A DNA stretch of 64,000 bases, taken from positions 957 through 64,956 of the forward strand of contig JBDKUN010000031.1 of the NCBI GenBank assembly GCA_039679675.1. Direction: 5' to 3'. Positions 1 to 64,000 of this stretch are shown in pieces. A model generated the notes under the pieces. It was not told the DNA's origin, did no database searches, and saw nothing but the letters and a program-made list of their open reading frames with translations. The stretch is from Armatimonadota bacterium. Lineage in GTDB: Bacteria > Armatimonadota > UBA5829 > DTLH01. The position numbers were made by a program, and so were the translations under genes. Each line of letters starts with the position of its first letter. Position 1 is the stretch's first letter.

Positions 1-269
1 GCACTCGGTCCTGATGAGTAATTACATAGACCCGAGGGGAGCCGACGACATGTGCCATCAGCACTTCTGCGTCGAGCTGAGGCGTCTCAATTCCAGCCTG
101 TGCAAATGAGTGCATTGCTGAAACAAGTTCCTCTGCTATCGTGCGAGTCTCTGCCAATATGCTAACCCTCCGAACAAATCCCCGCATAGTATACCACTTT
201 TGGCTGTCGGTATTCAGCCAGGATGGATGCCAATCCGAATATTAAGCAGAGAAGCTGTCCCATAAGCAG

Positions 270-1565
270 CTAAATCCCGAAAAACTCTTTGGCGTTGTCG
301 TGGAGGATCATCTGTGCGACGGTTCTCGCCTCGGCCTCGGTGAAGTAACCGCTCGCCACCTTCGACGCAAGCACACGCGCTATGTTTTCCCTTGCCATTG
401 CGGCGTGGGCGTATGTGCCTTCGACAAATAGATAGTCCCCGCCGAACCCGAATATCTTGGATGCCGGGACAGTCTCCAGCCATTCATCCAGCGTCCGTCT
501 TGCTGCCGCCGGTGAGATGACATGCATCCAGCAGAGGTCTGCATACACCCCTGGAAACATCTTGGCCATCACACCCAGCTCGCTTGTGAATGGGTACGCG
601 GCATGGAAGATGTCAAACCGACCTCTTCGATAGAATACGAAGAGGTTGTTCAGGTTGAGCGGGTTGGAGTGCTCCAGATAGTTCCCGTTTCCTTCTTGGA
701 GACCCGTGTGTATCTGCATCGGGAGCCCTGCATCGAAGGTCATATGTATCAATTTGTGCATCAGATAGTCCTGGAGCGGTTTAGCATCCCTTATGGTGGG
801 CCTTTCACCCAGCCCTGGCCGGTCCAGCCTTTCGCCGTTGTGCGCGAAGAGATCGGTAAACGATTTTTCGGCTTCAGCTTTGGTCGGGTAATCGAAATGA
901 AGTGTTCTCACGTAGGCCAGCGCGGTCTTGGTGGCGACTGCTCCGTGCTCCAACCCGGTTCTGAACATCGATTCCATCGAATTTACCAGGTCATCCAGTG
1001 AATGGATCGACATGCAGCTTTCCTTTTCGCATCTTGCAAGGTCATCGAGCTTTCCGGCCAGTATGAACTGATCGATGTGAACGACGGGCGAAAAGAACCT
1101 GGGGTCAGGGTGGATGTTATCGGTGTTCAGGACGGCTTTCTCGATTTTTGCACGGTCTTTCAGCACTTCCTGATACCATCCCGGAAGCCTCGACCGGCTC
1201 ATCTGCACGGACAGCTCCCCGTATGTATCGCGCGAGAGGTCAGGCAGGCCGAAAAGGTCCCGGATGGCAGTGCGGACTGCCTTGCAGTAGCCTGTATACT
1301 TGGCTTTCTCCCAATAGGGCTCGAACAAATCCCACTTTTCATCCAGCGGAGTGGTGCAGTCCCGGATTTTCACCCAATCTTCTTGCGGGCATCCGGCTGA
1401 TATTATGTCTACGGAGGCATAATGTGCGAAAAAATGAGAGAAATCGCACGCTGATTTATCGTTCAGCCAGTTTTCCTCATCGGCAAGATGTTCGTGAGTA
1501 TCGATGATCCACATTTGGCTGAGGTCGTGCCTCAGCGATTCCAGGACTGCCTTTTCATCCGTCAT
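270..1565 (-). CDS. Amidohydrolase-superfamily (TIM-barrel metal-dependent hydrolase) protein
   Basis: 431 aa ORF with ATG start and upstream AAGAGG RBS. N-terminal 'WIIDTHEHL' HxH metal-binding motif is typical of amidohydrolase-2 / uronate-isomerase-like folds. Exact enzyme cannot be assigned. Confidence 0.55.
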   Translation of the reverse strand: MTDEKAVLESLRHDLSQMWIIDTHEHLADEENWLNDKSACDFSHFFAHYASVDIISAGCPQEDWVKIRDCTTPLDEKWDLFEPYWEKAKYTGYCKAVRTAIRDLFGLPDLSRDTYGELSVQMSRSRLPGWYQEVLKDRAKIEKAVLNTDNIHPDPRFFSPVVHIDQFILAGKLDDLARCEKESCMSIHSLDDLVNSMESMFRTGLEHGAVATKTALAYVRTLHFDYPTKAEAEKSFTDLFAHNGERLDRPGLGERPTIRDAKPLQDYLMHKLIHMTFDAGLPMQIHTGLQEGNGNYLEHSNPLNLNNLFVFYRRGRFDIFHAAYPFTSELGVMAKMFPGVYADLCWMHVISPAAARRTLDEWLETVPASKIFGFGGDYLFVEGTYAHAAMARENIARVLASKVASGYFTEAEARTVAQMILHDNAKEFFGI

Positions 1566-1994
1566 ACCGACACCTCTTTGTTGTCATTGCATATCTTAAT
1601 ATAGGCCAAAAGCAGCCAAACATCCTTCATGAGCTGTGGGGGATAGAAAAAATGGAACATGGCAAACTCGTCTTATTTCGAAGCAGTACCAAAGATTCTG
1701 AATTGCGAAAGACGCGTGAAGCATTGTTAAATTCTCGACACCTCCGGTGTCGGCTTCGGCAGCAAGCGGTCCGAAGCAAAGTAAAAAAGGATTTATGAAG
1801 ACATGAGGGTCTTGTTGTAGATACTTTAAATCTCCACCATTCGTGAAATCCGTTAAATCCGCGTTTCAAAATGACGGATAGCGGATGTCGATAGAAATAC
1901 AGCCCGAGAGAGTCAGGGACTATGATGGACAAGAAATGAGGAGGATAAGGGATTGGGCCTACAAACCTTTTCACCAACCCCAATCCCCAATCCC

Positions 1995-2477
1995 CTAATC
2001 AGCTACAGGCTGGCCGGTAATTCGCTCACGGGCCATCAGTATAGCCTGCTCGCGCAGGTAATCGAGCTGGTCTTCTTCGTCTTCAAGGTTTTCCTCGAAA
2101 ATATCACAGGCTTCGTCATGTCCTATATCTTCGCACAGGTTATAGAAGAGTTCCTGAGAATCTGACAGCCTGTATTTGATGAGGATAACCGTTTTGAGCA
2201 GTTCGATAATGTCGTTTCCGCTCATGTCTATGAGCTGCTGGGCCAGCTTGAGCCCGCGCTGTATGCTCTCGTCGAAGTCTCCCCCATGGCTGATCTCATC
2301 CAGGACTCTTTCCAGCCTGTCTATCAACTGTTCGTCCTGGCCGTGAATATCCTGAAGCTGCCGCTTCATACCGGGGTCGAGACCTTCGCTGTTCAACAGC
2401 TTGTGCTCTATCACACGCATCCCCTGAGCCGTCCCAAGTGCTTCGGCAAGTTGAGTTGAAAGGTATTCTCTGTCCAT
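1995..2477 (-). CDS. Ferritin-like DUF892 (YciE/YciF-type) protein
   Basis: About 160 aa, acidic, with repeated E/D-x-x-H helices ('VIEHKLL', 'DIHGQDEQLIDRLE', 'DEISHGGD'). The track starts at a GTG (2489); an in-frame ATG at 2477 has AGGTGA 7 nt upstream and is preferred. Confidence 0.55.
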   Translation of the reverse strand: MDREYLSTQLAEALGTAQGMRVIEHKLLNSEGLDPGMKRQLQDIHGQDEQLIDRLERVLDEISHGGDFDESIQRGLKLAQQLIDMSGNDIIELLKTVILIKYRLSDSQELFYNLCEDIGHDEACDIFEENLEDEEDQLDYLREQAILMARERITGQPVAD

Positions 2478-2592
2478 AATGGTAATCACCTGCCCATAAA
2501 TATATTGCCATTAGTGGTTACCCTAAGTCCGGCTAGGCAAAACTGGGCTGAGAGGGCAGATAATCTCGCTTTGCCGGAAACAACCTGCATTG

Positions 2593-5500
2593 TTACGGAG
2601 AGAGCACTTTCACCGGTATCATGATCGACCTTGGAGCTTCAGGCGGCCCCATAAATACGAGCCCTTCGCTACCGGGCGGCGCGGGTGGGAAGGACAGCCT
2701 TATAGTTTCGGGCCGCGCATGCCGGATTTCACCCGCCGGACACGTGGTTTTTATATCAGAGCCCTTTACAGTAAGGATTTTCATGCTGAAAGTCGTTGGT
2801 GCGGGCACTCTGAAGCCATGGACGGCAATACGATACTTTCCATCGCAGGGCAGGTAATAACAGATATGTTCTTTCGAGCCAATACTGGCCGATATTGCCA
2901 TGACTTCATATGTCCAATCGAATTGGCCATCGTTGTCCGCGTCGTACAGCAGATAGAGGTCGAGGTCGGCGTTTTCCGGGCCGTCTATATCGATTTCGAT
3001 CATCCCTGTGCCGGTAAGATCAATGTCTTTCTTCCACTTGGAATATTCAGGCGCATCCACAGGGTCCTGGCGGACAGGCTGGCCGAGCAGGACATCAGGA
3101 ACGGCGAAACCATACGAGAGCGAAGAGAGCCCCGGAAGTAGCATGGAGCTGGACATTCGGATTTCGGCTGATGTCTGGCCGGGAGAGAGCTCGATTGTAT
3201 CCGGCTCTATCCAGACGGTGCCTGCATTGAGCTTGACAGGCTCGGAACCTCTTATTCCGGGCGATAGCACGTTTTGGAGCTGTATCAGGTTTAGTCCCGG
3301 CTCGGATTTTCCCGCTACCCACTCTGATGTACCACCTGTCGCAGTCTCGAACGGCCACATTCCGGCTGTGCTGTTTGTCCGGCGGCTCGAACCGGAGAGT
3401 GTAAGCCCGTACGGGCCGAAAACATTGGGCATTGTAGATGAAAAGTAGTCGGTCCTGTCGGGCCGGTAGATCATAATATCCGTATCTGCCGGTGTTGTGC
3501 TCCACTGGGCATTTGCCAGGATAAATGACGACATCTTGGGCCGGTTTGCCGGGACGTCCATGAAGTAGAACCGCCAGTCGCCGGATTCCGCCCTCCATCC
3601 CCAGTCGAATGCGCCGAACATCCTGCCGTTGTCGAAGGTATCTCCGATGCCGTCCGTGCCGCTGACGAGTGAAGACTTCTTCGGAGCCATCGACGACTGA
3701 GCAGCCACAACAACGGAGACCGGGACTGTTACCGTTTCGCCGTTTTTCGCGGACATCTGAAGTGAGCCGACGTATGTACCGGCTCCGGCATCGTTCGGAA
3801 CCTGAATCTTGACCGGGACCGTGGCGGCCTGCCCCGGTTTTACCACAACCGGCCTCGATGAAACGCTCAGCCAGTTCCAGGGCACCTGTTTGTAGAACTC
3901 CAGTTCAACTTTGAACTCTGTGGAAGGGATGAAATTTGACCTCGCGTCATGATGCAGACCGAGTATAAGTCCGTCATGAATGCGTGACATGGGGCGCCTC
4001 GCCGAAACCTCGATCACGTCGCTCCATGGGTTTGCGAACATGAAAGGATTGGCCTCCGACTCCTGCATCTCGCCGGTGTTTACCGCGCCGTTTCCGTCCG
4101 AATCCTGCCAGAGAATTCCGTCACCGTTCAGGTCAGTCCAGTCGAGGAGCGATACCATCCATGAATTCGACGGCAAAAGTTCGCGTGAGGCAGGATCGGT
4201 AAGGCTGAACTGCCGGTACGGCTGGCTGACTCTGATCCTGACGAGGTCTGCATCCTCGGGCACGAGGTCCGATATATCTATAAGATAGTCCGGCTTGCTC
4301 TGCACAAGCTCGAAATACTCGCATTCGTTGTGTGTAGTGAACTCGAACTCTTTTTCGCCAGTCAAGAGGAGCCTGCGGCCGCTGGCAGCTATTTCAAGCG
4401 CACTTGAACCTGTGTTCTCGGCGGTGAACTCTTTCATCTTTGCCTCGCCGGGCTTCATCGCACGGGGAAAGGATTCAGCATCGGGTTTAGCGTCTCCCGC
4501 TGCGTACGAAGGCGGGCTTACTGTGAAACCTCCGCTCCCGGAAGCGATTTTGACAGCTCTTGCGGCGTCGGCCAGCCCCGCGCCCTGCTCGCAGACGTTA
4601 TACGAAAGGTCGCGTGCGCTTGACATCAGTATCGTCTTTGATTCCTCATAGCCGGGGAAGGTTCCATGACTTTGTTTATACGCCTCGTAAGTCAAAGCCA
4701 GCAGACCTGATGTGATCGGCGCGGACAGGCTCGTTCCTCCCCAGACGCCCCACGCGTTTTCTCCGCTGCCGCCAAGAGGCGTATCTCCTGTGGCCCATGC
4801 ACCGATGGCGGCCACATCCGGCTTCACTTGGCCGAGGCTGCTCGGCCCCCTGTCCGACCACTGCTGGATGTCTCCGAACAGGATTTGCTCTGCTGATCCT
4901 ATCGGATTGAACGCATCGGTGGAACCCTGAAGCGTGGCTGCGCCGACGGTAATTACTGAACTCGCCCCGCCGGGGCTTGAGACCGTGCCGTAGCCTGGGC
5001 CGCCGTTTCCTATCGCCGCGACGAACGTCGTTTTGGGTGCGATTGTCTCGTTCAGGCTTGTAATATACCTGGAAAAGAAGTCCCAGCCGTCGGCGTCTTC
5101 TGAGGAAAAATCGAAGCTCATATTGACGATGTCCGCGTCGTCGCTCGTTCCCGGTTTGCCGTCGTAACCGAGGACAGCGAACCTTACTGCGTCATACATG
5201 CTGGAATAAGTATCGTACGCATTGCCTATCTGGATGATCTTCGCGCCGGGGGACATGCCAAAGACCATCCCTGAACCGGACGGCTTCTGCGGGATTTCAT
5301 AAGTCTTGCCGGCCTTCCCCTTTGCAGCGATAGCGGACGCAACGAGCGTGCCGTGCTCGTCCCATTTGCCGAATCCACCGGCAAAGGCGACGAGTGCTCC
5401 GTTTGCGGGAGAAGTGAGGTGATACAGCCAGTCTGAAGCGGGAATCGGGTTTATTCCATCAGCTATGAAGTAGACCATTCCGGCGGAGTAGTCCGCAAGT

Positions 5501-6357
5501 CCGTCACCGTCCTTATCCCACCAGGATGTCTCGTCACCCTTTCTGCAGGGCTTATCATTGAGGAAATTTAAATCCTTGTTGATGTCTACGTAGACCGTGT
5601 CGTATACGCCGGGTGTCGATTCATCCGCAACGAGCACAGCAGGCTGCAGCCCCCAGGGGTTGATGATATACGGCAGCCAGTAGGACGGATGGACTCCTAT
5701 ATGATATGTGCCGCTCTTGCTGGTTCCGGGGAGCGTGTACCTTCTGCCTCTATACACCGGATTTGCATCGGTTATGGTCTTACTTGTATCGACATAGCCG
5801 CCGGTTGGCCGCCTGTTCAGCGCATAGTAGGCCATCGCATAGGGGTCGAAGACGATAGGCCAGCCGTAGTAAGGAGATGATGGGTCAGCGACCCGCGCCT
5901 GGCAGCCGTTGAGGTCGGGGTGGCAGATGTCTATCCCTTCGTCGATGACCGCCACTTTGACGCCGTTTCCAGTATAACCCGCATTCCAGGCTGCCGAAGC
6001 GCCTTGTACATCTTTTGTAAGCCAGGTGTCCGGCTGGGCGGGGTTTATGCTCTCACTCCCGATCGGGCTTCGAAAAAGCCTTTCCCAATCCATATGCGGA
6101 CCGGGGACAGGAGGAACTTTTACCGTTTTGTCAGGGAGCACCATGACGACATCCCCGCCGGACGCTATTTTCTGCAACTCCGCTGGTGTGGCTTCGACCC
6201 GGTTGAACGCAAGCCCGCCGGGCTGCGAGGAATCTTTTCTAACGACAATCGATTTTGTCCTGGCGATGGCATTTACAGGCCCATCGGCAAGCACCGGACA
6301 AAAAGCTGTTACGAAAAGTAAAGCTGCAACTGCGAGAACACGGCAGATACGAAGCAT
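2593..6357 (-). CDS. Secreted subtilisin-like serine peptidase (S8 family), large multidomain
   Basis: 1254 aa with N-terminal signal peptide 'MLRICRVLAVAALLFVTAFCPVLA'. Catalytic triad motifs are present: 'GVKVAVIDEGIDICHPDL' (Asp), 'HGTLVASAIAAKG' (His), 'GTSLSAPITSGLLAL' (Ser). Long C-terminal extension. AAGGAGA RBS. Confidence 0.75.
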   Translation of the reverse strand: MLRICRVLAVAALLFVTAFCPVLADGPVNAIARTKSIVVRKDSSQPGGLAFNRVEATPAELQKIASGGDVVMVLPDKTVKVPPVPGPHMDWERLFRSPIGSESINPAQPDTWLTKDVQGASAAWNAGYTGNGVKVAVIDEGIDICHPDLNGCQARVADPSSPYYGWPIVFDPYAMAYYALNRRPTGGYVDTSKTITDANPVYRGRRYTLPGTSKSGTYHIGVHPSYWLPYIINPWGLQPAVLVADESTPGVYDTVYVDINKDLNFLNDKPCRKGDETSWWDKDGDGLADYSAGMVYFIADGINPIPASDWLYHLTSPANGALVAFAGGFGKWDEHGTLVASAIAAKGKAGKTYEIPQKPSGSGMVFGMSPGAKIIQIGNAYDTYSSMYDAVRFAVLGYDGKPGTSDDADIVNMSFDFSSEDADGWDFFSRYITSLNETIAPKTTFVAAIGNGGPGYGTVSSPGGASSVITVGAATLQGSTDAFNPIGSAEQILFGDIQQWSDRGPSSLGQVKPDVAAIGAWATGDTPLGGSGENAWGVWGGTSLSAPITSGLLALTYEAYKQSHGTFPGYEESKTILMSSARDLSYNVCEQGAGLADAARAVKIASGSGGFTVSPPSYAAGDAKPDAESFPRAMKPGEAKMKEFTAENTGSSALEIAASGRRLLLTGEKEFEFTTHNECEYFELVQSKPDYLIDISDLVPEDADLVRIRVSQPYRQFSLTDPASRELLPSNSWMVSLLDWTDLNGDGILWQDSDGNGAVNTGEMQESEANPFMFANPWSDVIEVSARRPMSRIHDGLILGLHHDARSNFIPSTEFKVELEFYKQVPWNWLSVSSRPVVVKPGQAATVPVKIQVPNDAGAGTYVGSLQMSAKNGETVTVPVSVVVAAQSSMAPKKSSLVSGTDGIGDTFDNGRMFGAFDWGWRAESGDWRFYFMDVPANRPKMSSFILANAQWSTTPADTDIMIYRPDRTDYFSSTMPNVFGPYGLTLSGSSRRTNSTAGMWPFETATGGTSEWVAGKSEPGLNLIQLQNVLSPGIRGSEPVKLNAGTVWIEPDTIELSPGQTSAEIRMSSSMLLPGLSSLSYGFAVPDVLLGQPVRQDPVDAPEYSKWKKDIDLTGTGMIEIDIDGPENADLDLYLLYDADNDGQFDWTYEVMAISASIGSKEHICYYLPCDGKYRIAVHGFRVPAPTTFSMKILTVKGSDIKTTCPAGEIRHARPETIRLSFPPAPPGSEGLVFMGPPEAPRSIMIPVKVLSP

Positions 6358-6532
6358 TTGTCATATCTCCTTACACAGATGGGGTTATTAATCACGTTTT
6401 CGTGAGAAAACCCATGCGGATGTTACCCTGAGGTTGCATTGCAGTCAACCTGGTAATTGTACCAGGTCTGGACCAGGCGGCGCGGGTAGTAGATGCCGGG
6501 TTATAAAGCAGAATCAGGACGGAGAAACAGGT

Positions 6533-7237
6533 TCATGCGTGATCAGATGAAGTAGTGTTTTTGTTTATATGCCAAATTACGCTGAACACGAACCAGATGA
6601 AAAGTATCAATGCCGCAAGCGCCAGACAGAAAGTTATCTCGGTATGCGCGCGCACCCAACCTTCGACGAAATAATCTTCTCTGACTTCAAAGAGGATTGC
6701 GGCAGAAACTACACTGAATATCGTTCCCGACTCGCGCCTGACTGCAGCCTTTCTGGACGATACCCAGGGATGCTTTCTCGTAAATGTCTTAGCCAGTGCC
6801 GCCGGAAACGGGATGACTGCGGGGACTTTTGCCTTATATGATTTGTAATCTTCCGGCCACTTTTGGCTGAGAAAACGCTCTTCCCTCCTGCCGATCTTGA
6901 CGTGCACCAGAATGTAAAATACGGTGAAAACAAGCGTCAGCACTAAATTCCCGATGATAATGAGCAGCCCAAGCCCCACCAGATAGCTGGCGACGTACAT
7001 CGGATGCCGGACTATGGAATAAGGGCCGGTGGTGACAAGACCGTTCTCTATATGGGATGACTTCCAATCTCGTGAAACGACACGTATTACCAGTCCCATC
7101 ACAGCTATGCCCAACCCCAACAGATCGACTACTTCGTCTATTCTGTCATTGCCGCCTGTGAGCGTTGGCTTGGTCAGCAAGAGAATGGCGATTACGATAG
7201 GTGTTACAAACAACCAGTTTGCTGTCGATCTGTTCAA
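6533..7237 (-). CDS. Isoprenylcysteine carboxyl methyltransferase (ICMT)/phospholipid methyltransferase-family membrane protein
   Basis: Multi-TM protein with the 'VRHPMYVASYLVGLGLLI' motif characteristic of the ICMT/PEMT family. The track start is TTG, so the true start is uncertain. Confidence 0.5.
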   Translation of the reverse strand: MNRSTANWLFVTPIVIAILLLTKPTLTGGNDRIDEVVDLLGLGIAVMGLVIRVVSRDWKSSHIENGLVTTGPYSIVRHPMYVASYLVGLGLLIIIGNLVLTLVFTVFYILVHVKIGRREERFLSQKWPEDYKSYKAKVPAVIPFPAALAKTFTRKHPWVSSRKAAVRRESGTIFSVVSAAILFEVREDYFVEGWVRAHTEITFCLALAALILFIWFVFSVIWHINKNTTSSDHA

Positions 7238-7358
7238 AATTCTGCTCCTCTAATAGTGTATTACCGAAGTATCATTTTTTTGATTCCGGTAAGCCCGACA
7301 TTGTTCCATCCTACCTTAATGAAACTCTTCTTATCAACCCGGTAATTGTCTATCGGGA

Positions 7359-8438
7359 TTATGACAGCGAAGGATCGGCAATTCTCGAATGCCGCCGTAC
7401 GTTCTGAGCAGCTCCGGCCTTCCCTGCGGACGGCATTTGTTTTATCTCGAATACTACCGGCGTTCCTTCGATTGCATCGTCGAACTCAATATCAGACTCC
7501 AAGTCCGTCAGGTGGAAGAAATAATTATTTCCATCCGCGGTCTCTATGAACCCGTAACCCTTGTCGGGAAGCCTCTTTGCGACTACGCCGCTGATCGGAT
7601 GCCTCAGGGTATGTCCGTTTATGTGAATTCCTGGCTCAGGATTCTTTATCTCGGAATCAAGAAAATTGCACTGGGCTTCTCTCTTTTGTTTAAGGAACTC
7701 CTGGCGGCATTCGTCGCAAAAGAACTTCTGGCCTCTTCTTGGATGGAAATAGGTCCAGACTTCTTTGGGCCCTTTATGATAAGGAGACTCACATGGGATC
7801 TTGTGCCGCTCGTATTTCAGCTCCAGCTCGGTCAGAAGATCATCTATCCAGATGATATTGAAGTCCTTTACGCGCGCTTCGTCTCTGGGATCGGCGTATT
7901 CGGGCGAGCAACTGCCTTTGACGCTTGCAATGGCAACACGTTTACCCAGCCTGCGCACGTGCTGAAGCACAGGCTTGAAGTCCTGATCGCCTATGACGGC
8001 TATCGCTATGTCGTAGGCATACGGAATGGCTGCAAAATAGAGCATAGATGTGGCAAGCGATATATCTACGCATTTTTCTTTCGGATCGAATGAATCGTTG
8101 GGGTCCCTGTCGGACTTTCTGATCCGGCGGCGGAAATAGTTGACTGGAAATATCTCCACTTCATAGTGATACTCTTCCTTGAGCATAGAGAAGAAGTCCC
8201 GGCGGCGCTGAACACTGTCATCATCTCTCAGATCATAGTTTTGCGCGTAACTTCCGAACAGATACGTGCGCACTATGTCTATAGAGGTTGCGCCGAGCTG
8301 ACTCTTGACCTTGTCTGCAAGCACGACCGGGAGCTTACGGAAATCGACATGGTAGTCCTCCTGCCCGTAAGCTTCGCACAGCTTCGGTGTATTCGAGTAC
8401 AGCCAGGTTCCGTCTATGAAGATCATTACTTTCGTCAA
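7359..8438 (-). CDS. NYN (LabA-like) domain protein fused to a zinc-ribbon and C-terminal cold-shock (CSD/OB) domain
   Basis: N-terminus 'IFIDGTWLY...' plus acidic patches typical of NYN/PIN-like nucleases. A central 'C..H...C..C' segment (CESPYH...CDEC) is present. C-terminus 'GVVAKRLPDKGYGFIETADGNNYFFHLTDL' is a canonical cold-shock domain. Start is either TTG 8438 or ATG 8426. Confidence 0.6.
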   Translation of the reverse strand: MTKVMIFIDGTWLYSNTPKLCEAYGQEDYHVDFRKLPVVLADKVKSQLGATSIDIVRTYLFGSYAQNYDLRDDDSVQRRRDFFSMLKEEYHYEVEIFPVNYFRRRIRKSDRDPNDSFDPKEKCVDISLATSMLYFAAIPYAYDIAIAVIGDQDFKPVLQHVRRLGKRVAIASVKGSCSPEYADPRDEARVKDFNIIWIDDLLTELELKYERHKIPCESPYHKGPKEVWTYFHPRRGQKFFCDECRQEFLKQKREAQCNFLDSEIKNPEPGIHINGHTLRHPISGVVAKRLPDKGYGFIETADGNNYFFHLTDLESDIEFDDAIEGTPVVFEIKQMPSAGKAGAAQNVRRHSRIADPSLS

Positions 8439-8560
8439 CTATATATGTCCTCGCTTTCGATTGCGGGTTTTCGACTATAGTGCAGCCTAAAATTTTAAGA
8501 CGTGCAAAGTGTAATTATACACCCGGCAGGCAGCTAAAATCTACCAGCCTTCAAGAGTTG

Positions 8561-8740
8561 GTGAGTGCAACGTCATCACGAATGCCCACAACGTCATGCT
8601 GAGCTTGACTCAGCATCCAGGAAAAGAATGGACCCTGAATCAAGTTCAGGGTGACGTCTTTGTCGTCCAGAATGACGTGCTGATTGCGCTGGGTGGCGTA
8701 TTTGCTGTTCAGAGTGACGTATAATTCTTGCAAGAGTGAA
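8561..8740 (+). repeat. Palindromic modular repeat element, copy A (3' of the HAD hydrolase gene)
   Basis: 'acaacgtcatgctgagcttgactcagcatccaggaaaagaatggaccctgaatcaagttcagggtgacgt...aagagtgaa' carries two perfect hairpins. Homologous to 46454-46643 and to the cores of the inverted-repeat arms at about 20040 and 21400. Confidence 0.7.
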
Positions 8741-8746
8741 CTCTGA

Positions 8747-9460
8747 CTACCAGTCGAGAGCTTCGCCGGGTGCTTCGGCCAGGTTAGGCGCAATCCAATC
8801 AGCCAGAGATAGCTTTTCAGCGGAAAACGTAGTGGTCAGCCCCAGACACTTTGCGCCTGCGGCTTTTGCGGCTGCGACTCCGTTTACGGCGTCCTCTACA
8901 ACGAGACAATCCGACGGTGGAATGCCGAGCCGTTCGGCTGCTGTCAAAAATATTTCAGGGTCAGGCTTTTTATGGGTCACATCCAGCCCGTTGACGATTG
9001 CATCGAAGCTTTCAGAAGAAAGGCCGGACTCCCGCAGGTTTATCATCACCTTCACCTTGTCTGCGCTCGATGCGACAGCCAGTTTCAGCCCCTTTTCCCT
9101 GGCTTTCCGGATGAATTCGCGTGCTCCTGTGAGCGGTTCGAGCCTGCCTTTTACGATCTCCCCGTACAGCTCGTAAGTCCGGGCCTTGTCTCTTTCAATA
9201 TCGAGAGGAAAACCGTATTTTTCGGCTACGCCTGAGATATAGCGGTCTTCTCCGGCTCCGACAAACGGAAGATAATCCTCTGGCTTAACAGTAAGGCCAT
9301 GTTCGGCAAACATCCGCGTCGCGGCCTCACAAATATACTTCTCGGAGTCCACCAGGACCCCGTCCATGTCAAAAATAACGCCCCTAATCACCAGTTCTCC
9401 TCGTGGCAGCTTGCAAAAATGTGCTTCAGGATCGAATCCATCCCGAAGCACACTAAGCAT
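8747..9460 (-). CDS. HAD-superfamily hydrolase, subfamily IA (beta-phosphoglucomutase/phosphatase-like)
   Basis: Motif I 'GVIFDMDGVLVDSE' and a C-terminal 'VVEDAVNGVAAAKAAG' motif III region. Confidence 0.7.
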   Translation of the reverse strand: MLSVLRDGFDPEAHFCKLPRGELVIRGVIFDMDGVLVDSEKYICEAATRMFAEHGLTVKPEDYLPFVGAGEDRYISGVAEKYGFPLDIERDKARTYELYGEIVKGRLEPLTGAREFIRKAREKGLKLAVASSADKVKVMINLRESGLSSESFDAIVNGLDVTHKKPDPEIFLTAAERLGIPPSDCLVVEDAVNGVAAAKAAGAKCLGLTTTFSAEKLSLADWIAPNLAEAPGEALDW

Positions 9461-9514
9461 ATCACAAATTCCAGATGCCTGCAGCGTCTGATTGGGCGTT
9501 AGGCAGTCCGAAAC

Positions 9515-11650
9515 TCATTCACCCATCTCTTTCTTTAGTGCATCTTCCAAAGCAGCTTCTACACCTATCCAGGATGTTTCCTCTGTCGGCGTTTTCGGAT
9601 CGAACGGCGTAAGTGCGGCTGCCTGTGTTATGGGAAAAGTGATCTGTGTTCCGTTGAGCGAGAACGTGGCAGATGCTGCTCCAAAATCAACCAGCCTTGC
9701 GTCTTTCAGTGTATCACCTGTTCTTAGTGTTCGCTTTACTGGCCTATCCCCTATTTGAGAATACATAACGGCCTTAGGCTCATTATCATCATCATGCGTT
9801 CTCTGGCCAATATAGTTCCATTCCGAAAGAGAATTCATTACCACAAGCACCTGCGGCTGTGTAGGCGCTGGTTTATCATCAGCTTTAGGGGCAGATTGTG
9901 CGGTTTTACTATAAGCCCTCGGTACCGGCAATCTAATGTCAATCGGCCATGTTGTTCCATCAACAAAGCCGAACGTAAATGTTACGGGATGATTCCAGCT
10001 GTTTTGAGGGCCTCGGTCATTGACACTGAAATAAGAAGGTTTAGGGAGCAAATCTACAGCGGTTACAACACTTCTTAGCGCCTCATAGAAGAGGTCTCTC
10101 TGCTTATTTTCCAATACTGTGAATGAGATACCTCCATTACATGCTTTTTCACGTCGCCTGGGGCTAAGTGAAGCATATAATCGTATGAACTCAGGCCTTG
10201 CTCCGGCGTACGCTATACCTGAATTCTCTAGATCATCCGGCACATTTCCAGGTAAAGCATCGAGTTGTTTCTGGTTCAATAATGAGACTACCTCTGCCAA
10301 ACCATCAAGATCGAATGTGCCATTGGTTTTCGCTGCAACAGCGCGGAGTTTATTTATAGTAGACAGGGGTATGTTTTCAGCAAGTCTATCCGCAAAATGC
10401 CTGGAAACGAGGATTATCTGCTCGTTTTGATAAGCCCAGACATAATCAAGTATGCTATCTGCTGCCAAGTCGAGGGCATACCCAAGCTGTGTATTACCAG
10501 TGACCTTTACCTCCCATACTACTTGAGGCTCAAAAGCAAAGAGTGAATATCCCTTTTGTTTGCAGATATCCTGGATTAAGTCCGTACTGTGATAACGCTT
10601 TTCAGCCGGATGACTAAGGAGTTGTTTGTCTATTTCGATATCAGTCGCATTCCTCAGGCCAAATCTGGGAGGAGTTTCTGTCAAGCGCGTTTCTTTTTCT
10701 TTTTCTATAGCTTCATCGTATAATCTGTAGAAATCAGCTCTCTCCGATTCCAGTGAATCCTCGGCAGCTTCCATAGACATGCCCTTTGCGTTCAGCAGCA
10801 ATGCACGATAATCAGGATAATAAGTAAACTTCGGCTCTACGAAACCCGTTGTTTCGATTCCCGAAAATGGATCGTTAGATTCGATGCATAAAGTTAGCCC
10901 ATACATATCATCATAATTGGTGATCCGCAAAGTTCCGGTGTTAACAAACATACTCTCCAGTTCCTTCACACTCGGAGCATTGTCACCATCCTGTTGTGCA
11001 TGCTTTTTAGCTGACTCTTCTATCCCCCTTCGAGCAGTATTATTAAGAAGCTTTTTCTGCATGTCTGCAGGTAGATCTCGGATATTCACGTTTAAGCCTT
11101 CAGGACTGAAAGACTGGTCAATCTGTTCATCATTGAAGCCGGTAAGTAATTCAATTTCTGTATGATCTGACGAGCAGGTAAGACCCAACACAAGTCGCGG
11201 GTCTGTTTCGGCAAGTGATTGCAACTCTTCTTTAGAAAGGGCCAACGCAGCTCTATATTCGGCAAGACGTTTCTTAACGTACTGTGCGATTCTTTTTTGA
11301 TCTTCTTCATCTGCGGCGTCAGCGAGGCTGCTCCACTTGCTTCTTTCGATGTAGTCCGGTCCGAGCACCTTATATGTGGTCCCATCTGCCGGTTTGATGC
11401 TTATCCACTGGTAGCCCGGCAGGAGGTCAAGCCCCTGTTCTACCTTATCCGTGGATGAGGGGTCCACGTACACCGAAAGTTTGTCTTCGGCTACCGAGTC
11501 ACTTGCCCAAAGCTCGATTTTGGATGCAGCCCTGGCCTTTTCAAGAAGCGTGGTGATGCTGATGCTGTTACTTTTGAGCGGTTCAGCGCTTGCCGGTATG
11601 GATGAAGCAAGTGATAAAACAGATAAGCAGAAAAGCATTACGGTGCGCAT
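9515..11650 (-). CDS. Uncharacterised secreted protein, paralog 1 of tandem triplet
   Basis: 711 aa with signal peptide 'MRTVMLFCLSVLSLASSIPASA/EP'. N- and C-terminal thirds are shared with two downstream paralogs. AAGGAGACGACAA-ATG RBS. No recognisable catalytic motif. Confidence 0.8.
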   Translation of the reverse strand: MRTVMLFCLSVLSLASSIPASAEPLKSNSISITTLLEKARAASKIELWASDSVAEDKLSVYVDPSSTDKVEQGLDLLPGYQWISIKPADGTTYKVLGPDYIERSKWSSLADAADEEDQKRIAQYVKKRLAEYRAALALSKEELQSLAETDPRLVLGLTCSSDHTEIELLTGFNDEQIDQSFSPEGLNVNIRDLPADMQKKLLNNTARRGIEESAKKHAQQDGDNAPSVKELESMFVNTGTLRITNYDDMYGLTLCIESNDPFSGIETTGFVEPKFTYYPDYRALLLNAKGMSMEAAEDSLESERADFYRLYDEAIEKEKETRLTETPPRFGLRNATDIEIDKQLLSHPAEKRYHSTDLIQDICKQKGYSLFAFEPQVVWEVKVTGNTQLGYALDLAADSILDYVWAYQNEQIILVSRHFADRLAENIPLSTINKLRAVAAKTNGTFDLDGLAEVVSLLNQKQLDALPGNVPDDLENSGIAYAGARPEFIRLYASLSPRRREKACNGGISFTVLENKQRDLFYEALRSVVTAVDLLPKPSYFSVNDRGPQNSWNHPVTFTFGFVDGTTWPIDIRLPVPRAYSKTAQSAPKADDKPAPTQPQVLVVMNSLSEWNYIGQRTHDDDNEPKAVMYSQIGDRPVKRTLRTGDTLKDARLVDFGAASATFSLNGTQITFPITQAAALTPFDPKTPTEETSWIGVEAALEDALKKEMGE

Positions 11651-11704
11651 TTGTCGTCTCCTTTATTTATAACTCAATAGACTCCGATAATGGGAACCAC
11701 GGTA

Positions 11705-13843
11705 TCAGTTACTCAACTCTTTCTCTAGAGCTTCTTCCCAAATTTTGTCTACACCCATCCAAGCCGTATAGATTGATGGAGCTTTCGGGTCGAATGGCGC
11801 GAGCGAAGTAGCCTGAGTTATGGGAAAAGTGATCTGTGCCCCGTCGAGAGTGAATATAGCGGATTTTTCCCCGATCTCAACCAGTTTCGCGCCTTCCAGG
11901 GTTTCTCCTACCTTTAATATGCGTTTTACGAGTTTATCTCCTATTTGAGAATACATGATTGCCTTAGTTACGTTATCATCATCATGCTCTCTCCTGCCGG
12001 AATAGTTCCATTCTGCAAGCGATTTCATCACAGTAAGCACCTGCGGCTGTGTAGACGCTGGATTATCAACAGCTTTAGGGGCAGATTGAGCGGTTTTATT
12101 ATTGACCCCCGGTACCGGTAATTGAAGATCGAACGGTAATGTTGTCCCATCGACAAAGCCGAATGTAAATGTTATGAAGTGGTAATTGCCATTCTGGGAG
12201 CCTCGGTCATCAATACTGAAATATGAAGGCTCAGGGAGCAAGTCTACTGCAGTTGCAACACTTCCCAATGCCTCATAGAACAGATCCTTTTGCTTACTTC
12301 CCAATACTGTGAATGAAACACCTCCATTACAGGCACTTTTACGCCGATGAGGACTGAGAGAAGCATATAGCTTTATAAGCGCGCTATTGAGTTTCGCATA
12401 ATATATACCTGTAGCTACTATACCTTTCCCTGCTAAACTTGTAATTGCTAAATCTGTCGGTATATTTTCTGGTAAGGCATTTAGCTGTCTCCAATTCAGC
12501 AATGAGACCACCTCTGCCAAACCATCGAGATCGAATATACCGCCGGTTTGAGCAGCAATAGCTCGGAGCTTATTTATAGTAGGCAGTGGTATGTTTTCAG
12601 CAAGTTTATAAGTGAAATGTCTGGGAATGAAGATTATCTGCCCGTCCTGATAAGCCCAGACATAATCACACAGGTTATCTGCTACCTGGTCCAGCGCAAA
12701 TCCGAGTTGCGTGTTATCAGCAATGGTTTCCCCTCGTGGACCGGGCTCAAAAGCAATGAATGAATACTCTTTTTGTTTGCAGATATCCTGTATGATTTTT
12801 ATGCACATGTCCTGAGGCTTCAGACCGCTTACCTTGACATCAGGAGCGTTCCTCAAGCCGAACCTGGGAGGGTTTTCCGTTAGACGTGTTTCTTTTTCTT
12901 TTTCCTTAATATCCATTAGTATATCGAAGAGATAATCTTCTTTTTCCTGTAAATCTTTGATAGCCTCTGTAGAGATACTCTTTGCACGTAATAGAGATAA
13001 GCGAGATGGATGATAATTAGAATACTTGGAGCCCATGACATAAAACAGACAATAATCAGACAATGGATCATTGGATTTGATGGTTACAGAAAATCCGCCC
13101 ATATCATAACCGGTAAGCTGTAAAGTCCCGGTGTTAATAAGCACTTCCTCCAGTTCTTTCGCGCTCGGAGCACTTGTGCCATCCCGTTTTTTATGCTTAT
13201 TGGCTGACCTGTATATCATCCCTCGAATAATATTGTCCAGGAGATTTTCTTGCATAGCTGCAGGTAGATCACGGACATTCATTCTCAAACCCTGCGGGCT
13301 GAGGACCTGGTTCATCTGCTCATTATTCAAGCTAACAATCAGTTCTACTGCTACGCGAAAGCAGGGTGTGGTAAGGTCATAGACGATTTTTGGGTCTTTC
13401 GCTGCAAGAGACTGAAGTCCGTCTTTAGAGAGAGCCAGTGCTGCTCTATACTCGGCGAGTTGTTTCGCAGCGTATTGCCTAACTCTTTTTTGATCTTCTT
13501 CATCTGCGGCGTCAGCAAGGTTGCGCCACTTGCTTCTTTCGATGTAGTCCGGTCCGAGCACCTTATATGCGGTCCCATCTGCCGGTTTGATGCTTATCCA
13601 CTGGTATCCAGGCAATAGATCAAGCCCCTGTTCCACCTTACCCGCGTATGAAGGGTCCACATACACCGAGAGTTTGTCTTCGGCTACAGAGTCACTTGCC
13701 CAAAGCTCGATTTTGGATGCAGCCCTGGCCTTTTCAAGAAGATTTATGATGCTGATGCTGTTACTTTTGAGCGGTTCGGCGCTTGCCGGTATGGATGAAG
13801 CAAGTGATAAAACAGATAAGCAGAAAAGCATTACGGTGCGCAT
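11705..13843 (-). CDS. Uncharacterised secreted protein, paralog 2 of tandem triplet
   Basis: 712 aa. Its 5' approximately 400 nt are nearly identical to paralog 1. Its 3' approximately 300 nt are nearly identical to paralog 3. Confidence 0.8.
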   Translation of the reverse strand: MRTVMLFCLSVLSLASSIPASAEPLKSNSISIINLLEKARAASKIELWASDSVAEDKLSVYVDPSYAGKVEQGLDLLPGYQWISIKPADGTAYKVLGPDYIERSKWRNLADAADEEDQKRVRQYAAKQLAEYRAALALSKDGLQSLAAKDPKIVYDLTTPCFRVAVELIVSLNNEQMNQVLSPQGLRMNVRDLPAAMQENLLDNIIRGMIYRSANKHKKRDGTSAPSAKELEEVLINTGTLQLTGYDMGGFSVTIKSNDPLSDYCLFYVMGSKYSNYHPSRLSLLRAKSISTEAIKDLQEKEDYLFDILMDIKEKEKETRLTENPPRFGLRNAPDVKVSGLKPQDMCIKIIQDICKQKEYSFIAFEPGPRGETIADNTQLGFALDQVADNLCDYVWAYQDGQIIFIPRHFTYKLAENIPLPTINKLRAIAAQTGGIFDLDGLAEVVSLLNWRQLNALPENIPTDLAITSLAGKGIVATGIYYAKLNSALIKLYASLSPHRRKSACNGGVSFTVLGSKQKDLFYEALGSVATAVDLLPEPSYFSIDDRGSQNGNYHFITFTFGFVDGTTLPFDLQLPVPGVNNKTAQSAPKAVDNPASTQPQVLTVMKSLAEWNYSGRREHDDDNVTKAIMYSQIGDKLVKRILKVGETLEGAKLVEIGEKSAIFTLDGAQITFPITQATSLAPFDPKAPSIYTAWMGVDKIWEEALEKELSN

Positions 13844-13897
13844 TTGTCGTCTCCTTTATTTATAACTCAATAGACTCCGATAATAGGAACCACGGCA

Positions 13898-16054
13898 TCA
13901 TTCACTCATCTCTTTCCTTACAGCTTCTGCCCAGGCTTTGTCTACACCCATCCAGTATGTATAAAATGATGGTGATTTCGGATCGAATGGCGCGAGCGAA
14001 GTAGCCTGAGTTATGGGAAAAGTGATCTGTGCCCCGTCGAGAGTGAATATAGCGGATTTTTCTCCGATTTCAACCAGTTTCGCGCCTTCCAGGGTTTCTC
14101 CTACCTGTAATATGCGTTTTACGAGTTTATCCCCTATTTGGGAATACATGATCGCTTTAAGCTCATTGTCATCATCATGCTCTCGCCTGCCGGAATAGTT
14201 CCATTCTGCAAGCGATTTCATCACAGTAAGCACCTGCGGCTGTGTAGGCTCTGCCTTATCATCAGCCTTAGGAGCAGATTGAGCGGTTTTACTATTATCT
14301 TTGGGTAACGGCAATTGAAGATCGAACGGCAAGGCTGTCTCGTCGGCAAAGCCGAATGTAAATGTTATGGGGTGATACCTGCCATTTGGGGAATCACGGT
14401 CATCGACACTGAAGTATGAGGGTTCAGGAAGCAAGTCTACTGCATTTACAACTCTTCCCAATGCCTCATAGAACAGGGCTATTTGTTTATTTCCAAATAC
14501 TGTGTATGAGACACCTCCATTACATGCTTTTTCACGCCGGCGTGGACTGAGTGAAGCATATAACCTTACGGCGGGTTCCTTAATATAGTCTATACCTGTA
14601 GCTCTTAGGTCATCCGGTGCATTCTCCGGTAAAGCATCGATCTGTCTCTGATTAAGTAGTGGAACCGCCTCCGCCAGGCCGTCAAGATCGAATGTGCCGT
14701 TGGTTTTCGCTGCAATAGCTCGGAGTTTATTTATAGTAGACAGCGGTATACCTGCAGCGAGTCTATCTTCAAAATGCCTGGGAGCGAGAATTAGCTGATC
14801 ATCCTGGTAAGCCCAGACATAATCACCTAAATAATCACGAAGAATACCCAGACTATCCATCGCCAGGTCCAGAGCATAACCGAACTGCATATCATCGGTT
14901 GCCTTTAATCCACGGTTCCGATAAGGTTCAAAGGCAAAGAGTGAACAGCCTTTCTGGCTGCAGACGCTTTGGACGAATTCCACGCCTCGATAATAGGGAT
15001 ATCCTTCCACTACAGGTTTACCAAGAAGCTGTCTGTCTATCCTAAAATCAGGGGCATTCCTCGAGCCGAATCTGGGAGGGGCTTCTGCAAAACGGGTCTC
15101 TTTTTCCTTTGCCATAGCATCAGTCCACAAGTTAAAGAAATAATCTTCTTCTGCGTTCCGTAAATTCCAGGCATCTTCCTTGGACATGGTCTTTTCTCTT
15201 AGATTCAATACATAAATCCAATAATTATCTGTATATGTGGGGCCTATAATAGATGATTGATACCCTCCAAACAAGGGAACATCCGATCTGATGTCCACAG
15301 TAAACCCGCCCGAACCATAACCGGAGAATTGTAGAGTTCCGGTGTTAACAAACACTTTTAGTAACTCTTTTGCGCTTGGAGCATTAGCACCATATCTTTT
15401 TGCCAGTCTTTTAGCTGGCTCATCCACCATTCCTCGAATCCTACTATCGAGAAACTTTTCCTGTTTATCTGCAGGCAAATCACGGACGTTTACTTTCAGA
15501 CCCTGCGGGCTAAGAATCTGGTTCAACTGCTCATTGTTGAAGTTGGCAAGTAATTCTGCTTCTACACGAGAGGACGGGGTGGTAAGGTTACACACAAGCT
15601 GCGGGTCTGTCTCGGCGAGTGATTGCAGTTCATCGTTGGAAAGAGCCATCGCCGCTCTATATTCGGAGAGGCGTTTTTCCAAAAATTCTCTGACTTTTCT
15701 TCTTTCTTCTTCATCTGCGGCGTCAGCGAGGCTGCGCCACTTGCTTCTTTCGATGTAGTCCGGTCCGAGCACCTTATATACAGTCCCATCTGCCGGTTTG
15801 ATGCTTATCCACTGGTATCCAGGCAGGAGATCGAGCCCCTGTTCCACCTTATCTGAGGATGACTGGTCTACATACACCGAAAGTCTATCTTCGGCTACCG
15901 AGTCACTGGCCCAAAGTTCAACTTTGGATGCAGCCCTGGCCTTTTCAAGAAGATTTATGATGCTGATGCTATCACTTTTGAGCGGTTCAGCGCTTGCCGG
16001 TATGGATGAAGCAAGTGATAAAACAGACAAGCAGAAAAGCATTACGATACGCAT
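13898..16054 (-). CDS. Uncharacterised secreted protein, paralog 3 of tandem triplet
   Basis: 718 aa with the same signal peptide and conserved blocks ('KEKETR..PPRFG.RNAPD', 'DYVWAYQ', 'TINKLRAIAAKTNGTFDLDGLAE', 'ACNGG.S.TV'). Confidence 0.8.
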   Translation of the reverse strand: MRIVMLFCLSVLSLASSIPASAEPLKSDSISIINLLEKARAASKVELWASDSVAEDRLSVYVDQSSSDKVEQGLDLLPGYQWISIKPADGTVYKVLGPDYIERSKWRSLADAADEEERRKVREFLEKRLSEYRAAMALSNDELQSLAETDPQLVCNLTTPSSRVEAELLANFNNEQLNQILSPQGLKVNVRDLPADKQEKFLDSRIRGMVDEPAKRLAKRYGANAPSAKELLKVFVNTGTLQFSGYGSGGFTVDIRSDVPLFGGYQSSIIGPTYTDNYWIYVLNLREKTMSKEDAWNLRNAEEDYFFNLWTDAMAKEKETRFAEAPPRFGSRNAPDFRIDRQLLGKPVVEGYPYYRGVEFVQSVCSQKGCSLFAFEPYRNRGLKATDDMQFGYALDLAMDSLGILRDYLGDYVWAYQDDQLILAPRHFEDRLAAGIPLSTINKLRAIAAKTNGTFDLDGLAEAVPLLNQRQIDALPENAPDDLRATGIDYIKEPAVRLYASLSPRRREKACNGGVSYTVFGNKQIALFYEALGRVVNAVDLLPEPSYFSVDDRDSPNGRYHPITFTFGFADETALPFDLQLPLPKDNSKTAQSAPKADDKAEPTQPQVLTVMKSLAEWNYSGRREHDDDNELKAIMYSQIGDKLVKRILQVGETLEGAKLVEIGEKSAIFTLDGAQITFPITQATSLAPFDPKSPSFYTYWMGVDKAWAEAVRKEMSE

Positions 16055-16188
16055 TTGTCATCCCCCATTGCCAGCCCAATCTAGCTCAACCAACCAGGCT
16101 GCTAAATTACTTAAAAGGACTTTCCGGCGTTCCAGAAAGTTCCTTATTTTAACTCATGATTGGGATATAAGATAACAAATGGTATGCT

Positions 16189-16905
16189 TTAGCTTCCTAT
16201 TCTCGCAATAACTACCGTCACATTGTCCGAATTTGGGTAAAGGGCAGCAGCATCGGTAAGCAATGTGCAGGTCTGGTCATCATAGGAGGCCAGTACTTCG
16301 AGGATTACTTCTTCCGGGATCACATCCGTCAGGCCGTCTGTACATAAGAGAAGCAGGTCTCCGGATTGTGCTTCGATACTGGAAGGCTCGACCGGCAGCA
16401 GCGGCTGCCAGCCCACCGCGTGGTTGACCAGCGTCACACCGTTCGGCTGCTTCAGCCATTCATCTTTGGTGAGAGGTATAAGTTCATTCTGCCGGTATAT
16501 GTAAGCCCTGCTGTCCCCAACAGAGACGATGTGGACCTCTCTATCCGTCAGAGCGACAGCGACGCAGGTAGTCCCCATCCCCTTAAGAGACTCATCCTCT
16601 GTCTGGGCACGAAAAACTGCTGCATTTGCCTTCTGGAGTGCGAACCTGAGCAGGTGAGGCACATCCGACACAGATTTATTCGCAACAATGCATCCGGCGG
16701 AAAAGACTTCCGCGAGGGTCTTCAAGGCCAGCTCGCTTGCCTGTGCTCCCGTTGCCCGCCCGCCGATGCCGTCCGCTACCGCCAGAAGCCCGATCGTTCC
16801 GCATGGCGCCGACTCACCTGCGAGCGCAAGATACCCGTCTTCATTTACCTCTTTCGAACCCTTATGACTTGCACAACTGACCACAATTCGAGTTTCTACA
16901 GCCAC
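16189..16905 (-). CDS. PP2C-family Ser/Thr protein phosphatase
   Basis: 'KEVNEDGY', 'LAVADGIGGRATG', 'VSVGDSRAYIY' and 'LLLCTDGLTDV' are PP2C metal-binding motifs. GTG start with AGGAG RBS. Confidence 0.7.
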   Translation of the reverse strand: MAVETRIVVSCASHKGSKEVNEDGYLALAGESAPCGTIGLLAVADGIGGRATGAQASELALKTLAEVFSAGCIVANKSVSDVPHLLRFALQKANAAVFRAQTEDESLKGMGTTCVAVALTDREVHIVSVGDSRAYIYRQNELIPLTKDEWLKQPNGVTLVNHAVGWQPLLPVEPSSIEAQSGDLLLLCTDGLTDVIPEEVILEVLASYDDQTCTLLTDAAALYPNSDNVTVVIARIGS

Positions 16906-16942
16906 ATCATCATCTCCTATCTATCGCCAGTTTACCCAATTC

Positions 16943-16971
16943 TTGACGCATACCTCTACCATAGGTATAAT
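16943..16971 (+). promoter_or_regulatory. Sigma70-like promoter (TTGACG-N17-TATAAT) upstream of queD operon
   Basis: Perfect 17-bp spacing, about 65 nt upstream of the queD ATG at 17038. Confidence 0.55.
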
Positions 16972-17037
16972 ATCACAGTTCGCGGAGCCGCAAACCGCGG
17001 ACATTTCGTAATTCCGTCAAGGAAGGCGGTATTCCCC

Positions 17038-17400
17038 ATGTTTGAAATAACTGTTGAAGAGAAATTCGATGCCGCACACTGCCTTCGCGGCTATCCTGGA
17101 AACTGTGAACGTCTGCACGGGCACACCTACAAAGTGCAGGTCCTCCTTCGCACGCCGAACCTCGATAAAATCGGGATGGCTGTCGATTTCAGATCTGTCC
17201 GGGCGGCTTTAAGAGAAATAATCGAGTCGCTCGACCATACATTCTTGAACGAACTGCCGGATTTTACCGAGACCAACCCAACAGCCGAGAACCTTGCCTG
17301 CTACATATACGTAAAAATGAGCAAAAAATTCGCCAGCCAGGTAAAGAAAGTTACTGTCTGGGAGACTGATTCAGCCGCTGCCAGCTACTGGGAGGAATAA
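17038..17400 (+). CDS. queD: 6-carboxy-5,6,7,8-tetrahydropterin synthase (6-pyruvoyl-tetrahydropterin synthase family)
   Basis: 120 aa with 'CLRGYPGNCERLHGHTYKV' (Cx3HGH Zn/catalytic motif) and a 'DHTFLNE' block. AGGAAGG RBS. The track's longer ORF from 16366 is antisense to the PP2C gene and was trimmed. Confidence 0.75.
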   Translation: MFEITVEEKFDAAHCLRGYPGNCERLHGHTYKVQVLLRTPNLDKIGMAVDFRSVRAALREIIESLDHTFLNELPDFTETNPTAENLACYIYVKMSKKFASQVKKVTVWETDSAAASYWEE

Positions 17401-18263
17401 TGAGCAAATTTCTCGATCTGATCGAGCATAAGCCGGTCATCTGCGACGGTGCGGTAGGCACGGAGATCCACCGCCGAAGCGGCAGGATGGACCAATGCCT
17501 CGACAGCATCAACCTGACCAATCCCGATCTCATCCGCCAAATCCACCACGACTATGCAGCCGCAGGAGCGCAGATCCTCGAAACGAACACATTCGGAGCC
17601 AACCGCATCAGGCTTTCGGCTCATGGGCTTGCCGGTTCTGTAAGAGAGATCAACATGGCAGGCGCGAGAATAGCAAGAGAAGAAGCAAAAGGCGGTATCG
17701 TTGTGGCGGGCTCTATGGGCTCGACGGGAAAGATTCTGGAACCTTACGGCGCGCTTTTGGTAGATGAAGCCCGTGAAGTATTCGATGAGCAGGCCGAAGC
17801 CCTGAAGGACGGCGGAGTGGACGTCATCTTCGTGGAGACGATGGCCGATTTGAACGAGGCCACCGCCGCCGTGAGTGCAGCAAAAGCGACCGGGCTTCCG
17901 ATAGTCGCGCAGATGTCCTTTTCTCAAGAAGGCCGGACTATGATGGGAGTCGACCCTGCGACTGCCGTTCGGACATTCGAGGGACTTGGTGCGGATGTTG
18001 TCGGCGCTAACTGCGGAACAGGGTTCCATGATATGTTAGGTGTGGTACGTGAAATGGTTGCCGTGGCTGCAAGACCTGTCATCGCCCAGCCGAACGCGGG
18101 ATTCCCTCAGTTTGTGGACGGGCGGCTGGTGTATGTCAGTGGACCGGCGTACATGGCGGATTATGCCCGGCAGTTTGCAGATTTGGGTGTAGCGATAATA
18201 GGCGGATGCTGCGGGACTACTCCAGAGCATATCCGCGCTATCGCTCAGGCGCTGGGGAGGTAA
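17400..18263 (+). CDS. Homocysteine S-methyltransferase domain protein (MetH N-terminal/MmuM/YitJ-N like)
   Basis: 'PVICDGAVGTE', 'LETNTFGAN', 'VGANCGTG' and 'IGGCCGTTPEHI' are Hcy-binding/Zn motifs. The start overlaps the queD stop (ATGA) and is preceded by GGGAGG. Confidence 0.7.
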   Translation: MSKFLDLIEHKPVICDGAVGTEIHRRSGRMDQCLDSINLTNPDLIRQIHHDYAAAGAQILETNTFGANRIRLSAHGLAGSVREINMAGARIAREEAKGGIVVAGSMGSTGKILEPYGALLVDEAREVFDEQAEALKDGGVDVIFVETMADLNEATAAVSAAKATGLPIVAQMSFSQEGRTMMGVDPATAVRTFEGLGADVVGANCGTGFHDMLGVVREMVAVAARPVIAQPNAGFPQFVDGRLVYVSGPAYMADYARQFADLGVAIIGGCCGTTPEHIRAIAQALGR

Positions 18264-18267
18264 CTCT

Positions 18268-19137
18268 ATGGCGCTTAGAGACAAACTAGGGAAAGATTTC
18301 GTAACTACAGTGGAGATTGACCCGCCGCGCGGCGTCGCCATCGAGAAAACAATCGGGAAAGCGTCGGTTTTGCGAGGTTTCGATGCCATAAACATCGCCG
18401 ACAGCCCTATGGCAAGGGTGCGTATGAGCCCTGTTGCGCTCGCCCACCTCTTGCGCGAATGCATGGGCATCGACACGATCCTGCATATGACCTGCCGGGA
18501 CCGAAACCTGCTCAGTTTGCAGTCGGACCTTCTTGGGGCTTATGCGCTTGGGGTGCATAACGTGCTTGCGCTGACGGGCGACCCGGTAAGTATCGGGGAT
18601 TATCCGCAGGCGACTGGTGTTTTTGATGTGACGAGCGAAGGGCTGGTGCGGGTCATCAGCCGTTTGAACAGCGGGATGGACCTTGCGGGAAATTCGCTCT
18701 CGGAGCCACCGAAGTTCTGTATAGGAGTGGCGGTCAATCCTGCTTCGAGCGATCTTCCGAAGGAGATAGGCAGGCTGGAAAAGAAGATGGAGGCCGGAGC
18801 TCATTTCGCGCTCACGCAGCCGGTGTATGACCTGGCAGTCCTTGAAAAGTTTGCAAAGTTGGTCGATGGTAGTAAAATACCGGTATTGGTCGGCGTGCTT
18901 CCGTTGAAAAGCTCGAAACATGCCGAATATTTGCATAATGAAGTGCCGGGAATTGATGTCCCGGAGCATATCAGAATGCGTATAAGAAATTCCGACGAGG
19001 AACATGCGCGGGCGACAGGCGTCGATATTGCCGTGGAGTTCCTTCGGAATGCAAAGGATTTGGCAGCCGGTGCATACTTTATGCCTCCTTTTGGGGACTA
19101 TGAGATGGCTGCGCAGATCGTGGCAGAAGCGTTATAG
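18268..19137 (+). CDS. metF: 5,10-methylenetetrahydrofolate reductase
   Basis: 289 aa with 'DFVTTVEIDPPRG', 'INIADSPMARVRMS' and 'TCRDRN' TIM-barrel MTHFR motifs. GGGGAGG RBS. Confidence 0.7.
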   Translation: MALRDKLGKDFVTTVEIDPPRGVAIEKTIGKASVLRGFDAINIADSPMARVRMSPVALAHLLRECMGIDTILHMTCRDRNLLSLQSDLLGAYALGVHNVLALTGDPVSIGDYPQATGVFDVTSEGLVRVISRLNSGMDLAGNSLSEPPKFCIGVAVNPASSDLPKEIGRLEKKMEAGAHFALTQPVYDLAVLEKFAKLVDGSKIPVLVGVLPLKSSKHAEYLHNEVPGIDVPEHIRMRIRNSDEEHARATGVDIAVEFLRNAKDLAAGAYFMPPFGDYEMAAQIVAEAL

Positions 19138-19159
19138 TGCTTAGTTAAGGAATTACATT

Positions 19160-19909
19160 ATGTCTTCACCGACAGCGTTTATATCAGAGATATTTACCTC
19201 GATACAGGGCGAGGGGATTTATACGGGGCGGCCGCAGGTGTTCGTCCGGTTCTGTGGCTGTAACCTGAACTGCGACTACTGCGACACTCCCGCGTCCAGA
19301 GACAGGCAAAAACCGTTCTGTTCGGTCGAAAAGACTCCGGGCAGAGGCGATTTTGCGTATATGCAGAACCCTCTCGTGGTGGATGATGTTGTCGAGGCTA
19401 TCGAATCACTCGCAGTTTACGGAGATGTTTCACTGACTGGCGGCGAGCCGCTCCTGCAGTGTGATTTTCTCGTCAAACTCTTGCCTTTGCTCAGGAGTAA
19501 GGGATACAGAGTCCACCTTGAGACGAACGGGACGAAGCCGGATGAAGTCGCGCGGCTTGCAGGGCAGGTAGACGTGATAGCGATGGACTTCAAGCTCCAG
19601 TCTGCAGCCTGCGTGGGAGATTTATTCGATTTGCATGCGAAATTTCTGAAGGCCGCGAAACGCGCGAAGGTCTTCGTAAAGGCTGTAGTGACGTCTGAGA
19701 CGACGGATGCCGAAATTCGACGGTGCGCCGAGACGATAGCCGGAGCGAAGCCCGTTCCGCTGATTCTGCAGCCGGTTACTCCAGTCTCGGACGGAGGAAT
19801 GAAGCCGCCAGCGCTCCCGCAGCTTCTACGGATGCATGCAATAGCCTCCGAAGAGCTCGACGACGTTCGAATCCTTCCTCAGTTGCACAAGACGCTTGGG
19901 ATAAGGTAG
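19160..19909 (+). CDS. queE: 7-carboxy-7-deazaguanine synthase (radical SAM)
   Basis: 'EIFTSIQGEGIYTGRPQVFVRFCGCNLNCDYCDTP' is the QueE N-terminal signature with the Cx3Cx2C-like cluster motif. Confidence 0.75.
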   Translation: MSSPTAFISEIFTSIQGEGIYTGRPQVFVRFCGCNLNCDYCDTPASRDRQKPFCSVEKTPGRGDFAYMQNPLVVDDVVEAIESLAVYGDVSLTGGEPLLQCDFLVKLLPLLRSKGYRVHLETNGTKPDEVARLAGQVDVIAMDFKLQSAACVGDLFDLHAKFLKAAKRAKVFVKAVVTSETTDAEIRRCAETIAGAKPVPLILQPVTPVSDGGMKPPALPQLLRMHAIASEELDDVRILPQLHKTLGIR

Positions 19910-19982
19910 ATTTTAGGGAACAGGGAACAGAAATTTGGAGTGCGGAAGCGTTAGCTTCCGCTTTTCTATCGACATTCACCAA

Positions 19983-20296
19983 TTTTTGTAGTGGCCGGTC
20001 TCAGTGCCGGCCATCGTCACCGTAGGTGACGGGAGCTCTCATGCTGCACACATTATCTTTGAACTTAGGAGTTTCAGGGTCCATTCTTTTCCTGGATGCT
20101 GAATCTATGGATTTTCGGCCATAGCCGAAAATCTTCCGGGAGAGTTTCAGGTATTACCTGAAACTCCTTAGTTCAGCATGACGTGGTGGTAGTCCAACAT
20201 GACATACCATACGCTTCGGGATTCTTTTCTTCCCGAAGCACGAGTCTCCACTAATCCCTTTTTCGCGCTTCTTCGCGCATTTCGCGATTCAAAACC
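19983..20296 (-). repeat. Left arm of imperfect inverted repeat flanking the HgdB-like gene (approximately 310 bp, carries a 68-bp nested insertion)
   Basis: Reverse-complement aligns with 21293-21556. Shared modules are a 'cgcgaa' triple repeat, a 'cttcggg...cccgaag' hairpin, 'atgtcatgttggac', the 'cgtcatgctgaa..ttcagcatccaggaaaagaatggac' double hairpin and a 'ggtgacgatggccgg..gagaccggccactaca' tail. Confidence 0.75.
20262..20286 (+). promoter_or_regulatory. Three 'ttcgcg' direct repeats at approximately 10-bp phasing immediately upstream of the HgdB-like gene
   Basis: 'tttcgcgcttcttcgcgcatttcgcgattc' ends 30 nt before the ATG. A mirrored set (cgcgaa repeated three times plus one degenerate copy) lies at 21305-21338. 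Confidence 0.4.
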
Positions 20297-20316
20297 TGAC
20301 AACTGATAGCTATAAA

Positions 20317-21288
20317 ATGGAAATCGGAATTACAACAACAATCCCAGTAGAGATAGTCTACGCAGCCGGACATGTGCCGGTGGACCTGAACAATATTTTC
20401 ATAGCCGCTGATGACCCGCAGTCGCTGGTCGTCCGGGCGGAGCATGACGGCTACCCGAGAAACGTCTGCGGGTGGATAAAAGGAATTTACGGCACCGCGC
20501 TCAATAAAGGTATCAAAACCGTTATAGCCGCGGTAGAGGGCGACTGCAGCCAGACGCAGGCGATGATGGAAACGCTCGAAATGGCAGGTGTAGAGATTAT
20601 CCCGTTCGCGTTTCCATACGGTCGGGACCGCGATATGCTCGCGATGCAGCTCCGCAAACTGGCAAACCGCCTCGATGCTGACTGGTCGGAGGTCTATGAT
20701 TGGAAATCGCGGCTGGACGGCATTCGCCGGAAGATTTGGCAGGTCGATGAGCTGACCTGGAAGGACGGAAAGGTCACCGGCCTCGAAAACCATCTCTGGC
20801 AGGTGAGTGCGAGCGACTTCTGGGGCGACCCAGACAAATTCGAGCATGAGTTGGATAGTTTTATCGCCGAAGCAAGCTCGCGCGAGCCGAAAAAGGCGCA
20901 AATACGGCTCGGTTATGCAGGTATTCCGGCAATTTTCAACGACTTGTATCAGCTTCTGGAGGAGCGTGGAACGTCAGTAGTCTTCAATGAAGTCCAGCGC
21001 CAGTTCTCCATGCCGTTCGAGACGGATGACATAGTCGAACAGTACGCGAGATACACCTATCCCTACGACATTTTCGGGCGGATCGAGGATATCAAACGCG
21101 AGATCGAGCGGAGGGAGATCGACGGGCTGATTCACTACACCCAGAGCTTCTGCTTCAGGCAGATTCAAGACCTGATCGTGAGGAACAATATCGACATCCC
21201 GATTCTGACGCTCGAAGGTGAGTCTCCCGGACCGATAGACGCTCGCACGCGCGTGCGGATAGAGAGTTTCGTGGAGATGCTTGGATAG
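20317..21288 (+). CDS. 2-hydroxyacyl-CoA dehydratase / benzoyl-CoA reductase subunit family protein (HgdB/BcrC/BadD-like, PF06050-type)
   Basis: 323 aa. N-terminal 'IPVEIVYAAGHVPVDL' matches the HgdB 'VPEELVYAAGMVPMG' block. C-terminal 'GLIHYTQSFCFRQIQD' matches the 'GLIVFMMQFCDPEE' block. No activator ATPase gene nearby. Weak or no SD. Confidence 0.55.
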   Translation: MEIGITTTIPVEIVYAAGHVPVDLNNIFIAADDPQSLVVRAEHDGYPRNVCGWIKGIYGTALNKGIKTVIAAVEGDCSQTQAMMETLEMAGVEIIPFAFPYGRDRDMLAMQLRKLANRLDADWSEVYDWKSRLDGIRRKIWQVDELTWKDGKVTGLENHLWQVSASDFWGDPDKFEHELDSFIAEASSREPKKAQIRLGYAGIPAIFNDLYQLLEERGTSVVFNEVQRQFSMPFETDDIVEQYARYTYPYDIFGRIEDIKREIERREIDGLIHYTQSFCFRQIQDLIVRNNIDIPILTLEGESPGPIDARTRVRIESFVEMLG

Positions 21289-21292
21289 CAGC

Positions 21293-21556
21293 TAGGTTTT
21301 GAATCGCGAAGAACGCGAAGGAGCACGAAAGACGCGAAAATGGGATTAGTGAATGTCATGTTTCGGGGCGAAAAGCGATCCCGAAGCATAGGGTTATGTC
21401 ATGTTGGACGACCGCACGTCATGCTGAATCAAGTTCAGCATCCAGGAAAAGAATGGACTCTGAAACTCCTTAGTTCAAGGATGATATATGCAGCATGAGA
21501 GATTCCGTCGTCTGCGGTGACGATGGCCGGGACGGAGACCGGCCACTACAGCATCT
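21293..21556 (+). repeat. Right arm of inverted repeat flanking the HgdB-like gene
   Basis: Begins 4 nt after the stop codon. See the left arm. Confidence 0.75.
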
Positions 21557-21563
21557 CTGTTCC

Positions 21564-22910
21564 CTACTCCCTGTTACCTGTTCCCTCTTTCGGCAACAGC
21601 GACAACTGGCGGTTCGTCGCGGAAAGCAGTGCGGCGGCTGCCGCGCGATATGGGTCAGCGTGTTTTACAACCGCGCTTCCGGCGCATGTGCTGCTGTTTC
21701 TCGGTGTAATCAGAGTCGCAATGACCGATACGACCTCTCTGTCATCCCCTGCTTTGAATGTAATCACGTCGTCGATCATAATGCCGTGATCTGCCGGGAG
21801 CGACTTCGACGCCGCCGAAGCAGTTGCCTCTGCAACTAACCTGAGGAGGCTTCGTCCACCTGTCGAATATCCAGTCACGGAGTGGCTGAACTCTGCATCT
21901 CCGAGCGAGAGCAGGACTTGAACCGTAGTCTCAGCCGGGCTCGTAGAGAGCCGGATGGTCTGAATCTTCAGTCTTGTCTGCTGCGCGCGAGGTGTCACAG
22001 TCTGGACAGGTGCCGCCGCCGGTTGTACTGCAGGCGCAGGTTGAGCTGTCTGTAACTCGGCTGGGGCTGGTTTCGCCGCTTCTTCGGGCTTCACAGGCTT
22101 CGATGCGGTGCAGTTCAAGCTCGCATTGGTGATAAGGTCGTCCAGCATCGCAGCCGAGTGAACCTGTTCACGGCCGCCCGACCTCCGGCCTCCGGCCATG
22201 CCGAATGTTGCGCCGATTTTTTCAGGCAGTCCGGGGATTTCAATTTGGGAGATCTTCTCCATGAGCTGCCTGCCGAACTCCGTCGCGTCAGTCGCTTTCC
22301 GGTAGCTGGCAATTGAGAACTCATCCCCTGCGTACCGGCACAAAAAGTCTTTTGCAGGATCGACAGATGACGACAGAACTTCAGCAACGGACTTCAGCAC
22401 ATTATCGCCCATCACATGCCCGTATTTTTTGTTGAATCTTCCGAACGAGTTCATATCGATGAGGATAACGGAAATCTCGAAACCGTGGTCCAGGGCGCTT
22501 ATTCCCCATTCTCTGAACGCATCCCGCCATGGCAGCTTTGTCAGTGTATCGTAGGACTGTCCAAGCTCCGCTACGATGTCGCTTCGGGAGACAATGCCGA
22601 CAAGTTTCCCGGAATCAACAATAAGGAGGTGGCTGTTTCCGCCGACTTTCATCATCTCCGCCGCCTGGAAGACCGGCGTATCCGACGGGACTGCAGTGTA
22701 GTTCTTGTCCATAACGTCCATGATGGACGAATCCGGGCTCTGGCCCAAGAGAGAAGAACAATACAGCATTCCGACAACGGAGTCGTGGGCGTAGACGACC
22801 GGAAGGGCATCTATCCCATGCCCTTTCAGCAGGATTATCGCGGATTTGACTTGTTGCGCCGGACTTATCCATACCACATCGGCGCTCATGACGTCTTTGA
22901 GTGTCTTCAT
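21564..22910 (-). CDS. CBS-pair + GGDEF-domain (variant 'AGDEF') protein with uncharacterised C-terminal domain
   Basis: N-terminal tandem CBS ('VMSADVVWISP...', 'GIVSRSDIV'). GGDEF fold includes 'ILIDMNSFGRFNKKYGHVMGDNVLK...LCRYAGDEFSIAS'. A Pro/Ala-rich linker is followed by an approximately 150-aa unknown domain. Confidence 0.65.
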   Translation of the reverse strand: MKTLKDVMSADVVWISPAQQVKSAIILLKGHGIDALPVVYAHDSVVGMLYCSSLLGQSPDSSIMDVMDKNYTAVPSDTPVFQAAEMMKVGGNSHLLIVDSGKLVGIVSRSDIVAELGQSYDTLTKLPWRDAFREWGISALDHGFEISVILIDMNSFGRFNKKYGHVMGDNVLKSVAEVLSSSVDPAKDFLCRYAGDEFSIASYRKATDATEFGRQLMEKISQIEIPGLPEKIGATFGMAGGRRSGGREQVHSAAMLDDLITNASLNCTASKPVKPEEAAKPAPAELQTAQPAPAVQPAAAPVQTVTPRAQQTRLKIQTIRLSTSPAETTVQVLLSLGDAEFSHSVTGYSTGGRSLLRLVAEATASAASKSLPADHGIMIDDVITFKAGDDREVVSVIATLITPRNSSTCAGSAVVKHADPYRAAAAALLSATNRQLSLLPKEGTGNRE

Positions 22911-23301
22911 CGAATTGTTCTTCTAATGAGTTTCAGGCGCTCCCCTCAGGCGATAGCAGCCTATCATATAGCAGTATACCTTATGCCGGCTACGGTAATC
23001 CACCCGCAGAAATACTAGAAATCACGTAGTTTTGCGCGTAATCGGGAGTAATTACACCGCTCAGCCGCGAAGAACAAGGATTTCCAATAACACAAAATTT
23101 TGCTATTTCGTGACGAGGTCGCTTCGGGATCTATTCATCGTGGTAACGCAGATACCTGGACAGGGTGTCAAATACAGCAGGCTGTTTCCTGTATTGCAAG
23201 CAGGGGAAGAATGAAAGGAAGCATAAGATAGACCAGCGCATACATATGAGCGGCAAGTCACGTTTTGCGACGCTTGCCGGAGTTGGAGAGGAGGAAAACA
23301 A

Positions 23302-24396
23302 GTGCCTAAATCAGCCCTTTTGATTGTGATTATTGCTGTTATAGCTGCGCAGGCAGGCGCTGTCGATCTGAGATCGAGCGGATCGGTTGTAGTGCCGGAA
23401 AAGGCCGCAATTAACGACGACCTTCTTGCCACCGGAAATAATGTCGACATATCGGGCAATGTGGCCGGGACGGCTCTTGTCGCCGGGCAGACTGTAAGTG
23501 CCACCGGCCTTGTAACCGGGTTTTTAGGTGCAGCAGGTCAAAATGTGAACGTACGCGGGGTTAAGCAGATGGTCGCTGCAGCCGGGCAAAACGTAAATAT
23601 TCAGGGATTGAACGCCAGAAATGCCGTCATTGCAGGAAACAGCGTCAATGTCGATGATACATCGAATATATCGAGGGATATGCTCTTGGCTGGGACCAGT
23701 GTGGCCACGCGCGGGACCATTGGCCGGAACCTGAAGGCAGCTGGGACAAACCTAAGTATCGGCGGAAACATCCGTGGGGATGTGCTGGCGAGCGGTAACA
23801 ATATTTCGATAATGCCGGGGACGGTTATCGGAGGCAATTTCATCTACGAAAGCCGGAACAAAGCGAAGATCGGTGAAGGCGCGCGGATTACGGGCAAAAT
23901 CGAACAGAGAATGCCTCGAAAGGCAACCGCGCCGAAAGGCCCGAGCAGGGTTGCACGGGCAGTCTTCGGATTTTTGATGATGTTCGTTTTCGGTGTGGTC
24001 ATGATCGCACTTTTCCCCAGGTGGTCAGCGGAAACGGCCCTGCGGGTGATCTCAGCGCCGGGCTGGTCAGTGCTCGCAGGCTTTATAGCGCTTATAATCA
24101 CTCCTGTCGCAGCGGTCATCATTTTTATAACGCTTATCGGAATCCCGATAGGGCTGACGCTCCTGTTTATCTATATCATCGCGTTGATGGTTGCCGTTAT
24201 AGTCGCAGCCCTAGCGGTCGGGGCGCTGACTTTAAGAGGCCGGACTATATGGCTACAGCTTTTGTTGGGACTTTTCATAATCTATGTGCTCGGAGCCATA
24301 CCTGTTCTTGGAGGGCTGGTACGGCTTGCGGTGATTATCTTCGGCTTGGGTGCAGTTGCGCTGATGTTTTTCCGGCGCCGGGTGCAGACAGCTTAA
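23302..24396 (+). CDS. Bactofilin-like beta-helical repeat protein fused to N-terminal signal/TM and C-terminal polytopic membrane domain
   Basis: Repeats 'GNNVDISGNVAG', 'GQNVNVRG', 'GQNVNIQG' and 'GNNISIMPG' resemble bactofilin/DUF583-type repeats. The last approximately 130 aa are 3-4 hydrophobic helices. GTG start with GGAGG 8 nt upstream. Confidence 0.4.
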   Translation: MPKSALLIVIIAVIAAQAGAVDLRSSGSVVVPEKAAINDDLLATGNNVDISGNVAGTALVAGQTVSATGLVTGFLGAAGQNVNVRGVKQMVAAAGQNVNIQGLNARNAVIAGNSVNVDDTSNISRDMLLAGTSVATRGTIGRNLKAAGTNLSIGGNIRGDVLASGNNISIMPGTVIGGNFIYESRNKAKIGEGARITGKIEQRMPRKATAPKGPSRVARAVFGFLMMFVFGVVMIALFPRWSAETALRVISAPGWSVLAGFIALIITPVAAVIIFITLIGIPIGLTLLFIYIIALMVAVIVAALAVGALTLRGRTIWLQLLLGLFIIYVLGAIPVLGGLVRLAVIIFGLGAVALMFFRRRVQTA

Positions 24397-24483
24397 CGAT
24401 CAATCATGGTAAGCCTGCACCGCATAACCCGTATTCTGCCAGGGTAGATATTACATAAATATTGACGGGAAAGAGGTGTTGAT

Positions 24484-24747
24484 ATGCCGACATTCATGGT
24501 CGAGTCATCGCATACGAAAGAGGAATGCGTTCAGTCGCTGGACGAGTTGAAGAATAAGGAACCGGAGATTCTTGATAAGATGGAGTTTGGCTGCATGTCA
24601 GGTGTTCATACCGGCTGGGCTACTGTCGATGCTGCGAACGAATCGGAAGTCAGGAATATGATCCCTTCCGATCTGCGCGACAAGGCACGGGTGGTTGAAG
24701 TCAGCAAATTTACGCCGGAACAGATAGAATCGTTCCACAAAGCGTGA
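24484..24747 (+). CDS. Hypothetical small protein (87 aa)
   Basis: AAGAGG RBS. Followed by a perfect palindrome terminator. No recognisable domain. Confidence 0.4.
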   Translation: MPTFMVESSHTKEECVQSLDELKNKEPEILDKMEFGCMSGVHTGWATVDAANESEVRNMIPSDLRDKARVVEVSKFTPEQIESFHKA

Positions 24748-24758
24748 CCTAATCTGCC

Positions 24759-24783
24759 GGATGGGCGGTATTCCCGCCCATCC
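24759..24783. terminator. Bidirectional hairpin 'ggatgggcgg-tatt-cccgcccatcc' between convergent genes
   Basis: Perfect 10-bp stem. Weak U-tracts. Confidence 0.5.
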
Positions 24784-24791
24784 TCCGCTGT

Positions 24792-25586
24792 TTATGGGTT
24801 GATTGTGATCATCATACGATGATGATTAGTTGAGTCCCACCAGCGTTTTGTCTTTTTATCCCAATTTTTCTCAACGGTGAAAACCTCAGGCATTTGTGAT
24901 ATCTGGACTGTCCCAACATGTCCGTCGGCGAAGAGAATATATGAGCTGCTGCCATGAAGCTTAGGACTGCACTTGCCGTAAATGGGGTCGCTCTCAGTAA
25001 AAAACGCACCCACAGGTGGTGTTTTTGATGTATTGCATCTATTGACCGGCCTGCATACTGCCGCTTTGCATGTTCTGTCCATTTCACGAAGGAGCATTGT
25101 ATTGGAAGCAAGCTTTAGATCAGTTTCGGCTAGCTCCAACAGGTTGTAATTCATTGCATAGGAGGTAGCCGCAGTGCTGTTTCCTGCAATATCTTTAGCG
25201 TTAGGACACCTCCATACAGATTGGTTATCGTCTGGTGCGCTAACTTTCTTCACGTATGGGTACAGTGCTTCAACCCAGTTATGCCCGTATTGATGCAGCC
25301 TGGAATTAGCAGCGCTATCAGGTGATAGCCGAATTTCGCAGCTCAAATTCCCGCTGAGGGTGCGGTTAGTTGGAAACTTATCATTCCAATCATATGTGTA
25401 GGCTTTTAGTGCCTTGGCTAGCTGGTTCAAATTCCATTGGCAAGTTGAGTCTGAAGTTGGCTCAATAGTCTTGAAGAAGATCGGAAACATGATAATGGCG
25501 ACTACAAAGCAAATGGCTATCACTGCTAAAAGACTGATGATACTGATCTTTCCATTGCATCCAGAATTCTTACCGCTGCGGAACAT
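24792..25586 (-). CDS. DUF1559 / 'H-X9-DG' family protein with degenerate prepilin-type N-terminus
   Basis: N-terminal hydrophobic segment 'ISIISLLAVIAICFVVAIIMFPIF', 'CQWNLNQLAKALKAYTYDWNDKFP' and C-terminal 'ILFADGHVGTVQI' (HX9DG). The start was moved to the ATG with an AGGAGGGG RBS. This family is expanded in PVC bacteria. Confidence 0.65.
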   Translation of the reverse strand: MFRSGKNSGCNGKISIISLLAVIAICFVVAIIMFPIFFKTIEPTSDSTCQWNLNQLAKALKAYTYDWNDKFPTNRTLSGNLSCEIRLSPDSAANSRLHQYGHNWVEALYPYVKKVSAPDDNQSVWRCPNAKDIAGNSTAATSYAMNYNLLELAETDLKLASNTMLLREMDRTCKAAVCRPVNRCNTSKTPPVGAFFTESDPIYGKCSPKLHGSSSYILFADGHVGTVQISQMPEVFTVEKNWDKKTKRWWDSTNHHRMMITINP

Positions 25587-25644
25587 GGCTATCCCCTCCT
25601 TCGTTATGTACATTAGACACGTGCCGGTGCCAAAAAGTTCGAGC

Positions 25645-25992
25645 CTACGGCGCAAGCAATGTGAAAGGGTAGACGGGGATGTTTCTCAGTATGCCGTAGA
25701 TAATAATGACCGCGAGCACGCACCACAGCCAAATGGCCTTGACAGGCTGCGCAGGCCGCATTTGCCGGAGTGCCTGCCTGATATATAAATATAGCAGGAA
25801 CGGAATGGATATGACCATCAGCGGGTTGAGGTCGAGCGCCGCAAGAATATGGCCGTGAAGAAGTTGATGCATGGCGCGTGTGGAGCCGCATCCTGGGCAG
25901 TAAAATCCCGTCAGTGCATGAAACGGGCATGGCGGCAAATACCAGCTGATATTTGGGTTCAAAACATATAAAAAGATCAGCGCTGCCAGCAT
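25645..25992 (-). CDS. DUF2752-family membrane protein
   Basis: 'CPFHALTGFYCPGCGSTRAMHQLLHG' is the DUF2752 signature. The start is uncertain; the track gives a TTG at 26166. Confidence 0.5.
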   Translation of the reverse strand: MLAALIFLYVLNPNISWYLPPCPFHALTGFYCPGCGSTRAMHQLLHGHILAALDLNPLMVISIPFLLYLYIRQALRQMRPAQPVKAIWLWCVLAVIIIYGILRNIPVYPFTLLAP

Positions 25993-26069
25993 TCCTGCTG
26001 CAGACAGCGCTGATCTAATCGGCACGAACTTACGGTGTGTTGTGTCCGTTTTAACTATAGAATCCACTT

Positions 26070-26606
26070 TTAGTAACCCGGTCGTGGAACAGCGCCTTTG
26101 GCTGCCATTAGAATAATTCTGATAACTATTCCTACTAATCCCAGTCCAAATGATACCCAAGACCAAGTCTTGGCTTTATTTGATGAATCAACCGCGCCAG
26201 CATAATCACCTTGCTGCAGCTTTGAATTGACCTGAGTCGAATAGATTATAGCCACGATTCCGGTTATTAAGCAGCAGAAGAGAGTGACAACAATAGACTC
26301 TGCCAGGTGATTAGGTACATTCGGGGGCGGTGCCGCCGGCCGCTGATAAGGCCGCTGTCCCGGGTATTGCCCAGGATATTGTCCGGGTTGCTGGTTAGGA
26401 TACTGACCAGGCTGCTGATTATACTGTCCCGACGGTTGTCCCGGCTGTTGTGTCAGTGGTTGCCCTGGCGGCTGTGTCAACGGCCCTGGTTGTTGTCCAA
26501 ATGGCTGTCCGGGCTGCTGTTCCGGCGCTGGTATTAACGGATCGCCGCACCTTACACACCGTTTAGCATTATCCTCGTTTTGTGTCCCACATCGTCTGCA
26601 AAACAA
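26070..26606 (-). CDS. Zinc-ribbon + Pro/Gln-rich linker + CD225/dispanin-family membrane protein
   Basis: 'MFCRRCGTQNEDNAKRCVRCG', (QQPGQ)n repeats and C-terminal 'VTLFCCLITGIVAIIYSTQVNSKLQQGDYAGAVDSSNKAKTW'. TTG start with GGAGG. Confidence 0.55.
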   Translation of the reverse strand: MFCRRCGTQNEDNAKRCVRCGDPLIPAPEQQPGQPFGQQPGPLTQPPGQPLTQQPGQPSGQYNQQPGQYPNQQPGQYPGQYPGQRPYQRPAAPPPNVPNHLAESIVVTLFCCLITGIVAIIYSTQVNSKLQQGDYAGAVDSSNKAKTWSWVSFGLGLVGIVIRIILMAAKGAVPRPGY

Positions 26607-26636
26607 ACCTGTTTCCTCCGTTTATGTTGGAAATTA

Positions 26637-27023
26637 TTATATCGCGGAACTCGTCATCTGTATTACTATTACTGCCACAAGGCCGATAGTGCCCAGAATT
26701 CCCATCACTATACCAAAAATTGCCCGACCTTTACCCATCTTCTCAGGGTTTTTCTTGATGTCCTTAAGAGCCAGAATCCCAAGCAGGATGGCAATCGGTC
26801 CAAAGACGAGCAAAGCCGAGAAAAGACCCGCATATCCTGCGGCTACTGCAAGTGCAGACCTTCCGACAGGCAGTATATACTTAAGATCGGAATCATACTG
26901 AGCAGGGTTGACATTTACAGGCTGGCTGGCCAATGGTATCGGTTGGATCTGGATGATTGTCTGGCAAGATACACACCGGTAAGCATTATTTTCGTTTTCA
27001 GTACCGCACTTTGGACAAAACAT
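26637..27023 (-). CDS. Zinc-ribbon + DUF4190-type membrane protein (paralogous architecture to the upstream gene)
   Basis: 'MFCPKCGTENENNAYRCVSCQ' followed by two TM helices with a 'GIVMGILG' motif. Confidence 0.5.
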   Translation of the reverse strand: MFCPKCGTENENNAYRCVSCQTIIQIQPIPLASQPVNVNPAQYDSDLKYILPVGRSALAVAAGYAGLFSALLVFGPIAILLGILALKDIKKNPEKMGKGRAIFGIVMGILGTIGLVAVIVIQMTSSAI

Positions 27024-27169
27024 GCTAAGACCTCTGTGTCATTCGTTTATCTGCAAACAAATTTGATGGCAGGCTGCTTGAAGTGTACAACTGTTGCGAT
27101 CAGTTGTCAATACTGTTGAGCCTGCATGACATTTATTTGTTCTTGTTTGGCTGCAATCGGTCAAATGGC

Positions 27170-27535
27170 TCAGCGGGTGCGGCGCTCTGTCTCCTGAATC
27201 ACGGCTCCGAATACATCACGGCCGAGTTTGAATCCGCTTGAGACTGTGCCCTTGAGCCCTACTTTTGCGCCTTCTCTGGGCACTCCGTTTTTGGTGATGA
27301 TCCATATCTTGCCGGTCCCGTCGTCGAGTTGGTATGCTCCGGCTTCCGTGATGAGAAGATCCACTCCGTAACACTTTGTCACTTCTCCGGCGACTATCAC
27401 CTTGTGGTCCACATATTTACCGGGGGCGTTCAGGATAGACGATATTTTGGTGCGGTCATTGTTCTTGCAGCCCGAAACCATAATAATCCCGAAGGCCAAT
27501 ATAACCGCGAGAACGACGAAAGCTGTTCTTTTCAT
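27170..27535 (-). CDS. Small lipoprotein with putative OB-fold (YgiW/BOF-like)
   Basis: 'MKRTAFVVLAVILAFGIIMVSGC' lipobox. The remainder resembles BOF-family beta-barrel proteins. Strong AGGAGG RBS. The track ORF was trimmed from 27862. Confidence 0.4.
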   Translation of the reverse strand: MKRTAFVVLAVILAFGIIMVSGCKNNDRTKISSILNAPGKYVDHKVIVAGEVTKCYGVDLLITEAGAYQLDDGTGKIWIITKNGVPREGAKVGLKGTVSSGFKLGRDVFGAVIQETERRTR

Positions 27536-27620
27536 TGTAACTACCTCCACTTTACATATAGACGCAGCAGAACGGAAACAGTTCCGGTTTGCTATTGCCT
27601 CATCCGGGTAATATGGGGCT

Positions 27621-29015
27621 ATGGACCGACTCAAACGCCGCGCGGTGGTTTCGCTCGCGTCATCATATCTATCACAACTTGGCACTACCGGGGCTGAATT
27701 CATCAGCAAGATCATTCTCGCGAGGTTGATCCTGCCGAGAGAGTGGGGGATTTTTGCTGAAGCGATGCTTGTGGTCCTCATTGCGGATGTATTCACCGAT
27801 CTTGGACTTTCCCAGCACCTCGCGCGGGAGAAAAAACGGCCTTTCGGGAATGTGCTGCTCATCAGAACAGGGCTTTCTTTGCTGGCTATCGGCCTGGTCG
27901 AGCTGTTCGCACCTTATCTAAAAGTTTTCACCCCGGCGCTCATTACTCCTGCGCGTGCGCTCGCTCCTTTGATCCTGATAAAAGCCGTGGGTACAGTCCC
28001 AACCGTCTATGTAGACCGGGAACTGATAGTCCACAGATCGCTCATCCCTCAGTTCGCCAGGCTTGGGCTGAATGCGGCTGTGAGCATATCCCTTGCCGCA
28101 TCCGGCTGGGGGGTGTGGGCGCTTGTTTTGGGCTCGCTCGCCGGTGAAACGGCTTATACGTTGCTCATGTGGGTATCCGTCCGAAAATTGCTCAAAGTCG
28201 AGTTTACTTTTGCTTGTACCAGAACGCTTATTGCGGGAAGCCGCTACTTATTTTTGATAGCCTTGATCGGGCTTCTCCTCCAGCAGGGGGATATTCTGGT
28301 CACCGGAACAATGCTCGACCCGAAAATAGTCGGGCTATACGCGATGGCGCTGATGCTCTGCCAGAGGGTATCGAAAATCGTCGAGACTGCGATCTACCGC
28401 GTCATCTACCCGTTGTTCTGCGAGGTCTCGTACGACACAGACAAACTCGGCCAGATATATAAATGCACCACCCTTGCCATCACTGCGATAGAGACACCAA
28501 TTTATCTCTTTTTACTGTTCCATTCAGGATTTTTCGTTTCCACTCTGTTTGGAGCCAAGTGGATGCCGATGGCGTTGATACTCCAGGCGCTTGCGATGTC
28601 CGGTGTCGTCAACCCATACTCGTCATTCGGTATTGAGGTACTCCGGGCGACAAAGCAGGACAGGATGCTCTTTCTCGCATCGATCTCCGGGGCGCTCACT
28701 CTGATTACAGCCGGGTTTATCCTGACCAGTCGGTTCGGCGCGATGGGGATGGTCGCAGCCAACTATCTGCCGGTCAGCGCGATTTTCGTCGTGATCTCTC
28801 TCTGGCGGATGATCAGAAATCATATAATCGACCTTACCCGAAAGCTCGCCGTTGTCTACATCGTCTCGTTTATCGTCTCCGGCGCGGCATTTTTTTTCAC
28901 AGGAAGTGGCATAACCATGCATTTAGCGGGAATTGCGGCTGTGCTTGTCCTCTGGGTGATTTTTTATAAGTTGTATGGTCTCACAGTCGGAAAGGAGACA
29001 CTGAAATCGCTGTGA
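27621..29015 (+). CDS. Polysaccharide biosynthesis protein / oligosaccharide flippase (Wzx, MOP superfamily)
   Basis: 464 aa with approximately 12-14 TM segments. First gene of a tightly overlapping plus-strand operon. Confidence 0.7.
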   Translation: MDRLKRRAVVSLASSYLSQLGTTGAEFISKIILARLILPREWGIFAEAMLVVLIADVFTDLGLSQHLAREKKRPFGNVLLIRTGLSLLAIGLVELFAPYLKVFTPALITPARALAPLILIKAVGTVPTVYVDRELIVHRSLIPQFARLGLNAAVSISLAASGWGVWALVLGSLAGETAYTLLMWVSVRKLLKVEFTFACTRTLIAGSRYLFLIALIGLLLQQGDILVTGTMLDPKIVGLYAMALMLCQRVSKIVETAIYRVIYPLFCEVSYDTDKLGQIYKCTTLAITAIETPIYLFLLFHSGFFVSTLFGAKWMPMALILQALAMSGVVNPYSSFGIEVLRATKQDRMLFLASISGALTLITAGFILTSRFGAMGMVAANYLPVSAIFVVISLWRMIRNHIIDLTRKLAVVYIVSFIVSGAAFFFTGSGITMHLAGIAAVLVLWVIFYKLYGLTVGKETLKSL

Positions 29016-29899
29016 TGACACCGAAGGTAGCCATAATTGTGCTCGCATGGAACGGCAGGGACGACACTCTCGAATGCCTGAAGTCCCTCGAAGACATCGA
29101 TTACCCGGACTTTCGTGTGATTCTGGTCGATAACGGCTCGACGGACGGCACAGCGGAGGCTGTGAGGTCTGCTTTTCCCGATGTGGAGGTCATAGAGACC
29201 GGACAGAACCTGGGTTTTGCCGGGGGAAACAACACCGGCATCCGCCATGCACTTGATTCCGGGGCAGATGCGGTGCTGCTGCTCAATAACGACACTGTAG
29301 TTGCCCCGGAGTTTCTCTCATCCCTGGTGCAAGTGCTGTATCGTTCGGATGATATAGCGGCAGTTAATCCGCTTATCTATTATTACGACCAGCCTGACGT
29401 CGTCTGGTCGGCAGGCGGTGAGATCGACAGGCGAACAGGTATAGCTTACCAGAGATATGTGGACATTAAGGATGCCGGGCAGTTTAAAGGTGTGACTGCT
29501 GTCGACTATGGAGTCGGCGCGGCGCTTCTCATATGCCGGGAAGCGCTTGAGAAGGTCGGGCTTCTGGACCCGGACTATTTTCTATACTACGAAGAGTCCG
29601 ACTGGTGCTTCCGCGCGAAAGATGCGGGCTACAAGACCATATTTACTCCCGAATCGAAGATCTGGCACAAGGTCTCGCGCGGGTTCGAAGGCAGAAGCGC
29701 CGCGCAGCTTTATTATTTCTGCCGGAACAGGCTGTATTTTCTCAAGAAACGAAGGATGAAGAACTCCAGGCTGCTCAGAATCGCTCTGGTTGATTTTGGC
29801 CGGATGGCAGCATCGATGGCCGTCCGAGGTCATGTGAAATCCAGCCACGCAGTTCTGAGGGGTGTAGTGGATTTCTATCTGGGGCGGATGGGAAAATGA
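29015..29899 (+). CDS. Glycosyltransferase family 2
   Basis: 'VLAWNGRDDTLECLKSLEDIDYPDFRVILVDNGSTDGT' and a DxD-type 'LLNNDTVV'. ATGA overlap with the flippase stop. Confidence 0.75.
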   Translation: MTPKVAIIVLAWNGRDDTLECLKSLEDIDYPDFRVILVDNGSTDGTAEAVRSAFPDVEVIETGQNLGFAGGNNTGIRHALDSGADAVLLLNNDTVVAPEFLSSLVQVLYRSDDIAAVNPLIYYYDQPDVVWSAGGEIDRRTGIAYQRYVDIKDAGQFKGVTAVDYGVGAALLICREALEKVGLLDPDYFLYYEESDWCFRAKDAGYKTIFTPESKIWHKVSRGFEGRSAAQLYYFCRNRLYFLKKRRMKNSRLLRIALVDFGRMAASMAVRGHVKSSHAVLRGVVDFYLGRMGK

Positions 29900-31104
29900 A
29901 GTTGCTTATCATATCCCAATGGTTTCCATGCCCGCCGGTAAACGGCGGGAGGCTGCGGGTGTATCATCTGCTCCGAGGGCTGGCGGAGCGGCATGATATA
30001 CACTTTCTATCGTTCACCCAGGACCAGTCGGACATGGAGCACGTCCACGAGCTTGGCGAGCTGTGCCGTGATGTTATCGTGGTCAAGGGAAGTGACTTCA
30101 AACCTACGGCTGGAAATGCCGTCCGTGCGCTTTTTTCCACGAGGCCGCGTTCCAGTATCGACTGTTGGAGCAGGACAATGGCTCGGATGGTGGAAGACCA
30201 GCTGAATACTCATTCGTTCGATGCTGCGATTGCATTTACGACCAGAGCGGGCGAATATTTGATGCATGCAAGTCTGCCCAAAATACTTGATAACGACAAT
30301 GTCGATACTGCCTATTTTGCGCGGCTTGTTGGGCAGGGCGGCAGTCCATTGGCTAAGTTTAGACGGAAGCTCACATGGGTAAAGGCTGCCGGGTACGAAC
30401 AAAGGTTGGCCGCCGCATTTGATGCCGTAACGGCGGTGTCCGAGGAAGACAGACAGGAGTTGGCAAAGCTCCTCACGCCCGAAAATAGCTGCCGGGCGCT
30501 TCATGTCGTGCCGAACGGCGTCGACCTGGGACTCATGGACTACAAGACTCCCGACTTTGACCCGAAACGCATTATCTCGACCGGCGCACTTACATATCAT
30601 GCCAATTACGATGCCGCAGTCTTTTTTTGCGAGCAAATTTTACCTGGAATCAAGAAGGCTATTTCTGACGCTCGGTTTGTCATAACAGGCGGACATAAAG
30701 AAATAGATATATCGCCGTTTACCGCTGCCGGTGTTACACTCACCGGGTTTCTGGATGATATCCGCCCCATGGTGGCGGGGAGCGCCGTGCTTGTTGTTCC
30801 GCTCAGAATAGGCGGCGGGACCAGGTTGAAGATTTTGGAAGCGATGGCGCTCGGAACGCCGGTAGTAGCGACCACGCTCGGAGCGGCGGGGATCGGGGTA
30901 AGACATAGGGAGACTGCGCTCATTGCGGACGACCCCGATGAGTTTGCGGATTGCGTGGTACAGCTTATGAAAGACCCGGAATTAAGAGGGGAACTTGCGA
31001 AAAATGCCCGTGAACACGTGGCAGCTGAGTTCGGCTGGGAGAGATCGATAGAAGCGATGGAATACGCGCTGAAATCCATAACGGGGCAGGGGAGAAGAAT
31101 ATGA
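29896..31104 (+). CDS. Glycosyltransferase family 4 (GT-B, group 1)
   Basis: C-terminal 'VVPLRIGGGTRLKILEAMALGTPVVAT' is the EX7E-type GT4 motif. Confidence 0.75.
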   Translation: MKLLIISQWFPCPPVNGGRLRVYHLLRGLAERHDIHFLSFTQDQSDMEHVHELGELCRDVIVVKGSDFKPTAGNAVRALFSTRPRSSIDCWSRTMARMVEDQLNTHSFDAAIAFTTRAGEYLMHASLPKILDNDNVDTAYFARLVGQGGSPLAKFRRKLTWVKAAGYEQRLAAAFDAVTAVSEEDRQELAKLLTPENSCRALHVVPNGVDLGLMDYKTPDFDPKRIISTGALTYHANYDAAVFFCEQILPGIKKAISDARFVITGGHKEIDISPFTAAGVTLTGFLDDIRPMVAGSAVLVVPLRIGGGTRLKILEAMALGTPVVATTLGAAGIGVRHRETALIADDPDEFADCVVQLMKDPELRGELAKNAREHVAAEFGWERSIEAMEYALKSITGQGRRI

Positions 31105-32525
31105 TCGGACGTCTTTCCGGCGCAATCGACAGGAGGGAAGCAGCGAAAAAGGCCGTAGGAGCAGTCTTTACAGTGGGAGGGATACTGCTTATAGGCTATA
31201 TCCTGTCTTCGATGATAATCAAACTGGACGTCTACTTCGTAATAGTCGTCGGAATCATTGTGCTTGTATCCATCATACTCTCGCGGTGGTTTGCACTGGG
31301 TATCGTTTTGTTTGCGCTGATCGCGCCGTTCAATACAGGCAACTCTCCCGCGGTGCTCGGAGCTGAAGCGAGTTACAGGGCCGGTGTTATGCCGAGCCAG
31401 CTCGGTCTGGTTTTTCTGTGTGCGTTCTGGGGGATTACAAGGTTCTTCGGGAGCGGGATCAAACTTGCCAAATCGAGGTTGAACCTGCCTGCCGCGGTAT
31501 TTTTGGGTGTAGCGGTGGCGTCCATGATCTCAAGCTATTTCATCTGGGACGATGGGGTGCATCGGTACGACAAACAGCTTCTTTACCAGGTGTCGGAAAT
31601 CGGGATATGGGCATTATGTGTGGCTGCATTCTTCCTCGCTGCAAGCTCCATGAAGGACAAACGGTGGATCGGGGCGCTCTACTGGCCGGTTGCAATAATC
31701 GGAATATATGCAACATTTTTCCAGGTAACGGGGCTGGAATGGCCGTGGAGTATCACCAGAAGTACATTTATTACGGCGTTCGCGGCGATACTGACTACCG
31801 CACGAGTGCTTTTCGGAAAAGAGTCCGCCGGAGGGAAGATCGGGCTTGCGGTGCTTCTTGGGATATTCCTTCTGGGGTCGTTTTGGTCTAGAAGCTGGGT
31901 TTCCGGCTGGCTCACAGCGTCACTCGGCATAACGATGGTTGTCCTGTTTTACTCAAGGAAGATGTTTGCTGTGACGGCCGTCATTCTGCTGCTCGCAATA
32001 GCTGTTCAACCGGCTGCTATGAACACGGTTTACAGCGAGTCGCGGAGTGAAGGTGATATGGACAGATTCGATCTTTGGGCTGATGCCGCGAAGATGGCTT
32101 CCTCCGTAAACCCCATCCTCGGAATAGGCCCGGCGGACTACTTTGCCTACTCCAAAAAGTACGGCAGCGTGTGGTACGGCAATACTACCTACACCACCGC
32201 GCACAGTGATTATGCACAGATGATAGCCGAACTCGGCCTTTTCGGAATTGCAGCGTTCATCTGGCTGGTGGTTGCGGGAATAAGAACAGGGATCGACACG
32301 GTCAGAAAGGGGCCGAAAGAGCTTAAATGGCTCACCGTCAGCGCGACGGCGATATTTGCGGCAATTGCCATAACGAGCCTGGTGGGTGATTATCTCCTTC
32401 CCAGCAGGGTAAACGGTGGGATATGGTCGTTCAGCTCATCGGTCTTTCCGTGGCTCCTTCTCGGCGCGGCTGTAGCGGCGGCCCAGCCGGGAGAAGAGGA
32501 CTATGGTGAGGAGGCGGAGGTCTGA
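31101..32525 (+). CDS. O-antigen ligase / Wzy-type polymerase family membrane protein
   Basis: Polytopic protein with a periplasmic loop 'TTYTTAHSDYAQMIAELGLFGIAAFIWL' typical of Wzy_C. Confidence 0.6.
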   Translation: MIGRLSGAIDRREAAKKAVGAVFTVGGILLIGYILSSMIIKLDVYFVIVVGIIVLVSIILSRWFALGIVLFALIAPFNTGNSPAVLGAEASYRAGVMPSQLGLVFLCAFWGITRFFGSGIKLAKSRLNLPAAVFLGVAVASMISSYFIWDDGVHRYDKQLLYQVSEIGIWALCVAAFFLAASSMKDKRWIGALYWPVAIIGIYATFFQVTGLEWPWSITRSTFITAFAAILTTARVLFGKESAGGKIGLAVLLGIFLLGSFWSRSWVSGWLTASLGITMVVLFYSRKMFAVTAVILLLAIAVQPAAMNTVYSESRSEGDMDRFDLWADAAKMASSVNPILGIGPADYFAYSKKYGSVWYGNTTYTTAHSDYAQMIAELGLFGIAAFIWLVVAGIRTGIDTVRKGPKELKWLTVSATAIFAAIAITSLVGDYLLPSRVNGGIWSFSSSVFPWLLLGAAVAAAQPGEEDYGEEAEV

Positions 32526-33451
32526 TGCAGCTTTCCATCGCTATCGTGAGCTGGAATACGAAGGGACTCCTGCGGCAGTGCCTGTCATCGGTGTTTAAAA
32601 ACCTTGACGGGCTCACTGCCGAGGTGATAGTGGTCGATAACGGCTCTTCAGACGATAGCGCAGGCATGGTCCGAAGTGAATTTCCTCAGGTGAGGCTGAT
32701 CGAAGCTGGTGAGAACCTGGGGTTCACCCGTGCGAACAACCTGGCCTACAAAGAATCGGGCGGGGACTGCTTTTTGCTCCTGAACAGCGATACGGTCGTC
32801 CTGCCGGGGGCGCTTTCGCTCCTCGTGCGGTTCATGGAGTCGAACCCGGCGGCAGGTGCGGTCGGAAGTAAGCTCCTGAACGGCGACGGCACGCTTCAGC
32901 GCTCCTGCAGCCCGTTCCCGACTCCGCTTCAGGAGTTGTTCGATGCGCTTTACCTGAGCAAACTGTTTCCTGAAAACAGTTTGACCGGCAGTTTCGCCAT
33001 GTCCTACTGGGACTTCAACAGTGTGAGAGAAGTGGACTTTGCCGGTGGAAGCTGTCTCCTCCTCAGGAGAGCTGCGATTGAGGAGATCGGGCTTCTGGAC
33101 GAAGGGTTCTTTATGTACAGTGAGGAAACTGACCTCTGCTACAGGCTGAAGGAAGCCGGATGGAAGGTATTTTTCTATCCCGATGCCGAGATCATCCATT
33201 ACGGAGGGCAAAGCTCGAAACTTGACATAAACCGGACTTCAGTCGAGCTCTGTCGCAGCAAACACAGGTTTATGAGAAAGCATTATGGGCTTTTGTCAGC
33301 TGCTACCTACAGAGTGGTTGCCGCACTCTCATCGATCGTCCGGCTTGCCGCCTGGAGCCCCCGGGCAGTCATTGGCCGGAATAGAAATACCTACAAAGAC
33401 AAACTCTCCGTCCAAGGGAGAATATTTATATGGGCGGTGGGCGCAAGATGA
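32525..33451 (+). CDS. Glycosyltransferase family 2
   Basis: 'AIVSWNTKGLLRQCLSSV' and 'VIVVDNGSSDDS'. Confidence 0.75.
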   Translation: MQLSIAIVSWNTKGLLRQCLSSVFKNLDGLTAEVIVVDNGSSDDSAGMVRSEFPQVRLIEAGENLGFTRANNLAYKESGGDCFLLLNSDTVVLPGALSLLVRFMESNPAAGAVGSKLLNGDGTLQRSCSPFPTPLQELFDALYLSKLFPENSLTGSFAMSYWDFNSVREVDFAGGSCLLLRRAAIEEIGLLDEGFFMYSEETDLCYRLKEAGWKVFFYPDAEIIHYGGQSSKLDINRTSVELCRSKHRFMRKHYGLLSAATYRVVAALSSIVRLAAWSPRAVIGRNRNTYKDKLSVQGRIFIWAVGAR

Positions 33452-34605
33452 AGATAGGGATCGACACAAGATATTTGTCCCATCCACAGGACGGCGGGTT
33501 CAAGACATATACTCAGAATATTGTCCATGGTCTTGCCGAACTGGACCATGAAAACGAGTACATACTGTATACTGACAGGCCGGGAGTCGAGTCTCACGAT
33601 AACTTCAGGGTGAAGATAGTGAGCGGTCCTGCGCCGGTCAGAGAACAGGTGCTTCTGCCGCTTGCAATGGCCCGTGATAAAGTGGATATCGCCCATTTTC
33701 CATGCAATACGGGGCCGTTTGTGCCGTACTGTCCTATGGTGCTCACAATCCACGACCTCATTCCGCTGCTGCAGAGGGAGAAAGACCGGCGCATGCCGCG
33801 TAAAATGAGGATGTTCAACAGCTACTGGCGGAAGGTCATGCCCAGGGCGGCACGCCGTGCGAGCCGGATAATCACCATATCCGAAGCATCGAAATCGGAC
33901 ATACAGCGGATGCTGAACATCCCTGAAGAGAAGATAAGTGTAGTCCCGACGGGGCTCAACCCGGACTTCCATCCAATTACAGACTCCGCGCTGCTTGAAA
34001 GAGTGCGGGAGACTCATGGTCTGCCGGAGAGGTTCATCCTTGGGCTGGTCTCATCCGATCCACGGAAAAACTGCCTGGGGATCGTGGGGGCTGCGGGCCT
34101 CGCATCGAGTGAGCTGGATAGAATAGGGATAGTCCTGATATGCGCTTCCCCGGAGGCCAGAGCTATGGCGGTTGACATCGCCTGCCGCCACCAGTCCCAT
34201 CTGCCCAGGATGGTATTGCTCGACCCTGTCTCAAGACAGGATCTGACCGCCATTTATACTCTCGCTGATGTGCTTGTCTTTCCATCGTTCTACGAAGGGT
34301 TTGGGCTGCCGGTAATCGAAGCTATGGCCTGCGGAACGCCCGTCGTCACATCCAATGTAAGCTCGATGCCGGAAGTGGCAGGGGATGCCGCGGTATTGGT
34401 CGATCCCAACGACACTGAAGCCATTTCGCGCGGGCTTTTGGAATTGCTCAATGATAAGAAGCTCAGGGAGAAAATGATCCGGCGTGGAAGGGAAAGAGCC
34501 GCTGAGTTCAGCTGGAAGAGGACCGCGAATGAGACTGTCGCGGTCTATGAGTCGCTGATCAGCCTGCCGGGTGCGAAGACAATGGCGGGAGGGATGACAG
34601 GATGA
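33448..34605 (+). CDS. Glycosyltransferase family 4
   Basis: 'VFPSFYEGFGLPVIEAMACGTPVVTSN'. The start at the ATGA overlap (33448) is preferred over the track's 33430. Confidence 0.7.
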   Translation: MKIGIDTRYLSHPQDGGFKTYTQNIVHGLAELDHENEYILYTDRPGVESHDNFRVKIVSGPAPVREQVLLPLAMARDKVDIAHFPCNTGPFVPYCPMVLTIHDLIPLLQREKDRRMPRKMRMFNSYWRKVMPRAARRASRIITISEASKSDIQRMLNIPEEKISVVPTGLNPDFHPITDSALLERVRETHGLPERFILGLVSSDPRKNCLGIVGAAGLASSELDRIGIVLICASPEARAMAVDIACRHQSHLPRMVLLDPVSRQDLTAIYTLADVLVFPSFYEGFGLPVIEAMACGTPVVTSNVSSMPEVAGDAAVLVDPNDTEAISRGLLELLNDKKLREKMIRRGRERAAEFSWKRTANETVAVYESLISLPGAKTMAGGMTG

Positions 34606-35867
34606 AGATACTTTTTCTGACTCAATTATTTCCTTACCCGCCTATCTGCGGAGGGACGATAAGAAGCTGCAATATACTGCGCCACCTGGGTGAGAAGCAC
34701 GAGGTAGTGCTGGTCTCGTTCGTAAGAGAAGACCCGACGGCTGAACAGATGGGGGTGGCGGCTTCGTTCTGCAGTGAAGTCCATACAGTGCCGATCCGAA
34801 GGTCTGCTGCCGCCAATATGAAGTTTGCTGCGAAGAGCCTGTTCAGCCGTAAACCGTTCATAATAGCGCGCGACCAGGTTGTGGGGATGCAGCATGCCAT
34901 AGATGGCCTGCTGGAGCCGGGAGGGTTCGACATGGTCTATGTCGATCATCTTCAGATGGCACAGTATATGGACAGATGGGACCATATCCCCTGGGTCCTG
35001 GACGAGCATAATGTCGAGTGGAAGATCATCGAGCGGATGGCTCAGAGCGAAAGGTTCTCGGGAAAGGGGCTCTATGCATCCATCGAGTGGAAGAAACTTA
35101 AAGAATGGGAGCTTTCGGCTTGCGAGAAAGCCGGTCTGGTGCTCACTGTGACGGAGACTGATAAGGCAACGCTGCTCAGAGAGTGCCGGGATTTGGGAAA
35201 TGTAACATGTATCCCCATCGGGGTGGATTTTGACAGTTTTCCCAAAGCCGGTCTATCCCCGAATGCCAGGAATATCCTGAGCATCGGCACGATGTCCTGG
35301 CCTCCGAATATCGACTCGATCCTTTACTTTGCAGACGAAATATACCCGGAAATAAAATCACGCTCGGACGGCGTAAAGCTTGTAATCGCAGGCAGTAAAC
35401 CTGCGGGCAGCATCAGAAAGCTGCCGAGCATGGACAGCTCTATCGAGGTGACAGGGTTTGTGCAGGACCTGTCGGCTCTGATGTCTGAAGCTGCGGTATT
35501 CATCGTTCCATTGAGGTCCGGCAGCGGACTGAGAGTCAAAATATTGAACGCAATGGCTATGGGGCTGCCGGTCGTCAGCACATCTGTCGGCTGCGAGGGG
35601 ATCGGGGCGGAGAATGGCCGCCATCTGTTGATAGCCGATACACCGCAGGCGTTCGCGGACTCCGTTCTCAGGCTTCTTTCGGACTTCGAACTGCGAAAAC
35701 AGCTTGCAGAAGTGGGAAGAGAGTTCGTGCTGTCAAACTATGGTTGGGATTCCATCCTGGCAAGACTGGACAAAGCGCTCGATGCGCTGGTTCTGGAAAA
35801 ACATAACTACAGCCTGTTTATACGGAGGAAAAACGCGCCGCCGCCAATTCGGATGAAAAACCGGTAA
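34602..35867 (+). CDS. Glycosyltransferase family 4
   Basis: 'IVPLRSGSGLRVKILNAMAMGLPVVST'. Confidence 0.7.
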   Translation: MKILFLTQLFPYPPICGGTIRSCNILRHLGEKHEVVLVSFVREDPTAEQMGVAASFCSEVHTVPIRRSAAANMKFAAKSLFSRKPFIIARDQVVGMQHAIDGLLEPGGFDMVYVDHLQMAQYMDRWDHIPWVLDEHNVEWKIIERMAQSERFSGKGLYASIEWKKLKEWELSACEKAGLVLTVTETDKATLLRECRDLGNVTCIPIGVDFDSFPKAGLSPNARNILSIGTMSWPPNIDSILYFADEIYPEIKSRSDGVKLVIAGSKPAGSIRKLPSMDSSIEVTGFVQDLSALMSEAAVFIVPLRSGSGLRVKILNAMAMGLPVVSTSVGCEGIGAENGRHLLIADTPQAFADSVLRLLSDFELRKQLAEVGREFVLSNYGWDSILARLDKALDALVLEKHNYSLFIRRKNAPPPIRMKNR

Positions 35868-36062
35868 TGTTGCATTATAGTGCTAAATGAGGATTGCGCG
35901 GGGCGGGAGTTGGGAAAAAATGAAGAGTAACTCATTAATAAACATCAGGCGGTTTTGTAGCTGAAAATCTGTAGGTAGAACGATCCGGTGCGATGTGGGG
36001 GGTAAGAGCATAACTGCTCATTGGGACGCACCCAATATTCATTATGAAAGTGTGGTTGCGCC

Positions 36063-37415
36063 ATGCGAGTGCTCTATATTACTCCTTATGTACCCTCACG
36101 CATCCGTGTGAGACCCTATAATTTGATAAAGAACCTTGGCAGGCATCATGAGGTTACACTGGTATCGCTTATGCAGTCGGAGCACGACCGGCGGGCGCTC
36201 GATGAGATGTCCGGCATCTGCAATGTAAAGCCTGTCAGAATGAGCAAGTTCCAGTCGATTGCAAGCTGCGGGAGACGGCTGTTTACCAATATGCCGCTTC
36301 AAGCCGCCTATACTTATCTCCCCAACCTGACGCATGCCGTAGACGACCTCATAATCCGGCAGCCGTTTGATGTCGTTCATGTCGAGCATGTCCGTGGAGC
36401 GCACTTTGCGTCCCACATAGGCTCTCTCCCGAAGGTCTATGACTCGGTAGACTGCATTACTCTGCTGCTGAAACAGTTTCTGAAGACAAAGAAGAACCCG
36501 ATCTCCTGGTTTATGGCGCTGGAAGAGTGGGCCAAGATGCGGGTCTATGAGGCTATGATCTCGGAGCGGTTCGAGAAAGTCGTGATAACATCCCAGGGTG
36601 ACCGGCAGGCGTTGGAAGGGCTGCTCTGGGAGAGGATACGTAAGCGGCTCAAGATTCGGGAGATGCCTGTCCAGTCTGTAGAAACACAGAAGGAGTTGGT
36701 GGAGTGGAGGACAACCCGCGAACTCATCGAGCTATCTCAGGACCAACGTCTGGAGGCGCTTATGCCACAGGGGGGCCGCATCTCGGTGCTGCCGAACGGT
36801 GTAGACCATCAGTATTTTCATCCGGTGGATGCGCTTGAAGACCCGGAAACGATAATATTTTCGGGCAAGATGAGCTATTACGCGAATGTTGTCGCGGTGA
36901 AGTACTTCTATGATAAAATTTATCCCTTCGTAAAGGCGGCAAGGCCCAGTGTAAAATTCCTGGTCGTTGGCGCCGATCCTCCATCGAGCATACAGAAGCT
37001 GGCGGAAGATCCTTCCGTTACAGTGACAGGCTATGTGGATGACATCCGGCCGTACATTGCTCGCGCTGCCGCATCTGTATGTCCGATCACGGTTGGGGTT
37101 GGCATCCAGAACAAGGTTTTGGAAGCAATGTCGATGGGCAAACCAGTTGTGGCAACATCGAGAGCCTGCTCGGCGATTTCCGGCCGGGACGGTGAACATT
37201 TCCTGACTGCAGACCAGCCTGAAGAATTCGCTTCAAAAATAGTCGAACTGCTTGCCTTCCCGGAGAGACGGCACAGGATAGGCTCGAACGCATCTGCTTA
37301 TGTGAGGGAAAACCATGATTGGGGGAAGATAGCTGAGCGCCTGGTGGATATTTACCAGGAAGCGTCTGATGTTTTTGGTAGTAGAAAGACAAATTCGGCA
37401 AATATGCAGATATAA
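36063..37415 (+). CDS. Glycosyltransferase family 4 (longer N-terminal domain)
   Basis: 'CPITVGVGIQNKVLEAMSMGKPVVAT'. Confidence 0.65.
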   Translation: MRVLYITPYVPSRIRVRPYNLIKNLGRHHEVTLVSLMQSEHDRRALDEMSGICNVKPVRMSKFQSIASCGRRLFTNMPLQAAYTYLPNLTHAVDDLIIRQPFDVVHVEHVRGAHFASHIGSLPKVYDSVDCITLLLKQFLKTKKNPISWFMALEEWAKMRVYEAMISERFEKVVITSQGDRQALEGLLWERIRKRLKIREMPVQSVETQKELVEWRTTRELIELSQDQRLEALMPQGGRISVLPNGVDHQYFHPVDALEDPETIIFSGKMSYYANVVAVKYFYDKIYPFVKAARPSVKFLVVGADPPSSIQKLAEDPSVTVTGYVDDIRPYIARAAASVCPITVGVGIQNKVLEAMSMGKPVVATSRACSAISGRDGEHFLTADQPEEFASKIVELLAFPERRHRIGSNASAYVRENHDWGKIAERLVDIYQEASDVFGSRKTNSANMQI

Positions 37416-37441
37416 AATAAAAATAGCAAAGGAGTGTCTGA

Positions 37442-38110
37442 ATGGGAAGCATCAATGGGTTTGCAAAACCCGGCGATATGATACATACCGATATTATGCG
37501 GATGCACAGGCTGTACATAATGGAAAAACGGGCGCTGGACATAGCAATATCCCTCCCGCTCGTAGTTATTTTGCTTCCATTTCTGCCGCTAATTGCGCTG
37601 GCTGTGAAATTGGATTCCCGTGGCCCGGTGTTTCACAAGCGCAAGGTTGTGGGACGCGGAAAACGCGCGTTCAATGCATTCAAACTGCGTACAATGCTGG
37701 ACGGTATCGATCTGCTGGAATATGCGAGCGAAGAAGAGCGTAAAGAGCTCGAAGATAACCACAAGCTTCGCTCCGACAGAAGAGTTACCCGCGTAGGGAA
37801 GGTCCTCCGCAAGACAAGTATCGATGAGCTTCCTCAACTGATGAATGTGCTCCTCGGACAGATGTCTCTGGTGGGGCCGAGGATGATCAGTTTCGAGGAA
37901 ATCGAGAAGTTCGGGATCTACCAGGACAAAATCCTCTCTGTTAAGCCGGGGATTACGGGGTTGTGGCAGGTAAGCGGGCGCAATAAACTATCATACGAAG
38001 ACCGCGTGCGGCTGAATGTATACTATGTAGACCACCGCTCGATCAAACTCGACCTGCTGATCCTGATAAAGACCATACCGGCTGTTGTAACCGGAAACGG
38101 GGCATATTAG
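37442..38110 (+). CDS. Polyprenyl-phosphate sugar phosphotransferase (bacterial sugar transferase, WbaP/CpsE C-terminal type)
   Basis: 'KRALDIAISLPLVVILLP', 'MSLVGPRMISFEE' and 'PGITGLWQVSGRN'. AAAGGAG RBS. Confidence 0.75.
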   Translation: MGSINGFAKPGDMIHTDIMRMHRLYIMEKRALDIAISLPLVVILLPFLPLIALAVKLDSRGPVFHKRKVVGRGKRAFNAFKLRTMLDGIDLLEYASEEERKELEDNHKLRSDRRVTRVGKVLRKTSIDELPQLMNVLLGQMSLVGPRMISFEEIEKFGIYQDKILSVKPGITGLWQVSGRNKLSYEDRVRLNVYYVDHRSIKLDLLILIKTIPAVVTGNGAY

Positions 38111-38124
38111 CCTTCAAAAGCGCG

Positions 38125-38151
38125 AAAGCAGGAGCTGCTGGCTCCTGCTTT
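38125..38151. terminator. Bidirectional hairpin 'aaagcaggagc-tgctg-gctcctgcttt'
   Basis: Perfect 11-bp stem between convergent genes. Confidence 0.55.
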
Positions 38152-38181
38152 CGTGAAAACCCCTTCTTTTAGAATGCGTTC

Positions 38182-41100
38182 TCAAGGTTTTTCGAGTGTT
38201 ATCGCCGTGATCCTCACTTTGTCGTTCTTAGGCAGAACAATGGACGCGAGCGGTTTCGCCGGGTCTACCTGAATCGTATAATGGAACAGGTAGCACTTCA
38301 CTCCGGGCTCGTCTCCCGCTTTGGAATGCCTGTGAAGCGTCACCAGCCCTATTTCTTCACCGTGCATGGGCTCGCCCGTCCACGAACTCATAACGACTTT
38401 TGCAGGTTCGACGGATGATTGGTATCCGAGTCCGAAATCCGCTTCCTGGTCAGGTTCTATAGCTGCGCCGAGGATGTGGATTTTTGTGTATTTTGCCTTG
38501 GGCACAGCTACGGACTGTCCCGCGCAGGCTATGAAGTTCTTATCGCCTGCAGCCTTGGGACCGTAGACGAAGCTGATGTGTCTTGGCGACTCCAGCCCCG
38601 CAGGATCGGATTTCCAGCCGTAACAGCAGGGGTAAATATCGTTCGGCTTGCCCATACTCGTATCCGGCGGAATCATCTCGGCGGGGAATGAATGTCCGCT
38701 GCCGTCGAACCCACCGCTTTCTCTGTTTCGGTCAGGGCTCGCCCCGGCGACGTCGAACAGCTTCGACAGGTCGGCGAACTGCAGCTTGCCGTTTTTTACG
38801 GTCACTTCCGTCGTAAGAATGTCGTTGCCGCGGCTGATCTCGGAGGTCGAAGCCCACTTGCCGTTTATAAAAAAGTCCCATACAAGGATATAACGGCCAT
38901 CATACGGAGGCGCAGTCAGCTTTGCATTGATGATTGCAGGCATACCAGGCACAATCTGTCCGTTGACCGGAGTCTTCTCACCGTCCCATACGGCTTCCAC
39001 CCCATCGAGATAATACCAGTGGCAGCCGATGCTGTAAGTCTCTTTTGTCCATGTGTCCGTTCCGTCATTTTTCACTACGACCTTGCAAGTGATCGTCTTC
39101 CCCGCTTCGATCCCATCGGACACATCGCAGGCAATGACCTTTGCGCCGTAATCGTTCTCGAAAACGTCTATAATCCTCTCGTTGGAAGCAGTGCTCTCTT
39201 CCGTTATGGATTTCGAGCCATCGAATATATCGAATTTGAGGAGATAAGACCATGGGTCCGTCTGTTTCCAGACCGGGAGCGGCTGTCCGGCCGTATCCTT
39301 CAGGTTGACGTTGACCGTGACCTCAGCAGTTTCACCCGGCGGCACATCCTTTTCCAGACCGGCGTTCACCGGCGCTATACCGACTTCTTCGCGCGCGCCG
39401 TTCGACACCTTGAAGAGCCTGCAGCCGAGTGTCCACCCTGCTTTCCATGTGGAAGCGCCGTCGTTTCTTACTACTACCTTGAATGGGTAACCGGCTCCGG
39501 TTTTCATCATGACCGGCCCGTCGATGCTTAAAAATCTTGCCTGGACATCGCTGTTCTTGCCTACCCTGACCGGCACGACGAACCCGTCGTCTCCGAGCGC
39601 GGAGAACCATTTGTCATCGGCCAGTCGCACCATCTCGAACCGGACATCGTAGTCGCCTTCCGGCAGGTTTTGCCCGTCTTTGGTAACGGCGGCGATCCCG
39701 ATGGTGATATTGGCCGAATGCCCAGGGAAAACATCACTCTGAACAGGCCGCCTGATGCCGCTCTCTGCGACCAGCGCGCCGTTTTGATACCAGCGGTATC
39801 CGAGGGCGTAACCCTCTGCGGCTTTCCAGGGTTTCGTGCCGTCGTTCTGCACAGTAATATCCGTTTGGTAAAACGCGCCGGTGGTTATGACCGCAGGAAG
39901 GTTGTTATGCATATACTTTGCGTCATATTCTCTTGCGCCGCGGAACTTCAGAGTCTGGATGGCCGTCGTATCGACATACGTAAACCCGTATTGCCTGGTC
40001 CCGCAGATTCCGGTCCCTTCCGAAAGGTTGTTCCAGCCATCGAGCACTACCCAGTTAGGCCGCTTATTGAGCGCTTCAGTCCATTCTGTCTTGTAGAGGT
40101 CGCCTGCGTTCCGGGCATTTATATGGGCCTCACGAACAGCTATGGCGCAGTCATCATAACCCGGACCGATGGTGGATACCCTGATCCTGGCCGTATCGTC
40201 ATAGCCTGAGCCGAGCCCCGCACCGTAGTTGCAGTAGGCATCGAACGATGTCTGTTTATCTTTGAAGTCCTGTGCGCCCATCCATAAAATGTGGGCGCCG
40301 AAATCTTTGACAAATTGTTCGTTTGCGTAGGAGATGAAGCTTGCGTCGAATCCGGAGATCGGCTTGCAGGAATACAGATAAACGATGCAGCATGGGCGGT
40401 CTTTGCGTTCATCCGACATCTGCACCTGCGCACGGAACTCCTCCGGCACCCGCATGAAGAAATCATGGATCATACCATAGAAAGTCCGTTTGACATCTTC
40501 AGTGCCTTTGGGCTGAGAGCTGTCTTTATAGGCTAGTGCCATGGAAGATGTATCGAAGAACATCCCGACGAGAGGGTAGGGCTTTTTCTCGGACTTCAAC
40601 TCCCTCAGCGCCTCTGCTATGGAGTCCAGTCCCTTGGCTGCGTAGGCTGCGCGGCTTGCGGCATCGCCCCGGTAGACAGGCATCACGATGTCCACGCCAG
40701 CGCGTTTCATGTCTGAAAACTCGGTTTTATGCAACTGCACCCTGTCGTATGAGAACCACGGACCCGCCCCGTTGGCGGGGCTGTCGCTTAGCTCAAGCAC
40801 TCCGCCTGCTGCCCTGACGAACTTGCAGGGAGCGGCTTTTCTGGGGTTGTCCTGATACCAATAGAAGTAGTGAGTGAGCACCATTTTCTGGAGCTGGTGC
40901 TGCGGCAGTTTCTGCTTTTCGATAGGCAGCGGCAGTTCGAAAGATGTGTTGTTGTTCCACTCTTTTTGCCTTACCTGGCCGTCGATAAGAGGCATTCTGG
41001 CGATGTACTTGGCTGATACTATCTTATCGAGCGATGTGGTCGCTACCGCGAACCCGGCTCCGGTGAAGACGATGTTCGCCCATTTCGATGCGTCGTGGAT

Positions 41101-41652
41101 ATCTTCCTCTGTTTTGACCGCTGGAGAAAGGCTGACAAACTTGTTCGTCTCTCCGCGCATCCGCACAACTACATTGAAGCTCATCATGGTGCCGGGAGTC
41201 GGGGCTTTGACACCGAGTTCGTGCCATGGCAGGGCCAGCTCGACCGTGTAGCCTATGTCCAGGTCGTTCGAGTTGCTTATGGAGCCATCTGCGACGGAGG
41301 CATATTTGAATGAAAGTATCTTCTTGATCCGCCAGCCGCCGTTGCCGTCCGATTCAGTGAAAGCAGCCCCGCCTGCGGAGCTGACGGCCATGTGATACGT
41401 AGACTTTGACCTGCCGGGTGCATGATTGTTGTCCGTCTCAAGGAAGATCTCGACTGAATCGTCTTCCCATGGGTTGGAAAACGGTGAGATGTTTGTCCCG
41501 GTTATGTCAGGATCGTCCACGGTAAAAGCGGCGTAAAAATAGTTCTCGTCCCAGGTAGTATAGCCGGTCATCTTTCCCTGAGCCAACACTATGGCGGGAA
41601 CCAACCCAAATAGAATTGTTAAAAGTAGAGTAAGCTTGCGCAGTTTAGTCAC
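38182..41652 (-). CDS. Large secreted multidomain protein with N-terminal CBM9-like region, central glycoside-hydrolase-like core and at least 3 Ig-like 'N-D-G...W' repeats
   Basis: 1156 aa with signal peptide 'MTKLRKLTLLLTILFGLVPAIVLAQG'. Repeated 'TVQNDGTKPWKAAEGYALGYRW', 'VVVRNDGASTWKAGWTLGCRLF' and 'VVVKNDGTDTWTKETYSIGCHWY' modules. The enzymatic assignment is tentative. Confidence 0.6.
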   Translation of the reverse strand: MTKLRKLTLLLTILFGLVPAIVLAQGKMTGYTTWDENYFYAAFTVDDPDITGTNISPFSNPWEDDSVEIFLETDNNHAPGRSKSTYHMAVSSAGGAAFTESDGNGGWRIKKILSFKYASVADGSISNSNDLDIGYTVELALPWHELGVKAPTPGTMMSFNVVVRMRGETNKFVSLSPAVKTEEDIHDASKWANIVFTGAGFAVATTSLDKIVSAKYIARMPLIDGQVRQKEWNNNTSFELPLPIEKQKLPQHQLQKMVLTHYFYWYQDNPRKAAPCKFVRAAGGVLELSDSPANGAGPWFSYDRVQLHKTEFSDMKRAGVDIVMPVYRGDAASRAAYAAKGLDSIAEALRELKSEKKPYPLVGMFFDTSSMALAYKDSSQPKGTEDVKRTFYGMIHDFFMRVPEEFRAQVQMSDERKDRPCCIVYLYSCKPISGFDASFISYANEQFVKDFGAHILWMGAQDFKDKQTSFDAYCNYGAGLGSGYDDTARIRVSTIGPGYDDCAIAVREAHINARNAGDLYKTEWTEALNKRPNWVVLDGWNNLSEGTGICGTRQYGFTYVDTTAIQTLKFRGAREYDAKYMHNNLPAVITTGAFYQTDITVQNDGTKPWKAAEGYALGYRWYQNGALVAESGIRRPVQSDVFPGHSANITIGIAAVTKDGQNLPEGDYDVRFEMVRLADDKWFSALGDDGFVVPVRVGKNSDVQARFLSIDGPVMMKTGAGYPFKVVVRNDGASTWKAGWTLGCRLFKVSNGAREEVGIAPVNAGLEKDVPPGETAEVTVNVNLKDTAGQPLPVWKQTDPWSYLLKFDIFDGSKSITEESTASNERIIDVFENDYGAKVIACDVSDGIEAGKTITCKVVVKNDGTDTWTKETYSIGCHWYYLDGVEAVWDGEKTPVNGQIVPGMPAIINAKLTAPPYDGRYILVWDFFINGKWASTSEISRGNDILTTEVTVKNGKLQFADLSKLFDVAGASPDRNRESGGFDGSGHSFPAEMIPPDTSMGKPNDIYPCCYGWKSDPAGLESPRHISFVYGPKAAGDKNFIACAGQSVAVPKAKYTKIHILGAAIEPDQEADFGLGYQSSVEPAKVVMSSWTGEPMHGEEIGLVTLHRHSKAGDEPGVKCYLFHYTIQVDPAKPLASIVLPKNDKVRITAITLEKP

Positions 41653-41737
41653 CTCAATCAGTGGTTATAGCTTCCGGCGTTCAGCCATTGGCCCCAAACA
41701 CTTAGTCTTTCTCTACATAGACGCAGAAGGCCCGCGC

Positions 41738-42928
41738 CTATTCCCGCCTGGTTGCTTTAACACTTCCGCAAGTGCCGATCTTCTCCAGAAACCGGCTTAT
41801 GCGTTCCAGCGCGAGCTGGATACTGTCGGTGTCGGTTGCATATGAACATCGCACATAGCCTTCGCCGCACTCGCCGAATGCCGTTCCGGGGACTATTGCC
41901 ACCTTTTCCTCCATGAGGAGCCTTTCAGTAAACTTCTCTGAAGTGAGCCCGGTCCTCCGAATGGAAGGGAAAGCGTAGAACGCGCCGCCGGGAAGGACGC
42001 AGTCGAGCCCTATGGAGTTCAGCCCTGAAGTAATGAGCCGCCTGCGGCGGTTGTATTCTTCCACCATCTCATCACTTTCGCTGATGCCGTTTTTTATCGC
42101 CTCGATTGCAGCCATTTGCGCCATCATCGGAGCGCAGAGCATAGTGTACTGGTGGACTTTCATCATAGCCTCGATGACATCCGGCGTAGATACTGCGTAA
42201 CCGATCCTCCAGCCCGTCATTGCAAAGGCTTTAGAGAAACCGTTAAGGAGTATTGTCCGCTCATAGGCTCCGTCGAGCGAGGGCATAGCGGTATGGCAGC
42301 CGTCGTAGGTAAGGCGGTCGTAGATTTCATCCGAGATGATAAACAAGTCGTGCTTTCGGGCCACATCGACAATCGACTGCAGCTCATCGCGGCTTGCAGT
42401 TACGCCTGTAGGGTTCGATGGGTAGCTGAGAAGGATTGCTTTGGTCCGGGATGTCACCGCTTTTTCGATCTGCTCCGGTGTGACCTTGAAACCGGTCTCG
42501 ATGGCCGTAGGCAGCGGCACGGGAACGCCCCCCGCGAACATCACGCAGGGTTTGTAAGATACATAAGACGGCTCCGGGACAAGGACCTCATCTGCGGGGT
42601 TCAATATTGCCCTCATCGCAAGGTCCAGACCCTCGCTTACGCCGACCGTCACCAGAATCTGCTTCTCAGGGTTATACTCAACACCCCACCGCTTGCTGAG
42701 ATACCCCGAAATGAGCTTTCTCAGTTCAAACAGGCCATAATTCGATGTGTAATTGGTGTAACCCTTTTCAAGTGAGTAGATGCAGGCCTCGCGGATTCTC
42801 CATGGGGTCACGAAATCCGGCTCGCCGACGCCAAGCGACACAACATCCTGCATCTGGGCAACGATGTCAAAAAACCGCCGGATTCCCGATGGCGGAGTGG
42901 ACTTTACAAGGTGAGAAATTGGTTTCAT
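41738..42928 (-). CDS. Pyridoxal-phosphate-dependent aminotransferase, class I/II (aspartate/aromatic type)
   Basis: 'LLNGFSKAFAMTGWRIGYA' is the PLP-lysine motif. 396 aa. Confidence 0.75.
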   Translation of the reverse strand: MKPISHLVKSTPPSGIRRFFDIVAQMQDVVSLGVGEPDFVTPWRIREACIYSLEKGYTNYTSNYGLFELRKLISGYLSKRWGVEYNPEKQILVTVGVSEGLDLAMRAILNPADEVLVPEPSYVSYKPCVMFAGGVPVPLPTAIETGFKVTPEQIEKAVTSRTKAILLSYPSNPTGVTASRDELQSIVDVARKHDLFIISDEIYDRLTYDGCHTAMPSLDGAYERTILLNGFSKAFAMTGWRIGYAVSTPDVIEAMMKVHQYTMLCAPMMAQMAAIEAIKNGISESDEMVEEYNRRRRLITSGLNSIGLDCVLPGGAFYAFPSIRRTGLTSEKFTERLLMEEKVAIVPGTAFGECGEGYVRCSYATDTDSIQLALERISRFLEKIGTCGSVKATRRE

Positions 42929-43425
42929 TACGGCACTACCGGAAGTCTTTTGTCGTCTGACGGCTCCCCGAAAATCACGGAGTCTTCTTTATAGCATTTC
43001 AGGACAAAATGGGTGATGGTTGACTGAACGCGGTCTATGGTGCTCAGTTTCTCGGAGACAAAATGCGCCACATCGAGGATGGTCTTGCCTGTCACGATTA
43101 TACGGAGGTCGAGCTCGCCCGATACCAGATAGATCGAATGGACTTCAGGGAATCTGGCGATGCGTCCGGCCACATCATCGAACCCGACACCTCTAGACGG
43201 TGCGACTTTGACATCGATGTAGGCGTTGACGCACTCCAGTCCTGTCTTCTGCCAGTCGATTACGGTTTTGTATCGTCTGATTATCCCCTGTCCTTCAAGC
43301 GAGGCGACTGCTTTTTGCACTTCGTCTTCGCTCTTCCCGGTCATAGCGGCAATCTGAGAGAGCGTAGTGCGCGAATCTTTCTCCAGAATCTTAAGTATAT
43401 CTATTGTAAACTCATCAGGTTTCAT
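42928..43425 (-). CDS. Lrp/AsnC-family transcriptional regulator
   Basis: HTH 'TTLSQIAAMTGKSEDEVQKAV' plus a RAM domain. The start was moved to the ATG at 43425. Confidence 0.75.
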   Translation of the reverse strand: MKPDEFTIDILKILEKDSRTTLSQIAAMTGKSEDEVQKAVASLEGQGIIRRYKTVIDWQKTGLECVNAYIDVKVAPSRGVGFDDVAGRIARFPEVHSIYLVSGELDLRIIVTGKTILDVAHFVSEKLSTIDRVQSTITHFVLKCYKEDSVIFGEPSDDKRLPVVP

Positions 43426-43510
43426 TTGAAAAACTATAGCACCGAGGGAAAATGGTGTCAATCGCAGTAAATGGGGAACAGATGGCGGAAAACGGCAAAA
43501 AATCGGGCAT

Positions 43511-43546
43511 AAAAAAGCCCGCAGCACTTTTAGAATGCCGCGGGCT
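43511..43546 (-). terminator. Rho-independent terminator after PEP-CTERM gene
   Basis: Hairpin 'agcccgcggcatt..aatgctgcgggct' followed by T6 on the minus strand. Confidence 0.7.
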
Positions 43547-43565
43547 TGGTTTCAATAAATAAGAA

Positions 43566-44237
43566 CTACTTCTTTCGCCTAATGATTCCGCCTGCCAGAC
43601 CGATAAGTCCGGTCGCGAGTGCAAGAATGCTGCCCGGCTCAGGGACATTTGAAGCTGTCGGAGCCCATGAAACCTCTAGCTTGACTGCTTTACCGTTCGT
43701 AGCGGGCGCAAGATCAGTAGTAGCTGTCTGGTCATATTTTATATTAGTCAAATTGTTCCACTTCAGATCGTAAACGTAGGACGTACCCAAGTCGGTAGGG
43801 ATAACCTTTGACCAACCAACATGCTCACCTGTAGGATCATTAACAACCTTAACCTTAAGTGTATAAGGTGTGTTTCCGATTTTTGCAGGAATGGCGTAAC
43901 TGGCGCTGGGGAAACGCCAACCTAATGAAATCGGCTGTGAATAAGTACTGCCAGCCCATACCAGGACAGTCCAAGTCCTAGATTGTCCTTCGGTTAGGGC
44001 ATTTATCGAATCAACAGATAAAAAGCCCGTTGGTGATACGCTAGGATCATAAACAAAAACACCAGCTTTCGATCCTGAAACCAAGCTTGCAGACCCAGTC
44101 GATGCACCAGATTCGCCTATGCGGGTGTAGTTGGTGCCGTCAACGGTCATGTTGAACTTCCAGCTAGCCATTGCTGTGGAGGCAGTAAAAACAAGGATCA
44201 ATACTACCGCAATCAATGCTACTTTTGAGACTCTCAT
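43566..44237 (-). CDS. PEP-CTERM sorting-domain secreted protein
   Basis: Signal peptide and C-terminal 'VPEPGSILALATGLIGLAGGIIRRKK'. AAGGAG RBS. Confidence 0.75.
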   Translation of the reverse strand: MRVSKVALIAVVLILVFTASTAMASWKFNMTVDGTNYTRIGESGASTGSASLVSGSKAGVFVYDPSVSPTGFLSVDSINALTEGQSRTWTVLVWAGSTYSQPISLGWRFPSASYAIPAKIGNTPYTLKVKVVNDPTGEHVGWSKVIPTDLGTSYVYDLKWNNLTNIKYDQTATTDLAPATNGKAVKLEVSWAPTASNVPEPGSILALATGLIGLAGGIIRRKK

Positions 44238-44270
44238 ACTTTTTCTCCTTTACGTGTAGTGTTGTTTTTG

Positions 44271-44300
44271 GCAAGTCTTCTGCTTACGCTAGAGACCTGC
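44271..44300 (-). promoter_or_regulatory. Conserved 5'-leader hairpin (gcaggucu...agacuugc) upstream of PEP-CTERM gene
   Basis: 8-bp stem including one G-U pair. The same stem with a different loop is at 45449-45477. Confidence 0.45.
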
Positions 44301-44647
44301 TCTTCTCTTGTTGTGAGACCATAATAATGGGAAGTGAATCCCGCATTCCCATTTACTAGCTTATCTATTTTATTAATAGCTTACAATCTTAAAGTTGTCA
44401 ATAGACAATGCAATAATTTTTATTATTGAGTGGAAATTTGTTAAGCTTCATAAACATGATTCGCTAATGAACGTTAAAACGAGATTGAGTGATAATATAT
44501 CCGGTGCTTGCTAATGGCCGTTACTTACAGACAATATGTGATCTTGTAAACGCATTTGAAGACCTCCGATTGGTTGCTTTCCGATATATATCACTGCAAG
44601 AAATATGCCTTCATCGATGTTAATTGCTTCCTGCTATACAGGTTTTA

Positions 44648-44683
44648 TAAAAAAAGCCCGCAGCATTTTGAATGCTGCGGGCT
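44648..44683 (-). terminator. Rho-independent terminator after second PEP-CTERM gene
   Basis: Perfect 13-bp stem 'agcccgcagcatt-ttg-aatgctgcgggct' followed by T7 on the minus strand. Near-identical to 43511-43546. Confidence 0.75.
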
Positions 44684-44708
44684 TGGTCTCGATTAAGAAC
44701 TAAAAGAG

Positions 44709-45407
44709 TTAACTTCTTTTTCTGAAAATTCCGCCTGCCAGACCGATAAGCCCGGTTGCGAGTGCAAGCATGCTGCCCGGCTCAGGAACTGCAGAAGCTG
44801 TAGGAGCCATTGTGACTTGCATCTGGACTGACTTGCCATTCGCAAGGGGAGCAAGATCATACGCGGCTGATGTTTTGCCTTCCGGTATCACCTGAGTATA
44901 CTTTATCGCATTCAGGTTGCTGAATGTTGGTCCAGTAACAACGGTTGAAGTCAGACCGGAGAGATTCCACTCTGTCCCAGCAGTATAAGTGCCTGTCGGG
45001 TCTGTAAGGATTTTGATCTTAAGAGTGTAAGGCACGCTAGCAATGCTGGTGGGAACAGTGGTGCTGCTCTTCCAGGTTATTGTCGCTGTGCTTGATGCAT
45101 AGCTTTCACCAACCCAAGCATACGTGGTCCATGTTCTAATAGGATTCGCGGCAGTTATGGATGTAAGATTAGAGTAAGATACAAACCTTGTCTGCCCCGT
45201 AAACCAAGCATAACAACCAGCGGCTGTTGCAGAAACTGCGCTTGCATTCATGGTTGTCGCAGATGAATCCGTGCCCAGCTGGCAGCCGCTTGAAGCGCCG
45301 CCCGAGATGTTTGTGGTAAAACTCCACTTGGCTTCAGTAGCCATTGCGGTGACAGCAAGCGCCAGGACAAGCACTGCTGCGAGGAGTAATACTTTTGTGA
45401 CCTTCAT
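44709..45407 (-). CDS. PEP-CTERM sorting-domain secreted protein (paralog)
   Basis: 'VPEPGSMLALATGLIGLAGGIFRKRS'. Same RBS context 'aaggagaaaaa..gtATG'. Confidence 0.75.
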   Translation of the reverse strand: MKVTKVLLLAAVLVLALAVTAMATEAKWSFTTNISGGASSGCQLGTDSSATTMNASAVSATAAGCYAWFTGQTRFVSYSNLTSITAANPIRTWTTYAWVGESYASSTATITWKSSTTVPTSIASVPYTLKIKILTDPTGTYTAGTEWNLSGLTSTVVTGPTFSNLNAIKYTQVIPEGKTSAAYDLAPLANGKSVQMQVTMAPTASAVPEPGSMLALATGLIGLAGGIFRKRS

Positions 45408-45448
45408 ACTTATTTTTCTCCTTTACCCTAAAGTAGTGTGTGGTCTCG

Positions 45449-45477
45449 GCAAGTCTTCTTATGTAATAGAGACCTGC
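45449..45477 (-). promoter_or_regulatory. Conserved 5'-leader hairpin, second copy
   Basis: See 44271-44300. Confidence 0.45.
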
Positions 45478-45844
45478 TCTTCTTTTGGGATACGGCTTTT
45501 ATAGAAGATGAAATCTGCTGTTTTCTCCTATCCAACCGTTATTAACTACATACTCTAGTAATAGCCAACAACCTCATGTTTGTCAATAGGTAAATTTAAA
45601 TTAAATTTGATTGTAAAGATATGTTAACGAATATCACACAGGGGCAATGTAGAAAGGGGAAATATGACTGGCTCTAGACGGGGCATAAAAAAGAGAAAGG
45701 CCGGCTTGCATCAAGCAGGCCGACCTGTAACTCAATCTATCTTCACTTTAACCGGCTTTTCATCCGGTTTGGAGTGGTTTTTGCTATCTGGAATGTGCAA
45801 GTATGTAAAGGTTCGTGAAGGCTGCTGTGTAAAAGCAGTTGGCA

Positions 45845-46291
45845 CTATTCGTATTTTTCCTTTTTCTCACTGAGCCGCTTTTCCCAGCCCTTGACGGCTA
45901 ACAAAATCATTAATGGCAAGGAAAATGGAAGAATAGCTATTTCCAGCATATCCCAATCCAGCTTGCCGCTATGGCTGAAATCGGACAATGTACCCAAGAT
46001 CATGCAGACGGCACTGATAATCGCTATCCCAAGAAAGTAGTAGTAATATCTTCTGTGTGCAGCTAAGGCCCGCTCCTCGCAGTCAATATGCGATCTCAGG
46101 TTCCTACCTGGAAGTCTTAAAGATGAATCTGAAGGAAGAGATTTTTGATAGTCTTCTACAGGTTTACCGCACCACGTGCAAATCCGCCCATTTTCGAGCT
46201 TTTCCTTCCAATCCGGATTGATTTTAGCTTTGATTTGGTAGTAGATAAAAAGACCTGCCAATATAACGATAGCTAGTATAACTCCAGGCAT
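45845..46291 (-). CDS. Hypothetical membrane protein with CxxC pair
   Basis: 148 aa with two or three hydrophobic helices and 'RICTWCGKPV'. No family assigned. Confidence 0.35.
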   Translation of the reverse strand: MPGVILAIVILAGLFIYYQIKAKINPDWKEKLENGRICTWCGKPVEDYQKSLPSDSSLRLPGRNLRSHIDCEERALAAHRRYYYYFLGIAIISAVCMILGTLSDFSHSGKLDWDMLEIAILPFSLPLMILLAVKGWEKRLSEKKEKYE

Positions 46292-46343
46292 TGAAGGCTC
46301 CTGATCAATTGTTTTCTCTTTCGGATATACAGATATTATTTAC

Positions 46344-46412
46344 AAAAAAAGCCCGAAGCACTACCTCAAACTGCAAATCTGCACTTGCAGCCCGTGATAC
46401 TGCTGCGGGCTT
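46344..46412 (-). terminator. Putative compound terminator hairpin followed by T7 (minus strand)
   Basis: 'aaaaaaagcccgaagca...' shares its 5' arm with the two PEP-CTERM terminators. Confidence 0.4.
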
Positions 46413-46453
46413 AGCTGCAATATACTCTGTGGCTACTTGTATGTCAATAAAAA

Positions 46454-46643
46454 TGGGTAAGAGCTCAGAATAATATTATGCTGAACTATCACAACGTCAT
46501 TCCGAGCTTGACTCGGAATCCAGGAAGAAAATGGACCCTGAATCAAGTTCAGGGTGACGTGCTCCCATCCATGATGACGTGCTCCCATCCATGATGACGT
46601 GCTGGTTGTTCAGGGTGGTATATAATTTTCATTAAGAGTGAAA
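46454..46643 (+). repeat. Palindromic modular repeat element, copy D (flanked by 13-bp direct repeats 'atgtcaataaaaa')
   Basis: Aligns with 8561-8740. Contains hairpins 'attccgagcttgactcggaat' and 'accctgaatcaagttcagggt', plus an internal 20-bp tandem duplication 'gacgtgctcccatccatgat' present twice. Confidence 0.7.
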
Positions 46644-46650
46644 TGTCAAT

Positions 46651-46684
46651 AAAAAGGGTGGATTTCTAAGAAATCCACCCTTTT
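46651..46684. terminator. Bidirectional rho-independent terminator immediately after hydA
   Basis: 'aaaaa-gggtggattt-ctaag-aaatccaccc-tttt'. Confidence 0.75.
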
Positions 46685-46686
46685 AG

Positions 46687-48459
46687 TTAATCTATCTTCA
46701 CCTTAACCGGTTTTTCTTCCGGTTTGGGGTCTGGTTTTATTCCACGGGGTGTGTAGTGGGTGTGCAATAGCTCGTGGGACTTGTGGGAGAGCGGTTCGCC
46801 CAGGAACTCTTTGTACAGCTTCTGGACTGACGGGTTCTCGTGCGATCTTCGGACCGTCATTGCCTCGTCCTCTTCATAGATCGCCTGAGCCCGTTTCTTT
46901 CGGATCTCTTCATTAGTCGGGATAGGCTGGCCGCCGCCGCCGATGCACCCGCCGGGGCAGCACATTATCTCTATGAAGTGATAATCGGCAAATTTGCCCG
47001 ACTTGATCCCTTCCATAACCTCTCTTGCGTTTGCCAGTCCGTGAGCGACTGCTGCTTTAACTGTAATTCCGGCTACCGGAATCTCCGCCGAGCGCACTCC
47101 ATCCATACCTCTGACTGCCGTGATATTCACATCATCGAGTTCGGTCCCCGTAAGCACGGCATAAGCAGTCCTGAGCGCTGCCTCCATGACGCCTCCCGTG
47201 CTTCCGAAGATGACCGCAGCACCGGTAGACTCTCCAAGCGGATCGTCATACTGTCCGTCCGGCAGGTTCGGCAGGTCGATTCCTGCTTCCTTCATCATCG
47301 CCGCTGCCTCGCGGGTCGTCAGGACATAGTCCACGTCCTTGTAACCGCTGTCGGCCATCTCCGGCCTGTCGCACTCGTATTTCTTCGCTGCGCACGGCAT
47401 AATCGATACGGATACGATGTCCTTCGGGTCGATTCCAGCCTTTTCGGCGTAATATGTCTTGGCTAGAGCGCCGAACATCTGCTGCGGGCTCTTGCAGCTC
47501 GATACATGCGGCAGAAGCTCGGGGTAGAAGTGCTCGATGAACTTGATCCAACCAGGCGAGCAGGATGTAAGCTGGGGCAGCACCCCGCCTTCCTTTATCC
47601 GGTGGATGAGCTCGTAGCCCTCTTCCATAATCGTAAGGTCAGCCGTGAAGTCGGTGTCGAACACCTTGTCGAACCCCATAGCCTTTAGCGCCGTGACCAT
47701 TTTGCCTGTAACGCGGTGGCCGGGCTCCATACCGAACTCTTCGCCTATCGCCGCGCGGACAGCGGGAGCTGTCTGAACCACAACGTGCTTCGCCGGGTCG
47801 TGAAGCGCCGCCCAGACCTGCTGGACTGAACTCTTCTCACGAAGCGCGCCGGTGGGACACCTATTGATGCACTGGCCGCAGTTTACGCAGACGGCTTCGA
47901 CCATAGTCTTCCCGAGCGCCGGGCCGATTGACATATCCCATCCTCTGCCGCTTGCGGAAAGGGTTCCCACACTCTGGAGTTCGTGGCAGACCCGGATGCA
48001 CCGCTTGCACATGATACATTTTTCGGGGTCGCGGATGACGGATGCGCTGGAGGCATCTTCTTCCTGAATTCGTCGCTCACCGCGGAACGGGACATCCTCT
48101 ATTCCATACTCTTTCGCCAGCTTTTGCAGCTCGCATTTCTGGTTTTTTGAGCAGGTGAGACAGTCCTGCGGGTGATTAGCAAGCAGGAGTTCGATTATCA
48201 TCTTCCTGGCCTGCCGTACCCTCGGCGAGTGGGTCATGATGCTCATTCCATCCGAGACGGGGAAGGCGCACGCCGGTTGCAGGAGCTTTTGCCCCTTTAC
48301 ATCCACTATGCAGATGCGGCAGACTCCCTCCGTGCGGAGGTCTGGATGGTGGCATAGTGTCGGAATATAAATCCCCGCGCCTTCGGCTGCCTGGAGGATT
48401 GTCATCCTTTCTTCGGCAACTACGGGGAGACCGTTTATCGTAAGTGTGATCTTAGACAT
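46687..48459 (-). CDS. hydA: [FeFe]-hydrogenase catalytic subunit (HndD/HydA type, with N-terminal 2Fe-2S and 4Fe-4S ferredoxin domains)
   Basis: H-cluster motifs 'TSCSPGWIKF'-type (L1), 'MPCAAKKYE' (L2) and 'EIMCCPGGCIGGGGQP' (L3). The ATG at 48459 lies 2 nt after the upstream stop and has a GAGGTGG RBS. Confidence 0.85.
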   Translation of the reverse strand: MSKITLTINGLPVVAEERMTILQAAEGAGIYIPTLCHHPDLRTEGVCRICIVDVKGQKLLQPACAFPVSDGMSIMTHSPRVRQARKMIIELLLANHPQDCLTCSKNQKCELQKLAKEYGIEDVPFRGERRIQEEDASSASVIRDPEKCIMCKRCIRVCHELQSVGTLSASGRGWDMSIGPALGKTMVEAVCVNCGQCINRCPTGALREKSSVQQVWAALHDPAKHVVVQTAPAVRAAIGEEFGMEPGHRVTGKMVTALKAMGFDKVFDTDFTADLTIMEEGYELIHRIKEGGVLPQLTSCSPGWIKFIEHFYPELLPHVSSCKSPQQMFGALAKTYYAEKAGIDPKDIVSVSIMPCAAKKYECDRPEMADSGYKDVDYVLTTREAAAMMKEAGIDLPNLPDGQYDDPLGESTGAAVIFGSTGGVMEAALRTAYAVLTGTELDDVNITAVRGMDGVRSAEIPVAGITVKAAVAHGLANAREVMEGIKSGKFADYHFIEIMCCPGGCIGGGGQPIPTNEEIRKKRAQAIYEEDEAMTVRRSHENPSVQKLYKEFLGEPLSHKSHELLHTHYTPRGIKPDPKPEEKPVKVKID

Positions 48460-48461
48460 CG

Positions 48462-50081
48462 TCACACCACCTCGCTTCCGTGACCGTTATCCATCTCGCA
48501 CACACCGTTCGGGCATACCTTGTCAACGACATGCGACCGATACTCCTCTTCGAAGAGCGGCAGGCTGGTGCGAAACGCTGTGGCCGCAAACTGGCCGAGG
48601 CCGCACTTGGCCGCTGTCGACATCACCTCTCCGAGTTCCTTGGCAAGCTCCAGATCTCCGGGGCTTCCTGCCCCGGCCTGCCACCAGGTGAACATCTCAT
48701 GGAGCCGCTTGGTCCCTTCCCGGCACGGCACGCATTGTCCGCACGACTCATGCAGGAAGAACTGCGCGCAGTTCTGCATCATATCGACCATGCACTTGGC
48801 GTCATCCATCACTATAAGCGCGCCCGCTCCGGGCGGAAGGTCTTCAAATGCAAACTGGCGGTCTAGGTCGGCCTTGCTGACACATACACCGGACGGCCCG
48901 CCGATTAAAACAGCTTTTAAGTCCTTGCCGGACTTGATACCGCCTGCCATCTCGTAGATGACTTCGCGCATAGTCGTCCCGAACGGCACTTCATAGACTC
49001 CCGGCATGAGCACATCGCCGCAGGGCGAAAATATCTTTGTTCCCGCGCTCTTTTCGGTGCCGATAGAGGCGAACCACTCCGGCCCGTTCAGAATAATCTG
49101 CGGGATATTCGCGAGCGTCTCTACGTTGTTGATGACGGTCGGCCTGCTGTTAAGCCCGGATGTCGGAGGATAAGGCGGCTTCATCCTCGATTCGCCGCGT
49201 GTTCCTTCGAGCGATTCCAGAAGGGCAGTCTCCTCACCGCAGATGTAAGCGCCTGCGCCCTTGAACACCTCGATATCGAAAGCAAATCCGCTTCCCAGGA
49301 TGTTTTCTCCGAGGAGTTCCATCTCTCTGGCTTGCGCAATGGCAAGCTCCAGATGGCTTACGGACTGGTGGTATTCTCCGCGGATGTATACATAACCTTT
49401 GTTCGCGCCGATTGCGTAACCGCCGATTATCATAGCCTCTATGATCGAGTGCGGGTCGCCTTCCAGGATGAGCCTGTCTTTGAAATTTCCCGGCTCGCCT
49501 TCGTCGGCGTTGCAAACAATTGCTTTTCCATCGCCGCATTCGTTGGCGGTAAGCTCCCATTTGAGTCCGGTCGGAAATGCTGCTCCGCCGCGGCCTCTTA
49601 AGCCGGATTTCTTGACGGATTCCACCACATCAACCGGCCGCATCTCCGTGAGAGCTTTTCCGAGCGCCTCATAGCCGCCGACCGCGATGTATTCTTCGAT
49701 GGAAGTCGGGTCTATCGCGCCGACGTTTTTAAGCACGATCCTGTGCTCTTTCTGCCGGGCGGACGCGGGAGCGGTGGTAACCCCGGCAGGTTTTGCGTTG
49801 TAGACGAGCCGCTGGAGGACTCGCCCCTTTAGTAAATGTTCTTCGACGATATCTGGAACGTCGTTGACGGTAACTCCGCAGTAGGTTGTCCCCTCAGGGT
49901 AGACAACTATCACAGGCCCGTACTCCGAGATGCCGAGACAGCCGGTTTCGACTACTTTTATCTCGTTTTCCAGCCCTTTTTTCTTGATCTCCTCGACCAA
50001 AGCGGCCTGGATTGCACGGCTTCCCTTGAGGATGCACGGAGTCCCGTTGCAGACCAGTACATGAGCTCTGTAGAACGGCAT
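48462..50081 (-). CDS. NuoF-like NAD(P)H-binding flavoprotein subunit of bifurcating hydrogenase (HndC/HydB)
   Basis: N-terminal thioredoxin-like 2Fe-2S ('HVLVCNGTPC'), an FMN/NADH fold ('GRGGAAFPTGLKW') and C-terminal 4Fe-4S 'CGQCVPCREG'. Confidence 0.85.
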   Translation of the reverse strand: MPFYRAHVLVCNGTPCILKGSRAIQAALVEEIKKKGLENEIKVVETGCLGISEYGPVIVVYPEGTTYCGVTVNDVPDIVEEHLLKGRVLQRLVYNAKPAGVTTAPASARQKEHRIVLKNVGAIDPTSIEEYIAVGGYEALGKALTEMRPVDVVESVKKSGLRGRGGAAFPTGLKWELTANECGDGKAIVCNADEGEPGNFKDRLILEGDPHSIIEAMIIGGYAIGANKGYVYIRGEYHQSVSHLELAIAQAREMELLGENILGSGFAFDIEVFKGAGAYICGEETALLESLEGTRGESRMKPPYPPTSGLNSRPTVINNVETLANIPQIILNGPEWFASIGTEKSAGTKIFSPCGDVLMPGVYEVPFGTTMREVIYEMAGGIKSGKDLKAVLIGGPSGVCVSKADLDRQFAFEDLPPGAGALIVMDDAKCMVDMMQNCAQFFLHESCGQCVPCREGTKRLHEMFTWWQAGAGSPGDLELAKELGEVMSTAAKCGLGQFAATAFRTSLPLFEEEYRSHVVDKVCPNGVCEMDNGHGSEVV

Positions 50082-50582
50082 TTATGACTCCTTTTTCCTG
50101 TATTTGAGTAGGATTTCACCGATCATCTGCGGCGTAAGGTTGCCGTAGACGTCCTCGTTGACCATTATAGCCGGGGCGACTCCGCACAGGCCGAAGCAGC
50201 TTACAGTCTCAAATGAAAACTGGCCGTCTTCGGTGGTCTCACCGGGATTGATGCCAAGTTCCTTGGTGATGGCTGCTCTGATGGCGTTTGATCCCTCTAT
50301 GTGGCAGGGTGGGGAGTCGCAGATTCTGACAACATACCGGCCTTTGGGCTCGGTGGAGAAAAGTGTGTAGAAGGTGGCAGTGCCAAAGACATCGGAGATG
50401 GGGACATCGAGCCAATCGGCGATTTCCTGCATAGCTTCTTCAGGAAGGTGTCCCATCTTCGCCTGGACCGCGTGTAGGGCGGGGATAACATTCCCCCGCT
50501 TCTTCTCAAAGGTTCGGATTACGGCGCTATAGCCGTTTTCGTCCCCCGAGGACTTGCAACAGGAGCATTCTTTCTTTTCCAA
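50082..50582 (-). CDS. NuoE-like thioredoxin-fold [2Fe-2S] subunit (HndA/HydC)
   Basis: 'IPALHAVQAKMGHLPEE' and 'CDSPPCHIEGS...CFGLCGVAP'. TTG start with AGGAGGA RBS. Confidence 0.8.
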   Translation of the reverse strand: MEKKECSCCKSSGDENGYSAVIRTFEKKRGNVIPALHAVQAKMGHLPEEAMQEIADWLDVPISDVFGTATFYTLFSTEPKGRYVVRICDSPPCHIEGSNAIRAAITKELGINPGETTEDGQFSFETVSCFGLCGVAPAIMVNEDVYGNLTPQMIGEILLKYRKKES

Positions 50583-50596
50583 GCTCGATCCTCCTA

Positions 50597-50968
50597 TTAT
50601 TTAGTAGACACGACCCAATCGCCGACAATACTGTCGTTGACGATATGCTGGGCGACGATAGTCCGGGCTTTTTCGGGGGTGACATAGCCGTAGGTGACGA
50701 CTGGCTGGCCTGGTTTACAGACATCCAGCATCGGTTCCTGCTCGCAGAGACCTTTGCATCCGGTCTGGGTGACGGCGATGTCGGTCAAGCCTCTCTTTTC
50801 AAGTTCATCCAGAATGGCGGCCATAACTTCTCGCGCGCCGGCGGCGATCCCGCAGGTACCCATGGCGACAACGACTTTGCACTTGGAGCCGCTTTCGCGG
50901 ACCTTCATGTTCTCGAGCGCCTGTTCCCTGATCTTACGGAGATCCTCAAGTGATTTCATACTCGACAT
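50597..50968 (-). CDS. Small thioredoxin-like [2Fe-2S] ferredoxin subunit (HndB-like)
   Basis: 'VVVAMGTCGIAAGAREV...TGCKGLCEQEP'. The ATG at 50968 has an AGGAGAGG RBS. Confidence 0.55.
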   Translation of the reverse strand: MSSMKSLEDLRKIREQALENMKVRESGSKCKVVVAMGTCGIAAGAREVMAAILDELEKRGLTDIAVTQTGCKGLCEQEPMLDVCKPGQPVVTYGYVTPEKARTIVAQHIVNDSIVGDWVVSTK

Positions 50969-51497
50969 TCCTCTCCTGATGTGTAATGGGTTTCCTATGG
51001 CGATAATTCGGGTTATCAAGCCGTGGATAGGCTTGCAAGCATTGATAGCTCAATAACGCGATTTTTCGAGCAAATTGTGCATTTTTTAACGATTTATTTC
51101 TTGTATACGTCTGCCAGGGGTAGTATAACCTCTGGTAAATATTTAGTCAACGGGACAATCACCTAAAGAGTTTCGAGTAATGCTGCAAGAAACCTATGGA
51201 CACATAACCGGTCACTGATAATGCTGTATCTGTTAGTTCTACGCATAAACGCGAAACTCTTCCCGAAAGGAGTTTTGGCTGAAACAACATTTAATACTCG
51301 TTACACCAGTTGCCAAAACTCTGTATATAAGTTGTCACAATATCTCTGGTAATAGGGGAATTTAGGATTTGAGAACACTCCGGCACAAAAGATTTACGTA
51401 AAGCGTAGAAACATACAGATAGAATCGTGTTTTTGGCACAATTCTTGCACCAAAAGTGACTCGTTATGCAGTACATTCAAAAGGAGTTTCCGTAATA

Positions 51498-52187
51498 ATG
51501 AGACGATCAGCTTTAATTCTTCTGTCTGCCATGATGCTTGCTATTGTTCTGTTCGCAGGCGCGGCGAATGCCGACGTGATCTACAGCAATTTCAACAGCG
51601 GCTCTGGGGACCTGTTCGACACCAGTAACGCCAACTGCGCGATGGTGGCTCCGACTCAGAGTATAGGAATGAAGTTCACCGTATCCGGTGGAGATTACTA
51701 TCTCAGCACAATCGATTTGCCGCTCTATTATGATCTCAGGGGTGACCCAAGCCATGAAATCACCATCTCGATTGCAAGCAATTCTCAAAGATCATTAGGT
51801 TCCGATATTTCCTACGAAGTCCCGGGTACTATCTTGGAGTCTATGTCTTTGAATGAAGGGGCTATCTCTGGAACGCACCTTGTGACTGTCAATTCAAGCT
51901 CCAACCCTTTGCTTAAGAATGGCAATACTTATTGGGTGGTAGCAACGGGCGTGGCAGCAACGGGCGGTCAGGCCTATTGGAATTACAACAACATCGGCGC
52001 TAAGGGCCAGGCATACACGGGTTACACTTGGACGAATGAGGATAGCTGGAACTGGTACTATAATCAGCCTGCCTGTGCTTTCCGTGTCTCCGGCGTCGCG
52101 GCTGCAGTCCCTGAGCCTTCTTCTCTCATGGCGCTCTTTGCTGGAATCGGAACAATGGGTGGAGTGTTTTTCCGCAGACGGAGATAA
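51498..52187 (+). CDS. PEP-CTERM sorting-domain secreted protein
   Basis: Signal peptide 'MRRSALILLSAMMLAIVLFAGAANA' and C-terminal 'VPEPSSLMALFAGIGTMGGVFFRRRR'. Confidence 0.65.
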   Translation: MRRSALILLSAMMLAIVLFAGAANADVIYSNFNSGSGDLFDTSNANCAMVAPTQSIGMKFTVSGGDYYLSTIDLPLYYDLRGDPSHEITISIASNSQRSLGSDISYEVPGTILESMSLNEGAISGTHLVTVNSSSNPLLKNGNTYWVVATGVAATGGQAYWNYNNIGAKGQAYTGYTWTNEDSWNWYYNQPACAFRVSGVAAAVPEPSSLMALFAGIGTMGGVFFRRRR

Positions 52188-52204
52188 CAATCCTTCATTT
52201 AGAA

Positions 52205-52232
52205 TCTTCGGCGCATTTTTTTGCGCCGAAGA
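52205..52232. terminator. Hairpin 'tcttcggcgca-ttttttt-gcgccgaaga'
   Basis: Perfect stem with a T-rich loop after the PEP-CTERM gene. Confidence 0.45.
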
Positions 52233-52377
52233 TAGAAAATCCTGTGTTCACAAATCCTTCTTCTTGCTTTTGTGATAGCGAATCTCCCGATTCTTCATCC
52301 TTCCCCCTTGAACGCCGTTTATGCTAGAATAGTCGCGCGTGTGAAGTCTGAAAAATAATTTGCGTCCGGGCGCATGA

Positions 52378-53721
<1,344 letters not shown>

Positions 53722-53739
53722 GGGAAGGATCGAGAACCG

Positions 53740-54375
53740 GTGATTAGTGAGTGTGAGGAACAGGGTTCAGGCGCGCGTATAGGTATTATAGGCGGGACGT
53801 TCGACCCGATTCACATTGGGCACCTGATCATCGCAGAGGAAGCCAGGTATCAGTTCCGGCTCGACCGGCTGATCTTTATTCCGGCAGGTGTGCCTCCTCA
53901 TAAGCCGAACCAGCCTATCACGGATAAGGAACAACGGTTCAATATGACCGTGCTGGCGACGGAAGACAACCCGGCATTCGAGGTCTCCAGAATCGAGATA
54001 GACAGGTCCGGCCCGTCCTACGCGGTCGATACGCTCGCAGAGCTTAAGAAAATATATGGTAATGATACCCGTCTATTCTTTATAATAGGCGCGGATGCGA
54101 TTCTCGAAATTCTGACGTGGTACGAGCCTGAGAAGCTCAGATGCATGTGCAGGTTCATTGCCACAACAAGGCCGGGGTATCGCCTTTCAGATGTAAAAAA
54201 GAAACTACCTGAGGAATATTTAGAACGCATAACCTTTATGGATGCTCCGGGAGTGGATATTTCGGCAACTGATCTCAGAAGCCGTGTCGCTTCCGGCAGG
54301 ACTATCAAATATATGGTTCCAAAAGCGGTAGAGGATTATATAATCGATAATAAGCTGTACATGGTGAAGAAGTGA
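53740..54375 (+). CDS. nadD: Nicotinate-nucleotide adenylyltransferase
   Basis: 'IGIIGGTFDPIHIGHL' (H/T-x-G-H). GTG start. Confidence 0.85.
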   Translation: MISECEEQGSGARIGIIGGTFDPIHIGHLIIAEEARYQFRLDRLIFIPAGVPPHKPNQPITDKEQRFNMTVLATEDNPAFEVSRIEIDRSGPSYAVDTLAELKKIYGNDTRLFFIIGADAILEILTWYEPEKLRCMCRFIATTRPGYRLSDVKKKLPEEYLERITFMDAPGVDISATDLRSRVASGRTIKYMVPKAVEDYIIDNKLYMVKK

Positions 54376-55586
54376 TGCAGAAACCGGCTGACGGCAAGCA
54401 AAAAAGGCGCATCTGGCCATGGATCATATCCATAGTGCTTGGCGCTGCAATCGGATATGGAGGGGCCAGGGGGCTTCTCATGCTTCGTGCTGCACATACG
54501 AGCGTGACGCAGATGATGAAGCCTCCATTCAATGGTCAGAAATTTGTGAGGATTCTTGCGCTCGGTGAAGACAACACGCATAAATCCAGTGCCACAGGCC
54601 GGGGCTTGTCCGACACGATTCTCGTAGTTGCGGTCGATATGGACAAAAAGACCGTTCGCGGGCTATCAGTTCCCAGGGATACCATGATAGAAATCCCCGG
54701 GCATGGCACGAGAAAAATCAACGCAGCGTATTCCATCGGTGGGCCGGAGCTTGCGGTTAATACCGTTCAGGGTGTGCTTGGCGTCAAGATCGACTACTAT
54801 ATGCAGACGGATATTGCCGGTCTGAAGAACATAGTAGACCTGATCGGCGGTGTAGGGATCGATGTCGAGAAGAACATGCACTACACCGACCGGCGAGGCG
54901 GGCTTTATATCAACCTCAGAAAAGGTTACAGACACCTGAATGGAGATCAGGCGCTTCAATACGTCAGGTTCAGGCACGATAAACTGGGTGACATAACGCG
55001 CATCCAGCGCCAGCAGAAGTTTCTCCGGGCGATTGCCCGGCATATGCTGGAACCCAGGAACCTCGTGCATGCGCCTGCGGTAGTCGGCGAAATCTACGAA
55101 AAGGGTTATGTAAAGACTAATCTGAACCTGAAGGATCTGAAGGCGCTTATTGAGCTTGCACGTGATATTCCGCCGGACAAAATGGAGATGGAGATGGCGT
55201 CTGGAGCGCCTCAGAATATCGATGGCGCCAGCTATTGGGTAATCGATACGATAAAGACGTCGGAACAGGTAGCGAAACTCCTGCTTCCGGGAGGCGGAAA
55301 CCTCGCTCCGAGTGTGGAAGTGCTGAACGGTTCCGGCACGGCAGGACTCGCGAAGCAGGTTTCGGACCAACTGCAGACACTGGGTTACAGGGTAATATCG
55401 ACCGGTAATGCAAATGGTTTCAACTATGAACGGTCTCAGATCACCGCTCGCGCCGGGATGGAGGACAAAGCCAGGGAAATAGCCCCGCTGATAGGAAATG
55501 CGGAGGTAAAAACGGCTGCCGATTCAGAAAGTACATCCGGTAGTGCAGATATTACCGTAATCATAGGCAAGAATTATAAGCAGTAA
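54375..55586 (+). CDS. LytR-CpsA-Psr (LCP) family protein with C-terminal LytR_C domain
   Basis: An N-terminal TM helix, then 'RSDTILVVAVDMDKKTVRGLSVPRDT...' LCP core. ATGA overlap with nadD. Confidence 0.75.
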   Translation: MQKPADGKQKRRIWPWIISIVLGAAIGYGGARGLLMLRAAHTSVTQMMKPPFNGQKFVRILALGEDNTHKSSATGRGLSDTILVVAVDMDKKTVRGLSVPRDTMIEIPGHGTRKINAAYSIGGPELAVNTVQGVLGVKIDYYMQTDIAGLKNIVDLIGGVGIDVEKNMHYTDRRGGLYINLRKGYRHLNGDQALQYVRFRHDKLGDITRIQRQQKFLRAIARHMLEPRNLVHAPAVVGEIYEKGYVKTNLNLKDLKALIELARDIPPDKMEMEMASGAPQNIDGASYWVIDTIKTSEQVAKLLLPGGGNLAPSVEVLNGSGTAGLAKQVSDQLQTLGYRVISTGNANGFNYERSQITARAGMEDKAREIAPLIGNAEVKTAADSESTSGSADITVIIGKNYKQ

Positions 55587-55609
55587 GAAAGAGAAGCTAA
55601 AACAGGGAT

Positions 55610-55963
55610 ATGACCAATTTAGAAACCGATAAGAGGCTTGAGATAGTCCGAAACGCAGTTATCGACCAGAAGGCGGAAAACGTCGAAGTGATCGACCTGC
55701 GGGACAGGACGATCATCGCGGATTATTTTGTACTGGCAAGCGGCACGTCCAACGTGCATATCAGATCGATTGTCGATAAGACACTGGAAAGAATGAAGGA
55801 GCAAGGCCAGCGTGCTGACCGTGTCGAAGGCTACAGCGAAGCTAAATGGGTGCTTGTCGATTACGGAGACGTGGTGCTTCACGTATTCGCGCCGGAAGAG
55901 AGGGAGTTCTACGACCTTGAGTCCCTGTGGCGGGCTACGGAGGAGCGGCTGGCCGCAAAGTAA
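55610..55963 (+). CDS. rsfS: Ribosomal silencing factor RsfS (Iojap)
   Basis: 'IADYFVLASGTSNVHIRSI' and 'WVLVDYGDVVLHVF'. Confidence 0.85.
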   Translation: MTNLETDKRLEIVRNAVIDQKAENVEVIDLRDRTIIADYFVLASGTSNVHIRSIVDKTLERMKEQGQRADRVEGYSEAKWVLVDYGDVVLHVFAPEEREFYDLESLWRATEERLAAK

Positions 55964-55968
55964 AGCCT

Positions 55969-56646
55969 ATGTCAACAGACTCGGAAGATATCAAGCGTAA
56001 AGCAGAGATAGACCGGCTGCTCTCGCGCGCGAACGTCCACCGGATGAGGAGCGAGTATATCGAGGCCGAAGATGTGCTGAAAGAAGTGCTCTCGCTCGAC
56101 GAGTCCCGCATGGACGTGCATGAGATGATGGCGGATATGCTTTATGCGCGCGGGCAGTTGGAATCAGCAGCCGAAGAATATAAGAATATCATGGAAGCCG
56201 ACCCCGGCCGCGCGTCTGCTGAGACCAAGTACGCCAAAGTGATGCTTGAGAAGGGCGAGAACGAGTATGAGAAAAAACTCGCCCGGGATATGATAGAGAA
56301 CCCAGGCAAGTATTCGAACCCGCCGCAGCACCCGCTCGCTGCATTTTTGCTGTCTGCGGTGGCTCCGGGGCTGGGGCAGCTGTATAACGGCGAGAGAATA
56401 AAGGGGCTTATAATCCTTGGTGTGTTTTTGTTTTCTGTTCTGATCCTTGCCCTATCGCCTGACACGGGGAACCTGCTCAAGAACGTCGGCGTGTGGCTCA
56501 ACCCGTCGGGATCAGCCATGAAACCGCCGCCCGTGGGCTCGCTGGTGATCATTTTCACCGGCGTAATGGTGTTTCTTTACATCTACAGCGTGATAGACGC
56601 GGTCGTCACATCAGCCAAGTTGTCGGATGCAGGGAAGAAGGCGTAG
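55969..56646 (+). CDS. TPR-repeat protein with two C-terminal TM helices
   Basis: An ATG immediately follows the rsfS stop. 'EAEDVLKEVLSLDESRMDVHEMMADMLYARGQLESAAEEYKNIMEADP'. Confidence 0.5.
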   Translation: MSTDSEDIKRKAEIDRLLSRANVHRMRSEYIEAEDVLKEVLSLDESRMDVHEMMADMLYARGQLESAAEEYKNIMEADPGRASAETKYAKVMLEKGENEYEKKLARDMIENPGKYSNPPQHPLAAFLLSAVAPGLGQLYNGERIKGLIILGVFLFSVLILALSPDTGNLLKNVGVWLNPSGSAMKPPPVGSLVIIFTGVMVFLYIYSVIDAVVTSAKLSDAGKKA

Positions 56647-56788
56647 AAGCTCTTTTGCAGGCGAAAGTGTCTGCTTTTAGTGCGTGTCCTTTGCACCGAA
56701 CCTGCCGATTGCCTTAATCAACCACCCCAAAAAGAAAAACCCGCCATTGTGAAAGCTTTGGCGGGTGGAATGGGCTAAAGGTCTGTGA

Positions 56789-57478
56789 TTATCCCCTGCG
56801 CCTTCTCCTGAACAGCAGACTCGCCAAGCCTGCGCCCAGCACTGTGATTGTCGTTGGCTCGGGTACGTTATTACCAGCGACGTTGGCAACAATCCGTGGC
56901 CCTGAGCCGCTCTCTGCGGTGCGGATCGAGCCATAGGTGTCTCTCGAACCGGACATGACGAATGTCGAAAACGTTCGGCCAGCGGTTAAGTCCGTTTGGA
57001 CACAGGTCAGGACATCGAACGACTTAAGACCTGGTGTATCGGCGGAGCCACTGTCATAGATTGTAAATCCACCGGGCCGACTCGTGCTGGCAGGCCCCAG
57101 CTTATCTGCTCCCACATCGCCGGTAAGAGTAGATGTTCCGGTATCTAGCCAACCGATAGATGCTGAACCATAATAGTAACCTGTGCTAAACCCGAGCGAA
57201 TCCACCATGAGTGTTGCACTGGTCAAGGTCTTGCCGGTAAGTTCGATAATGGGAATTTCGAAAATCGACACTGTGTAGTCATTACCATAAAAGCCGCCAT
57301 TATTCAGACCGATACCCATAGCGTTTTCGCCCACACCATAGCTGGTCTCACTGTATTTGCTGTTCCATGAATATGTGGCATCTCCGGCAGCCGGAGTGTA
57401 GAGTGTGATCGCTGCCTGAGCCGCGACAGAGATTGCCAGCAACGCTACTACTATACATATTATCAGTCTTGTTTTCAT
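56789..57478 (-). CDS. PEP-CTERM sorting-domain secreted protein
   Basis: 'MKTRLIICIVVALLAISVAAQA' and C-terminal 'VPEPTTITVLGAGLASLLFRRRRRG'. GGAGGGAGGG RBS. The track ORF was trimmed from 57724. Confidence 0.65.
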   Translation of the reverse strand: MKTRLIICIVVALLAISVAAQAAITLYTPAAGDATYSWNSKYSETSYGVGENAMGIGLNNGGFYGNDYTVSIFEIPIIELTGKTLTSATLMVDSLGFSTGYYYGSASIGWLDTGTSTLTGDVGADKLGPASTSRPGGFTIYDSGSADTPGLKSFDVLTCVQTDLTAGRTFSTFVMSGSRDTYGSIRTAESGSGPRIVANVAGNNVPEPTTITVLGAGLASLLFRRRRRG

Positions 57479-57755
57479 TAAGCTTTCCCTCCCTCCTCGT
57501 TTTTTATTACATTGTCCGAGCAGCCAGCCCATCGGTTCCAGGTTGCTCGGTGCACTTAATCTCTGCATTATATATGCCAATTCGTATATCATTACCAAGA
57601 AAATATACGGTTTATCGGAAACTGAGCGTAAGGCTGCCAAAATGTAAGTTATTATAGCATGAAATTCAAATGGATGGATATTTAGGCTGTCGGGTGTTTT
57701 TAGGATTAGATTCAGCTGCCGCATGAAAGCTGGCTACTTTTACGTTCATAAACGC

Positions 57756-57784
57756 TTGACGTAATTTCCGACCAATGGTATATT
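57756..57784 (+). promoter_or_regulatory. Sigma70-like promoter TTGACG-N17-TATATT for tRNA-Ala
   Basis: Ends about 14 nt before the tRNA 5' end. Same -35 hexamer as the queD promoter. Confidence 0.55.
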
Positions 57785-57798
57785 ATTAGTGTCTTCGA

Positions 57799-57874
57799 GG
57801 GGCCATAGCTCAGCTGGGAGAGCGGTTGGCTGGCAGCCAATAGGTCAGGGGTTCGAATCCCCTTGGCTCCACCA
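57799..57874 (+). tRNA. tRNA-Ala (anticodon GGC)
   Basis: 76 nt cloverleaf: acceptor ggggcca/tggctcc with the G3:U70 Ala identity pair, D-arm gctcagctgggagagc, anticodon loop cuGGCag, T-arm ggggttcgaatcccc, encoded CCA. Followed by terminator 57884-57915. Confidence 0.85.
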
Positions 57875-57883
57875 GAATCGACA

Positions 57884-57915
57884 AAAGCCGTCCGTTATCG
57901 GGCGGCTTTTGTTTT
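57884..57915 (+). terminator. Rho-independent terminator after tRNA-Ala
   Basis: 'aaaagccgtccg-ttat-cgggcggcttttgtttt'. Confidence 0.75.
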
Positions 57916-57939
57916 ATGTACAGATTTTCAGTAGAGTAA

Positions 57940-58755
57940 ATGATGGATATCGAACGAATAGACAGCCAGAAGCATCAGGTCATTCAGATGCTCCGTGATC
58001 TGCAGACCGAGAAGGTAAGAACTGAGACCGGGGCGTTCCACATAGAAGGCACCATGCTCGTGAGCCGCGCTCTCGATTACGGCCCAGGCATTCGGTGTAT
58101 CATATTCACAGACAAATTTCTGGCTTCCACCGAATCCGAGAGCATCCAAGCAGCAGCCGAACAAGCTGGAATAAGCGCCTACTCAGTAACTGAAGGGCTT
58201 ATGAGTAAAATCGTGCCGGCCAAGCCCGCTTCGGGTGTCGTCGCGGTGGTCGAACGGCGTTTGCACAAGCCTTCCGAACTGCTGGACGGCGAAAACCCGC
58301 TTTTGATGCTCATAGACAGGTGCGAAAACCCGGACAACCTGGGGATGCTCCTCAGATCTCTCGATGCAGCCGGGGTAGACGGTGTTGCCATCACGTCGGA
58401 CAGCGTCGATCCGTTCTCCCGGCTGTGTGTAAGGGCTTCACGCGGCTCCGTCCTCAGCCTGAGGCTCGCAATAGTCTCCGAACCCGAAAACTGGCTGGCG
58501 CAGGCACAGGAGAAGGGGTTCAGAGTAGTCGCTTCGTCCGCTCATGCCGCAAAAAACATCTGGACTACCGATTTCGCAGGCTCCCGTATATTGATCGTAG
58601 GGAACGAGCACACCGGCGTCCGGCAGTCGATCCGCGATATAGCCGACTGGTTTATCAAAATACCGATGGCCGGGAAAATGGAGTCGCTCAACATCGCCGT
58701 ATCCTCCGCGATTATGGCTTACGAAGCTGCAAGGCAGAGAAATACTGAGTTTTAG
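57940..58755 (+). CDS. TrmH/SpoU-family RNA 2'-O-methyltransferase (RlmB-like)
   Basis: 'ENPDNLGMLLRSLDAAGVDGVAIT' and 'ESLNIAVSSAIMAYE' SPOUT motifs. Confidence 0.75.
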   Translation: MMDIERIDSQKHQVIQMLRDLQTEKVRTETGAFHIEGTMLVSRALDYGPGIRCIIFTDKFLASTESESIQAAAEQAGISAYSVTEGLMSKIVPAKPASGVVAVVERRLHKPSELLDGENPLLMLIDRCENPDNLGMLLRSLDAAGVDGVAITSDSVDPFSRLCVRASRGSVLSLRLAIVSEPENWLAQAQEKGFRVVASSAHAAKNIWTTDFAGSRILIVGNEHTGVRQSIRDIADWFIKIPMAGKMESLNIAVSSAIMAYEAARQRNTEF

Positions 58756-58975
58756 GTGTTGCCTGAGACTCTCCCGGAAGATTATCAGATGCCGTTTCAA
58801 TCCCTACACCTGGATTCGTCTGGTTGTTTGCCGATAGTCTCAGCCATATAAAGAAAGCCCTGAATGGCGTCCAGATAATTCTTGTTAATTCTTGATTGTG
58901 ATAATTCTTGATTGATGCTTGGCTAATATGGTAATTTAGTTCATATGTCGTGCTAGCTCAGGGAGGATTAATAAC

Positions 58976-59347
58976 ATGTCTTGTATACCTGGAACTCCTC
59001 AAACACTCAGTGCAGATGAACGGCTTTGGGGTATGCTTTGCCACCTGGCAGCATTTGCAGGGTTTTTCGTGCCGTGGATTGGGTTCATTCTTGGGCCGCT
59101 CATTGTGTGGCTTATAAAGAAAGATCAGTATCCGTTCGTCAATGACCAGGGCAAGGAATCGCTCAACTTTCAGATAAGTATACTTATATATTCAGCTATT
59201 GCAGCCGCGCTCATCGTTGTGGTGATAGGAGTTGCTTTACTTCTTGCCCTGACGGTAATGGAAATTGTGCTGATAATACTGGCATCCGTTGCGGCGAATG
59301 AAGGAAGGCGTTACAGGTATCCGCTGACTATTAGATTTGTTAAGTAA
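58976..59347 (+). CDS. DUF4870-family small membrane protein
   Basis: 'ERLWGMLCHLAAFAGFFVPWIGFILGPLIVWLIKKD' is typical of DUF4870. GGGAGG RBS. Confidence 0.5.
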   Translation: MSCIPGTPQTLSADERLWGMLCHLAAFAGFFVPWIGFILGPLIVWLIKKDQYPFVNDQGKESLNFQISILIYSAIAAALIVVVIGVALLLALTVMEIVLIILASVAANEGRRYRYPLTIRFVK

Positions 59348-59350
59348 GCC

Positions 59351-60625
59351 CTAAAATTTCTCTTCCATATCCTTATACCGTTTTGCTTCTTTTGAGCGTA
59401 GAAAAACAGCTACTTCGTCATAGTGGCCCGCGTGGTTGGCAAATTCGACGTAATTCCTCGCGCTTGCAAGCCATTCGAGAGTCGTCGGCCTCATTTGCGC
59501 GAGCACTGCCTCAAGATGCTGCATTCCTACGGGCGGTTCCTGTCCGGTATCGAGCGCTTCGTCTATCACCCGGTCTACAGCCTGCTCGACGAGCGCCCGC
59601 AGATCAGCCCCGCTGAATAGCGGTGTGGACCGTGCAAGCCGTTTCATATCAATAGATGCGGTTGGGACCTGGGCAAACAGTAGTTTCAGAATCCTGCTTC
59701 TGGCGTCTTCATCGGGCGGCGGGACAAATATCGTCCGGTCGAACCGTCCGGGGCGTTTCATCGCGTCATCCACATCCCAGGGTGCGTTTGTGGCTCCAAG
59801 TACGAGCAGGTCTTTGTTCTCAGAGCCGATTCCATCCAGTTCCTGCAGCATCTGATCGACGAGTGGCCTTCCTGCGTTTCCAGCATGCTTTCTGCGGGCG
59901 AATGCTATGGCATCGAGTTCATCCAGAAACAGTACGCACGGAGCGTTTGCCCTGGCCATCTCGAACGCCTCGTGTAAATTGTTCTCGGATGAGCCGATCC
60001 ATGGGCTCAGTACATCTTCGATCCTGATATTCAAAAACGGCAGGTTACACTCACCCGCCATCGCGCGGGCAAGGAGTGTTTTTCCACAGCCGGGAGGCCC
60101 GTAGAGCATAACCGCTCCCCCAGCGCGCCTACCGTACTTTTCGTAAAGCTCCGGTCGCTGGTATGGCAGGATTATCCTTCGGTTGATGATCTTTTTGATG
60201 TCATCCAGCCCGCCGACGTCGGCAAATGTGACCCTGGTGCTTTCTTCGAAAGTATTGCTCATTGTGAACTTCGATGTCTCTTCATTCGGGCCCATCAGAC
60301 TCCGCCCAAGGACACCGAGGCTGGCCAGGTTTTCATTGAGCGCCTGCTCAAGTTCGGCCAGTCCTTCGACCACACCGGCCCGCCTTGCGGCTTCGAGGCA
60401 GCGGGATGCCATTTCCGGTTTATTTATCTTGACCGCGAGCATTCCGGCTGCGACCATCGACTCTTTTGGGAGATTTCCCGACGTAAGCAGAATGTCGTAT
60501 TCTTTAGCTGCCTCGTCGAGTCTGCCTTCCGATTGAAGCGTCTCAGCCAGAAGCAGCCGCAGTGTATGGTTATCAGGGTCGGCCTGAAGCGCCCTGCGAA
60601 GCGCATCTGTTCGGTCTGAACTCAT
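59351..60625 (-). CDS. AAA+ ATPase (classical AAA clade) with N-terminal TPR-like domain
   Basis: Walker A 'LYGPPGCGKTLLARAMAGE', Walker B 'VLFLDELDAI' and SRH 'LGATNAPWDVDDAMKRPGRFDRTIFV'. The ATG at 60625 with a GGAGG RBS is preferred over 60649. Confidence 0.75.
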   Translation of the reverse strand: MSSDRTDALRRALQADPDNHTLRLLLAETLQSEGRLDEAAKEYDILLTSGNLPKESMVAAGMLAVKINKPEMASRCLEAARRAGVVEGLAELEQALNENLASLGVLGRSLMGPNEETSKFTMSNTFEESTRVTFADVGGLDDIKKIINRRIILPYQRPELYEKYGRRAGGAVMLYGPPGCGKTLLARAMAGECNLPFLNIRIEDVLSPWIGSSENNLHEAFEMARANAPCVLFLDELDAIAFARRKHAGNAGRPLVDQMLQELDGIGSENKDLLVLGATNAPWDVDDAMKRPGRFDRTIFVPPPDEDARSRILKLLFAQVPTASIDMKRLARSTPLFSGADLRALVEQAVDRVIDEALDTGQEPPVGMQHLEAVLAQMRPTTLEWLASARNYVEFANHAGHYDEVAVFLRSKEAKRYKDMEEKF

Positions 60626-60736
60626 GGATACCTCCGTTTTTGCCGCCATGTGAGAATTGTTGACACTATTATGCCGTAAACTGCAAGCGCGACTGGCAGC
60701 AGCAGGATAAAAGGTACTATATCTTCCAGCCCTATA

Positions 60737-61495
60737 CTATAGAGTACGAGCGGCGTTACGAATATAAAAAACAATAATACCGATTATTCCGGTGATCCGG
60801 TAAAACGGTCTTATCGGCCACATCAACCAGTGGGCTTTCACACTGCTTTCCCTTGCATACTTTGTCGCAAATATATCATTCGGATCTATGCGAGCTGCAG
60901 TTCGATAATGCGATGCAGCAGTTGTTACTTTTCCCTTGTTCAGATACTGTTTGCCCAGCATTCTATGCCCGTACTGGTTTTCCGGGTCACAGTCCAGAAG
61001 CTTTCGGCCCCATCGAACAACGCCTTTATTGTCGCATCGCATATGAGAAAGCATCACCCGCATTTCCATAGCCCATGAATAGTCTGGCACGATGCGTAAA
61101 GCTTCATCAATCAGTGCATCCGCTTTGTCGAGCTGTCCAGCTTCCGCCGCCATATATGCGTAACGGCAGATGTATTGAGGGCTCCCCGGATCTCCGCTGA
61201 GAAGGGCTAAAATGGCTCTTTCAGCCTCTTCAAGGTTGTGCATCCGGTCCTGGCATAAGCAGTGAAGGTACAATAGCTGCGGGTCTTCCGGATAGTATGA
61301 AAGCCCGGTTATCGCGGCTTCCGCGGCTTTCTTATAGTGCTTGAGCCCATAGAGAGCATGTCCCCGGATTACCCAGTGCTCCGAGTCGTTAAGCAGCATC
61401 TCCGGAAGGTTCTCCAGCGTGTCGAGAGCCTTGCTGTAGTTGTCCATCTCCAGATAATGCCGTGCTAATATAAGAATGTTTCTATCTTCATCCAT
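60737..61495 (-). CDS. TPR-repeat protein with C-terminal membrane anchor
   Basis: 252 aa, paralogous (about 45% identity) to 61996-62859. C-terminal 'WLMWPIRPFYRITGIIGIIVFYI'. Confidence 0.6.
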   Translation of the reverse strand: MDEDRNILILARHYLEMDNYSKALDTLENLPEMLLNDSEHWVIRGHALYGLKHYKKAAEAAITGLSYYPEDPQLLYLHCLCQDRMHNLEEAERAILALLSGDPGSPQYICRYAYMAAEAGQLDKADALIDEALRIVPDYSWAMEMRVMLSHMRCDNKGVVRWGRKLLDCDPENQYGHRMLGKQYLNKGKVTTAASHYRTAARIDPNDIFATKYARESSVKAHWLMWPIRPFYRITGIIGIIVFYIRNAARTL

Positions 61496-61496
61496 C

Positions 61497-62087
61497 TTAT
61501 CCGACCCTGGTAAGTGCAGTCATCATGCCGTAGAGAGCAAGCTCTTGAAGCAGTGCCAATCCAATAACCATTCCTGTCGCTGAGTCAGTTTTTTCGAGTA
61601 TGTCCTTATCATCACGAAATCTGATGCAGTATACTCGAAAATCGGACAACTGCAGCCGATAGATGACATAGTACACGATGACCGCGATCAGGCGGTTCAT
61701 TCCCAATAACGTTCTATAATTATCGCTCAAAGAGTTTTGCGCAGTAGAAAACTCTACTGCCAGTGCTATTACTGCGAATAGACCTAATAGCCCGATTGCC
61801 AGGATCAGCGATTGTTTGTTTCTGGATGTGTTAAGGCGCTTACCATTAATGTATCCGAATACAAGTGTGGGTCGATGATAGCGGCCCGCCAGCGTGAATT
61901 TGACGCCCATGGTTTCTTTCGGTTCAGCGCCGCTTCTCTGGTGTAACCTTGAAGCGTTGGAGAAAACAACGGATTTTTGCTGGTCGGACTCATAATTACC
62001 TCTGCCTATACCACCATCTGAGAATCGGGGGCATGATCCAGCTGTAGAGACAAAAGACAAGATATATTTTACAGACATACCCGGCAA
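61497..62087 (-). CDS. Small polytopic membrane protein (family shared with 62883-63398 and 63434-63982)
   Basis: Shared 'INGKRL..K..L' block followed by 3-4 TM helices. Begins 2 nt after the upstream TPR gene's end. The start is uncertain (the track start overlaps the neighbour by about 90 nt). Confidence 0.45.
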   Translation of the reverse strand: MPGMSVKYILSFVSTAGSCPRFSDGGIGRGNYESDQQKSVVFSNASRLHQRSGAEPKETMGVKFTLAGRYHRPTLVFGYINGKRLNTSRNKQSLILAIGLLGLFAVIALAVEFSTAQNSLSDNYRTLLGMNRLIAVIVYYVIYRLQLSDFRVYCIRFRDDKDILEKTDSATGMVIGLALLQELALYGMMTALTRVG

Positions 62088-62859
62088 TTCGGTATTGGCC
62101 TATAATACATAACACAAAGACAGTCGATATTGCAGCTATCCACGCGTAAGCTGCCCCCAGCTTGTAAAGCGGCCTGAGCGGCCAAAGCAGCCAATGCGAT
62201 GCAATCCGGCTTTGACGAGCTATCCTTGCTGTATCCTGGTCTTTGGGATCATATCTGACTGCAGTTCCAAAATGACGTGCGGCATTGCTCACTTTTCCGG
62301 AGTTGTACTGAGAAAGCCCATACATATAATGCCCAACAGGATTATCTGGATCTTTTGCGAGCATCTCCCGGCTGTGCGATGCTGCCTCCTTATCGTTGCC
62401 TCGAAGCAAACTGAGTGAAGCCCGGGCATGAAGCACCATCGGGTCTTGCGGAGAGATCCTTGCGGCCTCATCCACAAGCCGGTCGGCCTTGTCCATCTGC
62501 CCTGCCTTTGCCACCAGATAAGCATAACGGCACAGAAACGCGGGCTCTTCCGGTGCGAGCCGGAGCGCCGCCAGAATTGCACGCTCGGCCTCAGCCAGGT
62601 TGCCAGTATTGTCCTGACAGTTGCACATCATATATAAAAGCGGAGTGTAGTCCGGCCTTTGTCCAAGCCCGCGCTGAAGCATGTTGATGGCTTCCTCGTA
62701 TCGCGTCAGCTCATACAGCGCTCTGCCGCGAAGATACCAATAATCAGGGTTCTGCATCGGCGCATTTGAGAGTTTATCCAGTGTTTCAAGCGCGCGAGCG
62801 GGTTGTTCGATGTCAATGTATCTGCGGGCAAGTAAAAGCGCTTGATCCGCGTTATCCAC
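61996..62859 (-). CDS. TPR-repeat protein with C-terminal membrane anchor (paralog)
   Basis: GTG start with GGGAGG RBS. 'WLLWPLRPLYKLGAAYAWIAAISTVFVLCII'. Confidence 0.6.
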   Translation of the reverse strand: MDNADQALLLARRYIDIEQPARALETLDKLSNAPMQNPDYWYLRGRALYELTRYEEAINMLQRGLGQRPDYTPLLYMMCNCQDNTGNLAEAERAILAALRLAPEEPAFLCRYAYLVAKAGQMDKADRLVDEAARISPQDPMVLHARASLSLLRGNDKEAASHSREMLAKDPDNPVGHYMYGLSQYNSGKVSNAARHFGTAVRYDPKDQDTARIARQSRIASHWLLWPLRPLYKLGAAYAWIAAISTVFVLCIIGQYRIAGYVCKIYLVFCLYSWIMPPILRWWYRQR

Positions 62860-62882
62860 CGGCTTTTCCTCCCATAATCATG

Positions 62883-63398
62883 TTAGAGAATACCTGTTAT
62901 GAACATAGTGCCATAGATGATAATAAGCTGGGCGGAACCGAGCCCTACCACTGCGGCTATTCCTGTCCCAAGCAAGGACTCGTAGCCGGTCTTACAGCGA
63001 TATTGGTATATTCTATTGGCTTCGTTCATAAATGATGAGCAGATAAGGTATAGAGCTGTGCCTATTATACGGTCTCCCAACCTAATGCTTAACTTGTTTT
63101 CAGTATGGAGTGTAAAATTGCCGTCAATTACCGGGAAAAAGTAGTGCATAATGAATGACGCAACCAAACCGATAAATCCGAGGAGCATAATCAGGTTTTG
63201 TTTGTCTTTTGAAAGGCCGATACGCCGACCGTTGATTAGCGCGATAACCGTATATGCCAGCGCTCCCCCGAAAAATGCTACGTAAAGAAGTGATGTCGGC
63301 TGCCAGGGTTTCCTACCCGCAGGCTGCAGTTGTTGATCACCTAGCGTTGGCGATAACAGATCATCGGGTCTCCCATGAGGCCCACAAAAATTGCTCAT
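62883..63398 (-). CDS. Small polytopic membrane protein (paralog)
   Basis: 'DDLLSPTLG...KPWQPTSLLYVAFFGGALAYTVIALINGRRIGLSKDKQNL'. Confidence 0.5.
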   Translation of the reverse strand: MSNFCGPHGRPDDLLSPTLGDQQLQPAGRKPWQPTSLLYVAFFGGALAYTVIALINGRRIGLSKDKQNLIMLLGFIGLVASFIMHYFFPVIDGNFTLHTENKLSIRLGDRIIGTALYLICSSFMNEANRIYQYRCKTGYESLLGTGIAAVVGLGSAQLIIIYGTMFITGIL

Positions 63399-63433
63399 AT
63401 AACACTCCTTTACGTTGGGATACTGTACTGCAG

Positions 63434-63982
63434 CTATAGATTTTTATGCCGAAAAATACGCGTTATAGATTCAATGGCTTCAAAATTATGTAGTCTCAGA
63501 CATTCGATAATGAGGTAAAGCAACAAACCTTGAACTAGGGCGAATGCTATCGCGATGAGTGCAAGCGGCCCTCTATCAGTCTCAAACTCCGGTTTTCCGT
63601 TGGATTTATAAATATAAATTCTATAGCTGGGATTCTGAATACCTATAGCAATAATTGAATATATCGCGGATACAATTTGAGTGGCGAGTAATAAAGGATT
63701 AAGTCCATTCAATCCTGAACGCTCGAACCTGCTATCGATGTCCAGCGGAATGAAACAACCGATCAAAATAACCACAACAACACCCACCAAACCCAGTTTC
63801 ACAATCCGTTGAAGGTCTTCCTTTTTCATCCCGAGGCGCTTACCGTTGATATATAGAATTACTGTAGAAGCCAGCACACCGCAAAAAACCGCAAAGGGCC
63901 CATATGATTTGATCTCCCACGGTTTTGCGCCCTGTGCTTTTGGCTTTTCGTTGAGTGACGGGGTTAGCAGGTCATCAGACAT
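63434..63982 (-). CDS. Small polytopic membrane protein (paralog)
   Basis: 'MSDDLLTPSLNEKPKAQGAKPWEIKSYGPFAVFCGVLASTVILYINGKRLGMKKEDL'. Confidence 0.5.
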   Translation of the reverse strand: MSDDLLTPSLNEKPKAQGAKPWEIKSYGPFAVFCGVLASTVILYINGKRLGMKKEDLQRIVKLGLVGVVVVILIGCFIPLDIDSRFERSGLNGLNPLLLATQIVSAIYSIIAIGIQNPSYRIYIYKSNGKPEFETDRGPLALIAIAFALVQGLLLYLIIECLRLHNFEAIESITRIFRHKNL

Positions 63983-64000
63983 CTGACCAGTCCTTCGGGA

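Follow-up and report, generated by a model that had tools for sequence, protein, structure and literature searches.

The palindromic repeat found in the window (the whole 64,000-nt stretch of DNA analysed here) is very probably a MITE with ends of the IS66 family (ISBst12 type), mobilised in trans and belonging to a narrow lineage of Armatimonadota. It is a real and well-defined, but ordinary, kind of bacterial repeat. The original prediction had described a dispersed family of palindromic, modular elements of MITE-like character, and both parts of this description were confirmed: the conserved core occurs four times in the window and at least 55 times in a sister MAG, and the elements have terminal inverted repeats and 8-bp target-site duplications.

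Occurrence of the repeat family

The 23-nt core (CCAGGAAAAGAATGGACCCTGAA) was matched with at most two mismatches at four sites of the window, 8617(+), 20073(-), 21442(+), and 46520(+), and no match was obtained in 100 dinucleotide-preserving shuffles. The elements at the first and last of these sites, referred to as copy A and copy D, were 92% identical across 71 nt in the repeat finding of the window. The four sites had been reported as four copies of the element; the core is indeed present at each of them, but the two sites beside the HGD-D gene consist of the core plus hairpin 1 within 300-nt inverted arms and are not full elements.

A scan of the pattern CCAGGAANNNAATGGACNCTGAA against one genome per species returned 54 loci, of which 50 came from one MAG, Armatimonadota bacterium 6_bin.213 (the sister genome), three were chance matches inside coding sequence, and one, from a Rhodospirillales MAG, was a near-identical stretch of 40 nt. 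The 50 loci of the sister genome contained at least 55 strict core matches, to be set against the hundreds of genomic copies that the original prediction had expected from the density in the window, and many of these copies were located at contig ends, in keeping with a repeat that breaks assemblies. The MAG of the window is related to the sister genome, as its HGD-D protein was 93% identical to the 6_bin.213 orthologue; a protein identical to it (100%) is encoded on an NCBI contig of 67,844 bp. The 23-nt core pattern gave a single chance match in the JGI metagenome collection, which indicates that the family is narrow, and copy A had no BLASTN match in the plasmid and phage collections. The repeat family is thus restricted to a narrow lineage within the uncultured Armatimonadota. 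Approximately 10 of the 55 core copies in the sister MAG were without terminal repeats, so MITE transposition is not the only way in which the core module spreads or persists.

The match in the Rhodospirillales MAG (OZ244199.1), which belongs to a different phylum, is the 40-nt stretch CCAGGAAACAAATGGACCCTGAATCAAGTTCAGGGTGACG in positions 430-540 of locus L044. Ahead of it stands a hairpin (GTCCTGAA-CTTGA-TTCAGGAC) with the loop of the family and a different stem. The stretch was the only copy retrieved by the pattern scan of that genome. Horizontal transfer or contamination of the MAG could account for it.

Termini and target-site duplications

Complete copies with defined ends were collected from the sister MAG (26 copies) and, together with copies A and D of the window, amounted to 28. 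These elements were 137-306 nt long and non-coding, transposase homology was absent from them, and all 28 were intergenic. The alignment of the copies showed sharp ends, with GTAAGAGTTCAGAGTTGATGAG as the element start and CAAGAGTGAACTGTTAC as the element end. The family termini (GTAAGAGTTCA... on the left and ...TGAACTnTTAC on the right) are imperfect inverted repeats of 17 nt, in which the left repeat GTAAGAGTTCAGAGTTG agrees with the reverse-complemented right end (GTAACAGTTCACTCTTG) at 14 of 17 positions. The motifs previously noted at the ends of both full copies ('aagag...' and '...tataatt...aagagtgaa') correspond to these terminal inverted repeats, and only the limits had to be corrected, the true ones being slightly wider (Table 1).

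A perfect 8-bp target-site duplication was observed for 12 of 24 complete sister-genome copies, and three more had a 7/8 match; when left and right flanks were mismatched as a control, 7/8 was attained in only 0.4% of the pairings. The duplicated 8-mers, in which the left flank is repeated at the right (for example, AAAAGTAG, TAAGATTA, CTGTATGC, TGCATCCC, CAAGCGAG, and CAAATACC), were unrelated sequences with no common motif.

Two MITEs were flanked by a direct repeat longer than 8 nt that takes in the tip of the right terminal repeat, namely GAGTGAACTGTTAC+TATTCTA at locus L001 (viewed on the minus strand) and ATGTCAAT+AAAAAKGG at copy D (46441-46456 with 46643-46658). From their sequence, these longer repeats look like tandem MITEs whose first copy was later lost for the most part by deletion.

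Relationship to IS66-family insertion sequences

Locus L047 carries a 1,396-bp defective element between the same two termini as the MITE, and the first ~130 nt of this element are MITE-like. Its frameshifted ORFs matched PF03050 (DDE_Tnp_IS66; 6.6e-21 and 2.3e-13) and contained the motifs HADETGW, CWVHLLRD, and SDNNAAERSVRP, and its left 320 nt comprised mosaic modules in place of the first ~200 nt of the insertion sequence (IS). As read from its composition, L047 is a hybrid that attests to the coexistence and shared ends of IS and MITE, with no clean series from parent to derivative. Intact relatives of its transposase were 70-74% identical and encoded by a single ORF of 443-460 aa, and some of them were annotated as IS66 family transposases from Armatimonadota. 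These relatives sit within ISs of 1.44-1.52 kb that begin with GTAAGAGTTCA... or GTAACAGTTCA... and end with ...TGAACTCTTAC, and termini as in the MITE were found on the intact ISBst12-type ISs of loci L059-L064 and L067-L069 (ends in Table 1). Since the similarity between the MITE and the intact ISs is confined to the terminal 11-16 nt, the repeat belongs with the type II MITEs of PMC10969869. ISDge4, a published active element of the ISBst12 group, combines one ORF of 449 aa with terminal repeats that start GTAAC... and a direct repeat of 8 bp (PMC12898284).

From the shared ends and the duplication length, we infer mobilisation in trans by an IS66-type transposase. A DDE transposase of the ISBst12 type would bind the GTAAGAGTTCA ends and move the non-coding element in trans, and its insertion at a target site would duplicate 8 bp. 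Neither the window nor the ~400 kb of sister-MAG sequence analysed yielded an intact transposase with MITE ends, and tblastn of the L047 transposase fragments against the window and all loci retrieved L047 only. Clear 8-bp duplications were not seen for the intact IS relatives, which are derived from metagenomes and lie on short contigs.

Modular palindromic interior

The interior of the MITE is mirror-symmetric, modular, and unrelated to the IS. The modules follow the order of left arm, hairpin 1, core (CCAGGAAGAAAATGGA, the centre), hairpin 2, and right arm, and the two hairpins flanking the core are each 8 bp. The left arm contains one to three units of ~21 nt with ACRTCATGCTGAA, and the right arm contains one to eight units with TTCAGGGTGACGT; the half-sites in these units (left arm, ACGTCATGCTGAA; right arm, TTCAGGGTGACGT) vary in number, and at locus L007 of the sister genome a 21-nt unit is repeated 4.9 times in tandem. 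Hairpin 2 comprises CCCTGAA, the loop TCAAG, and TTCAGGG. As the loops of hairpin 1 (CTTGA) and hairpin 2 (TCAAG) are mutually complementary, the centre can fold as two hairpins or as one long hairpin, and the folding z-scores were -2.8 and -2.9.

An optional 68-nt palindrome, module X, replaces the hairpin-2 loop in approximately half of the sister-genome copies. Intergenic mosaics that are not MITEs, for example the two arms beside the HGD-D gene, also contain the core and hairpin modules. An extra small palindrome (GGCCAATCATATATTGGCTG plus TTAATTAA) was observed nested within the GATTTTCGGC/GCCGAAAATC hairpin of module X at two sites in opposite orientations (L047 3270-3220 on the minus strand and L051 ~2650-2750), which suggests that modules insert into hairpin loops.

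Copies A and D in the window

Table 1. Positions of the repeat copies, mosaic arms, and dispersed modules in the window, and ends of the related intact insertion sequences
Feature	Position	Strand	Sequence or remark
Dispersed module	1806-1897	-	85% identity with the L047 defective IS (interior); same mosaic repertoire
Left target-site duplication, copy A	8542-8549	.	TACCAGCC; 7/8 identical to 8748-8755
MITE copy A	8550-8747	+	198 nt
Hairpin 1, copy A	8596-8616	+	ATGCTGAG, loop CTTGA, CTCAGCAT
Conserved 23-nt core, copy A	8617-8639	+	CCAGGAAAAGAATGGACCCTGAA; palindrome centre
Hairpin 2, copy A	8632-8652	-	ACCCTGAA, loop TCAAG, TTCAGGGT
Right-arm half-site units, copy A	8645-8720	+	TTCAGGGTGACGT, TCCAGAATGACGT, TTCAGAGTGACGT; spacing ~21-32 nt
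Right terminal inverted repeat, copy A	8731-8747	+	CAAGAGTGAACTCTGAC
Right target-site duplication, copy A	8748-8755	.	TACCAGTC
Left mosaic arm	19990-20316	-	Upstream of the HGD-D gene; core at 20073-20095
Right mosaic arm	21289-21548	+	Downstream of the HGD-D gene; core at 21442-21464
Flanks of copy D	46449-46456 and 46651-46658	.	AAAAATGG and AAAAAGGG
MITE copy D	~46457-46650	+	~194 nt; both termini degenerate
Hairpin 1, copy D	46499-46519	+	ATTCCGAG, loop CTTGA, CTCGGAAT; compensated stem variant
Core and hairpin 2, copy D	46520-46555	+	
Variable-number right-arm module, copy D	46555-46603	+	Tandem 20-nt units TGACGTGCTCCCATCCATGA, 2.5 copies
Isolated module X fragment	58739-58786	-	Directly after the SpoU methylase gene
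IS ends, L067			Left GTAAGAGTTCACTCTTCC, right CCCTGAACTCTTAC
IS ends, L068/L069			Left GTAAGAGTTCAGTCCTGC, right GCCTGAACTCTTAC
IS ends, L059-L063			Left GTAACAGTTCAGTCTCC, right GACTGAACTCTTAC

The left terminal repeat of copy A is degenerate, with a 7-nt deletion (TTCAAGAGTT-GGTGAGTG). The HAD hydrolase gene (8747-9460, minus strand) overlaps the right edge of this copy, as its TAG stop codon (8747-8749) combines the final MITE base (8747) with the two adjoining bases of the right duplication (8748-8749). In the sister population this site is likewise occupied: the contig stops inside a MITE that belongs to another right-end subfamily. A relative with an 87% identical HAD protein has the same stop context (GACTGGTAG) and no MITE; its flanks have diverged, and no exact empty site was found.

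Copy D is located directly beyond the intrinsic terminator of the hydrogenase operon, and a wider direct repeat (ATGTCAATAAAAAKGG) is present on both sides of it. In the sister genome (L071), the corresponding spacer, also behind the hydrogenase gene and orthologous to that of the window, has its own terminator and no MITE; here, too, the flanks have diverged and no exact empty site was found. The consensus left end, with up to three mismatches, had no match in copy A or copy D. Given this and their eroded termini, the two copies are probably immobile relics.

Further observations were made in the surroundings of both copies. Beyond the HAD hydrolase gene, three tandem paralogous genes on the minus strand (9515-16054) encode proteins of 711-718 aa with 66-83% DNA identity among the genes; the first of them had no Pfam match, and the sister genome has a 718-aa homologue at the same place. 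Small paralogous genes, one of them with a PEP-CTERM protein annotation, form an array at 43511-46430, and a similar terminator-like motif (AAAAAAGCCCGCAGCAC) follows each array gene (43511, 44650, and 46345). Between the window (46650-46690) and L071 (7755-7800), the position and the T-tract of the hydrogenase terminator are kept, while its stem is wholly different (GGGTGGATTTC vs GGGGCGGCCAGC).

Compensatory changes and alternative explanations

Among ~55 copies, the hairpin-1 stem was GCTGAG/CTCAGC in ~33 and TCCGAG/CTCGGA in ~17; rarer compensated forms (TCCGGA/TCCGGA and GCTGAA/TTCAGC) also occurred, and the stem was broken in a few copies. The paired exchange from ATGCTGAG/CTCAGCAT in copy A to ATTCCGAG/CTCGGAAT in copy D was as originally claimed, and compensation did not vanish in the larger sample: in 13 distinct variants, 96% of the cells were paired, and four of the eight pairs had changed on both sides. 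Sliding the register by 1-3 columns reduced the pairing to 17-32%, and the observed covariation score was never attained in shuffled controls. Apart from some recombinants, the stem types track subfamily markers such as the loop type and the AAAAG/AGAAA variant of the core, and a manual tally of private mutations gave ~0.6% of sites in the stems and ~0.8% in the neighbouring flank.

The original prediction took the stem changes to imply selection on structure, a step that the enlarged sample did not demonstrate. The covariation rests on only about 3-4 independent events and does not prove selection, as selection on structure, templated correction in quasi-palindromes, and inheritance from master copies fit it alike. 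It is quite possible, if short of probable, that the stems were compensated without any selection, through templated correction (strand switching from one hairpin arm to the other) and descent from a small number of master copies. Some 50 of the 55 copies have one of two stem types, which follow the other subfamily markers; the few independent events suffice for such a process, and private mutations occur at similarly low rates in stems and flank. Against it, four different pairs changed on both sides with half-changed intermediates nearly absent, a pattern that purifying selection on the masters would give as well. If the hairpins reflected an RNA function rather than mobility, the family would be a structured non-coding or cis-regulatory RNA (a terminator or stabiliser) under host selection, which we consider unlikely. 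The covarying stems and the stable fold are in keeping with that reading, and on the strand opposite the core (the minus strand), hairpin 2 is followed by a T-rich tract (CCATTCTTTT) that is terminator-like in both window copies by a consensus scan only. In tandem gene contexts, this strand was co-directional with the genes in 10 of 13 cases under a stricter ORF filter (11 of 11 in the first tally), but the bias was gone over all copies downstream of a gene 3' end (16 vs 9, from crude ORF calls), so that the orientation is a hint of terminator function and not a finding. The U-tract of hairpin 2 is interrupted, and a canonical terminator already follows the gene upstream of copy D. Rfam 15 returned one tRNA only for the whole window at the gathering score, and with relaxed thresholds copy A scored at best 23 and 19 bits, where 91 and 97 would have been required. 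Transposition as the origin of the copies is, moreover, evident from their terminal repeats and target duplications. On the favoured reading as a MITE, the copies may also influence transcript ends, as hairpin 2 plus CCAUUUUCUUCC on the strand opposite the core would resemble a weak intrinsic terminator.

Two other kinds of mobile palindrome were weighed against a MITE with IS66-family ends, and the partner proposed in the original prediction, a RAYT or IS200/IS605 gene serving a REP/BIME element, was not borne out. The repeat is intergenic and built of hairpins, its modules form mosaics and nest in hairpin loops, and ~10 core copies are without terminal repeats, all of which would suit extragenic palindromes of the REP/BIME type spread by RAYT. 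To our knowledge, however, REP/RAYT elements have neither terminal inverted repeats nor target-site duplications, whereas the complete copies here have 17-nt terminal inverted repeats, 8-bp duplications, and ends matching IS66-family ISs; no RAYT gene was seen in a search that covered less than the whole genome. This origin is accordingly very unlikely. Descent from IS200/IS605 as a PATE, moved as single strands by a Y1 TnpA, would explain the subterminal hairpins, and the compensated stems would fit the recognition of folded single-stranded DNA. We know of no member of the IS200/IS605 family with a target duplication or terminal inverted repeats, and its members insert beside a fixed motif of 4-5 nt; the terminal repeats and 8-bp duplications of unrelated sequence found here make such a descent extremely unlikely.

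Comparison with known elements

Bacterial type II MITEs resemble their ISs only in the terminal repeats (review PMC10969869), and MITEPsy1 (PMC3189936) and MITECca01 (PMC9769881) are examples of them. The repeat described here is likewise short, non-coding, intergenic, and present in many copies, with IS-shared terminal repeats, a target duplication, and transcripts that would fold to a stem-loop. It differs from the type II MITEs named in having a partner of the IS66 family (ISBst12 group), and from an internally deleted IS in that its interior is a modular palindrome with a variable number of units. Like the ISBst12 group (ISDge4, PMC12898284), it has termini beginning with GTAA(G/C) and an 8-bp direct repeat, and the related elements found here encode a single DDE_Tnp_IS66 transposase of ~445-460 aa; unlike an ISBst12 IS, the MITE is without transposase and has only the 11-16 terminal nt in common with intact ISs. 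No MITE described in Armatimonadota, nor one of IS66 family or derivation, was found in the literature.

The interior is reminiscent of the pneumococcal BOX element (boxA, a variable number of boxB, and boxC) and of SPRITE (PMC3049150). In both cases, terminal modules surround variable short tandem units, the elements cluster and insert into each other, and one module resembles a Rho-independent terminator. A boxB unit is ~45 nt long, whereas the units here are ~21 nt and symmetric on both arms as inverted half-sites; a further difference is that the present repeat has a clear target duplication and a clear IS partner. It is not expected to be related in sequence to BOX or SPRITE. Intergenic mosaic elements are known as the BIMEs of enterobacteria and the NIMEs/dRS3 of Neisseria. 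The repeat shares with them short palindromic modules in varying intergenic order and a content that differs between close relatives; in contrast to them, no RAYT or IS110-type partner was identified here, and one member of the repertoire is packaged between transposon ends.

The MITE opens no new mechanism or long-standing question. Its value is for annotation, as the repeat breaks Armatimonadota MAG assemblies, overlaps a stop codon, and yields spurious ORFs. It also documents a MITE with IS66/ISBst12-type ends and shows that an uncultured, poorly known phylum carries modular intergenic mosaics of a BOX/BIME-like kind, with turnover between genomes whose HGD-D orthologues are at ~93% protein identity.

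Mosaic arms around the HGD-D gene and dispersed modules

The ORF at 20317-21288 encodes a 2-hydroxyacyl-CoA dehydratase (PF06050; HGD-D), and the two mosaic arms extend outwards from its edges. The left arm, reverse-complemented, aligns with the right arm (21289-21548) over ~300 nt with ~85% identity, and the repeat finding recorded a 117-nt inverted repeat (19987-20103 and 21434-21550). In the left arm, the 68-nt module X (20104-20171) separates the two halves of hairpin 1 (20096-20103 and 20172-20179), and more palindromic modules follow; hairpin 1 of the right arm (21421-21441) comprises ATGCTGAA, TCAAG, and TTCAGCAT. The arms are intergenic mosaics, not MITEs bounded by terminal inverted repeats. 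Their pieces recur singly elsewhere in both genomes, and in the sister genome the inner arm modules are shared and the downstream arm has no core.

The gene order PTPS, S-methyltransferase, MTHFR, radical SAM, HGD-D, and GGDEF is common to the window and the sister genome. A relative at 78% protein identity has only 14 bp, and no repeats, between its radical SAM and HGD-D genes, so the arms arrived later. The HGD-D gene was also considered as the cargo of a transposon or mobile cassette, and this was ruled out because it is a conserved syntenic chromosomal gene that is free of repeats in the distant relative.

We regard it as doubtful that the hairpin-core-hairpin unit (a near-identical 40-nt piece of which is the stretch in the Rhodospirillales MAG), module X, the CCCGAAGC hairpin, the GGCCGG hairpin, and others are separate palindromic modules that spread by loop insertion and recombination, independently of the IS66 transposase, and were captured once between transposon ends. 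If this were true, the module population would represent repeat spread by a loop-targeting route with no named enzyme, and the same loop-insertion process could have built the mirrored 300-nt arms around a conserved gene.

Seen as a whole, the region at 19915-21586 is a 1.67-kb palindrome with the HGD-D gene as its 'loop', the modules of the arms being in mirrored order, and GGGAACAG motifs are present at both outer ends (19915-19930 and 21557-21585). Such a palindrome would form a very long stem in mRNA and would be an inversion substrate in DNA. Dispersed modules that are also present in the interior of the defective IS of L047 were observed at 1806-1897 and 19934-19971, and one of them is a terminator-like hairpin (GCGGAAGC-N4-GCTTCCGC) followed by TTTTCT.

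Follow-up and report, generated by a model that had tools for sequence, protein, structure and literature searches.

Three open reading frames, G1, G2 and G3, follow one another on the minus strand within the 64,000-nucleotide stretch of an Armatimonadota MAG that we analysed (hereafter, the window). An upstream phosphatase gene adjoins them, and the features referred to below are as follows:

9515-11650, minus strand: G1, open reading frame of 711 aa, last gene of the array
11705-13843, minus strand: G2, open reading frame of 712 aa, middle gene of the array
13898-16054, minus strand: G3, open reading frame of 718 aa, first gene of the array
13844-13897, minus strand: 54-bp spacer separating G3 from G2; carries an AAAGGAG ribosome-binding site and belongs to the repeated unit
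11651-11704, minus strand: 54-bp spacer between G2 and G1, matched against the G3/G2 spacer
15695-16054, minus strand: 5' homogenised tract of G3, ~360 nt, covering the signal peptide and first STN-like module
13484-13843, minus strand: 5' homogenised tract of G2, equivalent of the G3 tract at 15695-16054
11291-11650, minus strand: 5' homogenised tract of G1, equivalent of the G3 tract at 15695-16054
13898-14150, minus strand: 3' conversion tract, G3 copy, encoding the C-terminal beta module (boundaries approximate)
~11705-11955, minus strand: 3' conversion tract, G2 copy, equivalent of the G3 tract at 13898-14150 (approximate)
16119-16140, minus strand: terminator-like hairpin in the gap between the PP2C gene and G3 (consensus match only)
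16189-16905, minus strand: PP2C-family phosphatase gene upstream of G3 (Pfam PP2C_2 E=3.9e-17), syntenic in the sister MAG

Both the open reading frames and the windows of nucleotide identity agree with the original prediction of a tandem array of three minus-strand paralogs with mosaic identity. The 54-bp spacers, described as almost identical, are the same at 52/54 positions, and their last ~22 nt are also kept in the spacer of the sister MAG. Signal peptides that had been called identical are so in G1 and G2 (MRTVMLFCLSVLSLASSIPASA), but that of G3 (MRIVML...) differs by one residue, making the three near-identical. The adjoining PP2C gene is real, as had been pointed out, but its adjacency is kept in the sister MAG only and is absent for the distant relatives P0007 and P0049; moreover, the terminator-like hairpin lies between it and G3. 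Across the sister locus and the loci of relatives, we found no conserved gene neighbourhood that ties the stand-alone proteins to a partner.

The close family consists of only six proteins in two MAGs. This MAG carries four copies, the fourth of which is unlinked to the array. G3, which itself matches P0002, has an ortholog in the sister MAG (P0004, hereafter Ba) with 91% nucleotide identity overall, 98-100% in central windows, and 92% protein identity between the centres. G2 is without an ortholog at the sister locus, and the 3' end of G1 groups with Bb of the sister MAG.

Identity along the paralogs was uneven. Between G1 and G2, consecutive 100-nt windows had identities of 0.97, 0.92, 0.92 and 0.84 over the first 400 nt, followed by 0.58. 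Over the last 300 nt, G2 and G3 shared 0.92, 0.88 and 0.98 identity, with pairs involving G1 at 0.71-0.86. Near-identity of both stretches had been anticipated, and a fall from 0.97 to 0.58 within one pair is at odds with the uniform identity of a simple recent duplication. The 5' ~360 nt were highly similar across all three copies (0.79-0.94 for G3 against G1 or G2; 0.85-0.97 among copies in alignment windows), and this similarity extends to both sister-MAG copies and, at the protein level, to the unlinked fourth copy. In the 3' tract of G3 and G2, where identity was 0.96 in alignment window 2041-2160, the longest run comprised 35 matching polymorphic sites (GENECONV-like permutation test, p=0.0002; p=0.0006 at third codon positions).

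Synonymous divergence and phylogenetically informative sites followed the same partition. Paralog centres differed by a dS of ~1.0, which fell to 0.19-0.27 at the 5' end and, for G3-G2, to 0.24 at the 3' end. The ortholog pair G3/Ba displayed the reverse pattern: dS was 0.14 for its centre but reached 0.38 and 0.61 at its ends. Split counts favored Ba+G3 over Ba+Bb in the centre (88 versus 4 sites), Ba+Bb over Ba+G3 at the 5' end (7 versus 3), and G2+G3 over Ba+G3 at the 3' end (11 versus 0), where a further 28 sites supported Bb+G1. The switch from orthology splits to splits by genome or by neighbour was statistically significant at both the 5' end (Fisher p=6e-6) and the 3' end (p=4e-9).

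Gene conversion acting on the two ends of old paralogs accounts for the mosaic. Through conversion, copies have repeatedly overwritten one another over the 5' ~360 nt and, in G2 and G3, over the 3' ~250 nt; G2 has undergone conversion with G3 at its 3' end and with G1 at its 5' end. Recurrent conversion between units, which the original prediction had suggested, is borne out by the collapse of dS at the ends, the switch in splits, and the permutation test. Selection on the mRNA or the secretion signal could, beside conversion, account for part of the low 5' synonymous divergence. Given that the source is a MAG, assembly chimerism between the near-identical repeat ends may also contribute in part; the organisation of the array is the same in the independent sister assembly. 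Partial gene conversion among tandem paralogs is a general phenomenon, of which this locus is a clean, domain-restricted example in a MAG.

What these genes encode is a family that had gone unannotated, having no Pfam or NCBIfam model and all members labelled 'hypothetical'. Each protein begins with a cleavable signal peptide (ASA/E), its only hydrophobic stretch, and is predicted to be exported by Sec. Two copies of one unit follow, each composed of an STN/secretin-N0-like module (beta-alpha-beta x2) and a helical segment with an 'SLSxEQ' motif, and then a beta-sheet region, a Pro/Ala-rich linker, and a small C-terminal beta module. Searches of Pfam, NCBIfam, PHROG and PADLOC returned no match for G1-G3, a PDB sequence search gave no family match, and Foldseek with the confidently modelled body found no PDB fold at E<=1e-3. 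A search of 1.84 billion representatives put the wider family at 43 relatives (E<=1e-3).

Distant relatives placed the body of these proteins in context. In hhalign, residues 25-577 aligned from end to end (probability 100%, E=5e-47) with an ectodomain that other proteins carry fused to M56 BlaR1 peptidases, and a profile built from the distant group alone recovered G1-G3 at 1e-46 to 1e-52. These profile comparisons make the body (residues ~25-577) a homolog of the ectodomain that BlaR1/M56-type sensors possess. The distant-group loci include 7 or 8 (of 28) with a fusion to M56, as well as several stand-alone tandem pairs. Fused relatives, including P0012, P0034 and the second L009 pair, are uncharacterised metagenomic proteins that match Peptidase_M56 (E=3.6e-28) and have BlaI upstream (Penicillinase_R E=6e-24 and 2.5e-29). 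The ectodomain is also found as a stand-alone, secreted protein in other uncultured bacteria, often in tandem. G1-G3 had no Peptidase_M56 match and the window no M56 open reading frame; the window and the sister locus (L001) contain neither BlaI nor M56 genes, so the link to BlaR1-type signalling is one of ectodomain homology only.

We then considered the modules within the repeated unit. STN/N0 modules are periplasmic docking modules. DSSP of model mec5997db60f6 assigned a b-a-b-b-a-b-b topology at 341-407 (pLDDT 56-82) and also at ~29-98, where pLDDT is below 50; the STN fold comprises two beta-alpha-beta motifs in about 75 residues (PMC7186176). Comparison of the N with the M module in hhalign showed that the two are related (P=3.3e-6). 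The best PDB sequence match was the N0 domain of PilQ (4ar0), a borderline E=0.0059 with the family profile over chain residues 32-105, the whole domain, and E=0.39-0.98 with smaller profiles. Foldseek matched 4ar0 with probability 0.98-0.99 in two models (E=0.09-0.2), and its other top matches were N0 domains of InvG, GspD, EscC, BfpB and VirB7. In Pfam, module consensus sequences matched STN (E=0.0022 and 0.042) and FecR_C (E=0.053), as did single members (STN E=0.0056, FecR_C E=0.0068). The 28.4-bit gathering threshold of STN (PF07660) was not reached by the M-module consensus, the best match at 18.2 bits (E=0.0022), or by the N module at 14.1 bits. Together, these matches suggest an ectodomain built from STN/N0-type docking modules.

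Several functions could be envisaged for such proteins. The original prediction proposed a diversifying exported family of variable surface or secretion-associated components. In its full form, this reading would have positive selection on the central ~300 aa drive antigenic or specificity variation, and the ends would be recombination handles. This reading fits conserved ends around a divergent centre, several copies per genome (four in this MAG), the recurrence of tandem copies across the wider family, and the demonstrated conversion tracts. However, central dN/dS was ~0.27-0.34 in all pairs, including 0.31 for the ortholog pair G3/Ba, and split counts by region gave no sign of conversion tracts shuffling the centres. 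With ω about 0.3 throughout, central diversification is not supported; combined with 92% identical ortholog centres, these values imply old, stable lineages. At dS ~1 the centres of the paralogs are long diverged, and they evolve under purifying selection; we regard variable components as quite improbable. It is similarly improbable that G1-G3 are an unrecognised secreted enzyme family, such as a hydrolase of envelope or extracellular polymers. Their large size and secretion could suit an enzyme, the body is without a structural match and might be a novel fold, and the close family conserves PPRFG at 325-329, C355, D385/D389 and DYVWAYQ. Yet these motifs are lost in the wider family, with L496 alone invariant and Q518 nearly so across 39 relatives. 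No Pfam, NCBIfam or PDB match points to an enzyme, the recognisable modules are protein-protein docking modules, and homologs act as ectodomains of sensor proteases. The original observation that no catalytic motif is recognisable holds, as no such motif or known domain was found in G1-G3.

A role as a secretin-associated protein like PilP, GspC or GspB, with the ~65-residue C-terminal module docking as an HR domain on the secretin N0 of a T2SS or T4P machine, appears unlikely, though somewhat less so than either of the above. HR domains are six-strand beta sandwiches (PMC3169554) that bind N0 domains (PMC3169554, PMC9239104). The residue pattern of the module is HR-like, and its model has five predicted beta strands in succession (629-674) and possibly one more (612-616), in line with the six-strand sandwich. 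Pfam T2SSB (the GspB HR domain) matched 2/9 members at E=0.057-0.094 (cut-off 28.4 bits), and Foldseek matched PulC-HR (6hcg_e, E=0.42) and GspC-HR (3oss_C, E=0.89). Weak sequence signals would be expected, since HR families share just 10-17% identity (PMC9239104). Nevertheless, all of these matches are sub-threshold and the modelled region has pLDDT below 50; the module consensus had no T2SS match in Pfam, and a PDB profile search gave no GspC or PilP at E<=10. The signal peptide of G1-G3 is cleavable, and they lack both the TM anchor that GspC and GspB have and the lipobox of PilP. A phmmer search of the window, L001, L002, L005 and L006 with E. coli GspC, D, E, F, G, L, M and O returned nothing at E<=0.01, a search that divergent components may escape, and neither the window nor these four related loci yielded a Gsp or T4P homolog. 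Furthermore, the module is missing from most of the wider family. What stands of the predicted PilP/GspC-HR resemblance is the sub-threshold match to T2SSB and HR domains, whereas the membrane anchor and nearby T2SS/T4P genes of a secretin partner are missing.

On balance, we think it reasonably likely that the three old paralogs of the array belong to an uncharacterised Armatimonadota family of Sec-exported, non-enzymatic envelope proteins, whose body is a duplicated unit with two STN/N0-like modules. Homology of the body to a BlaR1-type outer sensor domain makes G1-G3 probably binding or docking proteins, rather than enzymes or rapidly diversifying surface antigens. By analogy with STN modules, their most likely role would be that of docking or sensor proteins that bind a partner or ligand in the periplasm or envelope, with paralogs differing in their central parts; the non-enzymatic role and any partner are argued from this analogy. 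As N0/STN and HR domains bind each other in T2SS and T4P, head-to-tail assembly of paralogs is conceivable. The two ends would then be complementary docking modules, N0/STN-like at the N-terminus and HR-like at the C-terminus, of a mixed periplasmic or envelope scaffold, or the proteins would be soluble co-receptors for BlaR1-type or anti-sigma signalling elsewhere in the genome. In the scaffold, variable centres would present different specificities and gene conversion would keep all copies mutually compatible, although we give this elaboration little credence.

The locus is not tied to a long-standing open question, and we infer its function. The family nonetheless connects stand-alone secreted proteins of Armatimonadota with the sensor ectodomain of non-canonical BlaR1/BlaI pairs in environmental bacteria, offering a starting hypothesis for the envelope contacts of abundant non-beta-lactam BlaR1-like sensors.

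Comparison with known systems reveals likeness and difference in each case. As in concerted evolution of tandem paralogs, the ends are homogenised within a genome and the centres retain orthology; nothing is mechanistically unusual, and the tracts coincide with the two terminal modules. The C-terminal module resembles the HR domains of GspC, GspB/OutB and PilP in size, all-beta prediction and residue pattern, but has no significant match, membrane anchor or T2SS/T4P context. HR and N0 domains are binding partners in known systems, and G1-G3 themselves contain N0-like modules beside the C-terminal one. Two beta-alpha-beta motifs are shared with the STN (PF07660, SM00965) or N0 domains of PilQ, FecA, PupB, FecR and PupR. 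Those domains lie N-terminally in an outer-membrane channel or C-terminally in an anti-sigma factor, and the STN-like modules of G1-G3 are instead embedded twice in a soluble 700-aa protein. With no Pfam match, the family ectodomain bears no relation to the class-D beta-lactamase-like sensor that canonical BlaR1 carries. With the BlaR1/M56-BlaI sensors of the distant group, G1-G3 have in common the duplicated STN-like and helical unit and the stand-alone and tandem forms. The M56 peptidase, transmembrane part and BlaI neighbour belong to those sensors alone, while the extra linker and C-terminal beta module occur only in the Armatimonadota-type subgroup that includes G1-G3.

Three consecutive minus-strand open reading frames (ORFs), first G3 and last G1, make up the array exactly as the original prediction described:

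9515-11650, minus strand: G1, ORF of 711 aa
11705-13843, minus strand: G2, ORF of 712 aa
13898-16054, minus strand: G3, ORF of 718 aa

In an Armatimonadota MAG, all three products carry the annotation 'hypothetical protein' (ABFD64_06030, 06035 and 06040). The two 54-bp spacers, claimed to be nearly identical, match at 52/54 positions, and both end in AAAGGAGACGACAA ahead of the ATG. Signal peptides had been described as identical throughout, which holds for G1 and G2 (MRTVMLFCLSVLSLASSIPASA, followed by EPLK) but not for G3, where one residue differs. The N-terminus is the sole hydrophobic stretch of each protein, consistent with a cleavable Sec signal peptide. The gene upstream of the array is a PP2C phosphatase, as had been proposed, and a HAD hydrolase gene lies downstream. 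An Rfam scan of the array locus gave no match. Across window positions 10001-16000, GC content in the array is 0.446-0.466, below the 0.50-0.57 of its flanks; foreign origin could explain the difference, as could a composition bias in the family.

Several other genes were noted in the window. Two large products are probably secreted: an S8 subtilase of 1254 aa that includes a PPC domain (2593-6357, minus), and a protein of 1156 aa matching CBM9 and, weakly, GH99/DUF5010 (38182-41652, minus). An NYN ribonuclease-like domain is fused to a C-terminal cold-shock domain at 7359-8438 (minus). At 46687-50081 (minus), a NuoF-like flavoprotein is encoded beside a [FeFe]-hydrogenase large subunit with its small-subunit domain, pointing to a hydrogenase module of the NADH-linked or bifurcating kind.

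Only six proteins make up the close family: those of G1-G3, a fourth copy (P0005) that the same MAG carries on a different contig, and two copies in one sister MAG (P0004 and P0006, hereafter Ba and Bb). A search of genome contigs recovered the sister MAG alone, an initial metagenome scan gave no match, and nothing beyond the close family came back from a second word-indexed search, for which a mixed alignment served as query. Synteny extends to the sister locus (PP2C, 718 aa, second copy, HAD, PEMT), which has two copies where the window has three. Its second copy (ABFD46_07680; L001 12212-14407) is annotated at 672 aa, although the full ORF encodes 731 aa with the family signal peptide and an acidic insertion of ~32 residues missing from other copies. 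We rejected the possibility that it is a pseudogene, as the gene is intact and the annotated start is merely too late. Divergent beside PP2C, the sister MAG carries genes with PTPS (QueD-like), homocysteine S-methyltransferase, MTHFR and radical-SAM domains; window ORFs of 287, 289 and 249 aa (~17000-19909, plus) share lengths and order with these genes, the domain assignments coming from the sister MAG.

Nucleotide identity among G1-G3 is only 71-74% over whole genes and is patchy. In 100-nt windows, the reported near-identity of G1 and G2 over the first ~400 nt was recovered (0.97, 0.92, 0.92 and 0.84, then 0.58), but it is not limited to this pair, as all copies are highly similar over the first ~360 nt. 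The near-identity reported for G2 and G3 over the last ~300 nt was likewise found (0.92, 0.88 and 0.98, versus about 0.71-0.86 for pairs with G1). We then compared G1, G2, G3, Ba and Bb in a codon alignment. In the centre, G3 and Ba share 0.88-1.00 nucleotide identity at a dS of 0.14, versus 0.39-0.8 and 0.96-1.2 for paralog pairs; G3 and Ba are therefore orthologs by their centres, and the paralog split is old. At the gene ends this pattern is reversed, with paralogs closer than the ortholog pair: dS over the 5' 360 nt is 0.38 for G3/Ba versus 0.19-0.27 for paralogs within the window genome, and at the 3' end it is 0.61 for G3/Ba versus 0.24 for G3-G2.

Parsimony-informative sites followed the same division. 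Central sites supported the orthology split (Ba+G3) 88 times and the by-genome split (Ba+Bb) 4 times. The corresponding counts in the first 360 nt were Ba+Bb 7, G1+G2 7 and Ba+G3 3 (Fisher p=6e-6), and past alignment position 2041 they were G2+G3 11 and Ba+G3 0 (Fisher p=4e-9). A GENECONV-style permutation test of the G3-G2 3' tract gave p=0.0002, or p=0.0006 with third codon positions alone. Hence, the mosaic is real, and the suspected recombination or gene conversion between units is upheld by the dS reversal, the site splits and the permutation test; gene conversion after the split of the two lineages explains it best. Simple recent duplication was rejected because central dS is about 1 and the protein centres form five old lineages (G1, G2, G3/Ba, P0005 and Bb) at 47-62% identity. 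Over residues 1-120, identity is 79-93% in every copy. Central dN/dS is 0.27-0.34 in all pairs, including 0.31 for the ortholog pair, which indicates purifying selection, so the proposal of a diversifying central region is unsupported.

Sigma-70-like hexamers, as consensus matches only, occur within the 3' ends of G3 (14073-14046, minus) and G2 (11880-11853, minus), each with TTGAAA or TTGAGA, a 16-nt spacer and TATATT; the ATG of the following gene comes ~150-200 nt further downstream. They may serve as internal promoters that the 3' conversion tract has kept intact. No counterpart was reported for the G1 3' end, downstream of which there is no family gene.

Searches of Pfam, NCBIfam, PHROGs and PADLOC with the G1-G3 proteins, and of PDB sequences with the close-family profile, gave no match. 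When 1.84 billion representatives were searched exhaustively with a profile, 43 relatives were identified at E<=1e-3. Of these, P0007 (from another Armatimonadetes MAG), P0008 and P0009 are full-length relatives with ~26% identity, and a further one (P0049) was later recovered with P0007 as query. About 35 relatives of 580-700 aa match the query in two stretches, and two (P0012 and P0034) have a Peptidase_M56 (BlaR1) domain at the N-terminus. Close and distant groups match in profile-profile comparison at 100% probability (E=5e-47, residues 25-577), and a profile of the distant group alone recovers G1-G3 at 1e-46 to 1e-52.

On metagenome loci, a BlaI-type repressor (Penicillinase_R E=6e-24 and 2.5e-29) lies directly upstream of M56-fused members, and one contig carries two successive pairs of BlaI repressor and M56-ectodomain sensor (L009 5529-12795). 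This arrangement occurs in seven or eight of 28 loci; at the remaining loci the copies stand alone, in several cases as tandem pairs (L015, L017, L021, L023, L024 and L028), making tandem multiplicity a recurring family trait. Flanks of the stand-alone tandem homologs at L015 and L028 hold unrelated housekeeping genes and no conserved partner, and neither BlaI nor M56 is encoded in the window or the sister locus. At L002 (647-5431), a 165-aa ORF with no Pfam match precedes P0007 by a 2-nt gap, and convergent downstream are an ECF sigma factor, a zf-HC2 anti-sigma factor and a 270-aa gene with no Pfam match.

An initial AF2 model from 6 sequences was poor (pLDDT 52.8). A second from 8 sequences (mean pLDDT 64, pTM 0.51) was confident at residues ~110-578 and poor at 1-100 and 579-712. 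Foldseek against the PDB returned nothing at E<=1e-3 with either model, and the whole body is therefore without a solved counterpart; class-D beta-lactamase (OXA) matches were rejected as noise (probability below 0.1). DSSP assigned a b-a-b-b-a-b-b unit twice in the second model, at ~29-98 and 341-407. The module profiles are related to one another (hhalign P=3.3e-6), and a secondary match depicts the body as a duplication of module plus helical 'SLSxEQ' segment. The PilQ N0 domain (4ar0) was the top PDB sequence match of a 39-sequence profile (E=0.0059, whole N0 domain) and the first or second Foldseek match in two separate models (probability 0.98-0.99), alongside N0 domains of InvG, GspD, EscC, BfpB and VirB7 and a FecR-like anti-sigma factor. 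Pfam matches fell below gathering thresholds both for module consensus sequences (STN E=0.0022 and 0.042, FecR_C E=0.053) and for individual members (STN E=0.0056, FecR_C E=0.0068). As these individually weak, independent signals agree, the body modules probably adopt the STN/secretin-N0 fold; formal STN family membership is unproven because every Pfam score is under threshold. An STN module is built from a pair of beta-alpha-beta motifs, and in TonB-dependent transducers and FecR/PupR regulators such modules dock proteins in the periplasm (PMC7186176). Residue conservation in 39 relatives speaks against a conserved active site: L496 alone is invariant, and Q518 comes close.

The evidence that the C-terminal module has the predicted PilP/GspC-HR-like fold is limited. 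This module (~600-690) is kept in the Armatimonadota-type subgroup (P0007, P0008, P0009, P0013 and P0049) and absent from the distant group. Pfam T2SSB (GspB HR domain) matched two of nine members (E=0.057-0.094), and Foldseek matched PulC-HR (E=0.42) and GspC-HR (E=0.89) in a region with pLDDT below 50. Five to six consecutive strands are predicted, comparable to the six of the HR sandwich (PMC3169554). HR matches were found neither with the module consensus nor in a PDB profile search. Aligning module profiles to single E. coli GspB, GspC and GspD sequences with hhalign also gave no match, a comparison without power given that the N0-like module failed even against the GspD N0. Since HR families share only 10-17% identity (PMC9239104), these null searches neither confirm nor exclude the HR idea.

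We propose that the paralog proteins would be exported to the periplasm or envelope, as their sequences suggest, where their STN-like modules would most likely give them a docking or sensor-type role that is not enzymatic. The homologous ectodomain presumably has the same role in BlaR1-type sensors. As observed in the alignments, paralogs differ in stable, selected central regions and have in common the N-terminal STN-like module, and G2 and G3 also the C-terminal module, because conversion keeps these parts alike. It is more speculative, and we think improbable, that the conserved ends act as an N0-like and an HR-like module complementing each other to enable head-to-tail assembly.

Two findings speak against placing the proteins in the PilP/GspC class: G1-G3 have neither a membrane anchor nor a lipobox, and no Gsp or T4P homologs were found in the window or four related loci. 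Gene conversion between tandem paralogs is ordinary as such. The family itself appears to be previously undescribed, and profiles and models provide a new, computational link between it, non-canonical BlaR1/BlaI ectodomains and STN modules.

Follow-up and report, generated by a model that had tools for sequence, protein, structure and literature searches.

MITE-flanked composite units exist, for example integron mobilisation units, and the locus described here resembles them in that a single gene lies between two inverted MITE-like copies of ~260–290 bp. It differs from them in that cargo mobility, complete MITEs with two termini and a target-site duplication of the composite were all looked for here and not found.

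Several families of intergenic repeats provide closer points of comparison. CGTC-tagged REPs are defined, in the descriptive passages of Di Nocera, De Gregorio & Rocco 2013 (PMC3733652), by a terminal CGTC, a stem of 8–9 bp, a loop of 4–5 nt and a 3-nt tail at the untagged end; the same passages describe 8-bp stems beginning A-T, an organisation in dimers and a location near 3′ ends, and report no dedicated transposase. BIMEs of enterobacteria lie mostly at gene 3′ ends and between convergent genes (PMC2817692, PMC3333891). The BOX elements of pneumococci have the architecture boxA-boxB(n)-boxC (Croucher et al. 2011, PMC3049150), and transcribed Correia repeat-enclosed elements of Neisseria fold into hairpins that RNase III can cleave, and they can change how neighbouring genes are expressed (PMC2649163). 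Here we analyse one locus in the window, a 64-kb stretch of DNA from an Armatimonadota metagenome-assembled genome (MAG), together with its counterparts in related genomes.

The HGD-D gene and its operon

The gene between the repeats is the following.

20317–21288, + strand: HGD-D family gene, 323 aa, identified by its match to PF06050

The PF06050 profile matches this ORF with E = 2.3e-38 and 133 bits (cut-off 28.4) over residues 7–322, a full-length match above the gathering score, which places the protein in the 2-hydroxyacyl-CoA dehydratase/benzoyl-CoA reductase D-component family. An earlier note on this DNA had described an HgdB-like gene with no activator ATPase or partner subunit nearby, and the profile search bears this out: among 49 of the 53 window ORFs of at least 110 aa, spread over 64 kb, Pfam detected no BcrAD_BadFG activator, no second HGD-D subunit and no transposase or recombinase. 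The partner subunit and the ATP-dependent activator (BcrAD_BadFG) are also missing from the Armatimonadota loci examined; next to a Thermincolia homologue of HGD-D, a partner subunit/BcrAD_BadFG activator is encoded.

HGD-D closes an operon composed of QueD, Hcy-S-methyltransferase, MTHFR, a QueE-like radical-SAM gene and HGD-D itself. The order from QueD to the QueE-like radical-SAM gene and on to HGD-D is kept in all Armatimonadota homologues examined, down to 63% identity. HGD-D has its place behind the QueE-like gene in eight independent loci, and its operon position is conserved in L001, L003/L004, L037, L040, L054 and L055. Between the radical-SAM gene and HGD-D there is a spacer of 62 nt in L003/L004 (84% identity), 14 nt in L040 (78%) and 94 nt in L054 (66%), while in L055 (63%) the two genes overlap by 4 nt. 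In L037 (91%) a GH-like gene lies between them, and the spacer is 21 nt. Arm modules are found in none of the four orthologues at 91–78% identity (L037, L003/L004, L040), whose upstream spacers measure 14–62 nt. The protein of the sister genome L001 is 92.6% (~93%) identical to that of the window, with a divergence of 26–28% at four-fold degenerate sites; this amino acid identity, set against 26% four-fold divergence, indicates purifying selection. HGD-D is an old, fixed and resident member of its operon, neither cargo nor a mobile cassette.

The inverted arms

Inverted-repeat search and alignment delimit an arm on each side of the gene, composed of modules designated A to F2.

19987–20297, − strand: left arm, composite repeat cluster F2-F1-E-D::ins63-C-B-A, with the A terminus towards the gene start
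21294–21550, + strand: right arm, composite A-B-C-D-E-F1-F2

The right arm occupies the convergent intergenic gap between HGD-D and a CBS-GGDEF gene. It starts 5 nt past the TAG stop codon (21286–21288), and 19 nt separate the left arm from the ATG (20317). Collinear inverted pairs of 117 nt at 89% (19987–20103/21434–21550) and 37 nt at 86% (20261–20297/21294–21330) are accompanied by four more of 17–19 nt each. Globally aligned, the arms agree at 219 of 249 positions (88%), setting aside an indel of 9 nt and 63 nt inserted on the left; uninterrupted identity reaches 25 nt at most, and the outer tips form a perfect 16-nt inverted repeat (TGTAGTGGCCGGTCTC). The inverted arms are thereby confirmed as real and far above chance, with limits nearly as first given. 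An assembly artefact is ruled out because the arms are non-identical and because the bracket also occurs in the independently assembled sister genome and in a separate Logan contig (L002).

Two further features lie beyond the outer end of the left arm.

19915–19934, + strand: outer 20-mer, an AGGGAAC heptamer tract 5 nt past the radical-SAM stop codon, with 17/20 matches to an inverted copy
19942–19961, + strand: terminator-like hairpin and TTTTCT after the radical-SAM gene, within the 52-nt segment 19935–19986

With the outer 20-mer, inverted similarity extends about 20 nt past the limits first given (19915–19934 against 21553–21572; 0 such matches expected). The inverted copy overlaps the GGDEF stop codon (21564–21566), and this right-hand 20-mer belongs to the coding end of the GGDEF gene. 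Apart from these two positions, the 20-mer was found in one place, the orthologous site on the left in L001. It carries reduced weight as evidence that a segment was duplicated in inverted orientation, since AGGGAAC-type heptamer tracts, which slippage could expand, stand on both sides and the right one is coding. The 52-nt segment 19935–19986 breaks the left side of the inverted repeat, and no copy of it was found elsewhere. No sigma-70-like promoter was detected in either arm by the promoter scan. Rfam assigned the arms to no family at the gathering threshold and returned two chance-level matches at E <= 1.

Modules of the arms

The arms resolve into the following modules.

21294–21343, + strand: module A, right copy, AGGTTTTGAATCGCGAA followed by CGCGAA-type units phased at 9–10 nt (dispersed repeat)
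20249–20297, − strand: module A, left copy, three CGCGAA units, 9 nt shorter than the right copy (inverted-repeat search and alignment)
21341–21388, + strand: module B, right copy, a gggattagtg head and a tttcgggg..cccgaagc hairpin (arm alignment)
20206–20258, − strand: module B, left copy (arm alignment)
21389–21412, + strand: module C, right copy, containing ATGTCATGTTGGAC, present in the two arms only
~20186–20206, − strand: module C, left copy, likewise
21417–21441, + strand: module D, right copy, an intact CGTC-tagged REP hairpin, CGTC ATGCTGAA tcaag TTCAGCAT cca (hairpin scan)
20079–20183, − strand: module D, left copy, a REP hairpin split by ins63 in its loop (arm alignment)
20108–20171, + strand: ins63, a double-hairpin module of 63–64 nt in the left-arm D loop (alignment with the L001 copy)
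21444–21478, + strand: spacer and module E, right copy, the decayed second REP of the doublet (alignment)
20059–20093, − strand: spacer and module E, left copy (alignment)
21479–21520, + strand: module F1, right copy, containing TGCAGCATGAGAG and a small cgtc..gacg palindrome, in the two arms only
~20017–20058, − strand: module F1, left copy, likewise
21524–21549, − strand: module F2, right copy, a GTAG-tagged hairpin, GTAG TGGCCGG tctccgtc CCGGCCA (hairpin scan)
19988–20013, + strand: module F2, left copy (hairpin scan)

Every module named in the earlier note is present in both arms, namely the CGCGAA units, the gcttcggg/cccgaagc hairpin, ATGTCATGTTGGAC, CGTCATGCTGAA..TTCAGCATCCAGGAAAAGAATGGAC, CTGAAACTCCT and the GGCCGG..CCGGCC tail. 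The left-arm insertion that it placed in the loop of the first hairpin does lie there, ~20108–20171 falling within the loop of the D hairpin. Its description of the arms as modular hairpin units of the MITE/REP type, one inserted into the loop of another, is correct.

The CGCGAA units of module A lie at 21305, 21314 and 21333 on the right, with a CACGAA at 21324, and at 20262, 20272 and 20281 on the left. Module A is dispersed, being found at 12 or more further sites distributed over three Armatimonadota MAGs, either singly or combined with other hairpins, and its TTGAATCGCG end points to the nearest gene, often touching the stop codon. In L036, L026 and the right arm of L001 it forms the terminal inverted repeats (TIRs) of complete elements; those of the L036 element (5646–5974) are 81 nt long at 78% identity, and the A-type TIRs of L026 and the L001 right arm measure 15–21 nt. 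TIRs bounding a short non-coding element characterise MITEs, and on this sequence evidence module A is the terminal inverted repeat of a putative MITE-like palindromic family. Each window arm bears a single A terminus. No consistent direct repeat is visible at the A junctions in the inspected sequences, and no transposase was identified. About half of 32 genome matches to the A pattern come from unrelated phyla with similarity over at most ~40 nt, and these were taken as chance. The right-side module A is identical at 42 of 43 positions between the window and L001, against 72% at four-fold sites, and the module is conserved equally at solitary sites lacking a partner. Conservation so far above that of neutral DNA indicates some constraint, for which a pure “junk” reading has no account. 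Both genomes keep the inverted A pair beside the gene, as a functional stem would likewise predict.

Modules D and E have all the hallmarks of CGTC REPs: the tag, the sizes of stem, loop and tail, and multi-copy dispersal with inverted dimers. Each of the five window hairpins that start with CGTC has a perfect 8-bp stem, a 5-nt loop and a CCA tail, and the CGTC hairpin pattern matches the window 10 times, against a mean of 1.4 in shuffled sequence. Canonical D/E doublets at 8592–8656 and 46495–46559 are both intact and, with the two arm copies, make up the set in the 64 kb; more occur in L001 and L026. L001 has a further doublet ahead of the operon promoter, at a site that is empty in the window, so that the element is polymorphic for presence and absence. 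A relaxed D-hairpin pattern found 12 copies in the metagenome MTKW01, which share just the 35-nt hairpin with the arms and are consequently uninformative on the composite; the exact 25-nt D core had no match in the metagenome scan. No RAYT, the single-copy Y1/HUH transposase that in REPIN systems lies between copies of its own REPs, is encoded among the scanned window ORFs.

Another dispersed hairpin unit, ins63, recurs at L001 2534–2598 with 95% identity, there in the loop of an E hairpin, and partially at window 58739–58786. Position and orientation of the L001 copy relative to the flanking CTGAA and TTCAG match those of the left-arm copy, so that both full copies occupy an identical REP-loop position. 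In both arms the module E loop, ACTCCTTAG (ACTCCTWAG), equals the 3′ end of ins63; judging by this match, the loop appears to be what an ins63 copy left behind, an excision-like scar of a deletion between direct repeats of CCTGAA.

Among the remaining modules, the left-arm version of B matches dispersed copies in L023 and L026, and C and F1 have no copies outside the two arms in the sequences searched. The GTAG-hairpin scan found the F2 hairpin at the HGD-D locus only. In the right arm of L001 an orthologous F2 copy supplies the GGDEF stop codon. The form of F2 fits that of a REP, and it is a candidate, though unproven, dispersed GTAG REP seen at a single locus.

Comparison with described repeats

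In the CGTC tag, the 8-bp stem starting with A-T, the 5-nt loop and the CCA tail, D and E match the CGTC REP dimers as described in the passages cited above (PMC3733652). Like those dimers and the REPIN doublets, again as the relevant passages describe them (Bertels & Rainey 2011, PMC3116915), they form intergenic inverted doublets with a short conserved spacer and are present or absent between close relatives. Unlike both, the doublet here sits within a longer element of ~170 nt with TGACGTG half-sites, and its E member is decayed in the arms. The host also differs, Armatimonadota being a phylum not mentioned in the descriptive passages on CGTC REPs, the species tables of that paper aside.

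The arms share with BIMEs the organisation of an intergenic mosaic in which palindromic units in alternating orientation are combined with short motifs (PMC2817692, PMC3333891). They differ in that their motifs are unrelated, in that they enlarge through modules nesting in the loops of others, and in that they include the long non-palindromic terminus A with its phased units of 9–10 nt. Pneumococcal BOX, RUP and SPRITE elements (PMC3049150) are likewise modular, with terminal modules enclosing a variable internal number, and are likewise non-autonomous and intergenic with predicted stable RNA structures. However, there is no sequence relationship to BOX, the lineage is another one, and the fixed grammar of BOX contrasts with an internal content that is highly variable between copies here. 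Correia elements (PMC2649163) are similar in being MITE-like and gene-adjacent with inverted termini, but their hairpin forms within one element of ~100–150 bp, whereas the duplex proposed here would join two elements 1 kb apart, and no promoter or IHF-site features were identified in the arms.

Origin of the arms

The only examined genome that shares the arms is the 93% sister L001, where the module set differs and A on both sides is common; just ~110 nt of its two arms are complementary. In the window, both arms carry the E scar and the private modules C and F1, and they are therefore sister copies of one composite. The arms differ from each other by p = 0.12, while the window and L001 differ by p = 0.28 at four-fold sites; if the arms evolve neutrally, as this argument presumes, the lower value places a duplication or gene conversion after the split of the two genomes. 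A third full-length copy of the composite was absent from the loci searched, which leaves duplicative transposition of the whole unit unproven. The ancestral copy is the left one for the outer 20-mer but the right one for the GTAG hairpin, and this conflict makes both the direction and the mechanism of copying ambiguous.

We consider it probable, at roughly 0.78, that the arms are repeat-filled intergenic gaps beside a resident HGD-D gene and that they are sister copies homogenised after the split. In the ancestor of the MAG and its sister species, small non-autonomous palindromic repeats would have colonised both gaps beside HGD-D, among them the A-terminus MITE-like family, the CGTC REP doublet D/E, the 63-nt double-hairpin module and the GTAG hairpin. 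Such repeats would nest within each other and turn over fast. The composite would already have been assembled and scarred when one flank was copied inverted onto the other after the split, whether by duplicative movement of the composite or because the inverted A modules already in place seeded recombination or template switching. The bracket would then be a by-product of repeat colonisation and homogenisation rather than a device for moving, flipping or packaging the gene. Effects of the arms on expression are presumably incidental; they could uncouple HGD-D from the upstream genes of the operon or provide a multi-hairpin 3′ UTR or terminator between convergent genes.

Alternative explanations

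The earlier note had allowed that the bracket might reduce to coincidental insertions of a repeat. Part of this holds, the modules being dispersed, no other pair having been seen and most orthologues being arm-less, but the arms are sister copies rather than independent insertions. Independent construction, module by module, from a shared pool of site-specific repeats is accordingly very doubtful: mobile modules do show site preference, with A beside gene ends and ins63 at one REP-loop position, but the arms hold seven modules in identical order and orientation, have the E scar and the private C and F1 in common, and diverge uniformly at ~12%. A composite transposon, in which two inverted MITE copies captured HGD-D and move it, is the least probable reading. 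The inverted MITE-like flanks and their perfectly matched outer tips are what it would call for, but the place of HGD-D after the QueE-like gene is stable to 63% identity with or without arms, the family terminus A faces the gene and not outward, and no direct repeat is common to the flanks caatttt/TGTAGTGG and CCACTACA/gcatctc. The genome scan revealed no second locus with an arm-gene-arm unit, and the scanned window ORFs include no transposase. Varied cargo contexts, outward termini with a target-site duplication and a distal terminus at the arms are all absent. The mobilised cassette or gene-capturing MITE pair of the earlier note is thus contradicted by arm-less relatives with the same operon position, and on its question whether arm pairs flank other genes, the modules were found dispersed singly. 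Another of its proposals, a template for homologous inversion, is physically possible and unsupported. In this reading, RecA- or recombinase-dependent flipping of the 1-kb segment would turn the gene on or off relative to operon transcription. The gene does lie between inverted repeats of ~260 nt that are 88% identical, and homogenisation after the split would be expected from recombination between them. A perfect match of 25 nt is marginal for RecA-dependent recombination, however, and this is the longest in the arms; the ORFs scanned across the 64 kb include no recombinase or invertase, the gene keeps its ancestral operon-sense orientation in the window, L001 and all relatives, and no contig with the opposite orientation was found. 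With neither a nearby site-specific recombinase nor both orientations, we regard such a switch as highly unlikely.

The remaining reading concerns RNA. If read-through or arm-internal transcription placed both arms on one RNA, a duplex of ~250 bp could enclose the ORF, and either its processing by a double-strand-specific RNase, comparable to that of 16S/23S rRNA stems, or its occlusion of the start region would separate expression of the gene from that of the operon; we judge this very improbable. Folding does allow a 5′/3′ UTR duplex, as the earlier note had suggested, with a global minimum free energy of −765 kcal/mol against −575 for local structures only and 227 left-arm bases paired to the right arm if the two are co-transcribed, but nothing was found in its support. 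This energy gain is a trivial result of 88% complementarity, and each arm folds strongly alone (left region, z = −9.9), which makes local hairpins the likelier outcome while the RNA is being made. The left arm is preceded by a terminator-like hairpin and yielded no promoter-like site, and the L001 arms are complementary over ~110 nt only. The innermost inverted A pair persists in both genomes, the right A nearly unchanged, and transcribed Correia repeats offer a precedent as RNase III substrates (PMC2649163); A is, however, equally conserved at solitary, partnerless sites, and the absence of arms from orthologues at 91–63% identity indicates that the gene has no need of such a stem. Somewhat less probable again is the more specific version in which the A modules and the homogenised distal modules form a gene-enclosing stem on read-through transcripts that excises or silences one cistron. 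If true, this stem would be an mRNA analogue of rRNA processing stems, with recruited selfish hairpin repeats as its raw material.

Implications

The arms are an ordinary kind of element, REP/MITE-like, in a new phylum. Their analysis removes a false lead, since a gene “exactly bracketed” by inverted repeats of 260–300 bp resembles a cassette or switch and comparative synteny says otherwise. The locus also illustrates the assembly and remodelling of intergenic DNA in an Armatimonadota lineage that has not been cultured. Repeat clusters of this kind can fragment MAG assemblies and yield spurious small ORFs, and where relatives have translationally coupled genes, they can push the two apart by hundreds of bases that include terminator-like hairpins, which makes them relevant to operon inference in these genomes.

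Inverted arms around the HGD-D gene

The HGD-D gene, last in an operon that begins with QueD, is bracketed by two inverted repeats (arms), laid out in the window as follows:
19987-20297, minus strand: left arm
about 20108-20171, within the left arm: ins63, a separate double-hairpin module
20317-21288, plus strand: HGD-D gene, 323 aa
21294-21550, plus strand: right arm

The earlier note had described this bracketed gene and its modular arms from the sequence alone, and the arms were borne out by both a repeat finder and a global alignment. The former returned collinear inverted pairs at 19987-20103 with 21434-21550 (117 nt, 89% complementary) and at 20261-20297 with 21294-21330 (37 nt, 86%), with four more pairs of 17–19 nt between them. 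In the latter, the reverse complement of the left arm matches the right arm at 219 of 249 positions (88%); the alignment is interrupted twice, where the left arm has a single insertion of 63 nt and where the CGCGAA region has an indel of 9 nt. The right arm begins 5 nt past the TAG of the HGD-D gene, and the left arm stops 19 nt ahead of its ATG. Outward from the gene, each arm reads A-B-C-D-E-F1-F2; every module listed in the earlier note was found in both arms, and its description of them was good. Because the arms are non-identical and an independently assembled sister genome (locus L001) has the same bracket, an assembly artefact is excluded and the arms are genuine. The L001 locus was also recovered in a separate short-read contig.

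The HGD-D gene and its operon

The ORF encodes a full-length PF06050 protein (E = 2.3e-38). An NCBI entry of an Armatimonadota MAG has the identical sequence (100%), and homologues of about 323 aa number in the thousands. On the 5′ side of the gene lie those for QueD (TIGR03367), for homocysteine S-methyltransferase and MTHFR, which correspond to the two halves of PRK08645, and for a QueE-like radical-SAM protein; on its 3′ side is a CBS-GGDEF gene in convergent orientation. As the earlier note had claimed, neither activator nor partner subunit is nearby: when 49 of the 53 window ORFs with 110 aa or more were scanned against Pfam, none proved to be a BcrAD_BadFG activator, a transposase, a recombinase or a second HGD-D subunit. 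The radical-SAM gene precedes HGD-D in every Armatimonadota relative examined.

HGD-D identity to the window protein and upstream context at compared loci
L001: 93%; same five-gene operon, long spacers
L037: 91%; glycoside-hydrolase-like gene between radical-SAM gene and HGD-D, 21-nt spacer
L003/L004: 84%; 62-nt spacer
L040: 78%; 14-nt spacer
L054: 66%; 94-nt spacer
L055: 63%; 4-nt overlap

Arm modules are absent from all loci of 91–78% identity. Between the window and L001 the HGD-D protein is 92.6% identical while 26% of four-fold sites have diverged, and the gene is therefore under purifying selection. Together with the conserved operon position and the arm-free relatives, this shows HGD-D to be a long-standing operon resident and the arms to be a lineage-specific addition to both adjoining gaps. 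The earlier proposals of a mobilised gene cassette and of a gene captured by a MITE pair are contradicted by this constant position, with arms or without, and are ruled out. In L037 the inserted glycoside-hydrolase-like gene (985-2010, 341 aa) occupies the gap between the radical-SAM gene and HGD-D, so the same gap has been hit by different insertions in different lineages.

Across Armatimonadota, a stand-alone 323-aa HGD-D lies directly 3′ of QueD and the QueE-like radical-SAM gene (window 17038-21288; L001, L004, L040, L054, L055, L056), with the split homocysteine S-methyltransferase/MTHFR pair between QueD and the QueE-like gene in the window's clade. The activator ATPase is absent at the Armatimonadota loci; a Thermincolia homologue adjoins BcrAD_BadFG. 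The best NCBIfam match is the double-cubane reductase family, under that family's cut-off. The setting suggests an uncharacterised role tied to 7-deazaguanine or folate metabolism.

Elsewhere, the window carries three tandem paralogous ORFs of 711–718 aa (9515-16054, minus strand; DNA about 73–74% identical), with no Pfam match in the two of three scanned; a polysaccharide-synthesis/glycosyltransferase cluster (27621-38110); a HydABC-type [FeFe]-hydrogenase cluster (46687-51019); and several PEP-CTERM proteins (43566-45407, 51456-52187 and 56789-57724).

REP hairpins and ins63

Modules D and E have the form CGTC, 8-bp stem, 5-nt loop, stem, CCA. In the window, inverted doublets at 8592-8656 and 46495-46559, both intact, together with the D of the right arm account for the five perfect CGTC hairpins. 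PMC3733652 describes CGTC-tagged REPs as a tag, an 8–9-bp stem starting A-T, a 4–5-nt loop and a 3-nt tail, and as mostly dimers near 3′ ends, for which no dedicated transposase is known. By the features compared, D and E are CGTC-tagged REP dimers whose form agrees with that account. Twelve copies of the D/E-type hairpin were counted in a single unrelated metagenome assembly, where the rest of the arm modules do not accompany it. On the timescale separating these genomes the doublet is mobile: the window presents a clean empty site at the place, directly upstream of the operon promoter, that a REP doublet occupies in L001.

These doublets (window 8560-8740 and 46480-46650; L001 2476-2700) make up the 5′ portion of a longer dispersed element, about 170 nt in all, which goes on with several TGACGTG half-sites and closes with a TATAAT-like box and then 'cattaagagtgaac'; an outward-facing promoter and a small RNA are both conceivable. 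Directly after the 46.5-kb doublet, 'gtgctcccatccatgatgac' is perfectly duplicated in tandem (46560-46600).

A 95% identical copy of ins63 lies at L001 2534-2598, where it occupies the E-hairpin loop of the doublet upstream of the operon, and its position and orientation relative to CTGAA|...|TTCAG match those in the window, where ins63 sits in the left-arm D loop. Part of ins63 recurs in the window at 58739-58786. Deletion between CCTGAA direct repeats apparently leaves a 9-nt ins63 footprint, with scars at 21460-21472 and 20065-20077. Residence in CGTC-REP loops and this footprint are reminiscent of hairpin-targeting single-strand transposition, with no transposase identified.

In form, F2 would be a GTAG-tagged REP (GTAG TGGCCGG n8 CCGGCCA); copies of it were found at the HGD-D locus only. 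In L001 its GTAG provides the stop codon of the GGDEF gene, a behaviour of GTAG REPs described in PMC3733652. C and F1 were found nowhere outside the two arms.

Module A and a MITE-like family

Module A consists of AGGTTTTGAATCGCGAA followed by CGCGAA-type units at a phasing of 9–10 nt, which suggests a protein-binding array. A scan of the genome collection with TTGAATCGCGAANNNCGCGAAG gave six further sites in the sister genome and others in two Armatimonadota-like MAGs. These dispersed sites resemble the arms only in A, at times with the 'ggtggaga' head of B; A borders a group of unrelated hairpins, its TTGAATCGCG end toward the nearest gene, and in many cases it abuts the stop codon or provides it (as in 'TAGgttttgaatcgcg' at locus L012 and 'ttgaatcgcgaaTGA' at L029). 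Where an element is complete, A makes up its terminal inverted repeats: 81-nt A-type termini surround a REP doublet at L036 5646-5974, and L026 and the L001 right arm have shorter A-type termini at both ends. Module A is thus the outermost part of a palindromic, MITE-like family. Since both A ends in the window aim at the gene, HGD-D lies between two elements and not within one. The L036 element, from another Armatimonadetes MAG, is a fully palindromic 329 nt with a second inverted layer and a central REP doublet; it is located between divergent genes and may be the intact form of the family.

Copies of A in different genomes (window 21294-21343 and 20249-20297; L001, L012, L013, L019, L023, L025, L026, L029, L034, L036) are 87–98% identical, compared with 72% at four-fold sites of the two closest genomes. 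This conservation is far above that of neutral DNA, whether the sister genomes are compared or the copies of more distant MAGs. A purely neutral view does not explain it; some constraint acts, either through the propagation of A itself or through host-protein binding.

Intergenic DNA of the clade has recurrent short tandem heptamer tracts, (CTGAYAR)n beside module A and gene ends and (AGGGAAC)n behind the radical-SAM stop codon (window 20298-20316, 21289-21293, 19915-19934 and 21553-21590; L001 5960-6000; L003 2355-2400; L025 7795-7830).

Origin of the two arms

In both arms the E loop is ACTCCT(T/A)AG, the exact 3′ end of ins63, in place of the canonical TCAAG. It is what deletion of most of an inserted ins63 between its two CCTGAA direct repeats would leave. 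Because the arms also agree in module order, in the decay of the 3′ half of E and in having C and F1 to themselves, they are sister copies of one composite, assembled and scarred before copying. They differ at 12% of aligned positions, below the 28% found at 536 four-fold sites when the operon of the window is compared with that of L001; under neutral evolution, the arms would have had their last common ancestor after the split of the two genomes. This fits L001, which has A on both sides and otherwise a different module set. The L001 flanks have their own shared module pair (37 nt, 92%), and orthologous A modules (right-right 42/43) are closer to each other than are the two copies inside one genome.

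Inverted similarity reaches 20 nt past the arms (19915-19934 with 21553-21572; 17/20 matches, 0 expected by chance), in a sequence otherwise found only at the orthologous left site of L001. This hints that locus-specific DNA was copied along with the arms, a case that we do not rest here as both tracts are AGGGAAC-type heptamer repeats. The right (AGGGAAC)n tract encodes the final CBS-GGDEF residues, and this C-terminus is not the same in the two genomes (..KEGTGNRE in the window, ..KEGAGKM in L001).

The most economical history would have an inverted pair of A-terminated elements already in the common ancestor and, later in the window lineage, the distal part of one flank copied onto the other. 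Either the composite itself would have moved, or the inverted copies would have recombined or served for template switching. The bracketing symmetry is explained by such duplication or homogenisation of two repeat-filled flanks.

Does the bracket act?

The earlier note had also raised an RNA stem of paired arms enclosing the gene. On one RNA carrying both arms, the arm-arm duplex would indeed dominate the minimum-energy fold (-765 vs -575 kcal/mol), but this gain follows automatically from arms that are 88% complementary. The left region folds strongly by itself (z = -9.9), a terminator-like hairpin and T-tract separate the radical-SAM gene from the left arm, and no sigma-70-like promoter was detected in the arms; nor is the duplex conserved, with only about 110 nt complementary in L001 and no arms in other relatives. 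We consider such a stem very improbable. The unit fails the tests for an invertible switch: the longest perfect match between the arms is 25 nt, no recombinase was found among the window ORFs scanned and the ancestral orientation is found at every locus. The unit also fails the tests for a MITE-flanked composite transposon.

We conclude that the bracket is a by-product of repeat colonisation. Its most probable effects are incidental: HGD-D would stand apart from the upstream genes, whereas relatives keep them tightly coupled, and the two convergent genes would have a 3′ region of several hairpins between them.

Relation to known systems

For an RNase III-sensitive repeat hairpin beside a gene, the nearest precedent is that of the Correia elements, but their hairpin forms inside one element (PMC2649163), whereas the duplex proposed for HGD-D pairs two arms. 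The A-terminated elements work like MITEs, though the A junctions show no consistent direct repeat and no transposase was found among the window ORFs scanned, and the whole clusters work like BIMEs or pneumococcal BOX elements, that is, as modular intergenic mosaics. To our knowledge, no such repeats have been described in Armatimonadota; the arms themselves, as nested REP/MITE-like repeats, are a feature of an ordinary kind.
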